This document shows, piece by piece, positions 1 through 64,000 of a stretch of DNA of 64,000 nucleotides. Origin of the DNA: a virus; IMG/VR virus record IMGVR_UViG_3300047510_000439. One strand, 5' to 3'. Both the position numbers and the translations under genes were made by a program. The notes beneath the pieces were generated by a model. The model saw only the letters and a program-made list of their open reading frames with translations. It searched no databases and was not told the DNA's origin. Every line of letters begins with the position of its first letter. Within the stretch, counting starts at the first letter, position 1.

Positions 1-605
1 TAACAGCTATCCTGTTCCCAATACGGAATAAAAACTCCTCTACCGCCAGTTCTGTTTACATCACCACCTGTAGCTGTACCACCTGTATTAAAATATCCGC
101 TGATGCAGTTTGCATAACCGCAAACTGGCAGCGTAAATCCTACAGATGTAGGATTGTCATTAGAACTTGTTCTAGCAGTACTATTGCTTAAACAGGTCCA
201 AGATATTGCTGTTTCTGTAGCATTGTTAGCTGTTACCGTAGTAGCACCAGATGAAACTACACTTGCAGTTAAGCCTCCAATTGATCCTACACTAACTGAA
301 ACACTTGATCCAGGTGATAAGTCAGTAACTGTTTTTTCTGCGTAGCCGCCACCTGCGCCAGGAAGTATGCCTTTAAATCTCATACAGTAGTTTTGCGAAG
401 GTGTTGTAACACCCGAACAGCAGTTACTACTGCAAAAGAAAAATGAGGTTTCTCTATAGCAAGATCCTGCACCTATTACAAAAACTTTTGCTTGATTAAC
501 GCCTGCAGGAACAGTCCATGTGGTTGTACCAGGAGTCGTAAATACTTTAGCGTATTTGTATCCTGTAGCTGTATTACTTTCAGTAATGTTTACAAATCTT
601 CCCAT
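1..605 (-). CDS. Gly/Cys-rich fibre-associated protein, N-terminal part only (gene runs off the window start)
   Basis: Hand translation from ATG 605..603 gives MGRFVNITESNTATGYKYAKVFTTPGTTTWTVPAGVNQAKVFVIGAGSCYRETSFFFCSSNCCSGVTTPSQNYCMRFKGILPGAGGGYAEKTV... Every codon down to position 3 was checked and no stop found. It is absent from the ORF track because it is open-ended. The TWTVPAGV..V.VIGAG...GGGY pattern resembles glycine-rich domains of phage fibre proteins (from memory). Confidence 0.6.
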   Translation of the reverse strand, partial: MGRFVNITESNTATGYKYAKVFTTPGTTTWTVPAGVNQAKVFVIGAGSCYRETSFFFCSSNCCSGVTTPSQNYCMRFKGILPGAGGGYAEKTVTDLSPGSSVSVSVGSIGGLTASVVSSGATTVTANNATETAISWTCLSNSTARTSSNDNPTSVGFTLPVCGYANCISGYFNTGGTATGGDVNRTGGRGVFIPYWEQDSC

Positions 606-616
606 TTTTTAGTTCC

Positions 617-937
617 TTACACCGTAGATGTTTCGATACCGTAGGCAACGGCACTAACACTGGTTGCACTTGCACGAACTACTAGTAGTTTACCTGCATC
701 AATAACTATACCAGTGCGTTCAAGTACACCTTTAGGTGCAATCGCTGCTTCGTATTCTAAATATTCACTATCACTAGGAGTAGCTGAACTAGCCATTGCT
801 AATCTAACAGTTACCGTACTAGAACCTCTATTGCAAAATGATACAGATGCAATAGCAAATGTGCTAGATGGGCAAGTATACAACGTAGTATTCGTTGTAG
901 CTGCTAAATCAAGGGCTCCTAATCTTCCTGTTGCCAT
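617..937 (-). CDS. small (~110 aa) fibre-cassette protein, paralog C
   Basis: 106 aa ORF. It shares size and pattern with 10843-11172 and 18175-18513: MA start, ...L/Y..P....I.S...CN, then ...P.G.........L..G..L.V.A......V.Y.E. It is tightly packed between fibre genes. Confidence 0.75.
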   Translation of the reverse strand: MATGRLGALDLAATTNTTLYTCPSSTFAIASVSFCNRGSSTVTVRLAMASSATPSDSEYLEYEAAIAPKGVLERTGIVIDAGKLLVVRASATSVSAVAYGIETSTV

Positions 938-950
938 AATATGTTCTCCA

Positions 951-3900
951 TTAACTTGATGCTAAGAAGTAGTTTAGGGCCAATGGTGAACCGTCTACTC
1001 CTTGTTTAAAATTCATTCTCTTGTTTATATTAATCGGACCACCACTAGTAGTAGTTATCTGATTTGTTGAAATTACAACATCTCCCGCTGTAACTGTATT
1101 TACATTTAATATGGCACCACCGCCACCAATTTGCGATTCAATGTAAGTTCTAATAGCTCTCTGAGTTGGAACAATACTATCGCTGTTGGCTGCAAATGTT
1201 CCGTCTGTTGAAAACTCGTTAACAGCAGTGTTTGAGCTTCCTAGTGTTACTGAACCTAACTGTAGTTCCTGTAGACCGCTTAGGTTAAAGGCATTAGCAT
1301 TTAGCGTTGATCTACCAGTTGACTGTTCAACTGAGAACAAATCACCTACTCTAAAGTTACCATCTTGGTCAGTGCTGGTAAAGAACACACGACCGCCGCC
1401 AAATTCTTTAGTTTCTTTAGTTTGATCTGGTGCTATTAAAGGTGTTCCAGGATAGTTTGTATTTGCAAAATTACCTGTACCAATATCTAAGAAGTCATGA
1501 CCTGTTAAGCGTACTTGGCTGTATCTAATTCTAATAGTAGCTGTAGTTAAATGTTCTGGTGCTAGAGCAATAGTAACTTCTGGGCTCAACTGTAATCTAG
1601 CTGTATAAGGTCCTGAACCTAACAGTTCAGTTACTGATACTAATTTGTATACAGATGAATTACCATCAAAGACTACGTTAGAGCCAGCAGTTGGTACAGA
1701 AGTTAGTCCTGACATGTTAACATAGAAACCGTTTTGGTATTGATCTCTATAACCTTCACCAGTCATAAACGCACCAGTAGCTGAATAGCCAACTCCGCCT
1801 GATACTATTGACGGACTGCCTAGCGCACCGTTTCCTGTTCTTACAGTATAAGTTGCTTCACTGGTATTCACAGGATCTGTTATTGTTATAGTTGGTACTG
1901 AAGCATATCCGCTGCCTGGTTCCCACAAATTAATTGCTGATATCTGTCCACTAGCAACTACTGCTCTGCCTTGAGTGCGTGTTATGTTTGGTATAGATAA
2001 TGCACTAGATGCTCCTGTAGCAATAATAGTCCATATTGGGTTGCTGCTTGGATTACCAAAACCAACAGTTGTCCACGTATCTGAACTTACTGCTCTTGAT
2101 GTCCATGTAATGCCGTCTGTGCTTGTTGCAATAGCAACTGATGTACCACCGCCATAGCCGGCTATAGCAATGAACGTTCCTTGACCGTAGTGTATTTCTT
2201 TCCATGTGCTGGACGCTGGCAGTGTTGCAGATACCCAGGTTATACCATCAAAGGAATAAGCTGCGTCTGCACTGCCTGTGGCTACTGCTACGAATCTTCC
2301 ATTGCCGTAGGTTACACTGGTCCAGTTAGCACTAGCTGGTAGTGTTGCTGCTAACCAAGTTGTGCCGTTAGTACTATAAGCAGCAGCAGTACTTGCTCCA
2401 CTTGCACCTGATATTGCAACAAACTTGTTTTTACCATAAGTTACACTGTTCCATGTAGTGCTTGAGGGCAATGCGCCGCCTGCTGTCCAACTAGTACCGT
2501 TAGTGCTGTATGCTGTATCAGTTCCGCCACTGGCTACTGCTACAAATCTGCTTCCGCCAAATGCAACACTAGTCCATGTAACTGATGCAGGAAGTGTTGC
2601 AGCAGTCCATGATGTACCACCGTTTGTAGAGTACGCTGCATTTGTGCCGCCGCTGGCTACAGCAACATGATAAGTTGTACTACTAATAACACCGCTATCA
2701 ACAGAGCTCCATGTAGCACTTGCTGGTAATGCGCCACCAGCAGTCCACGAAGTACCATTTGACGAATAAGCAGAATCTGTTCCGCCGCTGGCTACTGCTA
2801 CAAACTGGCCGCCTCCATATGCTACAGAAGTCCAATTAGACGGTGAAGGCATCGTTCTAGATGAAGCTGTATATGTTGGTGCTGTAAATTCAATTCTTGG
2901 TTCTATCTGATATACTGTAGTTAAATCTAATGTTGATTCAATAGTAGTACCAGGTACAACATGATCCCATCCAGCTGTTCCTGTTGATTCTTTGTAGATA
3001 GTAGCTACCTTAGTACCCGAATCGTATGCTTGTACGTAGCCGTATTGACCTACACCTTTACCGCTAGCAACGACTACTCTCATTCCTAAGTATTGTGTGC
3101 TAATACCTGTGTCAGCGCCTGACAATGTAATACTAGTTGTGTTACCTGTTTGAGCTATTCCTGATGGATAGCCGTAATCAGCGCCGGCAGTTAACATTCT
3201 TACTTCAAAGACAGCACCGTCTCTAATTTCATCTCCAACGACAGTCGCGCCAAAGCCATTACCAGTAAAGGTAAATGCATTATTTGAAGTTGTGTACTCG
3301 CTACCTGCATTCTTGTATTCAAGTCTTAGAATGCTGTTACCGTTAGTGAACACATTACCAATTTCTGCTTCATAAGCTCTGTTGTTTACTGTTCCGGTAA
3401 TAGGAGTTTCTGAAACATCAAAACCTTCTGCTACGCAACCAAACGAGCCATATGATGAGTTTCCGTTTGTTGCACGAATTTTTCCGCCGTGTTCTGCTAG
3501 GTAACCTATGTGTCCATAATAAGAGAACACAGAAACAAGTTCTGATCTGCCTAACTCTGTACACCATACGCCAATACCGTCACTTAGTACTTGTGTAAAG
3601 TCGTTAGCAACAATAGAATCATTACCACCGTTGTGCAAGCTGCCGTCTATTTTTAGACCAACGCAGGCTGTACCAAATGTAGTAACGTTCTGAACATATG
3701 GGGACTTGTTAATAATCCATGCCTTAGTATCGTTGGGACCCCAACCTGGATCTAAACTAACAAACGCACCTGCACTTGGTCTACGTGTTCCAAACGCATT
3801 TGGTGATCCTAGCGTACCTGTTAGACCTTGAACAGTACAGTTACGAAGACCTGTACCATTTCTCATGTAGAACATGTCTTCTTCTAAGCAACCATTAACT

Positions 3901-6425
3901 GCATTTACGTAATAACGAGCAGCTAACAGTGATTTGTAATTGCCTGTATAAATTAAATCGTATTTGATAGCATCTAAGTACCTATCAACGTCTCGTGCGC
4001 ACTTAGCTGAATCATATACATATGATGGATAGGTAACTGCAATATATGCTAAAATTTCAGCTTTAATAAATGCTCTGTTAGCTTCAATAGATTCAACAGC
4101 ATAGGTATAACCAGTTGATGTTTCAGGCGTATTACTACCTGCTGAAAGCGGAACAGTTGAGTCACCTGTTGCTCCGTTTACACCCCAATTAATGTAGTCC
4201 TGCATCTGTTGCACTAGTTCAGCTGCAACAGTTCCTGCACCTGCTGAACCAGCTGGTCTAGTTGTAACTTGTGTTTCAGTATTGCCTACCGAAGGAGTAA
4301 CAGCTATATTTTGTGATATGTTACCAATAATAGCTTCTAATCTTGCTAGTCCTGCTAGACTGTAAGGCGTGTCTGCTGAATCAACTAAACTTCCTGCTGG
4401 TAAAATTCGTGTGCTTCTTAGTTCGTCACCTACTACTGCGGTGTTCTCTGGAACAATGATCGGGGTAACTTCGTAGAATTCACCTGTTTTAACAAATATA
4501 GTATGTGTTGGCTTTCTTTCTACAACAATGTTTGCGAATAGTCCACTGTCTACAGGATCACTGATTACATCTAGAAGTGTTTCTAGTGCTGCTTGAGCGC
4601 CTGTTTCTTCAACCAGTGCTGTATTAATAACTTGTGTTATAGGACTTGGCACACTGTTTAGTGTTTGGTAATTAGCTGCTGGCGCAACATTTGATATAAC
4701 AGCATCAATCAATGTAGCCATATATCCCAATGCTGCTGCAAACTGATCAGCTTCGTCAGTCATTGCTGCAATAAGTGTGCCGCCACTAAAATAGCTTGCA
4801 ACCATACTTCTACTGCGAGCATTTCCGCCATGAGAGATATCCCATACCAGTGCATCTACTATTTTACCAAATTCTACTTCAGTAAGATATTCATTGTCAT
4901 TAACAAATCCTGACCAGATACCAGCGCCTCCGGTGATCTGATATGTTACCCAATTAAATATTTCTGCTTGGATAAAGCTTCTATTTTTTTCTAACGATGT
5001 TTTAACATTAGGATTTCTATGTCCTGCTTCAACTCTTTCCGCAGCATATCTTACTGTTTTAAAAGGTTTATCTAGAGTGTAACCGTAATCTAATTCATCT
5101 GTTCCGTTTGGTTCTACGTAGTAGACTCCGTCAATTTGACCCCATGTGTCCCATGATAAATTTCCTGCTGTAACTTTTAGTACTTGACCATCTGTTCCTA
5201 TAGGCAGTCTTGCAGGGCCTGAACCACTGTAGTAAACAATATCACCTTGTGTGGTCATTACAGTAGTTTCAACACCACCTGTTAATAGATTCCAATATGT
5301 TCCAAGTGTATCAACATCTGGTCTATTAGTAGCTGTTGCAGATGTGTGTGACAATACGCAGACATATGTAAAATTGTTATACTTTACTGAATCACCTAGC
5401 TCATAATCTGTAGCGTCTGCCCATGCGCTTCTCCACTTATAACCATAATTAAGTCTTTGCCAGTAGGTTGTAAGAGGTGGCTTGTTGCCTGATGAAGATG
5501 TATGATCTCCTGTGCATAGATAAGTGTAACCATTTAATCTAACAACATCACCTACCTTATAGTCTGTAGCTAGAGCAAAATCACCTATAAACTTAAATCC
5601 TGTTGAGAACAAATCCCAATTAGTTGAAGAAGATGTTGGTGTTTGATTAGAATGGTTTGTTTTTGCTACGTACTGATATCCGCCGTAAGTAACAACGTCA
5701 CCTGGCTGATAAACAGTAACTGAACTCCAACTATCTTCAAATTCTAAACCTTCTACAAATTGGCCCCACCTGCCGTTATCTTCATCAGTTTCAAAGGTTA
5801 CTGCAACGTTTGACGTGTGGTACAAGGTGCATATCCAAAGGCCGCCGCCGTACTTTACAACATCATTTTTCTTGTATCTTACTGTTGAATTACTCCAAGT
5901 TCCTTTATAATCAAAACTCTGGGTGACAATATCCCACTTAAGGATATCGTCTTCTAAACCCAACGTTGCTGTAGCAGCACTAGTGTGACTGTCGTTACAT
6001 CTATAAACAGTAGCACCGTAACGAACTACATCGCCTAATTTATAATAAGTTGCTGTAGACCAGTTACCTTTCCAATCAAACGAAGCTGTTGCAAAAGTTT
6101 CCCATTTGGATTGATCATCTTCAAGATAAGTTTGAGAAGTATGCCCTGTTGAACATATATAGACTAAACTACCCCATGTAACTAGATCGCCTAGCTTATA
6201 GTATGTGGATCCTGTCCAATTACCTTTGTATTCTTGGCCATCACTGGCTAAGTTCCATTTTGCTGCATCGAGGTCAATGTAAAAATCGCCTGCTGAAGTA
6301 TGTCCTTCGATACATATATACGTTTTTCCGCCATAACGAATTACGTCATCTCTATAGTAGGTAGTAGAAGAATTCCATAGGTTTTTCCAAACAAATCTAA
6401 TTCTACCTAATTTAAACTCAGCCAT
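951..6425 (-). CDS. giant fibre/receptor-binding-type structural protein (1824 aa)
   Basis: N-terminal tandem W..Y..GD.V.YGG..Y.C...HTS units (CBM5/12-like). YYVEPNGTD..PFKTVRYA...IFVKTGEFYE..IVPENTAVVGDELRSTRI is pectate-lyase-like beta-helix entry. Also seven ~43 aa propeller-like repeats, a GSGY Ig-like module, and a C-terminal STDQDGNFRVGDLF module shared with 6464-10444. Confidence 0.85.
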   Translation of the reverse strand: MAEFKLGRIRFVWKNLWNSSTTYYRDDVIRYGGKTYICIEGHTSAGDFYIDLDAAKWNLASDGQEYKGNWTGSTYYKLGDLVTWGSLVYICSTGHTSQTYLEDDQSKWETFATASFDWKGNWSTATYYKLGDVVRYGATVYRCNDSHTSAATATLGLEDDILKWDIVTQSFDYKGTWSNSTVRYKKNDVVKYGGGLWICTLYHTSNVAVTFETDEDNGRWGQFVEGLEFEDSWSSVTVYQPGDVVTYGGYQYVAKTNHSNQTPTSSSTNWDLFSTGFKFIGDFALATDYKVGDVVRLNGYTYLCTGDHTSSSGNKPPLTTYWQRLNYGYKWRSAWADATDYELGDSVKYNNFTYVCVLSHTSATATNRPDVDTLGTYWNLLTGGVETTVMTTQGDIVYYSGSGPARLPIGTDGQVLKVTAGNLSWDTWGQIDGVYYVEPNGTDELDYGYTLDKPFKTVRYAAERVEAGHRNPNVKTSLEKNRSFIQAEIFNWVTYQITGGAGIWSGFVNDNEYLTEVEFGKIVDALVWDISHGGNARSRSMVASYFSGGTLIAAMTDEADQFAAALGYMATLIDAVISNVAPAANYQTLNSVPSPITQVINTALVEETGAQAALETLLDVISDPVDSGLFANIVVERKPTHTIFVKTGEFYEVTPIIVPENTAVVGDELRSTRILPAGSLVDSADTPYSLAGLARLEAIIGNISQNIAVTPSVGNTETQVTTRPAGSAGAGTVAAELVQQMQDYINWGVNGATGDSTVPLSAGSNTPETSTGYTYAVESIEANRAFIKAEILAYIAVTYPSYVYDSAKCARDVDRYLDAIKYDLIYTGNYKSLLAARYYVNAVNGCLEEDMFYMRNGTGLRNCTVQGLTGTLGSPNAFGTRRPSAGAFVSLDPGWGPNDTKAWIINKSPYVQNVTTFGTACVGLKIDGSLHNGGNDSIVANDFTQVLSDGIGVWCTELGRSELVSVFSYYGHIGYLAEHGGKIRATNGNSSYGSFGCVAEGFDVSETPITGTVNNRAYEAEIGNVFTNGNSILRLEYKNAGSEYTTSNNAFTFTGNGFGATVVGDEIRDGAVFEVRMLTAGADYGYPSGIAQTGNTTSITLSGADTGISTQYLGMRVVVASGKGVGQYGYVQAYDSGTKVATIYKESTGTAGWDHVVPGTTIESTLDLTTVYQIEPRIEFTAPTYTASSRTMPSPSNWTSVAYGGGQFVAVASGGTDSAYSSNGTSWTAGGALPASATWSSVDSGVISSTTYHVAVASGGTNAAYSTNGGTSWTAATLPASVTWTSVAFGGSRFVAVASGGTDTAYSTNGTSWTAGGALPSSTTWNSVTYGKNKFVAISGASGASTAAAYSTNGTTWLAATLPASANWTSVTYGNGRFVAVATGSADAAYSFDGITWVSATLPASSTWKEIHYGQGTFIAIAGYGGGTSVAIATSTDGITWTSRAVSSDTWTTVGFGNPSSNPIWTIIATGASSALSIPNITRTQGRAVVASGQISAINLWEPGSGYASVPTITITDPVNTSEATYTVRTGNGALGSPSIVSGGVGYSATGAFMTGEGYRDQYQNGFYVNMSGLTSVPTAGSNVVFDGNSSVYKLVSVTELLGSGPYTARLQLSPEVTIALAPEHLTTATIRIRYSQVRLTGHDFLDIGTGNFANTNYPGTPLIAPDQTKETKEFGGGRVFFTSTDQDGNFRVGDLFSVEQSTGRSTLNANAFNLSGLQELQLGSVTLGSSNTAVNEFSTDGTFAANSDSIVPTQRAIRTYIESQIGGGGAILNVNTVTAGDVVISTNQITTTSGGPININKRMNFKQGVDGSPLALNYFLASS
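1990..2865 (-). repeat. seven tandem ~126-135 nt coding repeats (W.SV.YG.G.FVAVA.GGT..AYS.NGT.W.A..LP) inside the 1824 aa gene
   Basis: Protein-level repeats read from the track translation (NWTSVAYGGGQFVAVASGGTDSAYSSNGTSWTAGGALPASAT ... seven times). This fits a 7-bladed beta-propeller. Coordinates are approximate. Confidence 0.6.
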
Positions 6426-6453
6426 CTTATACTCCAGTATCCTTAGTTATTAA

Positions 6454-6461
6454 TATTTATC
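6454..6461 (-). promoter_or_regulatory. late-promoter-like motif GATAAATA
   Basis: Minus strand reads GATAAATAttaataactaaGGAtactGGAGtataagATG. The motif lies 28 nt upstream of the 1824 aa gene start. The T4 gp55-dependent late promoter consensus is TATAAATA. Confidence 0.45.
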
Positions 6462-6463
6462 CA

Positions 6464-9400
6464 TTATCGCTTAAAGTAAGCAAGTGCTAGTAAACTACCT
6501 TCAACACCACCAGTAAAACGTGCTACTGCATCAAAATCTATACTCCCTGTTGCCGAAGTAATTTGATTGTTGTTAATAATTATCTGTCCAGCACGTAATT
6601 GGCTAACGTTGAGATCCTCACCACCACCACCAATTTGAGCAGCTATGTAAGTTTTTAAAGCTCTTTGCGTAGGCACAATATTGTTAGAATTTGCACCTAA
6701 CGTTGCATCAGTGCTGAATTCTCTAATTACAGCACCTGTTCCTCCCAGTACAACACCGCCTAATCTTAACTCAGTTAAACCTGTTAGGTCAAAAGCGTCA
6801 GCATTTAGTGTAATAATACCTGTGGCCTGTTCAACTTTAAACAATTCGCCTACACGGAAGTTACCGTCTTGGTCGGTTGAAGTATAGAATACTCGTCCGC
6901 CGCCTGCGTCATTTGTTTCTCTAAAAGCTTCAGGTTCATTTTGAGGAAGTCCTGGATAATTTGTTTCTACAAAATTACCTGTGCCAATATCTAAGAAGTC
7001 ATGACCTGTTAGTCGTACTTGACTATAGTTTTCTCTAACAGTAATTGCAGAAGAGTGTGCGGGTGATTCATACGTATCTATTCTAGGACTTACTCTAAGT
7101 TTAGCACTTTGATTTCCTAAACTACCGGTTATATCTTCTATAGTTACTAGTCTATAAACGGTAGAATTTCCATTAAATTGTACGTTAGCACCGGGTCCTG
7201 GTTGTCCAGTTAAACCAGTTACCCATATGTAACTTCCTGTTTGGAATGCATCTTGTAGACCAACACCAGTAACTGTTGCATTAGCCGTAACATATCCGGT
7301 TCCTCTATTAGAAAAAGTAGGCTGTGCTAGTACACCACTTCCTATTCTTGCTGTCCAAGTACCTGTAGAAGTAGCATTAGGATCAACTACAGTAATAGTA
7401 GGTTGATTCAAATATCCTGAACCGGGATTTATAATCCTAAAACTTCCTATTCTACCAGAAGCTATTGCTACTCTAGCTGTTGCTCTAGTACCAGTTCCTA
7501 CAGAAATAATAACTCTTGGTTCAATCTGATATCTGCTGGTGCTAGCTGGATCAACAATAGGTGTGCCGGATAACATGTGATCCCATCCAGATGTATCATC
7601 TGATTCTTTAGATATAGAAGCTATCTTAGTAAGAGGATCGTATGCAGATATATAACCATATTGTCCTACGCCTGCGCCTGATATAATAACTAACTTCATA
7701 CCAAGATAAACAGATTCTTCACTCTCATCACTATTCGCTAGAGTTATAGTACCTGATGAACCGCTGCCCCCTTGTGCATAGTTTTGTCTTATTAGATAAC
7801 CAGTGCCGCCCACAGTTCCCGAATCGTACGGGTCTGTTATTCTAATTTCATAAATTCCGTTTGTTACTACGTTTGCACTGCTAACTGCTGCGTTAAGACC
7901 TGCACCCGTAAATGTATAAGCTGCGGCAGAGTCGTAGTTAATACCAGCGTTAGTGTATTCTAAACTTAGTATTTGATCTCCATCTGTGAACACATAACCA
8001 ATTTGTGCTTCAAAATTTCTATTGTTTACACTACCAGTAATAGGAGTCTCTGTAGCATCAATTCCTTCTGCTATAGAACCGTAGTCTCCATAAGAATTAT
8101 TTCCGTTAGTAGCACGAATTTTTCCGCCAGCAGTTGCAAGATAGCCAACATGACAGTAGTAGGTAAACACAGAAACAAGTTCTGCTCTTCCTAGATCTGT
8201 AATCCAACAACCTATACCGTCACTTATGACTTGTGTAAAGTCGTTGGCAACTATAGAATCATTGCCGCCGGCATGTAGAGAGCCATCAACCTTTAACCCT
8301 ACGCATCCTGTACCAAATGTAGTAACGTTTTGAATATACGGAGATTTATTAGTAATCCATACTGTTGAGTCGCCTGTTCCTGTGCCAGGATCTAGCGAAA
8401 CAAATTTTACATCATTTAATGGTCGCTGAGTAAAATATTCGTTAGGTGATGACAATGTATCAAATAATCCCTGTAGAGTCATGTTTCTTATGCCTGTGGC
8501 ATTTCTAACATAAAACATGTCAGTACTTTCATATCCAGCTGCTGGTTGTACTATAGTACTTCTTAACTCGTCACCAACTAATGCTACACCTGCAGGTATA
8601 CTAATAGGTAACTCTTCTTCGTATACACCTGTTTTTATAAAAATAGTTGCAGGGCCTGTTATGTTTGCACAGGCATACTTAATTGTTCTCCACGGCTCGT
8701 TAAGAGTAGTTCCTCTTCCAGCTGCGTCAACACCGTCTGTTGCTACATAGTACACTTTTGAAACGTTGCCAAATAAATCCCAATCAAATGTAGTTCCGTT
8801 AGATACTTTAATTAATTCATTTTCGCTACCCTTTGGAAACCTATCCTTTGCTCCACTGTTATACCATAGAATATCACCCTGTGCTGCTAGAACGTTAGAT
8901 GAATGTCCTTCTACATATACATCCCAATATGTTCCCGAACCTGCTATGTCTGTGTCTGGGCGTGTAGGTGATGACCCTGTGTGTGCTAATTTACAAACAT
9001 AAGTAGTTGAACCGTATGTTGCTAAGTCGCCTAGTTTATAGGATATACCAGTTATCCATAGACCTCGCCATGCTTCGCTGGGAGAAACTATTTCCCAATA
9101 AGATAAGTTTGGTGGTTCTTCATTAGTGTTGTCTGCTACTGCAACATAAAGATAGCCTCTGTGTCTTACAACATTGCCAACTTCGTACGCTGGACCTACT
9201 GCCCAATCACCGTCAAACGTGTATCTTTCAGAGACTGGTTGCCAATATGCACTAGCAGTTACAGGATTTTGATTAGTGTTGTTTTGTTTTGCTCTATAAT
9301 TATAACCGCCGTACCAAACAACATCACCTTGTTGATAGTATGTAGAACTATCGTAAATACTTTCAAATTCTAAACCTTCAAGGTAAACTGTCCAGTTAGC

Positions 9401-10444
9401 TAGATTAGCAGCAAAACCTGTAGATGTATGTTCTGTATTTGCTACCCAAAGGGTAGAACCGTACTTAACTATGTCGCCAACTTTATAGCGTACAGCTTGT
9501 GCCCAGTCACCGATAAAATGTGTACCGTCATACACAGTGTCCCATTTTTCAATGTCAGCTTCTAATCCGCTTGACACTGTAGATGCACTGGTATGTCCTG
9601 TGTTGCATCTATAAACTATGCCACCGTATACTACTAGATCTCCTACTTTATATCTCGTACTAGTTAGCCAAACATTTTTCCAGTCTTCAGATTCAGTTAC
9701 TTCTCTCCAGAAACGTTGATTGACTTCTAATCCTAGTGAAGCTAATATTGTTGAGGTATGGATAGTTAAGCACTCGTATATTTTACCGCCATAACGTACT
9801 TTATCTCTTTCGTTGTAAAGTGTATTAAGTTGCCATGTGCCGCGCCAATGTGATCCTTCAAACATCAGCTCCCAAGTTGAACTTGTTGATGCAGCTATTG
9901 AGTTTCCGTAGCCTGTAGCAGCCTGTGACCAATAGTATAATGTGTTTGGAGTATCATCTTTAATTTCAATCCTAACCTCTCTAAGACCAGCAGAAGAAAA
10001 TCCTGAAACATATCCAGTAGCACTTACTTCAACATTGTCTAGATAATAAGTTACGTTTTTTGTATAGTTACTGCCGCCGCCGTAAAATCCATTGGCTGTA
10101 GATGAAAAGTATAAAGGATGTTGACTTGCTGAAAAAGAAACGTTAGATGCATCATTTTGATTAAAAATATAAGGTCTACCCTTTTTAAGTGTTAAGTCAG
10201 GTCTTTCAACACCATTAATAAAAAACACATCAGCTGTGTCTGCTGTATTTCTAGCAACAGTTACTACTAGATCTCTCGGTGTGCTACCAAAGTCAGTATA
10301 AAAAGCACTGCTCGAAGTATGCGAATCTAATGCTACATAGGCTTTGCCTGCATAATACACTACATCGTCTTTGGTATAGTCTGTAGCAGGTGCCCAGTTA
10401 CCTGTCCATCTAAATTTAAGTCTATCTATTTTAAAATTAGCCAT
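6464..10444 (-). CDS. giant fibre/receptor-binding-type structural protein (1326 aa), paralog of 951-6425
   Basis: The same N-terminus (MANFKIDRLKFRW..W...DY..DDVV.Y.GK.Y), the same HTS repeats, and a beta-helix region (VYYVATDGVDAAGRGTTLNEPWRTIKYA...IFIKTGVYEE). The C-terminal RLTGHDFLDIGTGNF...STDQDGNFRVGELF module is also shared, and blocks of near-identical DNA occur in both genes. Confidence 0.85.
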   Translation of the reverse strand: MANFKIDRLKFRWTGNWAPATDYTKDDVVYYAGKAYVALDSHTSSSAFYTDFGSTPRDLVVTVARNTADTADVFFINGVERPDLTLKKGRPYIFNQNDASNVSFSASQHPLYFSSTANGFYGGGSNYTKNVTYYLDNVEVSATGYVSGFSSAGLREVRIEIKDDTPNTLYYWSQAATGYGNSIAASTSSTWELMFEGSHWRGTWQLNTLYNERDKVRYGGKIYECLTIHTSTILASLGLEVNQRFWREVTESEDWKNVWLTSTRYKVGDLVVYGGIVYRCNTGHTSASTVSSGLEADIEKWDTVYDGTHFIGDWAQAVRYKVGDIVKYGSTLWVANTEHTSTGFAANLANWTVYLEGLEFESIYDSSTYYQQGDVVWYGGYNYRAKQNNTNQNPVTASAYWQPVSERYTFDGDWAVGPAYEVGNVVRHRGYLYVAVADNTNEEPPNLSYWEIVSPSEAWRGLWITGISYKLGDLATYGSTTYVCKLAHTGSSPTRPDTDIAGSGTYWDVYVEGHSSNVLAAQGDILWYNSGAKDRFPKGSENELIKVSNGTTFDWDLFGNVSKVYYVATDGVDAAGRGTTLNEPWRTIKYACANITGPATIFIKTGVYEEELPISIPAGVALVGDELRSTIVQPAAGYESTDMFYVRNATGIRNMTLQGLFDTLSSPNEYFTQRPLNDVKFVSLDPGTGTGDSTVWITNKSPYIQNVTTFGTGCVGLKVDGSLHAGGNDSIVANDFTQVISDGIGCWITDLGRAELVSVFTYYCHVGYLATAGGKIRATNGNNSYGDYGSIAEGIDATETPITGSVNNRNFEAQIGYVFTDGDQILSLEYTNAGINYDSAAAYTFTGAGLNAAVSSANVVTNGIYEIRITDPYDSGTVGGTGYLIRQNYAQGGSGSSGTITLANSDESEESVYLGMKLVIISGAGVGQYGYISAYDPLTKIASISKESDDTSGWDHMLSGTPIVDPASTSRYQIEPRVIISVGTGTRATARVAIASGRIGSFRIINPGSGYLNQPTITVVDPNATSTGTWTARIGSGVLAQPTFSNRGTGYVTANATVTGVGLQDAFQTGSYIWVTGLTGQPGPGANVQFNGNSTVYRLVTIEDITGSLGNQSAKLRVSPRIDTYESPAHSSAITVRENYSQVRLTGHDFLDIGTGNFVETNYPGLPQNEPEAFRETNDAGGGRVFYTSTDQDGNFRVGELFKVEQATGIITLNADAFDLTGLTELRLGGVVLGGTGAVIREFSTDATLGANSNNIVPTQRALKTYIAAQIGGGGEDLNVSQLRAGQIIINNNQITSATGSIDFDAVARFTGGVEGSLLALAYFKR

Positions 10445-10455
10445 AGTTGTAACCT

Positions 10456-10833
10456 TTATTCTGTTCCGTCAGAGCTTATACCAGAAGGATATGTGTAAGC
10501 TGTATTCAATCTCATAACTAGATCACCGTCATCATTTATGTAGTAAAGAGCGTTTCTATCATCCCATCTGTACTGTTCATATACTAAGTTTTGATAAAGT
10601 AGGTCTCTGTCTTGATTTCGTCCTTCGAAGAAATCTTGACCTATTTCAAAATAAGGATAGTTGTCTTCTTCTGCACCGGGCTTGTTTACGCTAATTGAAT
10701 CAGAATTATTTAATTGATCAACTTTACCAAAAAACAATTCTCCCTTGTCTGTTCTTCTAAATCCGTAGAAAAATCTGCTGCTGAGAGTAGCTGCTACAGA
10801 ATCCGGAGTAAACCCAATATAATTTAATGACAT
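10456..10833 (-). CDS. hypothetical protein (125 aa) in fibre cassette
   Basis: ORF is tightly packed (9-11 nt gaps) between a ~110 aa paralog and a giant fibre gene. No recognisable motif. Confidence 0.65.
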   Translation of the reverse strand: MSLNYIGFTPDSVAATLSSRFFYGFRRTDKGELFFGKVDQLNNSDSISVNKPGAEEDNYPYFEIGQDFFEGRNQDRDLLYQNLVYEQYRWDDRNALYYINDDGDLVMRLNTAYTYPSGISSDGTE

Positions 10834-10842
10834 AATTTTTCC

Positions 10843-11172
10843 TTATACGATATCTACGTAGCTTATCACAGCATCTAGCGCACTGTCTTGATCAGCCACC
10901 AACAACAATTGATTTAGCGGTGCTAGTATTAATTTTTCACCTGCACTTAATGCTCTTAAACTTGAGTGTGCTGGTATCATTACATCTCTAAGATAATAAC
11001 CTTCAACACTGGTATCATCATGCACTAGAACACTTGCATAGACAATTCCAGAAGTTAAGTTAGCAAGACTTAGTCCAATTACAGTTGATCTTGTACCAGC
11101 ATTAGTTTCAAGTGCAAGTATAGGTACTGTTCCTATTTCTTTAATTACTTTATTTTTAAACGTTGTTGCCAT
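10843..11172 (-). CDS. small (~110 aa) fibre-cassette protein, paralog B
   Basis: 109 aa, same family pattern as 617-937 and 18175-18513. It starts 4 nt after the stop of the 1112 aa gene. Confidence 0.75.
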   Translation of the reverse strand: MATTFKNKVIKEIGTVPILALETNAGTRSTVIGLSLANLTSGIVYASVLVHDDTSVEGYYLRDVMIPAHSSLRALSAGEKLILAPLNQLLLVADQDSALDAVISYVDIV

Positions 11173-11176
11173 TCTT

Positions 11177-14100
11177 TTATCCTAATGTCAAAATATATTC
11201 AACTGCTAAATTTTCAGCGGCAGTAAAAGTAATAGCACCAGAACTACCTGCTACAGATACCCAACTTACTCCGTCCCAGATTTCTAAATAGCTTTGATCA
11301 GTATTATATCTAACCATACCTAATTCTCTATACGGAGGAATAGGTCTTTCAGTATCTAAACCAACTGGGACAACAAAACCTTTATTGCCCTCTATTTTAA
11401 AATAACCGGTACCACTGTTTCTAAAGTATGTTATACCGTTGTTAGTTCTATTTATAATAGATGAATCTTTAAATCCTAGTTCGTCAATAACAACTGAACC
11501 AATTCCATTAGCATTTAATAACAGATCTTGATTAAGTGTTGTAATACTAATAGTGTTATCGTCTATTGATATATCATCTACTTCAAATCTATCTGCTCTA
11601 AATCTAGCCGAAGTCATATCAGCAACTAAAGAGCCATCAGCATAAAATCTAATAGTATTATCATTTGCACCAGGAGTTAATTCAGCAGTGATATAGGTGT
11701 TTAGATCTAAGTCGTAAACACCATTAAGTGCTATCCAATTTCCATCATACCCTTCAAACAGGTTAGTGTCAGTGTTGTATCTTATCATACCAACACTAGG
11801 TGTTCCTGGTCGTTCTGCTATAGATCCTGTGGGTAAATTAAATGCGCCCGTGGCATTTAATCTTACAGTTCCGCTAGCTGCATCTAGTATAATATCGCCT
11901 GTGGTGCTTGATATTGTATTGCCACTAATTACTAAATTACCAGTATTAATTTGTTCGCCAGTAATTGTTGTTGTGCTAGCACCAGTTGTAATAGATATAC
12001 CAGTACTAGTTTCAATATTAAATGTTGCACTAGTAAAGTTTACTGTACCCGTCTGTTGATCTACAAAGAATAAATCACCAACTCTAAAATCACCATCATG
12101 ATCAACTGAGCTATATCTTATTCTTGCATTGTTTAGTTCTATAACTTCGTTAGTTTGTATAACAGTTAACGGATCGTTTGACGTTTCTTTTCCGTTACCT
12201 ATATAAGCAAAGTTTTGACTAATTAGGTACATCAATACGCCCGGACCGTTTCCGTAAGCACCGTAATTTCCGTATACACAAGCACTGGCAATAGAACGAA
12301 CCTCGCCACCAAAGTCAGTAAAGTCAACCAGTGTTATTGCTGTAGCAGTTGCGCCGCCACTAAATCTAACATCCTGCACCTGTTGAGCATCGTCGTCAAT
12401 AGTAATAGAGCTGTCTGTGCCGTTAAAATGTAGTAGCAGTACAGTGTATTGATCGCTTAGATATTCTGCTGTAGGAACAGTAAAAGTACCTGAACTGCGG
12501 CCGCTACCTTTTGAAATTCTTACTTCGTCAATGCGTCCAGCAAATGCAAAACTTCCATTAGGGTCTGCACCTATTCTCACAGGGCGAGCTGCATAGCTAT
12601 TAGCATCAACATAAGTAGAACCGACCTGTACGCCATTTATAAATGCTCGTGTATTGCCACTTACTCTAGATAAACGCACATGTGTCCAAGTGCTAATAGG
12701 AACTGTTCCAACAGGGCCTATTCTAAAATTAAAATTGTAGTAGAAATAAAGCTGATTAGCATCTGTAAGACCTAAGACAATGCCGCCGCCATCACCGGGA
12801 CTAGCAGTTCTTAGGTCAAAGATAGTTCTATACGTACCTGTTGTAGTTGGATACAACCATGCTTCTAAGCAAAAATCACCTGTACCAAATCCAAAATCAG
12901 CATGGGATGGATAAGAAATATAATCCCCTGTGCCATCAAGTTCTAAACTTGCTGTGCCAAACTTCTTAAGAGAAGTATCTAATCTAGCTTCATTTGCAAT
13001 AGTTGCAGTCTTACCGGCTCTTTCAAGATAAGTTTCAAATCCCGTCTGCTTACCAGTTATATAAAATTTACCGTCAACGTCTTTACTTGCAATAGTACCT
13101 GTTGCTAGAACAGTTACTCCGTCAGTATCATAGTAGGTTACAGTTTCACCTGAATTAAATGTGCCTGTTACATTATCAACTCTTAGTGCTGTTTTACCTT
13201 GACCTTGTAGTCCTGTTGCACCATCAAAAGCGTACATGCCTCTGTTGGCAAAATATGTAAAGCAGTTGAGCCATTCAACTCTTGCACCGTTTGTAATTAC
13301 CAGTGCATCTACACCGGGTGTGATAAAAGTTACTGAGTGAAATAAACAACTTGCTTCGCGTGAGCTTACACTAGCCACTGCACCATCAATGTACGCACCT
13401 TTGCCTGCATCACCCGCTGCAAATCCTCTAGGATCACTGCCGCTGGTTACAGAGCCTGATGTAATAACTGATACGTTTCTAACATAAGGTGAACGACTGG
13501 TTACTGTAAATCCGGGCGCAAATTTAAACGCATATCCTGTAAAGAAATCTTTTACAGTTATGTCTTCAACTGTTACTTCACCGTTAAGTAGGAATGCGTC
13601 ATTATTTTGTGTGGCAATGCTAGGCTTAATATTAACGCTTCTTAAACTGTGTCCTTTGACAGTTACGCCAGCTGGAACTGTAATTGGAAATGTTTCTGTA
13701 TATGTTCCTGGATAAATGTGAATAGTATCACCAGCACCTGCTACTGTTACAGCGTGTGTTAGACTAGCAAACGGAGCACTTGGATGATCACCGTCAAGCG
13801 AATCGCTTCCGTTTTCCGCAACATAGTAAATGTTACCCTGTCTTAGAGCTAGTTCTACTCCATCAACTGTTAAGTTAGCGGTATTGATAGTTGCAGTGTC
13901 TGCATAGATATTATCTACATAGGCATTGCGCCATTGTTTGCCGCCTGTTGCTGGATCAGAACCTAGATCATAAGCATTTGAACTATCAGGAATTATGTTT
14001 GATACTATTTCAGCATTAAAGACTACATTATCAGTGTCTTGATTACCAATAGTAATGTTCCCGTCAGCAGTAATAGATCCTGTAGCTACTATGTTACCGT

Positions 14101-14515
14101 AAACATTTGTATCTGCAAATATCTCTACAGTACCTGTACCGTTTGGACGAAATTCTAAATTTTCATTGGATGTGTTTGTACTGATTATGTTATCTTCAAT
14201 ACTAACACTGTCAACAGTTAATTTGTTTTGATATACAACAGTATCAGCTGTACCTAACTCTAGTGTAGGCTGTGTTGTACTGATTGTGTTGCCTGAGAAT
14301 GTAACATCAGCAATATTAGCTAATGTACTTACTGTTAGATTTGTACTGTAAACTGAACCGTTTACATCTAGATCGTATTGAGGTGATGCTGTTCGTATAC
14401 CGATACGGCTGTTGTTAACATCAAGATATAATAGATCAGTCTCAAAGGCCAGATTTACTCCCTCGCGAAGGAGGTTAGCCTTTAAGAGCGGACCACTAAT
14501 ACGACCAATAGCCAT
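11177..14515 (-). CDS. fibre-like structural protein with beta-helix and LamG/concanavalin-like insert (1112 aa)
   Basis: N-terminus MAIGRISGPLLKANLLREGVNLAFE is shared with 14649-17639. IYYVAENGSDSLDGDHPSAPFASL...IHIYPGTYTE..ITVPAGVTVKG is beta-helix entry. LELDGTGDYISYPSHADFGFGTGDFCLEAWLY...RIDEVRISKG is LamG-like. There are two C-terminal ERP...RYNTD...W modules. Confidence 0.85.
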   Translation of the reverse strand: MAIGRISGPLLKANLLREGVNLAFETDLLYLDVNNSRIGIRTASPQYDLDVNGSVYSTNLTVSTLANIADVTFSGNTISTTQPTLELGTADTVVYQNKLTVDSVSIEDNIISTNTSNENLEFRPNGTGTVEIFADTNVYGNIVATGSITADGNITIGNQDTDNVVFNAEIVSNIIPDSSNAYDLGSDPATGGKQWRNAYVDNIYADTATINTANLTVDGVELALRQGNIYYVAENGSDSLDGDHPSAPFASLTHAVTVAGAGDTIHIYPGTYTETFPITVPAGVTVKGHSLRSVNIKPSIATQNNDAFLLNGEVTVEDITVKDFFTGYAFKFAPGFTVTSRSPYVRNVSVITSGSVTSGSDPRGFAAGDAGKGAYIDGAVASVSSREASCLFHSVTFITPGVDALVITNGARVEWLNCFTYFANRGMYAFDGATGLQGQGKTALRVDNVTGTFNSGETVTYYDTDGVTVLATGTIASKDVDGKFYITGKQTGFETYLERAGKTATIANEARLDTSLKKFGTASLELDGTGDYISYPSHADFGFGTGDFCLEAWLYPTTTGTYRTIFDLRTASPGDGGGIVLGLTDANQLYFYYNFNFRIGPVGTVPISTWTHVRLSRVSGNTRAFINGVQVGSTYVDANSYAARPVRIGADPNGSFAFAGRIDEVRISKGSGRSSGTFTVPTAEYLSDQYTVLLLHFNGTDSSITIDDDAQQVQDVRFSGGATATAITLVDFTDFGGEVRSIASACVYGNYGAYGNGPGVLMYLISQNFAYIGNGKETSNDPLTVIQTNEVIELNNARIRYSSVDHDGDFRVGDLFFVDQQTGTVNFTSATFNIETSTGISITTGASTTTITGEQINTGNLVISGNTISSTTGDIILDAASGTVRLNATGAFNLPTGSIAERPGTPSVGMIRYNTDTNLFEGYDGNWIALNGVYDLDLNTYITAELTPGANDNTIRFYADGSLVADMTSARFRADRFEVDDISIDDNTISITTLNQDLLLNANGIGSVVIDELGFKDSSIINRTNNGITYFRNSGTGYFKIEGNKGFVVPVGLDTERPIPPYRELGMVRYNTDQSYLEIWDGVSWVSVAGSSGAITFTAAENLAVEYILTLG

Positions 14516-14629
14516 CTCTTCTCCTCAATACGGGGATCCTGTCCCTCCAACCAAATTCTCATCCTTACGGCTCTTTGCTGGTTGACCACAGTTTGGTCCT
14601 GCGAGAGTTGGTCGCTCCTGCATTAGTAG
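14516..14629 (-). promoter_or_regulatory. long GC-rich 5' leader of the 1112 aa fibre gene (candidate cis-regulatory RNA)
   Basis: A 114 nt leader between the GATAAATA motif and the ATG, visibly more GC-rich than its flanks. It holds three CCAA-type boxes (GACCAAC, GACCAAA, GTCAACC), each partly complementary (CCAAC, CCAAA, CAACC) to one downstream TTTGGTTGG. The SD GAGGAG sits at its 3' end. Confidence 0.35.
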
Positions 14630-14637
14630 TATTTATC
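14630..14637 (-). promoter_or_regulatory. late-promoter-like motif GATAAATA(CTACT)
   Basis: Minus strand reads cGATAAATACTACTaatg. The ATAAATACTACT 12-mer is identical to the one at 17661-17667. Confidence 0.45.
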
Positions 14638-14648
14638 GATTTTTGGAT

Positions 14649-17639
14649 TTAACCTAAGACAAGGGTGTAAATATCAAGAATTTCACCCATAAGTTCTGCA
14701 GTAACAATTTCGCCTTCGCCTGCTGATCTCTGCCACTCGCTGCCGTTCCAAGTTTCAAGATAGTCTCTGTCAGTATTCCAGCGTGTAGTTCCTTGTGGTG
14801 GAACTGAGGGACGTTCTACATCTGTACCTGTAGGAATTACTAGTCCCCGAACATTATCAAACACTAGATAACCATTATTAGTATGACTAACACTTAGATT
14901 ATTATTACTAGTATTATCTATAACATTATCGTATACAGCTAAATCATCAAAATATACAACTCCAGTTCCGTTAGCTTCTAGTTCTAAATTTGAATTAGAA
15001 GTTGATGTTGTAATTAGGTTATTCTGAATTAAAATATCTCCGGTATACAATCCAGTTAACTGTATTGCACCTGGTATTACTCTACCTGCTTCTATGCTAT
15101 TTGCAGTAAAAATAATGTGTCCTTGAAGGTTGTTAGCATTAATACTTGTATTTCTATTTTCACTGAATACTCCATTAAAAGTAGTTGTAGTAGTACTATA
15201 TCCTTCAAATCGTTGCGAAGTTGTATTATAACGTATATCCGACTGTTCAGATATACGCTGTGCTGTAGTTCCTCTAGGAAGTATTATATTTGAATTACTA
15301 GATACATTTAAAAAACCAGATCCAGGATTCCATATTAGGTCACCGTTTACTGTTACTACAGAATTTCCGCTGAATCTAATATTACCTATATCAATGCGTT
15401 CGCCGTCAATGTAAGTAATTTCTCCGCCAGTGTTTATAACTATTGCACTTACGCCACTAAAGTCAATACTGCTAGCATCAATACTAGTTTCACCTGTATC
15501 AAAGTCTACGTAGAATACGTTCCCAACTCTAAATGTCCCTCTAGCATCTGTTGACACATAATAGATTTTTCCGCTGTTTAGTTCTACAGCTTCTTGATCT
15601 CTTAGCGTTAGCGTTGAATCGTTATTTGCTTCTGTGCCGGCGCCTATGTATGCAAAGTTTTGTCCTATTAGATACATCAGCGTGTCTGCACCGTCTGCTA
15701 CAGCACCGTAATTTCCGTATACACTGGCCGATCCAATAGAACGAATTTCTGCTCCAAACTCTGTGCCTAAATTTGCAAAGCCTGCTGATCCCTGTAGTGC
15801 ATACAATCCTCTGTTTGCAAAATATGTAAATGAGTTAAGCCATTCTACCCTCACGCCATTTGTCATAGTAATACAATCAACACCTGGAGTTATAAATGTA
15901 GCACTGTGAAACAGCATACTTGCTTGTGTGCTGGCACTGTTTAATTCACTACCGTCAATCCATGCTCCGGCTCCTGCTGGAATCGCAGACGTTGTTGCAG
16001 GAGAAGAAAAAATTGGAATTCCTGAAGCAGGAACTAAAGACGTAGTTACATATATTCTCCACATGTTAGTATTAATAGGATCTTCAATTACGTAATCTAC
16101 AACATAAAGAACACCGTTATTATTAATAGACCAATCTGCGCCAACTACAGTATTAAAATCTGAAGGTAAGTTAGTTTTATAATAAGCTACCCAAGGTTCT
16201 CCAACAGAAGCTCCTGTAGTATCATAGTCATTAGGTGGAAGAATAAAAGTTGTTCCGCTAGGATATATGGAAAAAGAATAACCTTGCTGCAAGGAATCGA
16301 ACGGTTCAGCTAAAATAAGATTCCATAACGTTGTTGGATCTGCCGGTGACGGTTCGTATCCTGTGATTGTATAAAACGTAACAGGAGATAAAGGACCAAA
16401 ATGAGTTGCCATTGTTTTTCCAACCCAGCTTTGCACTAGTGCTTCGCTATGTCCAGATTTAGTTACAGTTATTCCATATGTGTCGAAAGATAGGCCGAGG
16501 CCTTCTGGATCAACATAAACTTCTCCAGGCGCAGTTGACGCTGCTGTTTCTGCTGTTATAACACTTACGTTTCTTACATACGGGCTACGTTCATTAATAA
16601 TTGCTCCAGAAGCAAATCTAAATGCATAGCCTGTGTTATTTCCGCTATCAAACGTAAAATCTCTAACAGTTATATTTTCAACTAGAGTATTTTGATTTAA
16701 ATGAAATATGTCTTCGCCCTGACTAGCAGTGTTTGGACTTATTATTGTATTCCTTAAATCTTCGCCAGTGATAGTTGTATTCTGTGGAACTATTAGAGGA
16801 GTAGTTTCTTCATACTCTCCGGGATAGATATGTATTGTTACAGGGCCTGCTGTGCTGCCGTCTGCGACTGCAAGAGCATGGGCTATTGTTCTAAACGGAC
16901 CTTGAGGATGATCACCTACATTTGTGTCATCACCATTTACGGCAACAAAAAAAGTGTTGCCTGGTCTAGTTGCTAGACTAGCATCTTCAACAACTACAAC
17001 ATTAGATACTAAGTTATTACCAATTAAATTGTTGGTATATAAATTTCTCCAACGTTTTACACTAGTACCTAAGTCGTAGGTTGACGTAGCATCTGGTATA
17101 ATGTGGCTGTTAATATCTGCATTAAAATCTACACTGTCAGTATTGTCATTACCTAAAGTTAATGTTCCGCCAAAAGTTATATCGCCTGTTGCGTGTAAAC
17201 TTCCAGTAACATTTGTATTAGCATGTATTTCTAATGTACCAGTACCGTCGGGTCTAATTTCTACATTAGAATTAGGTACAGTGGTACCAATAGAATTAAA
17301 ATTTATATCAAGATCGTCTGTGCGAAGATTAGATAATTTAATTTGATTAGCTGCATTTAAAAACATGTTGCCTGGTGCAACATTAATTGCTCCAGACTGT
17401 ATTGTAAAATTAGCAACTTTTAAGTCTACGTCTTGTATTAGATGACTGGCGCCCAGCGTAGTTGCTACTTCAAGAACATCTATAGGACTTTCAGTATTAA
17501 CACCAATTCTAGCTGTGTTTACTTTGAGCTGTAGTAATGCAGTGTCTAGTGTTTCGTTTTTAAAATTTAAATCAACACCGTTTCTTACAAGGTTGTCTTG
17601 TAAAACTCCACCACTGATTCTACCTATTTGCCCTGCCAT
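14649..17639 (-). CDS. fibre-like structural protein with beta-helix (996 aa), paralog of 11177-14515
   Basis: MAGQIGRISGGVLQDNLVRNGVDLNFKN N-terminus. TFFVAVNGDDTNVGDHPQGPFRTIAHA...IHIYPGEYEE..IVPQNTTITGEDLRNTII is beta-helix entry. YVSTDARGTFRVGNVFYVD module and two RYNT/RWNT modules. Confidence 0.85.
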   Translation of the reverse strand: MAGQIGRISGGVLQDNLVRNGVDLNFKNETLDTALLQLKVNTARIGVNTESPIDVLEVATTLGASHLIQDVDLKVANFTIQSGAINVAPGNMFLNAANQIKLSNLRTDDLDINFNSIGTTVPNSNVEIRPDGTGTLEIHANTNVTGSLHATGDITFGGTLTLGNDNTDSVDFNADINSHIIPDATSTYDLGTSVKRWRNLYTNNLIGNNLVSNVVVVEDASLATRPGNTFFVAVNGDDTNVGDHPQGPFRTIAHALAVADGSTAGPVTIHIYPGEYEETTPLIVPQNTTITGEDLRNTIISPNTASQGEDIFHLNQNTLVENITVRDFTFDSGNNTGYAFRFASGAIINERSPYVRNVSVITAETAASTAPGEVYVDPEGLGLSFDTYGITVTKSGHSEALVQSWVGKTMATHFGPLSPVTFYTITGYEPSPADPTTLWNLILAEPFDSLQQGYSFSIYPSGTTFILPPNDYDTTGASVGEPWVAYYKTNLPSDFNTVVGADWSINNNGVLYVVDYVIEDPINTNMWRIYVTTSLVPASGIPIFSSPATTSAIPAGAGAWIDGSELNSASTQASMLFHSATFITPGVDCITMTNGVRVEWLNSFTYFANRGLYALQGSAGFANLGTEFGAEIRSIGSASVYGNYGAVADGADTLMYLIGQNFAYIGAGTEANNDSTLTLRDQEAVELNSGKIYYVSTDARGTFRVGNVFYVDFDTGETSIDASSIDFSGVSAIVINTGGEITYIDGERIDIGNIRFSGNSVVTVNGDLIWNPGSGFLNVSSNSNIILPRGTTAQRISEQSDIRYNTTSQRFEGYSTTTTTFNGVFSENRNTSINANNLQGHIIFTANSIEAGRVIPGAIQLTGLYTGDILIQNNLITTSTSNSNLELEANGTGVVYFDDLAVYDNVIDNTSNNNLSVSHTNNGYLVFDNVRGLVIPTGTDVERPSVPPQGTTRWNTDRDYLETWNGSEWQRSAGEGEIVTAELMGEILDIYTLVLG

Positions 17640-17660
17640 TTAGGTCTCCTTTGACAGTAG

Positions 17661-17667
17661 TATTTAT
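17661..17667 (-). promoter_or_regulatory. late-promoter-like motif ATAAATA(CTACT)
   Basis: Minus strand reads caaATAAATACTACTgtcaAAGGAGacctaaATG, 21 nt upstream of the 996 aa gene start. It overlaps the 3' end of the preceding ORF. Confidence 0.45.
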
Positions 17668-18173
17668 TTGTCAAAGTTGTGGATTACAGTTACGTCTTTT
17701 CCGAATGGAACTGCTGTACCAAACTCGATATACCATCCTTCTGCTTTTCCTGGAGGATTCTGCGCTAAGGAATAGTTTGTTCCTGGAATTTGATAAACGT
17801 TTTCTACAAATACTAAAATATTTCTTTCTGTAGCAGGTATAGGATAATCTGCATCGCCTGAATTTAGTATACCAAATACAGTTTCAATTGCGTCACCTGG
17901 GCCAAATGTTTGCTGCACTATACCTGGATTTCTGTTTGGTTCTTTAAATCTTAGTTTTCTCCAAGCACCGTCTTGATAAGCTTCTACTTCATCTGTAGTT
18001 GTATTATATCTTAGATGTCCGTCAGTTGGGTAAAATGGTCGTTCAGATGTTGAACCTTTAGGAAGTCTAATAGAATTATTAGAATCCATAATTATTTGAT
18101 CATTAGTGTCAAAGTGAACACCCTTGCCTGATAGGCTTCTTAAATTTGTACTTTGACGCTTTAAAAATCTCAT
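17664..18173 (-). CDS. small fibre-associated protein (169 aa) carrying one ERP...RYNT module
   Basis: LPKGSTSERPFYPTDGHLRYNTTTDEVEAYQDGAWRKL is the same module as in the 996 and 1112 aa proteins. It is tightly packed. Confidence 0.75.
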   Translation of the reverse strand: MRFLKRQSTNLRSLSGKGVHFDTNDQIIMDSNNSIRLPKGSTSERPFYPTDGHLRYNTTTDEVEAYQDGAWRKLRFKEPNRNPGIVQQTFGPGDAIETVFGILNSGDADYPIPATERNILVFVENVYQIPGTNYSLAQNPPGKAEGWYIEFGTAVPFGKDVTVIHNFDK

Positions 18174-18174
18174 G

Positions 18175-18513
18175 TTATACTTCCAAATAACTCACAGTTG
18201 CAGAAAGATTTGTAGGTGATTCACCTAAAAGAATTATACGGTCACCTTCTTCTAAAATAATTTTTTCAGAATCAAATGTGAAAGTTTCTCCTGCGGGTAG
18301 AAGCAAATTTCTAACTACCATGTTTACATTACCTTTGGCTTGTCCGTTAGGTACTAAGTGCATATCAAAACTAGTCAATCCGTCTTCTTCGTGTCCTGGA
18401 TTTGGTGTCCAAGTATTGCAGACTAGGATTGTTGTGATAGCATATCGTTTGCCTACAGGAACTTCTAAAAGTTCTGTGTCAATATTTGTTACTAATACGT
18501 TTGCTATTGCCAT
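18175..18513 (-). CDS. small (~110 aa) fibre-cassette protein, paralog A
   Basis: 112 aa. ...LLEVPVGKRYAITTILVCNT...LLLPAGETFTFDSEKIILEEGDRIILLGES..LSATVSYLEV matches the pattern of the other two paralogs. Confidence 0.75.
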   Translation of the reverse strand: MAIANVLVTNIDTELLEVPVGKRYAITTILVCNTWTPNPGHEEDGLTSFDMHLVPNGQAKGNVNMVVRNLLLPAGETFTFDSEKIILEEGDRIILLGESPTNLSATVSYLEV

Positions 18514-18522
18514 TGTCTGTCC

Positions 18523-19497
18523 TTAAAATATCATACTGTAAATAAGAGATCTGTTGTTACTTATAATTTCGTCTCTTCTTAATTCTGCATTTACAAAAAA
18601 TAATCCTGTTCCTCCGGTGGATTCATTTTTAACATAAAGTTTTAAACCGTCTGTTGAAATTGGAGGAACAACTGAAGGATCATCAGGACTAGGCAAATAA
18701 TTTATCTGCAAAGTGTCGTCAACTACTATATGACCTAACCCGGGAGCAGATAGAACTAAATTTTCATCTGACGCTGTGGTTTCAATCCTAGTACCAACAA
18801 TTCTAATATTTCCTAACTCAAATCTATCAGCATAGATATTAGCTACTACATTAGTATCAATAGCAATTTCTATTCTGCTAGCAGTTCCTGTAGTTTCACT
18901 GTCAAGTGCTTTTACAGTCGTTGGATCTATAACACCATCACCAATCTGTGTTAATAGTGTACTAGCAAAAGCTAAAGTAATTGCATCATCAACATATTTT
19001 TTATTTGTTATATGATCATCATCGGTAACATTTGTTTCGTAGTTATTAGTGCCTTCTACGCTAATAACTCCTGAACCTGCATTAATTAAAAATAAATCAC
19101 CGCCACCTGTGCTAATGCTGTTTGTTCTAATGCCTACTAGCGTTGATAGATCATTCCTAAAAATAAATCCGCCAGTTACTGTTGTATCTGATACAGGGTC
19201 TCTCCAAGTTACATTTTCATCAAACAAAATGTAAGCATCTGGTTGTACTCCTCTATCAATCCTTATACCTGATGTGTCTAAAGTTATTCCTGATCCTGTT
19301 TCACCAGCGTTAAGAAGGATAATGTTATCAGTGACAGACATATCAGTTGACTCAACCGTAGTTGTAGTTCCTTCAACTAATAAATTACCTGTGATTATCA
19401 CAGTGCCTTCACCTGAACCTGTATTCAAAACGATTTCATCACCAGGTTCAACTGATATCTTATAACCGCCTTCTGTAACTCTTAAAAATTTAGACAT
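18523..19497 (-). CDS. fibre/neck-fibre-like structural protein (324 aa)
   Basis: GNLLVEGTTTTVESTDMSVTDNIILLNAGETG..GIRIDRG and HITNKKYVDDAI are motifs common at the N-termini of phage fibre proteins (from memory). Confidence 0.7.
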   Translation of the reverse strand: MSKFLRVTEGGYKISVEPGDEIVLNTGSGEGTVIITGNLLVEGTTTTVESTDMSVTDNIILLNAGETGSGITLDTSGIRIDRGVQPDAYILFDENVTWRDPVSDTTVTGGFIFRNDLSTLVGIRTNSISTGGGDLFLINAGSGVISVEGTNNYETNVTDDDHITNKKYVDDAITLAFASTLLTQIGDGVIDPTTVKALDSETTGTASRIEIAIDTNVVANIYADRFELGNIRIVGTRIETTASDENLVLSAPGLGHIVVDDTLQINYLPSPDDPSVVPPISTDGLKLYVKNESTGGTGLFFVNAELRRDEIISNNRSLIYSMIF

Positions 19498-19513
19498 TCA
19501 TTGTTCCTATAAG

Positions 19514-19535
19514 GTAAGGGGATTTCTCCCCTTAC
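19514..19535 (-). terminator. 9 bp perfect hairpin after the 147 aa gene
   Basis: GTAAGGGGA-TTTC-TCCCCTTAC lies 3 nt below the stop at 19538. The downstream tract is only weakly U-rich, so it may be a stabiliser or partial terminator. Confidence 0.45.
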
Positions 19536-19537
19536 TA

Positions 19538-19981
19538 TTAGATAGCTGTTAATCGCATTACAGTTTCTGTCGAGTCGTTCTCAATAGTCCACTTGTATCT
19601 TGCGTTGTTGAAATCTCTACAAGTACGATTGAATAGTTTCTTAATACGAACCTGTGTACCACCAGTACCAACAATAGTACCTTGTATTGACATTTCATTA
19701 GCTGCTAAAGAACCAACAGCTTTGTCAACTAGTGTGCAAATTCCTACGTTACCTGTACCAGAACCGCTTGGTGTTACCTTAGTACCTGCTTTAGTATCGT
19801 TTACTAAAAACTTGTTTGAACTACGCTGTCTTAAAATGTAGCCTTCGTCGCTAGCAGAGTTGCTGGCAACTTTTACGTTTACTGTGATGTTAAAAAAAGT
19901 TTCGTTTGATGCTGGTGCATAACGTGTATCGTCAGCGTCTGCTAACCAACCAAAGAATTTCTTATTTACTGGACGTCCCAT
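19538..19981 (-). CDS. hypothetical protein (147 aa), apparently monocistronic
   Basis: It has its own GATAAATA motif and SD (AAGGAG), with a hairpin after the stop. No family recognised. Confidence 0.7.
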   Translation of the reverse strand: MGRPVNKKFFGWLADADDTRYAPASNETFFNITVNVKVASNSASDEGYILRQRSSNKFLVNDTKAGTKVTPSGSGTGNVGICTLVDKAVGSLAANEMSIQGTIVGTGGTQVRIKKLFNRTCRDFNNARYKWTIENDSTETVMRLTAI

Positions 19982-20048
19982 TTGTTTTCTCCTTTATGTT
20001 GACGTTCTAGGTCTACGCAGTGGGTAACTGCATAAGTCTTAGACAAAG

Positions 20049-20056
20049 TATTTATC
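20049..20056 (-). promoter_or_regulatory. late-promoter-like motif GATAAATA(CTTTG)
   Basis: Minus strand reads tatGATAAATACTTTGtc, directly after the pqqA-like terminator and 67 nt upstream of the 147 aa gene. Confidence 0.45.
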
Positions 20057-20065
20057 ATAAAAGAT

Positions 20066-20090
20066 AAAAGCCCAACAATGTTGGGCTTTT
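20066..20090 (-). terminator. intrinsic terminator after the PqqA-like ORF
   Basis: AAAAGCCCAA-CATTG-TTGGGCTTTT (minus strand) is followed by ATCTTTTAT. The 10 bp stem has flanking A and T runs, so it could act in both directions. Confidence 0.7.
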
Positions 20091-20105
20091 TAAAAGAACT
20101 ATAGT

Positions 20106-20177
20106 TTATCTGTTAGCAATATACATTGTAACTTCAAAACCATAGCGCATTTCTGTTGCTACTGGTTTGGTCCACAT
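20106..20177 (-). CDS. pqqA: PqqA-like peptide (23 aa), pyrroloquinoline-quinone precursor family
   Basis: Hand translation gives ATG(20177) [26 protein letters not shown](20108-20106). AAGGAGG sits 8 nt upstream. Bacterial PqqA peptides are 23-24 aa, e.g. [23 protein letters not shown] as I recall it, with a conserved E-x-x-x-Y (here E15 and Y19). It is below the ORF-track length cut-off. Confidence 0.8.
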
Positions 20178-20202
20178 AATGTTTTCCTCCTTTGCACTAT
20201 TA

Positions 20203-20208
20203 ATTATA
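20203..20208 (-). promoter_or_regulatory. TATAAT -10-like hexamer upstream of the PqqA-like ORF
   Basis: Minus strand reads ctgtgTATAATtaatagtgcAAAGGAGGaaaacattATG. No convincing -35 was seen. Confidence 0.3.
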
Positions 20209-20263
20209 CACAGTTATAGTAGGAAAAACATACGTAAAATCATTAAAATATCATCAGTCAAAG

Positions 20264-20287
20264 AAATAGGGCCTTTCGGCCCTATTT
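20264..20287 (-). terminator. intrinsic terminator after the major capsid gene
   Basis: AAATAGGGCC-GAAA-GGCCCTATTT (minus strand) is followed by CTTTGA, 25 nt after the MCP stop. Confidence 0.7.
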
Positions 20288-20312
20288 CAATTTGCTTACC
20301 TAACAGGTAGTA

Positions 20313-21488
20313 TTATCTGAAGCTTACGCTTGAAGAAGTAATACCAACAGTTGCTAGGTAGTCTGCTGCGTTACCAAGTGACGAAGCTGTGTTGGTTAGC
20401 TCAACATAACCATAACGTGTCATAAAGCTGACAGTTGGTTCGAATGTTGATGGATCTAGTACAACACCGCTGCTCATCAATGGAATGTATGGGCAGTAGA
20501 ATGCTGGAGCATCAGATTCTGAAGTTCCCTTGTAACCAATGATAACGTTAGCATTGTCAGCAGCATAAGTGTTGACATATACCTTCATTGCATTGTTTAG
20601 AGTACCAACTAGCTTTGTGTTAGTTGGAGCTTCAAACGTACCTTCTGTAGTACGTGCAAATGCTGATGTTGTTGCGCTCTGTAGAATTGTTAGTGCAAAT
20701 GGTGAAACTACAGCGTAGTTACCAGCACCACGACGTGTACGCTGAGCGATTAGGTTTGCTGCACGGTTGATTTGAACAGCTAGTGCAGCATGCTCGTCAC
20801 CAACAAATGTAGCAGTACCGCTAACAGCAGTCTGGTCGTATGTTTCTACAGCAGCACCAGCTAGAGTGTTTAGCGAAGCTAACACTTCCTGGTCGATTTC
20901 AGCTGTAATTTCTTGAGCAAGAGCAGCCATAATTTCTGCTTCTACGTCGATGCCATGCATAGACTGTGCGTCTTGTGCAGCTTCGAAAGTCCAACGTGCG
21001 CTGAGCTTACGAGTCTTGGCTTCAACTGTTTGCTTCAAGATTTGAATGCTTAGTCTGTTACCAGCAACACCTTCTAGCGCAGCAGTTGCGTCTGCCTTAG
21101 CTGTTGAAGTATTGCCTGAATAGGCTTCAGCAATCTTAAATGGGCTTAGAGCTTCTTCACCTGCAACTGCACCTGAAGCGCCTGAGCCTGCTGTGTCCGC
21201 ATAGCGAACACGTAGAGTGTGGATTTGACCCACGGGTCCTGTCATTGGCTGAACACCAACTAACTCGTTAGCAATAACGGTTGGCATCACACGACGGATG
21301 ACTGGTAGGATAACACGGTTTAGTGTTGCGACATTACCGGCAGAAGTAGCACCAGCAGTAGCACTTTCTGCAAGATACCTACGGGTATTTTCCAGTGTAG
21401 TGGCCATTACTGACTTTTTGTTGCCTTGAAGGCCTTCAAGAAGTGCTGCTTTTGTATCCTGCCAGCGACTTTCTAGTAGTTCTGACAT
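20313..21488 (-). CDS. gp23: major capsid protein, T4 gp23 family (391 aa)
   Basis: ILPVIRRVMPTVIANELVGVQPMTGPVGQIHTLR matches the gp23-family N-terminal signature. It sits directly after the protease and scaffold genes and is followed by a strong terminator. Confidence 0.85.
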   Translation of the reverse strand: MSELLESRWQDTKAALLEGLQGNKKSVMATTLENTRRYLAESATAGATSAGNVATLNRVILPVIRRVMPTVIANELVGVQPMTGPVGQIHTLRVRYADTAGSGASGAVAGEEALSPFKIAEAYSGNTSTAKADATAALEGVAGNRLSIQILKQTVEAKTRKLSARWTFEAAQDAQSMHGIDVEAEIMAALAQEITAEIDQEVLASLNTLAGAAVETYDQTAVSGTATFVGDEHAALAVQINRAANLIAQRTRRGAGNYAVVSPFALTILQSATTSAFARTTEGTFEAPTNTKLVGTLNNAMKVYVNTYAADNANVIIGYKGTSESDAPAFYCPYIPLMSSGVVLDPSTFEPTVSFMTRYGYVELTNTASSLGNAADYLATVGITSSSVSFR

Positions 21489-21498
21489 TATTATCTCC

Positions 21499-22593
21499 TT
21501 AATTTAATCCAGCTAGACGCTTAATTGCGATAACATTATCGGCGTCTGCTTTACTACTAATTGTAATTTGATCTCTGTTGCCTGTTACTTCTTTGCCTTC
21601 TGTTAATGTTGCCTTCTGCTTTGCTGGAGATTTACCGTCTATTACTGCCGGTAGGTATCTTTCAAACTGTGAGCGTAGCTTGTTTGTTTGAACACTTTCC
21701 AGTAAGTCTGTCATAATTTCGCGCTGATCCTTGCTTAGTGGGGCAAGTAATTCGCTAACTATTTCTTTGCGCTGTGCAGATTCAATTAGGCGTTGCTTTT
21801 CAGCTTCCTTTGATTCTGCCAACTGTTTTGCCTTTGCAGCAAATGCTTTTGCTTCTGATAGTTGCTTGTCCTTAACGGCAAGAACTTTTAGAAGTTTAGC
21901 AGTTTCTGACTTCTCATTTAGGTATGATGTGCCAAACTCTGCTGCAAATGCTTCAAATATCTTACGACCAAAATCGTTCTCACGTGCTGCATCAATGTCT
22001 TCCTTGAGTGCGCCAATTTCCTTAGTTAAGGCTTTAGCAACGGTCTCTTGTACTAATGCGGCACTTCTTTCGATAAAGTTTTGTTTAACCTTAGCGAAGT
22101 GTGTCTTAGCTTCACGTACTAAACGTACTTTTGTTTCAGCTAAATCTTTCTTATCTTCATAAAACTCTGCGATTTCAGATGATAAAGCTTCTACTACAAA
22201 CTCTTCTAGCTTAGAGTACTGTGACTCCATAGCTTTCTTGTCTGTACGAAGTTCCTGGATTTCGTTTTGTAGTTGTTCAACTACGAAATTACGTAGTAGA
22301 CCTGCATTCTCACGCATAGCAACAGCATACTTTGCTTTTGCTTCTGCTAGTGACTTACGATCTTCTGCAAATTCTGCGATTTCTTCTGCTAGGCGTTCTG
22401 ACAATAGCGAGTCAATAGCTTCTACCATTGAATTCTTATCGTGCTCGTACTTCTGAGCGAACTCTTCACGAAGTTCAGCAACTGCTTGTTGCTTATTCTC
22501 GTTTACCTTTGCAGTCCAAGCTGCTTCAATATCTGCTCTGATTTCTTCTGAAATTACATTGTTTTCGAAGAGTTTTTTCAGTGCATCCAACAT
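21499..22593 (-). CDS. gp22: prohead scaffolding protein, gp22-like (364 aa)
   Basis: Long, charged, coiled-coil-type sequence (repeated E/K/A heptad-like runs) located between the protease and the MCP. Confidence 0.7.
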   Translation of the reverse strand: MLDALKKLFENNVISEEIRADIEAAWTAKVNENKQQAVAELREEFAQKYEHDKNSMVEAIDSLLSERLAEEIAEFAEDRKSLAEAKAKYAVAMRENAGLLRNFVVEQLQNEIQELRTDKKAMESQYSKLEEFVVEALSSEIAEFYEDKKDLAETKVRLVREAKTHFAKVKQNFIERSAALVQETVAKALTKEIGALKEDIDAARENDFGRKIFEAFAAEFGTSYLNEKSETAKLLKVLAVKDKQLSEAKAFAAKAKQLAESKEAEKQRLIESAQRKEIVSELLAPLSKDQREIMTDLLESVQTNKLRSQFERYLPAVIDGKSPAKQKATLTEGKEVTGNRDQITISSKADADNVIAIKRLAGLN

Positions 22594-22607
22594 ATTCTTC
22601 TCCTAGT

Positions 22608-23231
22608 TTACTGGAGCTTGTTGATGATATTCATCAACGATTCCTTGAGGTACTTCTGAGCCTTTGTATCGCCTCTAACTTCTTGTGCTATTTTATATGC
22701 CTGATACCCGCCACGATTATTCATTAAGTGTTCATAAATGGGTGTTGGGTATGCACCGGGTGCGCTAGGTTGAGCTACTACATCCACAGTGATTATTTCA
22801 AAGTCGGAAACTTCACCGCTTCCGTCTTCTTTAACATTTCCGCTACCACGTGATGAGACACCTAGCTTAACTCCGCTTTCAAGCATTGTCTTTACTAGGT
22901 TTCCCATCGGTGTTGGTAGGATTTTTAGTTTTCCGTAACCGTTTGGACCATCCATCCACATTTCTGAAATCATGTGGCTAACACGGTCTAGGTTAATATT
23001 AAGGCCTTCTGGATGATCAACTTCGCCGAGAACTGAGTAACCGCCGCTGACTTGATCATTGAGAGTTTTGACAGCCCTGCCAATTTCATTTACAGGATAC
23101 ACTCGCTGATTTGCGTTTCGAACGCCACCTTGAATGCAAATACCCTTCATGTAAAGGTTCTTACCTTCATCGGTGGATTCTACTACAATCCTTGCCTGGT
23201 CAAAGCTCAAATTCTCTCGTAAGTTTATCAT
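22608..23231 (-). CDS. gp21: prohead core protease, T4 gp21 family (207 aa)
   Basis: LYMKGICIQGGVRNANQRVYP, LGEVDHP, GVSSRGSGNV and VDVVAQPSAPGAY line up with T4 gp21 segments LYIEGIFMQAEVVNRNKRLYP, LGELNHP, GVSSRGLGS and VDAVWGPSAPDAW (from memory). Confidence 0.9.
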   Translation of the reverse strand: MINLRENLSFDQARIVVESTDEGKNLYMKGICIQGGVRNANQRVYPVNEIGRAVKTLNDQVSGGYSVLGEVDHPEGLNINLDRVSHMISEMWMDGPNGYGKLKILPTPMGNLVKTMLESGVKLGVSSRGSGNVKEDGSGEVSDFEIITVDVVAQPSAPGAYPTPIYEHLMNNRGGYQAYKIAQEVRGDTKAQKYLKESLMNIINKLQ

Positions 23232-23244
23232 CTAAACTTCCTTA

Positions 23245-24213
23245 TTATCTGCTGCCAATAGTTGACTTCTTATTGTCAGCTTGCTCGCCTGCGCCTTTCT
23301 TTTCAGCGCCGTGGCCTTTTGACATTGCCTTTAGAGACTTAGCTGCTTTACCGCCTGGTACATTTACGTTACCTGCGTTGTCTTCCTTTTCAGTGCCCTT
23401 AAATAGGCTGCTGCCCTTTAGCTGTCCCTTGTTAGCTTCAACAGGAGACTTTTCAGTGTCAGCTTGATTTAGGTTCTTTACAGTGCCGCCCATGTCGTTC
23501 TTGCTAGCAACTGTTGACTTGGTGTTTACACCGTTGTCGCCCATTGTAGCACTAACTTTTTCTACGTATTCACGCATCTGTTCAGCTGATGACTTCTTTT
23601 CGGCTTTCTTATCAGCCTTCTTGTCATCCTTCTTCTCTTTAGCTTCGCCAAAGTTAAAGGCTTCTTTTTCTTCGTCGCCTTCGTCTTCTTCGCCCTCGTC
23701 GTCGCCCATGTCCATATCCATGTCATCAGCGCCTTCTTCGCCGCCTTCGTCAGCCATTAGCTTTTCAAATTCAGCTTTTAGATCTTCAAGAGCATCTTCA
23801 AGGTCTTCAACACGATCTTCTACATCGCCTTCTGGACCTTCTTCTTCACCTTCTTCGTCACCGCCCATATCAATGTCACCCATCATATCATCTGTTGGGT
23901 CACCGCCCATAGCGGCCATTGGGTCAGCTTCTACTTCAAACTCGTCTAGATTAAAATCTTCGTTAGTTTCTTCATCAGTGTCCTCATCAGAAGCTTCGTC
24001 TACTTTATCTTCGTCTTCATCTTCGTCTTTTGAGGCTTCATCTACTTCTTCATCGTCTGATGCTTCTTCAATGTCTTCATCATCTTCTAGTAGATTTTCA
24101 TAAATTTCACGTGACTTTTCCACAACTAACTCGTGGAATATGGCTTGTGCGCCTTCCTTATCTTCATTGATAAGACGCTCTAGCATTTCTTCAAATTTCT
24201 TACGATCGGCCAT
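23245..24213 (-). CDS. hyper-acidic head-module protein (322 aa), possible internal/core or scaffold-accessory protein
   Basis: Roughly 200 aa of D/E-rich low complexity, then a basic Gly/Lys-rich tail. Its position between portal and protease is where T4 encodes core proteins. Confidence 0.6.
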   Translation of the reverse strand: MADRKKFEEMLERLINEDKEGAQAIFHELVVEKSREIYENLLEDDEDIEEASDDEEVDEASKDEDEDEDKVDEASDEDTDEETNEDFNLDEFEVEADPMAAMGGDPTDDMMGDIDMGGDEEGEEEGPEGDVEDRVEDLEDALEDLKAEFEKLMADEGGEEGADDMDMDMGDDEGEEDEGDEEKEAFNFGEAKEKKDDKKADKKAEKKSSAEQMREYVEKVSATMGDNGVNTKSTVASKNDMGGTVKNLNQADTEKSPVEANKGQLKGSSLFKGTEKEDNAGNVNVPGGKAAKSLKAMSKGHGAEKKGAGEQADNKKSTIGSR

Positions 24214-24304
24214 TTGTTTCTCCTATAAATGTATAATACCATACGAAATGGTAAGGCTGTCATTTTTATTTAGTTGGAATGGGAAAATATGCGTAGAAAT
24301 AGAG

Positions 24305-24922
24305 TCAAAACGACTCGTTTTGAATCGCAACAGTGTTTTCGTTGAACTTTTTATTAAACTCAACTACTGTCATATGCTGTAAATTAGTTAAACTTTGCAG
24401 TTCTCTAGGTATAAGAGTGTCCTCTTCTACTACTCTTATATATCTTTTTTTATTAAATTGATGTATTGTAGATGTAGTTTGTTTTAACCAATTGCCGTAA
24501 TAAGTAGCACGTTCATCAACTCTTTTGTAGTTAAAAGACCCTGAATAGATGTTGTTTACTTGTTGTTTATCGTCACCTATACCTGCATAATCAAAACCTA
24601 AAATATAGATTTCTTCATTGTCATGCTCAGACGCCATCCACAATGCTGTTGGGCCACTACTCCAGCCTTTAGCAGGATTAAAAAAATTTAATCCTGGTAT
24701 TTTTAGAAAAGTTTTATTTGAATTGGTCCACACAGGTATTTTATGCTGATATCTAGCTTCTGCTAGTTCAAGTACCATCTTTATGTCTACTGCAATTAGA
24801 TAATCAGGATCAAAGTCTCTGTACAAAGCATTACAGCCGTAGATTTTTCCGTGTGTTCTAAGTGATTCTAAAGAAATAGATTTGCGACTAACGCCGTTAC
24901 CTATAACAAATGCTCTGTTCAA
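24305..24922 (-). CDS. Cst-II (GT42)/DUF115-like putative glycosyl/sialyl-transferase-fold enzyme (205 aa), TTG start
   Basis: AFVIGNGVSRKSISLESLRTHGKIYGCNALY compares with Cst-II VIIAGNGPSLKEIDYSRLPNDFDVFRCNQFY. WSSGPTALWMASEHDNEEIYILGFDY compares with ITSGVYMCAVAIALGYKEIYLSGIDFY (from memory). Confidence 0.45.
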   Translation of the reverse strand: MNRAFVIGNGVSRKSISLESLRTHGKIYGCNALYRDFDPDYLIAVDIKMVLELAEARYQHKIPVWTNSNKTFLKIPGLNFFNPAKGWSSGPTALWMASEHDNEEIYILGFDYAGIGDDKQQVNNIYSGSFNYKRVDERATYYGNWLKQTTSTIHQFNKKRYIRVVEEDTLIPRELQSLTNLQHMTVVEFNKKFNENTVAIQNESF

Positions 24923-24925
24923 TTA

Positions 24926-25174
24926 TCATGCTCCGCCTGCTGCTGCGTTGGCTGCAATGCCATACATCTGCTTAATAAAGTCAAGTTCTGACTGCTTGTC
25001 TTTTTTATGTAGCTCAGAAGCTTTGCGGATACGATTAATTTGAGAAAGTGATAATCTAGTTCTGCGTGTATCGTCAAAGTCAATAGGACTTTGATCGTGT
25101 TCAGGCTCGTAGCGATTATCTTCTACGGGCTCAACAGTCTCTTTATCAAAATAAAATAATTCACGCAGTATCAT
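24926..25174 (-). CDS. small head-module protein (82 aa)
   Basis: ORF immediately downstream of the portal gene. No motif recognised. Confidence 0.6.
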   Translation of the reverse strand: MILRELFYFDKETVEPVEDNRYEPEHDQSPIDFDDTRRTRLSLSQINRIRKASELHKKDKQSELDFIKQMYGIAANAAAGGA

Positions 25175-25181
25175 AGCAAAG

Positions 25182-25188
25182 TATTTAT
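25182..25188 (-). promoter_or_regulatory. late-promoter-like motif ATAAATA(CTTTG)
   Basis: Minus strand reads gaATAAATACTTTGctATG, with the same ATAAATACTTTG as at 20049-20056. It lies only 7 nt from the ATG, so the transcript would be nearly leaderless. Confidence 0.35.
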
Positions 25189-25193
25189 TCTAT

Positions 25194-26927
25194 TTAGGCA
25201 ATTGGAGCAGCAGTTGGTGCAGTAGGTTCAACTCCGGTTGTTTCAGGAGCTAATTCAGCGCCTGCTGCTGCTTCTGTTCCTTCTTCAGGAGCAGTATCTT
25301 CCATAGATCCTGCATCAGCACTAATACCAGCAGAGCTAATACCTGCACTTCTCAATTCTGCACTTGCATCAGTTGGTAGTGTAAGGTTTTCTGCGTTTTC
25401 TTCTTTCCACAGACGTTCATTTTCAGCTAGTTCTTCTTCAGTCATTCCTAAGAATCGTTTTAGAGCAAACCTGTTAGACATGTAAGGGATCTGTGCCATC
25501 TGTGTATAAGTTGGTACTCTCGCATTATCAATTTCTGCTTGACGATAGCTAGCAAAGTTCTGTGGTGGTTGAAATTTAATATCAAACATGTTAGTATCAA
25601 TGTTGACACCTTTTTCTAACAAGTATCTTTTAAATTCTGTATCAAATGCTTCAGTTACTAATCCCTGAAGTCTTTCGCAATAGGTATTAAAACGCAGTTC
25701 TTGTATATAAGCTGTACCTACTCTACCGTCATTGTACTGTGCTGCTGAGTCATCTGCACCTGTTGGTAAGTAGCTGCTTGGGATTCTTAAACCTCTAACC
25801 AGTTTGTTAGTAAAATATCTTAAATCGTCAATTTCACCTAAGTTAGTACCGCCGGGTAATGTTTCAACTTTACTTCCACGACCTTCTGCTGTCTGCGGAA
25901 AGAAGTAGTCTTCGTTAATACTTAGAGGATTATACGAACTGTCAATTACATTTGCTCCGCCTCCTGTAGAAGAAGGAATACGTCGTTGATGTATTTCTGT
26001 TTTTACTCGCTCAACAAACTGCATAGCTAAGTGACTAGGCATATTGCCAACATCAACGTAAAAAACACGGCGTTCAGGAGCTCGCTGCACACGGTAGATA
26101 ATGATGGCATCTTCTAACAGTTCCTTCTGCTTGTATACTTTGAAAATAGTTTCAAGTAGTGAATTGCCAAATGGATAGTTATTATCCAAACCTTCTGATA
26201 GACTTAGATGCACAACATGTTTAGCATCAACTGTAATTTCATTTTGATCATTTTGAAAACGTGTGCCAGTTGACTGTGAACTAGATAAACCAACCATGCC
26301 ACGAACACCGCCAGTTAAGTAACCACTACCTCCACCGGTAACGTTGCCGTTAGTTTGATACGGAGTTGTTGCTACACCTTCAACAAAATTTAAATTGAAG
26401 TTTTTAACAACGTATTGTTCTGGAACTTTGCCTTCTGACTCATTAACAATAATTTTTGTAATATTTGCAGGATCTACATGAAACCAACGTTTTGTTTCAG
26501 GATCTCTTACAAAGAACTGATCCCCATATTTGAATGTATTACGAAACAGTCTAAACATTTTAGTTTCAAAGTCTTGCAGTTTACACCACTGCTGCAAATA
26601 TTTTTGAATAACTGTTATTTCGCTATTAGTAGCATCAGTTTTATAATTTATAATAAAGTGTGTATTATTTTGTTTGTTAGTTTGTGTACAAAATTCTGCT
26701 AGAATATCTAGTGCAGCGTTTACTTCAGAATCAAGATCCATTACATTATATTGACCATAACGCTCAACTCTGTTAGGACTGCCTGTATAGACATCAGGTA
26801 AAAAGGAACTATAGTTGGTTCTCGCAGGACCAGCTTGACCTCCATATCTTCTACCGCTCAGAGGCGAGTAGCTACCTTCTGGATTATCACCTGTTCTTAC
26901 TGGAGTAAAAAATTTCTTCCAACTCAT
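25194..26927 (-). CDS. gp20: portal protein, gp20-like (577 aa)
   Basis: Size and position upstream of protease, scaffold and MCP. ERYGQYNVMDLDSEVNAALDILAEF resembles the R-Y..Y..MD...E...ALDIYA portal signature (from memory). Confidence 0.8.
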   Translation of the reverse strand: MSWKKFFTPVRTGDNPEGSYSPLSGRRYGGQAGPARTNYSSFLPDVYTGSPNRVERYGQYNVMDLDSEVNAALDILAEFCTQTNKQNNTHFIINYKTDATNSEITVIQKYLQQWCKLQDFETKMFRLFRNTFKYGDQFFVRDPETKRWFHVDPANITKIIVNESEGKVPEQYVVKNFNLNFVEGVATTPYQTNGNVTGGGSGYLTGGVRGMVGLSSSQSTGTRFQNDQNEITVDAKHVVHLSLSEGLDNNYPFGNSLLETIFKVYKQKELLEDAIIIYRVQRAPERRVFYVDVGNMPSHLAMQFVERVKTEIHQRRIPSSTGGGANVIDSSYNPLSINEDYFFPQTAEGRGSKVETLPGGTNLGEIDDLRYFTNKLVRGLRIPSSYLPTGADDSAAQYNDGRVGTAYIQELRFNTYCERLQGLVTEAFDTEFKRYLLEKGVNIDTNMFDIKFQPPQNFASYRQAEIDNARVPTYTQMAQIPYMSNRFALKRFLGMTEEELAENERLWKEENAENLTLPTDASAELRSAGISSAGISADAGSMEDTAPEEGTEAAAGAELAPETTGVEPTAPTAAPIA

Positions 26928-26937
26928 TTATTTTTCC

Positions 26938-35286: not shown

Positions 35287-36296
35287 TATAACCCGTGATA
35301 TATTTCTAGCAGTGTTTTCTTGTCAAAATTATCAGTATCAAGTTCTGATATTTCGCCCGCAACAATTTGATCTACGGATTCAAATCCGCTGATATCTAAA
35401 TTAGTTGAAATTTCTTCAATCTGTTTCTGCGGTATCAGTGTAATTTCTCTACAGTCATATGTAGACATAAATGTTTCTTTGATAAAATTTGCTTCTTCGT
35501 AGCTGATTGGAATGTCCAGAGTAACACGCAGATACATCTTTGATTTGATTATTTCTTCTGTCTTATCCAATAGCTTTGACAATGATACAGTCCTATACTT
35601 AGGACAATTATCCCAATTAATATACTCTGGTTCACCGTCATTTTCTTTATCAAGAATCATCATACCTCGTGCATCGTCCCATGCATCTGCATAGTTGTGC
35701 GGAAATGCATTGCCAATGTAGTGTATTGCGCCCTGTTGTTGACGCTTATGAAAGTGTCCTGAGAACACATACTTTTGATGTTTGAAGTGTTCTGCTTTGA
35801 GATCGCCGTGATCAGGCATCTGTACCATAGCATTCATATAAAAGTAAGGAAGTTCAAAATGTCCAAACATATATTTTGTTTTGATCTTTTCGATATTCTT
35901 CCATTCGTCTCCAACAAGCCACGGAATTAGTGCAACATCTTCACTAACCATAATCTTGTCTACAAATGTGATGCCTGGTATGTGTCTACCAAATGCAGTT
36001 GATGAAACATCACGCTTATCTTTGTAGTACATGTCGTGGTTTCCAACAAACATGTAGAAGTTTTCAAAGGCAGCACCTAGCTTTTCCATGCTGCGAATAG
36101 TTGCATCCATAGTTGCTAGATTGAGGCTGTTTCTATTGTGATGCCAGTCTCCACAAAAAATGCCTGTTTCACAACCCTGCTCCTTAGCAGTGGCAATGAA
36201 CCAGTCTACGAATTCTTCGCAGTCATTGTTGTGTACTGTAGAGTTACCTTTCAATCCAAAGTGGATATCAGTAAATACTGCTGCCTTTTTAAACAA
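35286..36296 (-). CDS. gp47: recombination endonuclease nuclease subunit, gp47 (Mre11/SbcD-like), 336 aa, TTG start
   Basis: Calcineurin-type phosphoesterase motifs FTDIHFG, CGDWHH, VGNHD, GHFE and SGHFH. GGAG lies 8 nt upstream of the TTG. The gene overlaps the gp46 start. Confidence 0.9.
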   Translation of the reverse strand: MFKKAAVFTDIHFGLKGNSTVHNNDCEEFVDWFIATAKEQGCETGIFCGDWHHNRNSLNLATMDATIRSMEKLGAAFENFYMFVGNHDMYYKDKRDVSSTAFGRHIPGITFVDKIMVSEDVALIPWLVGDEWKNIEKIKTKYMFGHFELPYFYMNAMVQMPDHGDLKAEHFKHQKYVFSGHFHKRQQQGAIHYIGNAFPHNYADAWDDARGMMILDKENDGEPEYINWDNCPKYRTVSLSKLLDKTEEIIKSKMYLRVTLDIPISYEEANFIKETFMSTYDCREITLIPQKQIEEISTNLDISGFESVDQIVAGEISELDTDNFDKKTLLEIYHGL

Positions 36297-36319
36297 AGTT
36301 ATACTCCAATTGTTTTACT

Positions 36320-36348
36320 AGTGTAAGATAAGATGTAATAAAAGTCAA
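36320..36348 (-). promoter_or_regulatory. sigma70-like promoter TTGACT-17 nt-TACACT upstream of gp47
   Basis: Minus strand reads TTGACTtttattacatcttatctTACACT, about 25 nt upstream of the TTG start. Confidence 0.4.
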
Positions 36349-36356
36349 GACTAATT

Positions 36357-37187
36357 TTACGAATCGCCGTTGCTGTCATTGTATCTTTTTTGAGCTGCTT
36401 CAAATTCGCCTTGATGCTGTCTTGTAAATGACGGATTCAAATCATTCATTTCTAAGATGTCGTCGCGAATATTTTGATTACGCTTTTCAATATTAATAAC
36501 TCGCACGAAACTGTTAGTAACGGCAGCAGTATAATAAGCAAAAGGATTGTTAGACTTACTTTCATCGAATTGTAATCCTATCTGTGTGAGTTGTAAAATG
36601 GCTTGCCCGCGCATTTCATCGTTGTAAGTATAACCTCGAACGTTGCCTCTAGTAGCGTATCTTTCGCATAGCTTCATCCACATCATTGCAAGGGTTCTTG
36701 TAGCTTGTCCGTGATCTTTTGAAAATTGTCCGTTCTGCATACCGCCAGTCCAATGACTTTTTCCTACGCAGACTAACTCGTCGTTGTCGTCAAATTTCCA
36801 ATGTTGGAACGGTGGAAAGTTTAATTTGGTTTTGCTGTCTGCAATACTTTTGGGGTTTTTCTTTCGCCCACTTTCGTCCGGTATATGATCAAATGTCATT
36901 ATACGAAATACAAGATCAGTCTTGTTTATTTTCTTATAATCAACTTCGCAATCACTTTGCTTAATCTTTTCTCCTGCTGCTCGCCTTGCATCGTAACTTT
37001 CGTTACCTAGCTTTTTAGCTTTATTGCGTTTAGCTTCTGCAACTGTTCTTACATTGATTTTTTCTAGACTAGGCAAAATGATGTCATAGTCGCCGTATTC
37101 TGGTGATACATAGCTACAATACGTATTTTTTGATTTATGAATCTCTGCTAGTATGTCTTTATTGTTTAAATAATTTTTTGTTTTCAT
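36357..37187 (-). CDS. gp55: late-transcription sigma factor, gp55-like (276 aa from ATG 37187)
   Basis: KNYLNNKDILAEIHKSK compares with T4 gp55 YNYVNNKELLQAIIDWK. NNPFAYYTAAVTNSFVRVINIEKRNQ compares with [25 protein letters not shown] (from memory). The track start (GTG 37205) is probably wrong: GGAGA sits 7 nt upstream of ATG 37187. Confidence 0.8.
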   Translation of the reverse strand: MKTKNYLNNKDILAEIHKSKNTYCSYVSPEYGDYDIILPSLEKINVRTVAEAKRNKAKKLGNESYDARRAAGEKIKQSDCEVDYKKINKTDLVFRIMTFDHIPDESGRKKNPKSIADSKTKLNFPPFQHWKFDDNDELVCVGKSHWTGGMQNGQFSKDHGQATRTLAMMWMKLCERYATRGNVRGYTYNDEMRGQAILQLTQIGLQFDESKSNNPFAYYTAAVTNSFVRVINIEKRNQNIRDDILEMNDLNPSFTRQHQGEFEAAQKRYNDSNGDS

Positions 37188-37239
37188 TTTGATTCTCCGG
37201 ATCACTAACTATTATAATATACATAGATAATTTTGTCAA

Positions 37240-37246
37240 CTAAATA
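37240..37246 (+). promoter_or_regulatory. late-promoter-like motif CTAAATA(CT)
   Basis: caaCTAAATACTtacAGGAGAgtatctATG, 17 nt upstream of ATG 37264. Confidence 0.4.
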
Positions 37247-37263
37247 CTTACAGGAGAGTATCT

Positions 37264-38241
37264 ATGTCATTATTTGGTGGTTTTAATATAGGCGGTGCAA
37301 TTAACAGTGCAACATCTAACTTTTCTAGTGTCTCGGGTGTTATAGGCAGCATTACTGGCGGCCTCAACTCAACACTGGGTAAATTTAACAGCCAATTTGG
37401 CGGCATACTTGCAGGCACTAACATTGGCAGTACTATTAATAAAGCAGCTAGAGTAGCTGGTATAGTTGATAACTTATTAGGCAATGGCTCTAGACTCAAA
37501 AATATAGGTGGCGCCTTCCGCGGTGTAGGCAATGCAGCACAGGGAGTGTTTGTTGGAGCTAACCCTCGTGACAGATCTGTACAAGTTGCCATAGCTAGAG
37601 AAGACGCTGTTTCAAACAGAACAGATACATCAACAGCTGGTGACTGGCGTGTTAGTTTAAGTGTTCCTGCTGACATAGCAACTAGTCCTGTTTTTGCTTC
37701 TTTTTCTGGTACAGGTAGAACTGGAGGCAGAATGGTGTTTCCTTTTAATCCAACAATATTGTTAGGGCATACTGCTTCATATGCAAAAATTTCGCCTACA
37801 CATACTAATTACCCCTTCAACGCATATCAGAACAGCAGTATTGATAATATAACTATTACAGGTGATTTTTACAACGAGAACGAAGCTGATGCACTATATT
37901 GGGTAGCTTGCTTACATTTCTTAAGAACTATGACCAAAATGTTTTATGGCAGTGGTGATAAAACTGGTAATCCTCCTTTAGTATCAAGACTAAACGGTTA
38001 TGGGAAATATGTTCTTAATGATATTCCTGTAGTTATAACAAACTTTACAGTAGATCTGCCTCAGGATGTTGATTACATTCCTGTGGTTGTACCAGGAGAT
38101 TCGTCCCCAAACTATGTACCAACTAAATCAACGGTTACTGTTACTTGCCAGCCAAATTATGCAAGACGTGCTGTGTCAAGATTTGATCTTAAGAAGTTTG
38201 CTGAAGGTGGATTTATTAACGGTAAGGAAGGTTTTGTATAA
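37264..38241 (+). CDS. baseplate tail-tube cap/initiator, gp48/gp54-like (325 aa)
   Basis: FPFNPTILLGHTASY...ITITGDFYNENEADALYWVACLHFLRTMTKMFYG...GNPPLVSRLNGYG...VDYIP matches the gp48/gp54 family pattern as I recall it. Confidence 0.6.
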   Translation: MSLFGGFNIGGAINSATSNFSSVSGVIGSITGGLNSTLGKFNSQFGGILAGTNIGSTINKAARVAGIVDNLLGNGSRLKNIGGAFRGVGNAAQGVFVGANPRDRSVQVAIAREDAVSNRTDTSTAGDWRVSLSVPADIATSPVFASFSGTGRTGGRMVFPFNPTILLGHTASYAKISPTHTNYPFNAYQNSSIDNITITGDFYNENEADALYWVACLHFLRTMTKMFYGSGDKTGNPPLVSRLNGYGKYVLNDIPVVITNFTVDLPQDVDYIPVVVPGDSSPNYVPTKSTVTVTCQPNYARRAVSRFDLKKFAEGGFINGKEGFV

Positions 38242-38546
38242 TGGCAACTAATAGTAAGACACTAGGTCCTTACGGCACAACTAATATTACAAGTTCTGGG
38301 TATCTTGATATTATGAAAATACGTGCTGTACCTGCAGCCTCTGATGATATTCTTTATGAAATAACTTCGTCTTATACACATAGACCTGATTTATTAGCTT
38401 ACGATCTCTACGGAGAAAAAAATCTATGGTGGATTTTTGCGCAAAGAAACTTAGACGTTATTAAAGATCCTATCTATGACTTTGTTGCAGGTACAAAAAT
38501 ATATCTTCCACAGGGACAAAAATTGAGACAGCTTTTAGGAAAGTAA
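38241..38546 (+). CDS. LysM-like / tail-protein-X-like small baseplate protein (101 aa)
   Basis: YTHRPDLLAYDLYGEKNLWWIFAQRNLDVIKDPIYDFVAGTKIYLP resembles the R.D.lA...YG...LWW.i...N.....P......G..i.iP pattern. Its start overlaps the previous stop. Confidence 0.5.
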   Translation: MATNSKTLGPYGTTNITSSGYLDIMKIRAVPAASDDILYEITSSYTHRPDLLAYDLYGEKNLWWIFAQRNLDVIKDPIYDFVAGTKIYLPQGQKLRQLLGK

Positions 38547-38547
38547 G

Positions 38548-41500
38548 ATGGCCATATCATTAGGATCTATATCAAGCGGTGTGACTAGTGCTATTAATGG
38601 AATAACATCTTCTTTTAATACTCTCACGACAAATACGTTTTCAAATAGTTCTAATTTTCCTAACGGTGTAAATGCTGTTTCTAGAAATCTTTCTCAAAAC
38701 GGTTCTGCCAATCCTAATGCTAATCCACTGTCTGCTATTGGTGGATTGTCAAATCAATTATTAGGTGATTTTAACCCTGTTTCAAAGTTATTAAATCAAG
38801 GCGGCGCAGCACTTGGTGCAATAAACAAGCTGAGTAGTTTAGGATCTACAACCAGTCTAGGAGGACTGCTAGGAGGCCAATCTAAACCTCCGTCTGTACA
38901 AAGTCTTATAGCAGGCAAATTAAAATCTTCAAATTTAGGATCTTTTGCAGCTACGATTGAAAGTTTAGGTTCTATAGGATCAACTGTTGCAAAAAGCAAT
39001 ATTGGCCCGTTTAATTCAGTAACGGTGGTTAATAGGAGTTCTGCTGACCTTTCTGGTGTAGCACTGATACAACGTGCTAGAACTTTTATGGAATCTTACA
39101 AACCAGAAGTAGGTCAAGGGTCAGCTAAAAATGACGGTATAACTAACTATGTAAAAACTCCTGAAGGCAGAATTTTAAATCCTTTAAGAGATTCTAATTC
39201 TAACAATTATATCATAACACTGGGCATTTTAGATGCCGACCAAGTAAACAACCCGTCAAGCTATCGTAATGCTGACGGATTTAAAAAAGTATTACTAAAG
39301 TCTGGCGGCGGCCTAAGAAGTTCTGGTTATGCTAAAAGGATTAGAACTTTTGCTGAGGGCGAAGAAGACGCAGAATATTTTATTGAAGATCTTGAAGTCA
39401 GTGCAGTTATATGTCCAAATCCTAACACCAGTACAGCTTTAGGAACTAACGTTACTTTTAAAATTATAGAACCATACAGTATGGGAAAAATTATTGAGGC
39501 CATGATGATAGGCTCTCAAGAATGCGGGTTTTCTAGCTACTTAGAAGCACCGTTTTGTATTAAAATAGAATTTTTAGGTTGGGATGAGAATGGAGAAAAA
39601 GATGCATATATAACTCCTCCGGCATATATTCCAATAAGAATTAATAAGATGGATCTTAACATAGGACAGCAAGGTAGCACCTATCAATGTACTGCTGTTC
39701 CGTTTAATGAATCTGCTCTAAGTGACGTTGCAAATAAAACAAAAGTAGCTACTAGCGCATACGGTGATACTGTACATGCTATTTTAGAAACTAGTAAAGA
39801 ATCTGTTACTTATACGGTCAATGGTCAAATAGAAACACTTGAAGATAAGAAAGTTATAAAAGGATATGATCGATATCTAATCTGTTTTCCAAAAACACAA
39901 CAGGATCTAATAAAGGCAATAGAAAGTAAAAGTGTTGATACAAGCGCACTAAAAGCAACACAAGATGCCGACGATCAAGAAAGACGTCGTAGGGGCATTG
40001 GAGAACCTGTGCGCAATCCTAATCCTAATGCTGCCGCAGCCTCGGTGCCTGTAATCAGTACAGCACCGAACACTTATTTGTTCTTAAAGGCCTGGGCTGA
40101 AAATACAGCTAATATGAATGATTTTGGCCTAAGCCCTGTAGTAGTAGATACTAGAGCTGGTGGCGATCAGTCACATGGTCGTGCTGGCGCTGTAATTAAT
40201 CAAGAAACTTCGACTATACAAAGAGACAGTCCGTCAAATGCACCTTCGGAAAAATCTAGAAAATTTAATTTTACTGAAGGCGCTAAAATGACAGATATCA
40301 TAACAGAAGTTTTGATGAGCAGTTCTTATGTTCAGGAACAAGCAGCAGCACCTTCACAAAACGGGTTTAAAAAACATTTTAGAATTGAAACTATGGTATT
40401 TGTAGAGCCCGACGAAGGGGGTATACAGGCGCAGATTGGTAGACCTAGAAAAACATATGTGTATGCTGTACATCCTTATTGGACATATGAAGCTAGGCAG
40501 TTAGCCCCGGGTCAAACTCCTGCTAATGTAACTCAGGTAAAAGACCAAGCAAAAAAAGAGTACAACTATTACTATACTGGTCAAAATGAAGATGTGTTAG
40601 ATTTTGATATAAATTTTAATCTAGCATTTTTCCAAAATATTAGATCTGATATAGGACAGAATTCAGCTACTACAATAGGTCAAGAAAACACTTCTACAGG
40701 ACCAAGACCTGGTACAGTTGTTGCTTCTAGTGGTGACACTCCAACACCTGCTAGCAACAATGGTGAAGCAGTTCCGGGTGTAGAATATACTGCATCTAAT
40801 CGATCTGTATCCAGCGGCGGCACTAGAATAGGAACTGTTGATCAAAGTGTTAAACGGGCTATTGCAGAAGAATTTCACAATAGGCTTATTAACAGTCCTG
40901 CAGACATGGTTACAGCAGAAATGACAATTTGGGGAGATCCTTATTACATTCCCTCTAGTGTAGGAAATTATAATCCTGCGCCCGGCGAACCAACGGTTAC
41001 TGCTGATGGCACTATGTCATACATGCGTGATGAAGTTTTTGTGGTTATAAACTTTTTAACTCCGTTAGATTATTTTATGAACGGATCTACAATGGATTTT
41101 CCAACCTATGTTAGACCTTTCAGCGGACTTTATCAAGTAGTGACTGCAACTAGTACTTTTTCTGCAGGAACATTTAAACAGCTTTTAAAAGTAATAAGAG
41201 TTCCCGGACAAAATGGCGAACCAGGAACAGTTAATAATTCTGGTGTATTGCAGACAGGGGCTAGAGAAAATGTAACAGTACCCGATGTTGCTCAAAATAT
41301 TAATCCTAATCCAGAACAAGCACCACTTGCAGCACCTACTTCTGCAGATGTAGATCGTACTCTTACTGGTATACAAAATCTTAATATAGATGAAGGATCA
41401 GCAGCATCGTTTTCTCAAGCTAGATTAATGACAGGTGAAACTCCAGCCTCGCCTTCACAAGTGGTAACTAATCCTCTATCCAGCATTGCTAGTGTTATAC

Positions 41501-41886
41501 CTGCAGAAGAATTAGCAAACCTTCCAATAGATTCGGCGTCAAGATTAGGCATTACGGCTAATCTAACTTCTACGATATTTCCTTTAAAATTACCAAATAA
41601 TTTTTCTAGTGGTTTGCCGTCTTTGGCAGCAGTTAATGCTTCAAATTTATCTAGTACACTACAACGTAGCGGATTAAATGTTCCTGCTAACGGGTCATTA
41701 CCATTTAATCTTCCTTCAGCACCTAATCTGCCACCGTTACCTGGAATAGGCGGCAGTTTAACAACAGCAGCAGGAGCACTAACTAGTAACGAAACTATAG
41801 GACGTATCCAATCTTCAGTAAATTCTTTAGCGTCAGGATTAAGTACTCAAGCTAGGGCTGTAGGTTTGCGTCCACCTACTGGTTAA
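38548..41886 (+). CDS. large baseplate/hub-associated structural protein (1112 aa), function unassigned
   Basis: Long ORF in the baseplate operon with Ser/Gly/Asn-rich termini. No confident family call. Confidence 0.7.
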   Translation: MAISLGSISSGVTSAINGITSSFNTLTTNTFSNSSNFPNGVNAVSRNLSQNGSANPNANPLSAIGGLSNQLLGDFNPVSKLLNQGGAALGAINKLSSLGSTTSLGGLLGGQSKPPSVQSLIAGKLKSSNLGSFAATIESLGSIGSTVAKSNIGPFNSVTVVNRSSADLSGVALIQRARTFMESYKPEVGQGSAKNDGITNYVKTPEGRILNPLRDSNSNNYIITLGILDADQVNNPSSYRNADGFKKVLLKSGGGLRSSGYAKRIRTFAEGEEDAEYFIEDLEVSAVICPNPNTSTALGTNVTFKIIEPYSMGKIIEAMMIGSQECGFSSYLEAPFCIKIEFLGWDENGEKDAYITPPAYIPIRINKMDLNIGQQGSTYQCTAVPFNESALSDVANKTKVATSAYGDTVHAILETSKESVTYTVNGQIETLEDKKVIKGYDRYLICFPKTQQDLIKAIESKSVDTSALKATQDADDQERRRRGIGEPVRNPNPNAAAASVPVISTAPNTYLFLKAWAENTANMNDFGLSPVVVDTRAGGDQSHGRAGAVINQETSTIQRDSPSNAPSEKSRKFNFTEGAKMTDIITEVLMSSSYVQEQAAAPSQNGFKKHFRIETMVFVEPDEGGIQAQIGRPRKTYVYAVHPYWTYEARQLAPGQTPANVTQVKDQAKKEYNYYYTGQNEDVLDFDINFNLAFFQNIRSDIGQNSATTIGQENTSTGPRPGTVVASSGDTPTPASNNGEAVPGVEYTASNRSVSSGGTRIGTVDQSVKRAIAEEFHNRLINSPADMVTAEMTIWGDPYYIPSSVGNYNPAPGEPTVTADGTMSYMRDEVFVVINFLTPLDYFMNGSTMDFPTYVRPFSGLYQVVTATSTFSAGTFKQLLKVIRVPGQNGEPGTVNNSGVLQTGARENVTVPDVAQNINPNPEQAPLAAPTSADVDRTLTGIQNLNIDEGSAASFSQARLMTGETPASPSQVVTNPLSSIASVIPAEELANLPIDSASRLGITANLTSTIFPLKLPNNFSSGLPSLAAVNASNLSSTLQRSGLNVPANGSLPFNLPSAPNLPPLPGIGGSLTTAAGALTSNETIGRIQSSVNSLASGLSTQARAVGLRPPTG

Positions 41887-41897
41887 TGGAATATTAA

Positions 41898-43640
41898 ATG
41901 GCAACACAATCAATCACACAACAAGATAAAGCAGTATTAAACTTATGTTCTAAAAAAGAAGCTAAGAGTTATAATACTGTCTACGGTGGCGACGAAGTAA
42001 ATCTTGTTGAAAAAACTGTCGCAGAAGTTATTCTCTGGCAATCTGAAATTGTAAGAACTCGCAGAAATTGGTCTAGTGCTGTAGGCAAGTATCAAATGCT
42101 TAAGGCAATTGTTGAAGAAGAATCTAAAGCCTTTACTCTTGATCCAACACAAACTAGATACACCGCTGATGTACAAGACGCTATGATGATAAAGCGTTTA
42201 TCACGTTTTCGTAAATATAATCAATTTAAGTCAAAGAGTCTTGGCGGTTCAGAATTAGAAAACGCACAGAAATTTTGTGTTGAACTAGCAAAAGAATTTG
42301 CTAGTATTCCTGTGCCTTATGATATGAGAGGTGCGCATCGACAGGTTCAAAAAGGCCAATCATTTTATGCAGGAGACGGCACAAATAAAGCACATCATAA
42401 CCCTGACACGTTTGTAGCTGCGTTAATAGATATAAGAGCTGGAGGCACTGGCGCTACAGTTAAAGATGTAGAAACTAGTAACGGATCTGTAACAGGAAGC
42501 AATGCTCATTCACCACAAGGTGAATCTAATAGAGCAAGAATGAATAATTTTGCTACCGGCGGTGGTACACATGATGGCAGACGTGTTACAGGAAATAATA
42601 CAACAGCACAGCGACAGGGCTTGCCGCCTGCAGAAAATGTATACGTTTATGAAGTAATAGATCCTCTTGACGATAGATATGATTTTAGAACGGGTAAAAA
42701 AGTAACTGATATAACGTTGTATGGAACATCGTCTGTTGCAGCATATAACCAAGCCAACAGTGCGACAGCAGCAAACACACCTGCTTCTCAAGCAGGTGTA
42801 GCATCTGCAGATGGTGTCAAAGATCCTGAAAATTTTACAGAAGAAGAACTTAGAAATCTAATGGAAGGTAGAGATCGTGTAGCAACACAGCCTGGAAGAT
42901 ACTCTGATCTGTTTACAGATCCTTATGATCCTAGCCAACTACTAACAGTGCCAGGAAGACTTCCACCAACACCAATTCCGGGATCTACTCCACCAAGAGC
43001 AGAACCAAGGTCAGGACTGTTTGGCCCAGCCCCAAGAGGATTACCAAAGCCTCCGGAAAAACAGGCAAGCAATATACCAACATTGCTGACGGGCGCAATA
43101 TTAGCCGGCGGCTTGCTGTTGACTAAACCAAAACAAGAACAAACAAATAAGAGAGATAACTCTGTTAGATTACAACAGTCTCTTGATAAAGCAAAACGAG
43201 ACATTGCTAGTTTGATTTCTACAATGACACAAATTTACAACAATCAGAGCGAGTCTTATGGTACATTTTTACAGAGCGAATTGATTGTAGCACAAACAAC
43301 GCTTAATACTGCTAGAGCAAATTTAATAACAGCTCAAGCAGGCGGAAATCCTACAGAGATCGCCGCCGCCGAAGCAGCAGTTTTTACTGCACAAACTAGA
43401 GTAACAGGACTGCAAAATAAAATCAATCTAGGATCTCCATACGGACTAACTACAGCCGAACGTCAGCGTAGAACAAGAGAAGATCCTACTTATAATAATT
43501 CGTTAGCTGACTTAACTACTCTAGTAAATGTAACAGTTCCTAGAATAGTTTCCCAAGCTAGAAGTTTTGGAATAGATTTAATTCAACCAAATATGAGCGC
43601 ACAAATATCAGCAGTTCCACCAGTGGTAACATTTAGTTAA
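41898..43640 (+). CDS. tail-associated protein with N-terminal lambda-R-like (GH104-type) lytic transglycosylase domain, one TM segment and coiled-coil tail (580 aa)
   Basis: YNTVYGGDEV...SSAVGKYQMLKAIVEEESKAFTLDP..TRYTADVQDAMMIKRL compares with lambda R YDVIVGG...STGAGRYQLLSRWWDAYRKQLGL..FSPKSQDAVALQQI (from memory). The TM segment is IPTLLTGAILAGGLLL. Confidence 0.6.
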   Translation: MATQSITQQDKAVLNLCSKKEAKSYNTVYGGDEVNLVEKTVAEVILWQSEIVRTRRNWSSAVGKYQMLKAIVEEESKAFTLDPTQTRYTADVQDAMMIKRLSRFRKYNQFKSKSLGGSELENAQKFCVELAKEFASIPVPYDMRGAHRQVQKGQSFYAGDGTNKAHHNPDTFVAALIDIRAGGTGATVKDVETSNGSVTGSNAHSPQGESNRARMNNFATGGGTHDGRRVTGNNTTAQRQGLPPAENVYVYEVIDPLDDRYDFRTGKKVTDITLYGTSSVAAYNQANSATAANTPASQAGVASADGVKDPENFTEEELRNLMEGRDRVATQPGRYSDLFTDPYDPSQLLTVPGRLPPTPIPGSTPPRAEPRSGLFGPAPRGLPKPPEKQASNIPTLLTGAILAGGLLLTKPKQEQTNKRDNSVRLQQSLDKAKRDIASLISTMTQIYNNQSESYGTFLQSELIVAQTTLNTARANLITAQAGGNPTEIAAAEAAVFTAQTRVTGLQNKINLGSPYGLTTAERQRRTREDPTYNNSLADLTTLVNVTVPRIVSQARSFGIDLIQPNMSAQISAVPPVVTFS

Positions 43641-43648
43641 GGATTACA

Positions 43649-46276
43649 ATGACAGCAACAAACTCATATTCAAGAACCAGTGACGCTGTTACACCGTTAA
43701 GAGACGCAGGTCCTTACGAGGCAGTAATAGTAAGCCATCTTGACCCGATGTATATGGGGACACTTGAAGTTGAACTGATCAAAAATACTGAAGCGGGTGG
43801 AACACCCCAACGTAGCGGACAATTAGTAACAGTTAGATACCTTAGTCCTTTTTACGGAGTAACCCCTTCTAATGGTTTAACACCTAACGACGGATTTCAG
43901 CACACACAAAAAAGTTATGGAATGTGGATGGTCCCACCGGATGTGGGAACTAGAGTACTTGTAATATTTGCTGAAGGAAATACAGCCTACGGGTATTGGA
44001 TTGGCTGCATACAAGATCAGGGTATGAATTACATGATGCCGGGCGCAGGACAAGCATCAACTACTCTTACAACAGCTGGAACACCTCAAAACTTAAAAGG
44101 TCAAAAGCTACCCGTTGGCGAATATAATAAACTAATTGAACAAGGATCTAAAGTAGATCCAACTCTATTTGAAAAACCTTACAATAAAGATTTTACTGAA
44201 ATATTAGAAGTTCAAGGGTTGCTAGTTGATGAAGCTAGGGGCACAACAACTTCTAGTGCAAGGCGAGAAGCACCTTCAATGGTGTTTGGTATTAGCACAC
44301 CTGGACCTTTAGATAAAAGAAATCAACATCCTACAGCAAAATACGGCTCGGCAACAGAAGCAGCAGATTATCCCTTTAATAGACTAGGCGGGTCGTCGTT
44401 TGTAATGGATGACGGTGATGATAAGTTTGTTCGAGCTACACATGCTGCTGATGGCCCTCCTATATACATTAATAAAGAAGGTGGCGAACAGGGCGGCGAC
44501 GAAACTATTCCTCAAAACGAGTTATTAAGATTTAGAACTAGAACCGGACATCAAATCCTTTTACACAATTCTGAAGATTTAATCTATATAGCTAACAGTA
44601 GAGGAACGGCTTGGATAGAATTAACTTCAGACGGTAAGATAGATATCTATGCTTATGATAGTATTAGTGTTATGTCTAACAATGACATAAACTTTACTGC
44701 TGAAAGAGATTTTAATATTGATGCAGGTAGAAACGTTAACATAAGAGCACAAGCTAGATTCTCAGATGGTAAAGAATCAGACAACGGCATCGAAAGCGGT
44801 AGAGTTCAAATTGAATCTAAGTATAATATGAATTTTGAAGTGGGTAAAGATTTAAAAACCACTGTACATCAGAATCATCATATTGTAGTTGATAACTCTA
44901 TGAAGATTTTAACAAAGTCTGACTTTAATCTAAAAAGCGAAACCAATGTGTATTTGAATACTTCGCAAAACTTTCATGAAAAAGCTGGTCACAGTTGGTA
45001 TAGAGAAGCCGGCTCAAACATTAACGATACTGCTGGAGCACAATACCTTAACAAAGCAGCAACAATGGACTTTTTATCTGCAGGACATATTCATTCCTCT
45101 GCAGGTTCAACTATTGTAGAAAACGCAGGAGCATCAATCTCTAATAATGCTGGCGCTAGCATACATCATGTAGCAGCATCAGGAATAAATCTACTAGGTG
45201 GATCTATAGTAGCAGGTGATGCAGGGGTTATACATTGGAACAGTGGACAAGCAGCGTCGGGTGTTAATACTGCTGCCACACCCGCAACACCGCCTACAGA
45301 ACCTGAAATAGCAGAAAATGTTATAAAATTAACACAAGTTATATTACCATATATACCGCCAGGTGCGCAACAGGCAGTGTCTTATGAAAGTATTCTTTGT
45401 AGAGCACCACAGCATGAGCCTTGGGTACATCATGAAAATTATAATCCAAAAGGTTTTGTTCCTGATCAAACAGATAGAGAAGCTCCTGGTGAATTACCTT
45501 TATCTGATCGTGTTCTTACAGTTGACACATTCCGTAAGAATAAAGACGGAGCAGCAACTAGTACGTTTGTTCAAGCAATTGGACCTGCTAATAAAGATGA
45601 ATTCAGTAACAGCGGAGATAGCGTATTCCATGGCGAAAACAGCAACACTTCTGGAGCACCTGGTGGAGCAAGGGGTGGCGGCTCTGGCGGAGGATATGGA
45701 CAAGCTGGCAGCGGCGAAGCCAGCGGTACAGTTGGGTATGACGGTCAGGGTAAACTAGTTGCTGTTAGATCAAAGAGTGGAAAAACTGCACAGGTTGCGG
45801 AATGCTTTAAAGAATATTTCCAAGGATTTATTGACGATCTCGAAGCAACAGGATATCAAATTAAGCTATTAGGCGGCTACAGCAAGCGTCAAATTAACGG
45901 TAATCCTAACAAATGGAGTATTCATGCCAGCGGCGCAGCTATTGATATTAACTGGCCGCCAAACGTAAGGAACCAAGCACCTAATGGAATGTACACCCCA
46001 AGACCACCAAACGCACCTTTAACAGACATGCCAGTGCAGAAAGTCAGAGAGTTGTGTCGTAAATGGGGCCTAGGTTGGGGAGGAGATTGGAGATCAATAG
46101 ACGATGCTATGCACTTTAGCGCAGCAAAACATGAAGGTGGAAGATGGCCTGTAAGAAATGATGGTAGAATTCCGTCAACATCAGCACTACCTGGTAATAA
46201 TCCTACAACCGGCAGACCTACTAATGCTGACTCTCCACAGCCACCGCGTCAAAGCACTCAAGGTAAAACAGAGTAA
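43649..46276 (+). CDS. gp5: baseplate central spike/hub, gp5-like, with C-terminal M15-type peptidoglycan peptidase (875 aa)
   Basis: N-terminal OB-fold pattern (GPYEAVIVSHLDPMYMGTLEV...MWMVPPDVGTRVLVIFAEGNTAYGYWIG). Central beta-helix-like repeats (NFTAERDFNIDAGRNVNIRA...). C-terminal WSIHASGAAIDINW...GLGWGGDW...DDAMHFS is the H..G.A.D / D..H zinc-peptidase signature. Confidence 0.75.
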   Translation: MTATNSYSRTSDAVTPLRDAGPYEAVIVSHLDPMYMGTLEVELIKNTEAGGTPQRSGQLVTVRYLSPFYGVTPSNGLTPNDGFQHTQKSYGMWMVPPDVGTRVLVIFAEGNTAYGYWIGCIQDQGMNYMMPGAGQASTTLTTAGTPQNLKGQKLPVGEYNKLIEQGSKVDPTLFEKPYNKDFTEILEVQGLLVDEARGTTTSSARREAPSMVFGISTPGPLDKRNQHPTAKYGSATEAADYPFNRLGGSSFVMDDGDDKFVRATHAADGPPIYINKEGGEQGGDETIPQNELLRFRTRTGHQILLHNSEDLIYIANSRGTAWIELTSDGKIDIYAYDSISVMSNNDINFTAERDFNIDAGRNVNIRAQARFSDGKESDNGIESGRVQIESKYNMNFEVGKDLKTTVHQNHHIVVDNSMKILTKSDFNLKSETNVYLNTSQNFHEKAGHSWYREAGSNINDTAGAQYLNKAATMDFLSAGHIHSSAGSTIVENAGASISNNAGASIHHVAASGINLLGGSIVAGDAGVIHWNSGQAASGVNTAATPATPPTEPEIAENVIKLTQVILPYIPPGAQQAVSYESILCRAPQHEPWVHHENYNPKGFVPDQTDREAPGELPLSDRVLTVDTFRKNKDGAATSTFVQAIGPANKDEFSNSGDSVFHGENSNTSGAPGGARGGGSGGGYGQAGSGEASGTVGYDGQGKLVAVRSKSGKTAQVAECFKEYFQGFIDDLEATGYQIKLLGGYSKRQINGNPNKWSIHASGAAIDINWPPNVRNQAPNGMYTPRPPNAPLTDMPVQKVRELCRKWGLGWGGDWRSIDDAMHFSAAKHEGGRWPVRNDGRIPSTSALPGNNPTTGRPTNADSPQPPRQSTQGKTE

Positions 46277-46288
46277 GGTAAATACTGT

Positions 46289-46726
46289 ATGAGCACATTA
46301 GAAAAAAATCTTTACAAAAGAGTTACTGTAACTTCAGGACCGCAACGAGGACAAGTTGGTAGAGCCTATAGAGGATTTTCTACAGTTAATGAAGCTACTG
46401 ACGGTTTTGCTCTCTATGACTTTGAACTCATTAAACAGGACATAATTAATCATTTCCATATAAGACAGGGTGAAAAATTATCTGACCCTAGTTTCGGAAC
46501 AATTATATGGGACATGCTGTACGAACCATTTACGGCACAGGTTAAAGAAGCTATTATTCAAAATGTTACAGAAATAGTTAATTATGATCCGCGTGTTCAA
46601 GTAGAAGAAGTTATAGTTGATACTTATGAGTCTGGCATTTCTATTGACTGCACTCTATCATATCTACCCTATAATATATCAGAACAGTTAAGATTTAAGT
46701 TTGACCAAGCTGCTAGTATTGGATAA
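46289..46726 (+). CDS. gp25: baseplate wedge protein, gp25/GPW family (145 aa)
   Basis: IKQDIINHFHIRQGEKLSDPSFGTIIWDMLYEPF....KEAIIQNVTEIVNYDPRVQVEEVIVD matches the gp25/W signature (I...i...l.T..GER...P.FG......fep......i...i...EPRv). Confidence 0.8.
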   Translation: MSTLEKNLYKRVTVTSGPQRGQVGRAYRGFSTVNEATDGFALYDFELIKQDIINHFHIRQGEKLSDPSFGTIIWDMLYEPFTAQVKEAIIQNVTEIVNYDPRVQVEEVIVDTYESGISIDCTLSYLPYNISEQLRFKFDQAASIG

Positions 46727-46750
46727 TTAAGTTAGCATATAATTGCTACA

Positions 46751-46758
46751 GATAAATA
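46751..46758 (+). promoter_or_regulatory. late-promoter-like motif GATAAATA
   Basis: tacaGATAAATAtctaatatagatGGGGaaacagtATG, 23 nt upstream of ATG 46782. Confidence 0.45.
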
Positions 46759-46781
46759 TCTAATATAGATGGGGAAACAGT

Positions 46782-49700
46782 ATGTCTTCAACTGACAGAC
46801 AATCAAGATTATTAGCGACAGAAGATTGGAAAACAATTTACCAATCTTTCCGTAACGCAGACTTCCAGAGCTACGACTTTGACAACCTTCGTCGTACGAT
46901 GATTAACTATCTGCGTCAAAACTATCCAGAAGATTTTAACGATTATATTGAGTCTAGTGAATATTTGGCTCTTATAGATTTAATTGCATTTTTAGGTCAA
47001 AATCTTAGTTTCCGTATCGATCTTAATGCAAGAGAAAATTTCTTAGAAACAGCAGAACGCAGAGAAAGCGTTCTTAGATTAGCTAGACTTATTTCCTATA
47101 ATGCTACACGAAATCAAGCAGCTAACGGGTTATTAAAATTTGAAACTGTAAAGACTACAGAATCTGTATTTGACAGCACTGGATTAAATCTAGCTGGTAT
47201 AGTTGTACGTTGGAATGATAGAGGTAATTCTAATTATTTTGAACAGTTTATTAAGATCTTAAACGCAGCACTGCCTGTGAACGGAACTTATGGTCGTCCT
47301 ATTAAGAGTGATAATATTGCAGGAGTGCTGACACAGCAGTATAGATTTAATGCTGCAAATATTGATATTCCGGTATATCCTTTTACACGAAACATCGAAG
47401 GAACATCGACTAGATTTGAAATTGTAAGTTCTGATATTTTAAATGGCTCTATAGTAGAAGAACCTCCTCTACCGGCTAATAATCCTGCTTTCCTATATAG
47501 AGATGACGGTCAAGGAGCTAGTAGCTCTAACACTGGTTTCTTTATGCATTTCCGTCAAGGTCGTTTAGACAGCGGACCATTTACAATAAACAATCCTACA
47601 CCTAATCAAATAGTTGCTATAGATTCTGTAAACATTAATAACACTGATGTTTGGCTTTATAGTACAGACTCTAACGGTATTGAAACTGAATTGTGGACAA
47701 AACTCGAAGCTATTGAAGGAAATAACATTATATACAACAGCTTGTTTCGAGGAATAAGAAATGCATATGCTGTACAAACTAGAATTGAAGATAGAATTAA
47801 TCTAATTTTTAGTGACGGTGTATTTGGAAATTTACCTTCAGGCAATTTTAAAATTTATTATAGAACTAGTGAGAACAGAAATTCTATTATAAATCCAGGC
47901 GCCTTAACTAATGTTTCTATTGATATACCATATATTAGTAAAAATAATACCCAGGAAACACTCACAGTAAGTTTAAATCTAAAGTATTCTATATCTAACG
48001 GTGCTGCTTCAGAAAGCAACGAAGAAATAAAGTCAAATGCTCCTGCTACTTACTATACACAGAATCGATTAATTACTGCTGAAGATTATAATGTTGGACC
48101 TTTAGGTATCAGCCAAGATATTATCAAAACAAAATCTGTTAACAGAATAGCTAGTGGTATTAGTAGATACTACGATTTAAAAGATGCTAGCGGGAAATAT
48201 TCAAATACTAGTCTTTTCGCCGACGACGGTATTTTATATAAAGAAGAATTTTTAAGAAAAACAGCATTTACTTTTGCTACCCAGTCAGATATTGAGGGAG
48301 TAATTTATAATCTTATAGAACCAATACTAGCAAGTGCTAATACTAATAATTTTTATCTTGCCAAATACGGAAAGATAATTGTTTCTGATCTTGGTGTAGA
48401 TTGGTCACAGATTACTAAATCTACTAATAGATGTACAGGTGTGTTTGTTGACGCTGACCTAGCAAGACAAAAAGTTGGAACATTTACCGCCAACAGCCTT
48501 CGATTGGTCGAAGCAGGATCAATGCTTAAATTTACAGCACCAGATGGATATCATTTTATGCCAGACGGCACCTTAATGCAAGGTGATGCAGATCATCTAG
48601 GCTCTACTTCTTATAAATGGGCTAAAGTAATAAGTGTTTATGGTAACGGTACTCAAATTGATTCTAGTGGATCGGGATCTATTGTATTAAACGATATTAT
48701 ACCTGAAGGCGCTGTTCTGAATCAAATTATTCCAAAGCTATCAAGAGTTTTAATTGATGATATTAAATCTCAAATAATTGATAGAGTTTTTGCTTATAGA
48801 GATTTTGCACTTCGTTATGATCAAGAAGCTAGACAGTGGAAAATTATTACAGCTGAAAACATCAACACAGTAAATCCATGGAGTACTGGCAAGGCAGGCG
48901 ACTCTAGCGGACAAAATCTAGACTCAAGTTGGATATTAAATTTTAAAACAAATGGTCAATCATATACTGTAACTTACAGAAATCTACGTTACGTATTTGA
49001 AAGTGCAGGAGAAATACGATTCTTCTTTGATAGTGCAGATAAAATTTATGATCCTAAAACAGGCCAATTAGTTAAAGATAAGATTTCTGTTTTAAACATT
49101 AACAGAAAGCCTGACAGTTTAGTACCGTTTACAAAAGACTATATTTGGACAATTAGTGATGCATTTAGAGATACAGAAGGATATGTTGATTCAAGAAAAA
49201 TTCAAGTTGAATTTTTTGACAACGATGACGACGGCGTAGTAGACGATCCTGATTTATTTGAACAAATTGTAGCCGAAGCAATAAATCCTTCTTCTAAATT
49301 TGTATTCCAAAAGAAATATATGACCACTGACGGAGTTGAAGATTTCAAATACTTTAATAATTCCAGTGGCACAATTATGGTTAAGAATAATGAAGCTGCA
49401 ATTGGATCTCCCAGCAGTTACAATGACGGACAAGTGTTCTATTTAATTGAAGAAGGCCTGTTCAAAGTATTAAATATTACCAATAACAATACAACTGTTA
49501 CAGTTGATTATAAAGCATTTGTTGGTAGAAATGATCTTAAATTCCACTATGTACACGTTGCAGATTCAAACTACAGAATTGACCCTAGTTCTACAAACAT
49601 CATTGATACCTATTTGTTAACTAAAGGTTATGATACTGAATATAGAAAGTATTTGAGTAGCGACACTGCTGTACAACCGCTGCCTCCAAGCAGCGACGAG

Positions 49701-50216
49701 TTATTTAGAAGTTACGGTGCTGAAATTAATAAAATTAAGTCTATAAGTGATGAAGTTGTTTACCATCCTGTAAAATATAAGTCTCTCTTTGGTAGCAAAG
49801 CAAGATCAGATCTACAGGTTACATTTAAGATAGTAAAAAATCCTGCTCTAACAGTAAACAACAATGAAATAAAAGCTAAGGTAATTGATTCAATTAATCG
49901 ATTCTTTAGTATAGAATACTGGAATTTTGGTGATACTTTCTATTTCTCAGAGCTAAGTGCTTATGTAATGAATGGCTTATCACCAGAACTAGTATCATTC
50001 TTAATGGTACCAAAGCAGTCAGATCAAGGCTTTGGAAGCCTTTTTGAAGTTAAATCAGAAAGCGATGAAATTTTTATCTCGGCAGCAACAGTTTCCGATA
50101 TAGAAATTATCGACGAAATAACAGCAACAAATCTTAAAGCTCTAGGCAATGTAGTTACAAGTGTATCATCAAGCAAGAGCGGAATACAAAGTTCGTCAAG
50201 TAGAGGTTCATATTAA
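46782..50216 (+). CDS. gp6: baseplate wedge protein, gp6/Baseplate-J-like (1144 aa)
   Basis: N-terminal FQSYDFDNLRRTMINYLRQNYPEDFNDYIESSEYLALIDLIAFLGQNLSFRIDLNARENFLETAERRESVLRLARLISY fits the baseplate-J/gp6 pattern. Its position after the gp25-like gene matches T4 order. Confidence 0.6.
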   Translation: MSSTDRQSRLLATEDWKTIYQSFRNADFQSYDFDNLRRTMINYLRQNYPEDFNDYIESSEYLALIDLIAFLGQNLSFRIDLNARENFLETAERRESVLRLARLISYNATRNQAANGLLKFETVKTTESVFDSTGLNLAGIVVRWNDRGNSNYFEQFIKILNAALPVNGTYGRPIKSDNIAGVLTQQYRFNAANIDIPVYPFTRNIEGTSTRFEIVSSDILNGSIVEEPPLPANNPAFLYRDDGQGASSSNTGFFMHFRQGRLDSGPFTINNPTPNQIVAIDSVNINNTDVWLYSTDSNGIETELWTKLEAIEGNNIIYNSLFRGIRNAYAVQTRIEDRINLIFSDGVFGNLPSGNFKIYYRTSENRNSIINPGALTNVSIDIPYISKNNTQETLTVSLNLKYSISNGAASESNEEIKSNAPATYYTQNRLITAEDYNVGPLGISQDIIKTKSVNRIASGISRYYDLKDASGKYSNTSLFADDGILYKEEFLRKTAFTFATQSDIEGVIYNLIEPILASANTNNFYLAKYGKIIVSDLGVDWSQITKSTNRCTGVFVDADLARQKVGTFTANSLRLVEAGSMLKFTAPDGYHFMPDGTLMQGDADHLGSTSYKWAKVISVYGNGTQIDSSGSGSIVLNDIIPEGAVLNQIIPKLSRVLIDDIKSQIIDRVFAYRDFALRYDQEARQWKIITAENINTVNPWSTGKAGDSSGQNLDSSWILNFKTNGQSYTVTYRNLRYVFESAGEIRFFFDSADKIYDPKTGQLVKDKISVLNINRKPDSLVPFTKDYIWTISDAFRDTEGYVDSRKIQVEFFDNDDDGVVDDPDLFEQIVAEAINPSSKFVFQKKYMTTDGVEDFKYFNNSSGTIMVKNNEAAIGSPSSYNDGQVFYLIEEGLFKVLNITNNNTTVTVDYKAFVGRNDLKFHYVHVADSNYRIDPSSTNIIDTYLLTKGYDTEYRKYLSSDTAVQPLPPSSDELFRSYGAEINKIKSISDEVVYHPVKYKSLFGSKARSDLQVTFKIVKNPALTVNNNEIKAKVIDSINRFFSIEYWNFGDTFYFSELSAYVMNGLSPELVSFLMVPKQSDQGFGSLFEVKSESDEIFISAATVSDIEIIDEITATNLKALGNVVTSVSSSKSGIQSSSSRGSY

Positions 50217-50218
50217 TA

Positions 50219-53200
50219 ATGTCTAATCATACTCAAAATGAAAATGCTTTGCCTGTACCAGGCAACAACAGTAGAGCTGTTTCGGATCTGCTACCTAGAT
50301 ATTTTAGAACTGAAGCAAATAAAAAGTTTTTACAATCAACATTAGACCAACTAGTACAACCTGGTGTAGCAGAAAAAATTAGTGGATTTTTTGGAAGAAA
50401 AAATTCTAAAGCATATGCTGCTGGAGACAATTACATTGGTGATGTTTCTAAAGCAAGAGAAAATTACCAGTTAGAACCTGCACTGGTTATAAAAGATAAT
50501 CTAGACAATGTAACTTTCTACAAAGATTATAACGACTATGTAAATCAGTTAAAGATTTTTGGTGCTAACACAACTAATCACAGTAGACTTAATAGTCAGG
50601 AAACTTATGCTTGGAACCCAAATATAGATTGGGATAAGTTTGTTAATTTTAGAGAATATTATTGGATACCAACTGGACCTAAAACAGTAAGAGTTACAGG
50701 TCAGGCCAAAGAAGTAATCAGTACCTATACAGTACGTCTTACTGATAATGGTGATAATGTTTCTTATCTATTTTCTCCCGACGGTTTTACGTCAAACCCA
50801 AGCCTTAAGCTATACAGAGGACAGACTTATAGATTTGACATAGATTGTGTTGGTCATCCTATGGCTATAGCAATCAGTAGAACATTTACTCCTGGTAACG
50901 CTGTAGTTGTTGCAGGTCGAGAAGGTGTTAGAGGCGAAGGGCTCTTTGACGCAAAATTATACGGCAACGATTACGATCTTGGCGATTATATCATTCTACC
51001 AGACAGCGGTTCAGTAACCTTTGACGCCGATGAAAATGTTTCTACACTTTATCCAGATGGTATTCGTAAGTTAGGAGAAGCTGGAGAAGAAATTGCAAAC
51101 GTGTATATAGAAAAGGGAATTATTGAATTTACTATTCCCATTAATGCTCCTGACAAATTATATTACATATCTAAGAATGATGTTGATGTTAGTGGTTTAA
51201 TAAAAATTTATGACATTGAAGAAAATACTTTCTTAGATGTTGAAACAGAAATATTAGGCAAGAAAACCTACAAGAGTGCTAACGGTATTGAATTTACTAA
51301 CGGTCTTAAAGTTGAATTTTTAGGTACAGTAGTGCCTAAAATATACAGCGAAGGTAATTGGTATGTTGAAGGAGTAGGAGATAAAATTAGATTAATTGAA
51401 GAAAAAGATTTAATTATTCCAGCTTCATATACTGCTAATATAAATGTTCCTTTTGACAGTGAGGGGTTTGATACTCTTCCCTTTAGTGATTCATCTTCTT
51501 ATGCAAAAGAAAAAGATTATATTGTAATTAACAGATCTAGTAGAGATAGAAATCCTTGGAGCAGATATAATAAATGGATACACAAGGACGTATTAATTAA
51601 AACTGCAGAATACAACAAGATACCATTTGATATAGATGAAAATCTAAGAGCTAAACGTCCTATTATTGAATTTGAAGCAGGCTTAAAACTCTATAATTAC
51701 GGATCATTTGCAAAACTAGACGTTGATTTAGTAGATGCTTTCACGCTTGATGTTTTTTCAACAATTGAAGGTAGTCTAGGATATAACATTGACGGTATTG
51801 ATGTAGCTGACGGAATGAGAATTTTATTCACAGCAGATCGAGACAAGTTAGTAAACGGAAAAATTTATCAAGTAAAATTTGTAACTATAGGTAATAACAG
51901 ACAAATAAGCCTTATTGAAGTTTCTGACTCTGAACCTCTTGATTTAGAAACTGTGTTTGTTATCAACGGTAATAATTATGGCGGCAAAACATTTCATTAT
52001 CACGGCGATAGATGGATGTTAGCGCAAGAAAAAACAAAGAGAAATCAACCGCCGTTATTTGAATTAGTTGATGCAGAAGGAAATAATCAAAGTAATTCAA
52101 ATATTTTTAATGCTACTACATTTAAAGGTAGTAAGATCTTTAGTTATAAGATTGGCAATGGAGCCAATGATATAGAATTAGGATTTCCTTTAAGCTATAA
52201 AAATATTGAAAACAGCGGTGATATTGAATTTGAATTTAATCTTCTTACAGATACGTTTACCTATCAAACCGAAACAGATATTATTTCAGTATCAACGTCA
52301 ACTAGCTGTTTAAAAAAGTTTACTGATAGAACAAATTTTGATTATGTTAACGGTTGGTCAAAGACACCAACTGTTTCAAAGCAAAAGGTAATTAGACAAT
52401 ACGTTTCTACCCAAGCAGAAAATAATAATTTTCAAATTGATGTTTATAACAAGGCTGCTTTTATTACAGATCTTCGAGTAAACGTTTTTGTTAATAATAA
52501 GTTAAAGAAACAAGAACTAGATTATACACTTGATAGAATAAATGAAAAAGTATTTGTTAGATTTTTTAATGATTTAGAAGAAAATTCTAATGTTATTTTA
52601 AAGACTGATTCTACTACACCTAAGAACGATAATGGTTGGTATGATTTTCCTATCAATCTAGAAAGAAATCCGCTTAACGAAGATATATCGACATTTACGT
52701 TAGGTGAAGTTATTGATCATGTTGATAGCATGATTGAAGATATTTACGAGTTTACTGGCACTTATCCTGGACCTAGTAACTTAAGAGATCTTGGAGAACT
52801 AGATGTTTACGGTAAACGGTTTGTAAAACACAGTAGTCCGTTAAATCTTGCTTTATATCATATTACTAACAAGAAGTACAACATAGTTAAAGCTATGGAC
52901 TACAGCAGAAAAGAGTATGCAAGATTTAAAAGAATCTTTATTGAAACTGCTTCTACTTTAGGATATGACGGTGAAATAAAACAACACGTTGATTTAATTC
53001 TTAAAGAAATTAACCGAGATAAGGTTAAGTCACAACCGTTCTATTTTTCAGATATGATAAATTGGGGGAACGATAACAAGGTTATAGAGTACGAAGTCCT
53101 TGATCCTCGCAATCCGTTTTACCCACTATCAGAAGTATTTGATATAACAGTACCAAGCCAGCGAGCAGTTAATGTATACCTAAACGGATATCAGTTAGTA

Positions 53201-56200
53201 CACAATAAAGACTATACATTTAACAATGAAGGGTTCTTAGTACTTGATAGTTATCAACAAGAAGGTGACATTCTTAGAATATACGAAACTTCGTCTACTG
53301 ACGGATCATTTATTCCGCCAACACCTACTAAATTAGGTTTATATCCTTCTTATGTACCACAACTTATTATAGATGATACCTATCTATCAGAAGAACCTGT
53401 TATTAACGGACCATTTAAAATTTATGGTGAAGATGAGACTACTTCAAAAATAGGTTGGTTTTATCCTGTATACACAAGTCGTCGAGCTGCTCAAAACGCA
53501 GACTCAAATAATGCAGCAAAACAACTAGTTCTAGCAGGTTATAACAGAGTACTGTATATTCCTACTAATACAGGTATTGAAGCCGGAACTGATAATGTTG
53601 AACTTGATGAGTATCCTGTAGGAACTGCTGTAATACGAGGACACGACGGTAGTTTTGTTAAGGCATTTAAGGATTATAGAGATACCCTTATAATAGATCT
53701 TGAAAAACGAATATTCAATAATATTAAAGTTTTTTATAATCCACTAGAAACTGAGCTTCTTTACGGTGAAGGAACGCTAAGTCTGTTTGATTTTGTACCC
53801 GGCAAATTTAGAAAAACTGAATTTACTAGAAACGAAATAAACGAATCTTTACGAGGATCTTTCGTAGAGTGGCTAAGCCTAGTTGAGACTGATTACACTA
53901 GTAATTATTTTTACGAAAGAGAAAATCAATTTACATTTAACTACAGTACCATGACTAACGTAGTTGATGGAACTAGTCTACCTGGATTTTGGAGAGGCGT
54001 TTACAAAGAACAATTTGATACTGATCGTCCTCACAGTCACCCATGGGAAATTTTAGGATTTACTATTAAACCAAAGTGGTGGAACGAAGTTTATGGACCT
54101 GCTCCTTATACTGGTAACAACGGTGTTATGTGGGGTGATATTGAGAAAGGCATTATAAGAGAGCCTGGAAAACAGGTTAGGGTTTTAGAAAAGTTTGCTA
54201 GACCGGGACTCACTTCATTCATACCAGTTGACAGCAAAGGTAGATTGCTATCTCCTATTGCTGCTAATATTGCAAAAAATTTCGTATACAGAAATACTAC
54301 ACAGAGTTTTGAATTTGGTGATGAAGCTCCTGTTGAAACCGCTTGGAGAAGAAGTTCAGAGTATCCGTTTGCTATTCTTAGAGCATGGGTTTTAAATCAG
54401 CCATCAAAAGCTATGGGCGTAGGATTTGATACCTCTAGACTTGATAAGAACTTAGTAGGACAGTATGTTTATAAAGATACTAAAAAGCATTTAACATTAG
54501 CAGATCTTCAGTTACCAAATACTTATGAAGACGCTTCAAGAATTCAAACATCGGGATTAATAAATTTCATTTATAATCTTGTAGCAAGTAATATCTTAAC
54601 AGTTTATAATGACTATAAAACAGACCTAGTATCTATTAGAAATCAATTAGGATTAAAACTAGGCGGTTTTACAGATAAGCAAAAGTTAAAAATTGTACTA
54701 GATAGTAGAAGTCCTAAAGCTAGTGAATCAGAAGGTGTATTTGTTCCTGAAGAGAACTACCAAGTATTTTTAAACACAAGTTCACCTGTTGAAACGATTG
54801 TATACAGTGGTGTAATTGTTGAAAAAGCACCTGACGGATTTATTATTCGCGGCTACAATAACGAAATTCCTTATTTTAAATATTTTCAAACTCAGTCAAC
54901 ACAGAATGATGTTACTGTAGTAGTTGGCGGTATAACTGAAAGTGCAAGCGAATGGGCAGCTAATAGACGTTATGTTAAAGGTCAGCTGTTAATCAATTCT
55001 TTCAAATACTATAGAGTAACAGATAATTTTACTTCAGGACCAAGTTTTACAACAAATAATCTTGCTCTGTTATCTGACATTCCTATAGTAGGTGGTAAAA
55101 GAGCACAATTTAAGAAAAATTTCTTAAAATCAAGTAACAAAATTCTAACCTACGGTACTAAGTTGTCAACGTCGCAAGATGTTGTAGATTTTATATTAGG
55201 TTATGATGCATATTTAAAATATCAAGGTTTTACATTTGATTATTTTAATCGCGAAACAAACTTTGTTGAAAATTGGGACAATGCAGCTAGAGAATTTTTA
55301 TTCTGGACTACACAAGGATGGGCGTCAGGAACAACTATATCGTTAAGTCCGGGTGCAACATCTCTAAATTTATCAACAGCTTACTCTGTTGCTGATGATA
55401 TTCTTGATGTATTCTACAGCTACGGTGTAGTAAAGCAGGATGGCGATGCTTTAGATAGAAAGTTTATTTCTATATATAGAAATAAAAATGTGTTTGAAGT
55501 AAGACCTAAAAACACTAATGATGGCATATACGGTGTTTCTATTCCTGTAGTTCAGAAGGAACATGTACTATTAATAGATAATACCACAGTGTTCAATGAT
55601 ATAATCTATCAACCATCTACTGGTTATAGACAGGAAAGATTAAAAGTTACAGGTTATCGATCAGATAACTGGACTGGCGGCCTAGATATTCCTGGATTTA
55701 TATTTGACGATGCAACAATAACAGACTGGGAACCTTGGCAAGATTATAGCGTAGGATCTCTTGTAAAGTTTAAGCAATTTTATTATGTTGCAATATATCA
55801 AATTACTGGATCAGAAGAGTTTAATAGTAATTTTTGGTATAGACTCAATGAAAAACCTGTACCAAAATTATATACAAACTTTGATTATAAGATAAATCAA
55901 TTTTCTGATTTTTATGATTTAGATTCTGATAACTTTGATGCTGAACAGCAAAGATTAGCTCAACATCTAATAGGTTATCAGAAGAGAGAATATCTTGCTA
56001 ATATCATTAACGATGACATCAGCCAGTATAAGTTCTATCAAGGATTCATACAAGACAAAGGAACAAAAAATGCAATAACAAAATTGTTTGATCCTTTAAG
56101 TGGTTCTGATAGAGATAGTTTTGATTTCTACGAAGAATGGGCTATACAAGTAGGTCGTTACGGTGCTGTTGACAATGTTCAACAGGTTGAATACACTCTT

Positions 56201-59200
56201 GAAGAAAAGAAATTCCAAGAAGCGCCGCAGCCAGTACAGTTAGTTGATCAGTTACCAGTTGAATCGTTTGATAATATCTATAGAATAAGACCATTTGAAG
56301 TTTACGACAAACCTGAAGGATACAATCATAAGCCGTTTCCAACTACTACAATAGATCCCGACTATCTATTAAGCAGTGGTTATGTACACGAAGAAGATGT
56401 TGAGTACAAGGCCGGCTCTATTGATGATTTAGAAATAACAGATATTAATCAGCTACAGCTAGGACAGTATATTTGGTTAACTAGAACTAACAGTGATGGG
56501 TGGACCGTTTATCAAATTTCTGATGCTATTGCAAATGTTACTGCCTTAGAAGCACTAGGTACGTTTACAGAAAACAACAAACCTATAATCAAATTAACTC
56601 TTGATAAATGGGCTGCTCCTATATTAAATGTAGGTGAATTAATTGCTGTCAAAGGAGCGACCGAATTTAATCTTACAGGTATTCATGAAGTAGATTTTCT
56701 AGATGCTGCAACAGTAAACATAGTTGCACCAGTTGAAAATGAAATAGAGCCTTTTGATAATCAGAAGTTTGTACTTGTAAAGTTAAGACAAGTACGTGTT
56801 TCTAATCTAGCTGCATTGAATAATCTAATACAAGAACAGATCTACGACAAGCAAAAAGTTTGGGTTGATAATTACAAAGATAATAATTGGGGTGTGTATC
56901 AGAATTCTCCAGTATACGGTGCAGTACAACAAGCACTAACTAATCCTGCACTGTTTGACAGTACAGATCATAGATACAGCACTTCGATGACAGCAACAGA
57001 TAATAATTATAATCTGTTTGTTTCTGCACCTGGCGACGGCGACGGCGTCGTATATCATTATAGAAGAACTAGGGATACAAATAATCTAATACAGGAACCA
57101 GCAATTAATCCTGATAGAGATCTCTTTAATACTACTAATAGTAACTTTGGCGAAAGTATTTCTGTAAGTCCTGACGGAGAGTTCTTAGCAGTTGGTATAC
57201 CAGATGCTAGCCAAATAAAAACAAGATTTAGAGGTAATTTTGATCCCACACAGACTTATAATAAAAATGAAATAGTAAAATACAGAGAAAGTTTGTGGAA
57301 AGCCAATAGAGTTATTCTGCCAACAACAACAAATCAGCCATTCTCAACATTTGATACCTATGTACAATTGGTGAACGAAGCTGACAGTGATTCTACAGCT
57401 ATTAAACTTTTAATATCGGGTAATCCTGGTCTAGATAATAGTATATCAGATCATTTCTTAGTACGTGCTCCGTTAGATATGTACCTTGGTACAAAATCTG
57501 GAGACCTAGTAAAACTAGGATGGAACCCAGTAAGTTTTGCTTATCCAACACTTGATCCTTATACCCCGTTTGACAATGAGATACCTGAACTGTCTTCTTA
57601 TATTGAAAATACACATGAGATACAGGCTAAGATTGATCACATATTATTTGTTGAAACATTTGTTGGTCTACCTGAGGTAGGAGAGCGAGTAACAACAAAT
57701 ACCGGGTCAGGCATAGTTCATTATGTAGATATCAAGGGTGATAGTGCAGTTATTTACGTTAAGGAAACTAACGGTACTTTTGATTTAACTGGTGAATTGT
57801 TTATTGATGACGCAGACTTTATTGGTTTTTATTCTGAAGAAGAAACTTATAATGTTGCAAGCAATCTAGGAGGTTTCTGGTTATTTAAAACCTATAGAGT
57901 TGGAGAACCACCCGAATCAGGTTATACTAGTGAGCTGTCAAATGTAGACGGTTTTACTTACAATAATAATAGCCGCTGGTATGACATTGGTAGAGGACTA
58001 GTTTATGTAGACGTTGTTACTGAAGAACACATAGGTAATCCTGGCAGACCATTTAACTATTATAATATACAAAAGACTATCAGTGAAATAGGTGTTTACA
58101 TCAGTAATAATAATCAAGCTAGTTTTATTGGACAGCTAACTTATTTTGGTGATCCTGGTAGAACCTATCTTGTAGATACAGAAGATGAATATCCATCTAA
58201 TCTATGGGTAGTCCGTGGATCAAAGGTTTATACTGACACTATTGAAACAGGTGACCACATTGAATTTCGTCTTTATGATCTAGACAACAGAACTATCGAT
58301 CTAGCATCAGCTGGACTTAGCTACGACATTTTAAATAAAGAACAAACTGTTTACGATCTTTGGGACGGATACATTGATTTTGAATACACTCGCTTCAACG
58401 CAGATGGTGATCCTTACGAGCCTGTAATAGGCGATATCTTACAAGATATACAAACACCGTTTGATGAATTTGGAGGATTAGCACTTACTAGCTATTCAAC
58501 TAGCACTGCTGAAGTTGTATTTTATCAACGAAAATTTAACTTTGTGCGTGTGTTTGTAAAGAATAAAACAGGTAACTGGGCAAGACTAAACAACATTGGA
58601 AGAGTTGAAGTACGTAGACTTGCTAATGTTACTGCACGTGGATCAAGTGATGTTTCGAGAACCATCGCTACAATAAACGATTTTAACAATGATGTTGTGC
58701 TAGGAAATGATCTTATTGGTAAGCTAGTTGTTTTCCAACATACTAGTAATTTTCCTCTAGTTTCAAATCCTTATATAACAGACGAAGAATATTATTTCTT
58801 CAATGAAGTAATTGATAACGGTGCTGCTAGAGACGAAAATCCACCAAACAGTTTAAACAAGGACTATACGCAGGTTTATAATATTCCGGGCGATGAGTTT
58901 GGTGCAGTAGGTCCTAATAGTGCAGGCGCAGTTGCAATTTATAACAAAACTGCAAACGGTTCTTATAAGCTTCTAGTTCTGTTAAGTAGCGAATATGCAA
59001 CGACTAATAGAAAATTTGGACAAAAAGTTAAGATAATACAGAACAAAGGTCTGTACACATTATTTGCTTCTAGCGTTGGTGACACTTCGGACGATTACGG
59101 ATCAATTGAAATCTTCAAACACGGGTACGAACCTGGCGAATATTTTAAAGGCAATTGGAAAGTATCATCTAGTTACCTAAAAAATGATATTGTACGTAAC

Positions 59201-62200
59201 AGAGACAATTATTACAAGGCAATAAAAAATATTTCTCCTGATGATAGTATTAATATTAATAATTCTATCTACTGGAATAAAATTAGCTGGAGACAAGCTA
59301 AGGATGAAAATTATCAAGGAGCCCTTAATACTGCGTATCCTTATTCAATAGGATCTATAGTAAGTTATGACGGCTCATTATATAGAGCAAAAACTAATAT
59401 TGCTGCAGGATCTAGTTTAAACTTTAATGAGTGGGAATTAGTATCAAACAATATTGATTATTTGGGATATTTGCCTAACAGAACAAGCAATGCGTTTTAT
59501 GGTGAAGAAATTTATTCACCGTCAAGCACTTATATAGAACAGTTTGCTATAGATTATGACGTTAGCGATAGCGGATCAGTTATAGCAGTACTCACAAAAG
59601 AAGTTGATTCAGATAGTACTTCTAGAGTCAATCTAGTAATTTATAGATTAATAGATGAGCAATATCTTCTAGATCAAACTATTGAGTTAGGTAAAAATAC
59701 AACTAGAGTGTCAATAAGTCCTCAAGGAAATATTATTGCTGTATCTGAACCTGAAAATGATGAAAGAAAAACTGATCAAGGTAAGGTGGTTGTTTACAGA
59801 CAAGTTAATGGAGCATTTGCTTATGCACAAACTCTGCTTCCTCCGCAAAATGAGGAATCTGAAAAGTTTGGTTCAAGCATAGCTTTTAGCGATGATAATT
59901 TTGTTGTGTCAAGCCTTAACGGTGACATGAAGATACCAACTACATTTGATGTGGATAATAATAACGAAACAACGTTTGATAGAGACTACACAACATTTAA
60001 AAATGTTATTAAAGATACGGGTGTTGTTTATATATTTGAAGATATTGAAGATAGTTTAGTATATTCTGAATCGTTCAGATATGATAATGCTACAATACAG
60101 TTTGGTGAAAACTTGTTATCTAATGGTAATCATATCTACGTTGGTATGCAGAGTGTTGGCAACGACAACTATAAAGGAACAATTCTTAACTATCGTAAAA
60201 CAAAGAATGCTGTTGCATGGAACAGAACAAGAGAACTAGTCCCTCCTGTAGATGTTTCAAAGATTCGAGGAGCGTTCTTATATAATAAAAGAACTAATCA
60301 AATTGTAACTTATTTAGATTACATAGATCCTATACAGGGTAAGATAGCAGGACCTGCAGAACAAGAAATTACTCATAGAGTTCCTTATGACCCTGCTACA
60401 TACAACGTTGGTGTATTTACAGGCGTTGACAAAGATACTTTCTGGGCCGAAGAACATGTGGGCGAAGTATGGTGGAATCTAAAAACAGCAAGATTTACAT
60501 ACCCATATCAAGGAGATATACAGTATCAAAAGGCCAATTGGAATGAGCTACAGCCTGGATCGTCTATCGATGTTTATGAATGGGTTGAAAGTCGATTCCT
60601 TCCTAGTCAGTGGGACACACTAGCTGATAGTGAGTCTGCACTAAACGAAGGCATAAGCGGAGTTTCAATTTACGGTGATAATCTCTACACTCAAAAGTTT
60701 GTATATGATCCTGTTTCTAAAACATTTAGTAATAGATTTTATTTTTGGGTAGGTAGAAAATTAACAGTACCCAAAGTTGAAAACAGATCTCTAAGTGTAT
60801 TTGATATAGCTAGACTAATAGCAACGCCACGAGAGCAAGGCTACAGATTTGTTAACTTCTTAGGTTCAGATAGATTCCTGTTGAATAATTGTGATTCTTT
60901 AATCTATAACGATGATATAGTATTGAATATTAAATATGCAACTGGTAAAAACACAGAACAACAGCTTCACAGTGCATACTATATTATGTCAGAAGGATTA
61001 GAATCAAGTTCTATTCATCCCGACATTGAACGAAAATGGTTTGATAGTTTGATAGGATTTGATGAACAGAATAGAACAATTCCTGACACAAAACTAACTG
61101 TAAAACAAAAATACGGAGTTCAAAACAGACCTCGACAGAGTATGTTTGTAAACAGAGAAGAAGCTCTAAAGCAGGTTATTGAAAGAATAAATTCTGTACT
61201 AGTTACTGAGTCTATTTTAGATAGTTATAACACATCGTCGCTGATGTTAAAGGATAACGAACCAACTGAAATAGATAGAACTTTTGACAGCACAATTGAT
61301 ACACTTGAAGAATTAAGATTTGTTAGTACAAACAAGATTTCTCAAGCTGTTCTTACACCTATAATTCAAAATGGACGCATTGTTCGTGTTGATATAGATG
61401 ATCCAGGTCGAGGATATAAAATTGTACCTACATATACACTGGTAGGACCAGGAACTGATGCTGAATTTGAGCTTACTATTAATAACCTAGGACAAATTAC
61501 AGATGTAACTATTCTTAATTCAGGAAGAGGTTATGATGATAACACTAGAATCCTTGTTAGAAAACATAGTGTATTGGTAAAAAATGATGCATCAATACAC
61601 GGTAAATGGGCAATTTATTCTTGGAATAATGAAACAAGTTCATGGTTTAGATCTACTATACAAGGGTATGATGTAACAGCTTATTGGTCTTATGCTGACT
61701 GGTATGCTAATGGCTATAACACCTTTACTAAAATAGATCATGAGATTGATGTAACTGATGACATTTTTAAACTAAATGTAAATTTAGGTAGTACTGTAAG
61801 AATAGCTAATGTAGGATCAGGTGGTTGGTTACTTCTAGAAAAAATAGCAGCAGTTGACTCTGAAGATTACACTGTTAATTACAAAACTATTGGTAGACAG
61901 AACGGAACTATACAATTTAAAGACACTCTGTATAATTTCCAAAAAAATACTATAGGATTTGATAATAGAAACTATGACAGTGTTGCATACGACAATCTTT
62001 CAGCAAGGGAATTGCGAATCATTTTAAATGCAATAAAGAACGATATTTTTGTAGGTAATTTAAAAGTTGAATATAACAAATTATTCTTTGCATCTTTACG
62101 ATATATTCTTACTGAACAGAATTATGTTGATTGGTTCTTTAAGACTAGCTTTATTAAGATTAAACACAATGTTGGTAAGCTAGAACAAGACCTAACTTTT

Positions 62201-64000
62201 AACACAGATACTTTACCAAGTTATAGAAAATATGTTGAAGAAGTTAAACCTTACAAGACTGTTATTAGAGAATTTGTAAGTGCTTATGAAACTACTGAAA
62301 ATACGAATAGTTCAGTATCTGATTTTGACTTACCTCCATTCTATAGTAAACTAGATAGAAAGAATATTACTACTGATGCTATTGTAGTATCAAGTAGAAT
62401 AATCAGTGACGACGAAAATTTAACAGAATATCCAAGAAAAAATTGGTTAGATAATGTTGGTTATATTGTTAAAGAGATACAGGTCAAAAATGGCGGCAGC
62501 GGATTCTTATACAAGCCTGTTGTTCGCTTAGTTGGAGGAGGAGGAACAGGTGCTACAGCTGAAGCATATTTAGGTTATGGAAAAGTTACGTCTATTAAAG
62601 TAATAAATCCTGGCAAAAATTACATTACTGCACCTCAGGTTATTATTGAAGGATCTCAACTAGACACCGGAACTCCAGCAACTGCTTCTGCTATTCTTGG
62701 CAGCGGTGTAGTTAGAACTCCAACAGTAAAAATTAAGTTTGACAGAACTTCTAAAAACTACTTTATTAGCACATTAGATCAGACTGAAAATTTTATTGGT
62801 GAAAGCATAAGAACTACCTACGACCTAGAATGGCCTATCGATTTGCAACCAAAAAATATTAAGGTTTATATCGATAACGAAGAACAACTTAGAAGTACAT
62901 ATACTTGTTCTAACGCAACAAACAAAGACATTGGTTATACTAGACAACAGGGTAGATTAAAATTTGTTAAGCCGCCTGTACTTGATGCAGCTATACGAAT
63001 AGAATATAAGCGTCCCCTGTCTATGTTAAATGCATCTGATAGAATCAATTTTGCTTATAACCCTCTAGCAGGAATGCTAGGCAAAGACTTAGCACAGCTA
63101 ATGGATGGTGTTGACTACGGCGGCGTTGAAGTAACAAGTTTTGACTTTGGTGGTCCTGGTGGCTGGGACGTAAAAGGATGGTATACTGATACTTGGGACA
63201 CGTTTGACAATACATTTGAAGATGATGTGTTTACATTTGACGGTTCAACTTCAGTAATAGAATTATCAACTGTTCTCGAAAACGGTGTGATCTATAACAT
63301 ATACCTTAACGGTGACAGAATAGATGATCCTAATTTTGGAACACCTCAGCAGTATAATCCTAATGCCCGAATGCCAAGTATTATAGGCGACGGTGAAACT
63401 AAGATTATTGATCTAGGAGAATACGGATTCTTTGCTAACGACAATGACGTTTTGATTGTTAGAAAGTACACTAGTGATGGTAGCTTTATTCCAGATCCTG
63501 AAAGTTATGATACTGCATTATCTGGTGGAGATTTACCTTATACTACAGCTAAGGGAGTTAGGGCTGAAGAAATTGTAGTTGACGGCGACGGATTTGTAAC
63601 ACCTACTACAAGTAAGGGTCCTGAAGAATTAGTACCAGGACAAGTATTAGACACAGTTGATATCAAAGTTTATACTAGAGATAGTGTAGGTCAGGGAATG
63701 ATTTATAGTCAAAGTTACATAATGGATGCAACTGTAACTACATACTCGTTAGGAGTTGTTCCTGGCACTCGACCTTCTATATTTGTTAAAATGGATAACA
63801 GATTATTAGCCAATGAAGAGTATACTATTGATTGGGAAAATAATTCAATAACAATTCTTACACCTATAGACGGTGTAGAACTTAATATTTTAACTGTTGA
63901 AAGAGGCGGACAGGACATAGTTGACTATGGTAGAATTATAGCAGATGCTTCAACTACTGACTATGAAATTTCTAGAAAATATGTAGAAGGAATGACAGCA
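50219..64000 (+). CDS. giant baseplate/fibre-network structural protein, 5' part only (at least 4594 codons, no stop before the window end)
   Basis: ATG at 50219 overlaps TAATAATG, 2 nt after the gp6-like stop. I read this frame codon by codon to 64000 and met no stop. It is absent from the ORF track because it is open-ended; only four ORFs of 63-70 aa on other frames are listed in this 13.8 kb. It begins MSNHTQNENALPVPGNNSRAVSDLLPRYFRTEANKKFLQSTLDQLVQPG and contains CBM-like, FG-GAP-like and G(R/S)GY Ig-like modules. Confidence 0.85.
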   Translation, partial: MSNHTQNENALPVPGNNSRAVSDLLPRYFRTEANKKFLQSTLDQLVQPGVAEKISGFFGRKNSKAYAAGDNYIGDVSKARENYQLEPALVIKDNLDNVTFYKDYNDYVNQLKIFGANTTNHSRLNSQETYAWNPNIDWDKFVNFREYYWIPTGPKTVRVTGQAKEVISTYTVRLTDNGDNVSYLFSPDGFTSNPSLKLYRGQTYRFDIDCVGHPMAIAISRTFTPGNAVVVAGREGVRGEGLFDAKLYGNDYDLGDYIILPDSGSVTFDADENVSTLYPDGIRKLGEAGEEIANVYIEKGIIEFTIPINAPDKLYYISKNDVDVSGLIKIYDIEENTFLDVETEILGKKTYKSANGIEFTNGLKVEFLGTVVPKIYSEGNWYVEGVGDKIRLIEEKDLIIPASYTANINVPFDSEGFDTLPFSDSSSYAKEKDYIVINRSSRDRNPWSRYNKWIHKDVLIKTAEYNKIPFDIDENLRAKRPIIEFEAGLKLYNYGSFAKLDVDLVDAFTLDVFSTIEGSLGYNIDGIDVADGMRILFTADRDKLVNGKIYQVKFVTIGNNRQISLIEVSDSEPLDLETVFVINGNNYGGKTFHYHGDRWMLAQEKTKRNQPPLFELVDAEGNNQSNSNIFNATTFKGSKIFSYKIGNGANDIELGFPLSYKNIENSGDIEFEFNLLTDTFTYQTETDIISVSTSTSCLKKFTDRTNFDYVNGWSKTPTVSKQKVIRQYVSTQAENNNFQIDVYNKAAFITDLRVNVFVNNKLKKQELDYTLDRINEKVFVRFFNDLEENSNVILKTDSTTPKNDNGWYDFPINLERNPLNEDISTFTLGEVIDHVDSMIEDIYEFTGTYPGPSNLRDLGELDVYGKRFVKHSSPLNLALYHITNKKYNIVKAMDYSRKEYARFKRIFIETASTLGYDGEIKQHVDLILKEINRDKVKSQPFYFSDMINWGNDNKVIEYEVLDPRNPFYPLSEVFDITVPSQRAVNVYLNGYQLVHNKDYTFNNEGFLVLDSYQQEGDILRIYETSSTDGSFIPPTPTKLGLYPSYVPQLIIDDTYLSEEPVINGPFKIYGEDETTSKIGWFYPVYTSRRAAQNADSNNAAKQLVLAGYNRVLYIPTNTGIEAGTDNVELDEYPVGTAVIRGHDGSFVKAFKDYRDTLIIDLEKRIFNNIKVFYNPLETELLYGEGTLSLFDFVPGKFRKTEFTRNEINESLRGSFVEWLSLVETDYTSNYFYERENQFTFNYSTMTNVVDGTSLPGFWRGVYKEQFDTDRPHSHPWEILGFTIKPKWWNEVYGPAPYTGNNGVMWGDIEKGIIREPGKQVRVLEKFARPGLTSFIPVDSKGRLLSPIAANIAKNFVYRNTTQSFEFGDEAPVETAWRRSSEYPFAILRAWVLNQPSKAMGVGFDTSRLDKNLVGQYVYKDTKKHLTLADLQLPNTYEDASRIQTSGLINFIYNLVASNILTVYNDYKTDLVSIRNQLGLKLGGFTDKQKLKIVLDSRSPKASESEGVFVPEENYQVFLNTSSPVETIVYSGVIVEKAPDGFIIRGYNNEIPYFKYFQTQSTQNDVTVVVGGITESASEWAANRRYVKGQLLINSFKYYRVTDNFTSGPSFTTNNLALLSDIPIVGGKRAQFKKNFLKSSNKILTYGTKLSTSQDVVDFILGYDAYLKYQGFTFDYFNRETNFVENWDNAAREFLFWTTQGWASGTTISLSPGATSLNLSTAYSVADDILDVFYSYGVVKQDGDALDRKFISIYRNKNVFEVRPKNTNDGIYGVSIPVVQKEHVLLIDNTTVFNDIIYQPSTGYRQERLKVTGYRSDNWTGGLDIPGFIFDDATITDWEPWQDYSVGSLVKFKQFYYVAIYQITGSEEFNSNFWYRLNEKPVPKLYTNFDYKINQFSDFYDLDSDNFDAEQQRLAQHLIGYQKREYLANIINDDISQYKFYQGFIQDKGTKNAITKLFDPLSGSDRDSFDFYEEWAIQVGRYGAVDNVQQVEYTLEEKKFQEAPQPVQLVDQLPVESFDNIYRIRPFEVYDKPEGYNHKPFPTTTIDPDYLLSSGYVHEEDVEYKAGSIDDLEITDINQLQLGQYIWLTRTNSDGWTVYQISDAIANVTALEALGTFTENNKPIIKLTLDKWAAPILNVGELIAVKGATEFNLTGIHEVDFLDAATVNIVAPVENEIEPFDNQKFVLVKLRQVRVSNLAALNNLIQEQIYDKQKVWVDNYKDNNWGVYQNSPVYGAVQQALTNPALFDSTDHRYSTSMTATDNNYNLFVSAPGDGDGVVYHYRRTRDTNNLIQEPAINPDRDLFNTTNSNFGESISVSPDGEFLAVGIPDASQIKTRFRGNFDPTQTYNKNEIVKYRESLWKANRVILPTTTNQPFSTFDTYVQLVNEADSDSTAIKLLISGNPGLDNSISDHFLVRAPLDMYLGTKSGDLVKLGWNPVSFAYPTLDPYTPFDNEIPELSSYIENTHEIQAKIDHILFVETFVGLPEVGERVTTNTGSGIVHYVDIKGDSAVIYVKETNGTFDLTGELFIDDADFIGFYSEEETYNVASNLGGFWLFKTYRVGEPPESGYTSELSNVDGFTYNNNSRWYDIGRGLVYVDVVTEEHIGNPGRPFNYYNIQKTISEIGVYISNNNQASFIGQLTYFGDPGRTYLVDTEDEYPSNLWVVRGSKVYTDTIETGDHIEFRLYDLDNRTIDLASAGLSYDILNKEQTVYDLWDGYIDFEYTRFNADGDPYEPVIGDILQDIQTPFDEFGGLALTSYSTSTAEVVFYQRKFNFVRVFVKNKTGNWARLNNIGRVEVRRLANVTARGSSDVSRTIATINDFNNDVVLGNDLIGKLVVFQHTSNFPLVSNPYITDEEYYFFNEVIDNGAARDENPPNSLNKDYTQVYNIPGDEFGAVGPNSAGAVAIYNKTANGSYKLLVLLSSEYATTNRKFGQKVKIIQNKGLYTLFASSVGDTSDDYGSIEIFKHGYEPGEYFKGNWKVSSSYLKNDIVRNRDNYYKAIKNISPDDSININNSIYWNKISWRQAKDENYQGALNTAYPYSIGSIVSYDGSLYRAKTNIAAGSSLNFNEWELVSNNIDYLGYLPNRTSNAFYGEEIYSPSSTYIEQFAIDYDVSDSGSVIAVLTKEVDSDSTSRVNLVIYRLIDEQYLLDQTIELGKNTTRVSISPQGNIIAVSEPENDERKTDQGKVVVYRQVNGAFAYAQTLLPPQNEESEKFGSSIAFSDDNFVVSSLNGDMKIPTTFDVDNNNETTFDRDYTTFKNVIKDTGVVYIFEDIEDSLVYSESFRYDNATIQFGENLLSNGNHIYVGMQSVGNDNYKGTILNYRKTKNAVAWNRTRELVPPVDVSKIRGAFLYNKRTNQIVTYLDYIDPIQGKIAGPAEQEITHRVPYDPATYNVGVFTGVDKDTFWAEEHVGEVWWNLKTARFTYPYQGDIQYQKANWNELQPGSSIDVYEWVESRFLPSQWDTLADSESALNEGISGVSIYGDNLYTQKFVYDPVSKTFSNRFYFWVGRKLTVPKVENRSLSVFDIARLIATPREQGYRFVNFLGSDRFLLNNCDSLIYNDDIVLNIKYATGKNTEQQLHSAYYIMSEGLESSSIHPDIERKWFDSLIGFDEQNRTIPDTKLTVKQKYGVQNRPRQSMFVNREEALKQVIERINSVLVTESILDSYNTSSLMLKDNEPTEIDRTFDSTIDTLEELRFVSTNKISQAVLTPIIQNGRIVRVDIDDPGRGYKIVPTYTLVGPGTDAEFELTINNLGQITDVTILNSGRGYDDNTRILVRKHSVLVKNDASIHGKWAIYSWNNETSSWFRSTIQGYDVTAYWSYADWYANGYNTFTKIDHEIDVTDDIFKLNVNLGSTVRIANVGSGGWLLLEKIAAVDSEDYTVNYKTIGRQNGTIQFKDTLYNFQKNTIGFDNRNYDSVAYDNLSARELRIILNAIKNDIFVGNLKVEYNKLFFASLRYILTEQNYVDWFFKTSFIKIKHNVGKLEQDLTFNTDTLPSYRKYVEEVKPYKTVIREFVSAYETTENTNSSVSDFDLPPFYSKLDRKNITTDAIVVSSRIISDDENLTEYPRKNWLDNVGYIVKEIQVKNGGSGFLYKPVVRLVGGGGTGATAEAYLGYGKVTSIKVINPGKNYITAPQVIIEGSQLDTGTPATASAILGSGVVRTPTVKIKFDRTSKNYFISTLDQTENFIGESIRTTYDLEWPIDLQPKNIKVYIDNEEQLRSTYTCSNATNKDIGYTRQQGRLKFVKPPVLDAAIRIEYKRPLSMLNASDRINFAYNPLAGMLGKDLAQLMDGVDYGGVEVTSFDFGGPGGWDVKGWYTDTWDTFDNTFEDDVFTFDGSTSVIELSTVLENGVIYNIYLNGDRIDDPNFGTPQQYNPNARMPSIIGDGETKIIDLGEYGFFANDNDVLIVRKYTSDGSFIPDPESYDTALSGGDLPYTTAKGVRAEEIVVDGDGFVTPTTSKGPEELVPGQVLDTVDIKVYTRDSVGQGMIYSQSYIMDATVTTYSLGVVPGTRPSIFVKMDNRLLANEEYTIDWENNSITILTPIDGVELNILTVERGGQDIVDYGRIIADASTTDYEISRKYVEGMTA

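Follow-up and report, generated by a model that had tools for sequence, protein, structure and literature searches.

The pqqA cassette and its position in a jumbo phage

The window, meaning the whole 64,000-nucleotide stretch of viral DNA that was analysed, reads ATG TGG ACC ... AGA TAA on its minus strand at positions 20106 to 20177 and there encodes a 23-residue peptide, exactly as an earlier note on this DNA had translated it. The open reading frame (ORF) is present as a 23-aa ATG ORF in a mechanical ORF list and lies between the gene for the major capsid protein (MCP) and a conserved phage gene. The features of the locus are given below, starting at the capsid gene; L077 and L045 are two loci of related phages.

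20313..21488, minus strand: major capsid protein, T4 gp23-type, the upstream neighbour (phrog_138, E = 5e-100; PF07068 Gp23)
20263..20288, minus strand: hairpin/terminator ending the major capsid transcript, the upstream boundary of the cassette
20236..20247, minus strand: upstream block 1, TTTAATGATTTT, about 60 nt 5′ of the ATG and common to the L077 and L045 cassettes
20198..20212, minus strand: upstream block 2, TGTGTATAATTAATA, conserved in the L077 and L045 cassettes; candidate promoter −10 element
20186..20193, minus strand: Shine-Dalgarno sequence AAAGGAGG, 8 nt 5′ of the ATG
20106..20177, minus strand: pqqA ORF, 23 codons plus stop, with cross-link residues Glu15 and Tyr19
20066..20090, minus strand: intrinsic terminator of the pqqA cassette, with an 11-bp stem and a U-run (scan call)
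19979..20057, minus strand: freshwater-2 RNA motif (Rfam RF02980; 55.7 bits, gathering threshold 49.9)
19538..19981, minus strand: conserved 147-aa gene, the downstream neighbour, with homologues 3′ of the MCP gene in relatives

The earlier note had proposed that the peptide is a PqqA-like precursor of PQQ and had named profile searches as the check. When these were run, the ORF exceeded both family cutoffs over the full length of the models, scoring 32 bits against Pfam PF08042 (cutoff 21.1; model positions 1 to 19 of 19) and 35 bits against the NCBIfam equivalog TIGR02107 (cutoff 20; positions 1 to 21 of 21). As a control within the window, an HMM built from 26 distinct cellular PqqA 23-mers was used to score all window ORFs of 15 to 60 aa. 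The pqqA ORF was the sole match among 904 ORFs (65.8 bits, E = 8e-20) and the runner-up reached 4.5 bits, and since only 1 of 904 small ORFs matches, the similarity to PqqA is far beyond chance. The peptide has the length of the PqqA subtype, 23 residues with Glu15-Val-Thr-Met-Tyr19, and both this length and the Glu-x3-Tyr spacing were the same in every copy among the matches listed, 123 viral and 123 cellular. Moreover, the phage peptide has an M-W-T-K-P leader identical to that of cellular copies, and the N-terminal leader of PqqA is the part recognised by the PqqD chaperone. According to the earlier note, the Pseudomonas-type PqqA would be identical to the phage peptide at 17 of 23 positions. 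The exact phage peptide was not returned by an exact-sequence look-up in a collection of about 15 billion proteins, and a PDB sequence search gave no solved structure with a similar peptide. Judged by family membership, the ORF at 20106 to 20177 is a genuine, translatable pqqA gene.

The ORF is accompanied by putative expression signals, most of which had been pointed out before. The Shine-Dalgarno sequence, the TATAAT box and the downstream terminator were all found in place, the terminator having a stem of 11 bp and a predicted fold of −15.1 kcal/mol (z = −4.0). Among the matches listed, 118 of 120 viral pqqA copies and 121 of 123 cellular ones also have Shine-Dalgarno-like motifs. Block 2 holds a perfect TATAAT (20208-20203) and TATAATTA, a variant of the T4-late-type box with one mismatch, and may serve as a promoter −10 element. 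Boxes of the sequence NATAAATA, which resemble the T4 late promoter, occur 5′ of several operon-leading genes of the window, and pqqA has only the one-mismatch TATAATTA; a promoter scan gave no sigma-70-type call for the minus strand. Block 1 is partly common to phage Melnitz and other viral pqqA loci. Block 1 showed no enrichment elsewhere within the 64-kb window and block 2 is unique there; a general promoter class of the jumbo phage was rejected as an explanation of the blocks, which within the window occur only at the cassette. The hairpin behind the capsid gene folds strongly (−20.6 kcal/mol, z = −6.7), in keeping with the earlier call of an MCP terminator; the terminator scan flags it on the plus strand only, because the minus-strand U-tract is short. 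Equivalent hairpins were found 3′ of the MCP gene in L045 and L077.

The cassettes of the window, L077 and L045 are homologous beyond the ORF, sharing the TTTAATGATT.. and TGTGT.TAA.TAATA blocks and the Shine-Dalgarno sequence. The homologous cassette of L045 is inverted, which together with the conserved upstream blocks implies that the pqqA unit has its own promoter. The inverted homologue in a related phage also supports the earlier description of the locus as a self-contained unit.

Phage genes flank pqqA on both sides: the capsid, prohead protease and portal genes upstream and the conserved 147-aa gene, fibre proteins and baseplate proteins downstream. The 147-aa gene had no Pfam and no PHROG match, and the freshwater-2 motif, which recurs at this position in 7 related loci, forms its 5′ leader and the downstream boundary of the cassette. 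Elsewhere the window encodes fibre-like giant proteins with CBM_5_12 repeats, SbcCD-like proteins, a SegE homing endonuclease and a baseplate hub. The MCP is 65 to 70% identical in amino acid sequence to those of the jumbo phages Phosso (469 kb), PA5oct, CBB, GAP32 and Vibrio 2.275.O, and a megablast search with 24 kb of the window gave no matching record in the phage collection. At least 10 metagenome contigs carry the same phage, recognised by an identical capsid protein; the largest, Ga0451747_0000002 of JGI 3300043427, has 373,603 bp, and the window corresponds to its stretch from about 205.8 to 269.8 kb. Six of these contigs, from different assemblies, were examined for pqqA; all six have an identical ORF, and gene callers called it in none of them. 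A host-type metabolic gene thus lies within a bona fide phage genome, in the same arrangement on six independent contigs.

The interval from the capsid stop codon to the next conserved gene is 331 nt in the window and ranges from 142 to 1767 nt in relatives. Relatives were defined as 80 IMG/VR loci with 82 to 93% capsid identity, 62 of which have at least 450 nt of downstream flank and were counted as informative. A PqqA ORF was found in 3 of the 62 (L077, L045 and L046), on the capsid strand in L077 and inverted, convergent with the capsid gene, in L045 and L046. In other relatives the slot is occupied by unrelated ORFs, glutamine riboswitches or manA RNA motifs. The gene is therefore present or absent at one site among close relatives and, being carried by 3 of 62, is dispensable for this phage clade. 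We conclude that the locus is best explained as a moron or auxiliary metabolic gene (AMG) that forms a small autonomous cassette among the structural genes of a jumbo phage of about 374 kb, and that this is apparently the first pqqA in a jumbo phage.

Viral copies of pqqA

Intact pqqA was found on at least 136 IMG/VR contigs belonging to several phage lineages. IMG/VR was scanned with a degenerate DNA pattern for W-T-K-P-x3-E-M-R-[FY]-G-F-E-V-T-M-Y, which matched at least 120 contigs. Among the viral matches listed for this pattern, the stop codon lies exactly 4 codons past the core in 120 of 120, and an ATG stands directly 5′ of the Trp codon in 111 of 120 and one codon further in 6 more (117 in total). 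Because the pattern itself fixes amino acids, constraint was judged from features that it leaves free and from an N-terminal-only pattern instead of from a formal dN/dS. The second, less biased pattern fixed only M-W-T-K-P-x3-E-M-R, and matches with enough flank were counted; all 123 of 123 viral matches go on to G-F-E-[VI]-T-[ML]-Y, 4 residues and a stop. The three jumbo-phage copies differ non-synonymously only at residues 6, 7, 12, 20, 21 and 23, positions that are variable in cellular PqqAs too, and show 4 to 5 synonymous differences in invariant codons. We conclude that the viral copies are intact and, as their pattern of substitution shows, evidently under selective constraint.

The lineages that carry pqqA include phages with RecE/Sak modules, phages with a primase-helicase, phages with T4-type RegA and clamp loader, and jumbo phages. 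Neighbouring genes at the viral loci encode a RecE-like exonuclease (36 loci), a replication initiator (20), Sak (18), a primase-helicase (17), RegA (16), a head protein (15) and a clamp loader (12), in addition to endolysins.

Cultured phages carry the gene as well. A PqqA ORF was found in 12 records of the GenBank phage collection, 9 of which are cultured methylophages: P19250A, Venkman, Melnitz (four records), MEP301, MEP401 and MEP402. In these genomes the ORF is unannotated or overlapped by a "hypothetical protein" on the opposite strand, and the papers on these methylophages make no mention of pqqA. The methylophage peptides have 23 to 24 residues, share the core and are 74 to 82% identical to the window peptide, and the phages infect OM43 or LD28 Methylophilaceae. 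They are of unrelated types, with genomes of about 35 to 44 kb or T4-like genomes of 141 kb, compared with about 374 kb for the jumbo phage here. The genomic position differs too, as Melnitz pqqA lies among tRNA genes before the baseplate hub. When methylophage records free of pqqA were sought with the Melnitz baseplate protein, only Melnitz matched. Since the other named methylophages (HIM624-A, MEP431-434, MG-MTP1 and RSA-MFP1) were either without a match or outside the phage collection, we do not claim that the gene is universal among methylophages.

Cellular counterparts, the probable host and the search for pqqB-E

The first pattern was also run against one genome per species and matched at least 120 cellular loci. 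By name, 79 of the 120 cellular loci listed are of Methylophilaceae type (Methylophilus, Methylotenera, Methylobacillus, Methylovorus, "Ca. Methylopumilus," Novimethylophilus, Methylophilaceae and Methylophilales); the remainder are mostly unresolved Burkholderiales/Betaproteobacteria MAGs, and about 9 have names of other families. The PqqA subtype thus appears overwhelmingly characteristic of Methylophilaceae. Among the matches listed, the closest cellular peptide is identical to the window peptide at 19 of 22 residues, the pqqA nucleotide sequence matches its best viral counterpart at 60 of 72 positions and its best cellular counterpart at 59 of 72 with unrelated flanks, and identity to cellular copies averages about 76% with a maximum of 82%. 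Because the best matches go no further than 19 of 22 residues and 59 to 60 of 72 nt, neither a recent donor nor a genus-level host can be named. The earlier hint of a PQQ-producing proteobacterial host nevertheless gained support and can be narrowed to the Methylophilaceae. Judged solely from the peptide subtype, the host is most likely a freshwater Methylophilaceae-type methylotroph, and the freshwater-2 RNA motif adjoining the cassette fits a freshwater origin.

Most of the cellular pqqA copies collected are orphans, with no pqqB next to them, in agreement with published work in which Methylophilaceae carry 3 to 12 pqqA copies but a single pqqBCDEFG set. The orphans of Methylophilus, Methylotenera, Methylovorus, "Ca. 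Methylopumilus" and OM43 resemble the phage copy closely: they encode 23 residues with the same M-W-T-K-P-x3-E-M-R-[FY]-G-F-E-V-T-M-Y core and the same variable positions, and they are stand-alone genes with a strong Shine-Dalgarno sequence and no adjacent pqqB. Unlike the orphans, the phage copy belongs to a structural module, with the capsid gene on one side and a conserved phage gene on the other, and its upstream blocks are common only to other phage cassettes. PqqA encoded in pqqABCDE(F) operons (Methylovorus sp. MM2, Klebsiella, Pseudomonas and Methylorubrum) belongs to the same HMM family and has the same Glu-x3-Tyr motif, but the phage gene, unlike these, has no pqqB-E in cis. In Methylophilaceae, ...VCNR and ...IANR are the commoner C-termini of operon copies; the phage peptide has IANR.

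The PqqB, PqqC, PqqD and PqqE proteins of the Methylovorus sp. MM2 operon (locus L245), verified with Pfam, were used as tblastn queries. No match was found in the 64-kb window of the approximately 374-kb genome, at the other loci of the same phage, in the 80 capsid relatives or in the 136 viral pqqA loci; the same query set found PqqB in 27 cellular loci. In the large window ORFs, Pfam scans likewise gave no PqqB, PqqC, PqqD or PqqE, so the earlier observation that the window lacks these genes stands. Searches of IMG/VR with PqqC and PqqE gave no relatives, these being single-sequence queries by which only close relatives are detectable. Linkage to pqqBCDE is therefore lacking in the window, and it is not obligatory in the donor family either, where most copies are orphans. 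No other methylotrophy genes were seen in the 64 kb. We conclude that viral pqqA loci, as far as these searches can tell, carry the precursor gene only, a statement that for the phage of the window covers 64 of about 374 kb. Viral pqqD and pqqE have been listed in a 2026 survey (PMC13188868).

Proposed precursor supply and alternative readings

In the PQQ pathway, PqqD binds PqqA, the radical-SAM enzyme PqqE cross-links Glu to Tyr, the peptide is trimmed, PqqB hydroxylates and PqqC oxidises. We think it probable, with moderate confidence, that phage pqqA is an AMG by which a methylotroph-infecting jumbo phage supplies this consumed precursor to the PqqBCDE of its host. In the infected cell, the phage would make the 23-residue precursor, the host's single PqqD/PqqE set would cross-link Glu15 to Tyr19, and a protease, PqqB and PqqC would finish PQQ. 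Because one peptide is used per PQQ and the host's own pqqA copies are several and highly regulated, a phage copy might keep up or raise the supply of precursor once host transcription has been taken over. The PQQ so made would keep PQQ-dependent methanol dehydrogenase (XoxF/MxaF) working and so provide the energy for a large burst, which would be the presumed fitness benefit. PQQ is a stable, tightly bound cofactor, and for that reason a need for fresh PQQ within one infection cycle is not obvious. The consumption of one PqqA per PQQ is given in a paper that cites Barr 2016, Koehn 2019 and Zhu & Klinman 2020 for it. Moreover, it has been published that the rate of PQQ synthesis follows the pqqA transcript level in methylotrophs with multiple copies and that cell extract turns purified PqqA into PQQ. 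The logic is that of cyanophage psbA, in which a fast-consumed part of the host's main energy system is re-supplied by the phage; unlike the products of psbA-type AMGs, however, the pqqA product is a consumable 23-residue RiPP precursor and neither an enzyme nor a structural subunit.

Four other readings were weighed against precursor supply and are less likely, as each conflicts with some of four findings: the viral copies are intact, lack virus-specific substitutions, encode in some cases peptides identical to cellular ones and have been kept in several lineages. The one that survives best, though unlikely, is that pqqA is a neutral passenger, either host DNA captured recently or a selfish recombining mini-cassette, without benefit to the phage. 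In favour of this reading, the gene is patchily distributed among capsid relatives (3 of 62), and the hypervariable slot also gathers riboswitches and unrelated ORFs and has received the cassette in both orientations. Against such a history, all viral copies examined are intact, with start codon, Shine-Dalgarno sequence and exact length; they have diverged synonymously, and no near-identical cellular donor was found among the matches listed (maximum, 59 of 72 nt). The gene has, moreover, been acquired or retained in several unrelated lineages and in the 9 cultured methylophage records.

Somewhat less probable still is that the peptide acts as a decoy or titrant, binding host PqqD/PqqE unproductively or out-competing host PqqA so that PQQ would be lowered or redirected; an aim such as manipulation of host redox state or exclusion of other phages seems just as doubtful. 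Retention of the W-T-K-P leader and the core makes binding to PqqD/E plausible, and no enzymes are carried beside pqqA. A decoy would be expected to lose its reactive residues, yet none of the 123 viral copies lacks the cross-linking Glu or Tyr. Substitutions peculiar to viruses were not seen, the variable positions being those of cellular copies, and some viral and cellular peptides are identical, such as WTKPAATEMRFGFEVTMYVMNK, found in 22 viral and 41 cellular loci among the matches listed. In addition, less cofactor for an energy-yielding enzyme would harm phage production.

We give equally little credence to a role other than PQQ supply to the dehydrogenase, whether of the peptide or an intermediate as a signal, of the transcript as a regulatory RNA, or of PQQ in lanthanide/metal handling or export. 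Conserved non-coding upstream blocks travel with the ORF, and cis-regulatory RNAs occupy the same slot in relatives. The ORF is nonetheless conserved in the manner of a coding sequence, its frame being of fixed length and its invariant codons differing at synonymous sites, and no Rfam family lies over it. We know of no signal, regulatory or metal-handling role for PqqA. Finally, it is very improbable that the phages use pqqA as an attP-like site or to recombine with the homologous pqqA copies of the host: those copies are dispersed (3 to 12) and many small viral contigs with pqqA encode a RecE-like exonuclease, Sak or Erf, but the viral genes are full length with Shine-Dalgarno sequences and are not 3′ fragments, they agree with cellular copies at an average of about 76% of nucleotides, with 82% the maximum among the matches listed, no integrase was seen in the 64-kb window, and we know of no integration step in jumbo T4-type lytic phages. 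The att-site reading was rejected for the full-length copies, the low identity and the lack of an integrase in the window.

Viral PqqA as a kind was already known, as it was reported in 2020 and listed again in 2026. It was described in VP_266, a viral population of Lake Baikal that is attributed to a virus of Methylophilaceae and has a methanol dehydrogenase gene as well (Coutinho et al. 2020, PMC7678222), and it appears among viral P-cycling AMGs of reservoir sediments (2026, PMC13188868). PqqA of VP_266 is phage encoded and was read, like the gene here, as an AMG boosting methanol oxidation. These earlier virome mentions are at the level of annotation, whereas cassette anatomy, constraint and breadth are documented here. 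What is new is thus the anatomy of the cassette, the evidence of constraint, the precursor-only content, the breadth of lineages and the oversight of the gene in cultured methylophage genomes.

A broader reading, for which the chances seem about even, is that phages of methylotrophs share PqqA as a hallmark AMG across lineages and that it may be the smallest AMG known. On this reading, at least four unrelated lineages, from about 35 kb to the jumbo phage of about 374 kb, would have acquired and retained pqqA because the supply of precursor limits PQQ, and with it the energy drawn from methanol, during infection. As part of this reading, the gene would be systematically missed because gene callers skip 23-codon ORFs. 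That standard annotation overlooks a common phage gene is shown by its absence from the annotations of cultured methylophages and from the catalogue of 15 billion proteins. The gene may also provide a simple sequence marker that links uncultured phages, including jumbo phages, to methylotrophic hosts. Precursor supply is directly testable, as host-phage pairs with pqqA are in culture: OM43 strain H5P1 with Venkman and Melnitz, and LD28 strain IMCC19250 with P19250A. If the peptide becomes PQQ, methylophages would be reprogramming how the first enzyme of methanol oxidation is supplied with its cofactor, and would do so with a donated 23-residue consumable substrate and no enzyme. Such reprogramming would bear on the flow of carbon through the abundant methylotrophs of freshwater and coastal waters ("Ca. 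Methylopumilus," LD28 and OM43).

RNA elements and other contents of the post-capsid slot

The conserved 147-amino-acid gene that follows the capsid gene is preceded, in the window phage and in at least seven of its capsid relatives (IMG/VR jumbo-phage loci, L numbers), by the Rfam freshwater-2 motif (RF02980) as a conserved 5′ leader. Comparison of the window with L045, a relative with an inverted pqqA cassette, revealed compensatory changes in a hairpin. Because the leader occupies a conserved position in all of these phages, freshwater-2 seems to be a leader element of the phage structural module.

Freshwater-2 motifs (RF02980)
19979-20057, minus strand: window
4702-4784: L010
5390-5471: L049
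5387-5471: L030
4540-4623: L036
4556-4639: L013
4235-4312: L064
4160-4235: L012

The slot between the capsid gene and the 147-amino-acid gene also contained RNA elements in related jumbo-phage contigs, namely, glutamine riboswitch aptamers (RF01739) and manA RNA motifs (RF01745).

Glutamine riboswitch or manA RNA elements in the slot
4234-4281: L077 (same-strand pqqA in the slot)
4234-4281: L010
3972-4021 and 4256-4465: L036
4613-4818: L061

We conclude that the post-capsid slot is a hotspot for morons and small regulatory RNAs. In L045, the inverted pqqA cassette is separated from the next gene by a GC-rich segment of about 250 nt (4420-4670). This segment looks structured, is accompanied by a terminator and, upstream, by a promoter-like element, and gave no Rfam match at the gathering threshold. 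The segment may be either an uncatalogued noncoding RNA or a subthreshold manA-like RNA. The slot of L061 contains a Cys-rich open reading frame (ORF) of 356 amino acids (about 4765-5835) that by eye looks like a radical-SAM/SPASM protein, and tblastn found no similarity between this ORF and PqqE.

Candidate late promoters and other genes in the window

T4-late-promoter-like boxes, (G/A/T)ATAAATA, were found in the window 21 to 67 nt upstream of the start codons of operon-leading genes (starts at 6425, 17639, 19981, 30312, 30391, 32317, and 46782). Their location before such genes suggests that the phage has a gp55-type class of late promoters.

Two very large fibre-like proteins are encoded on the minus strand at 951-6425 (1824 amino acids) and 6464-10444 (1326 amino acids), and each has several CBM_5_12 carbohydrate-binding repeats. 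A possible role for both is receptor binding. Between structural and recombination genes, at 32841-33281 on the minus strand, lies a gene for a SegE-type GIY-YIG homing endonuclease (PF19835, 120 bits). An ORF of at least 4,599 codons (50204-64000, plus strand) is open at the 3′ end of the window, and the GC content of that region (about 0.33 to 0.35) is below that of the remainder.

pqqA in other phages

Intact pqqA ORFs in cultured methylophage genomes (Melnitz to MEP402 in the list below) either lacked an annotation or overlapped with a “hypothetical protein” annotated on the other strand, which is probably spurious.

Viral pqqA and PqqA-like ORFs
3001-3069: Melnitz, MZ577097.1 (L001)
2119-2190: MW202481.1 (L002)
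9977-10045: Venkman, MT375522.1
28085-28153: P19250A, KX815270.1
3316-3384: MEP301, MW452941.1
41902-41970: MEP401, OP830906.1
43050-43118: MEP402, OP830907.1
671-740, minus strand: L329, peptide MWTKPTAQEMRFGFEITMYVMNR
108210-108275: Acinetobacter phage MD-2021a, CAKLQF020000010.1, PqqA-like
419-484: Acinetobacter phage MD-2021a, CAKLQH020000055.1, PqqA-like

L329 is a second jumbo-sized viral contig with pqqA (IMGVR_UViG_3300023174_000036; 356,312 bp, of which 1.2 kb was seen). A more distant PqqA-like ORF, with 64 to 78% identity, was present in two contigs named “Acinetobacter phage MD-2021a.” Judging from these ORFs, the range of phage-borne pqqA may extend beyond the phages of methylotrophs.
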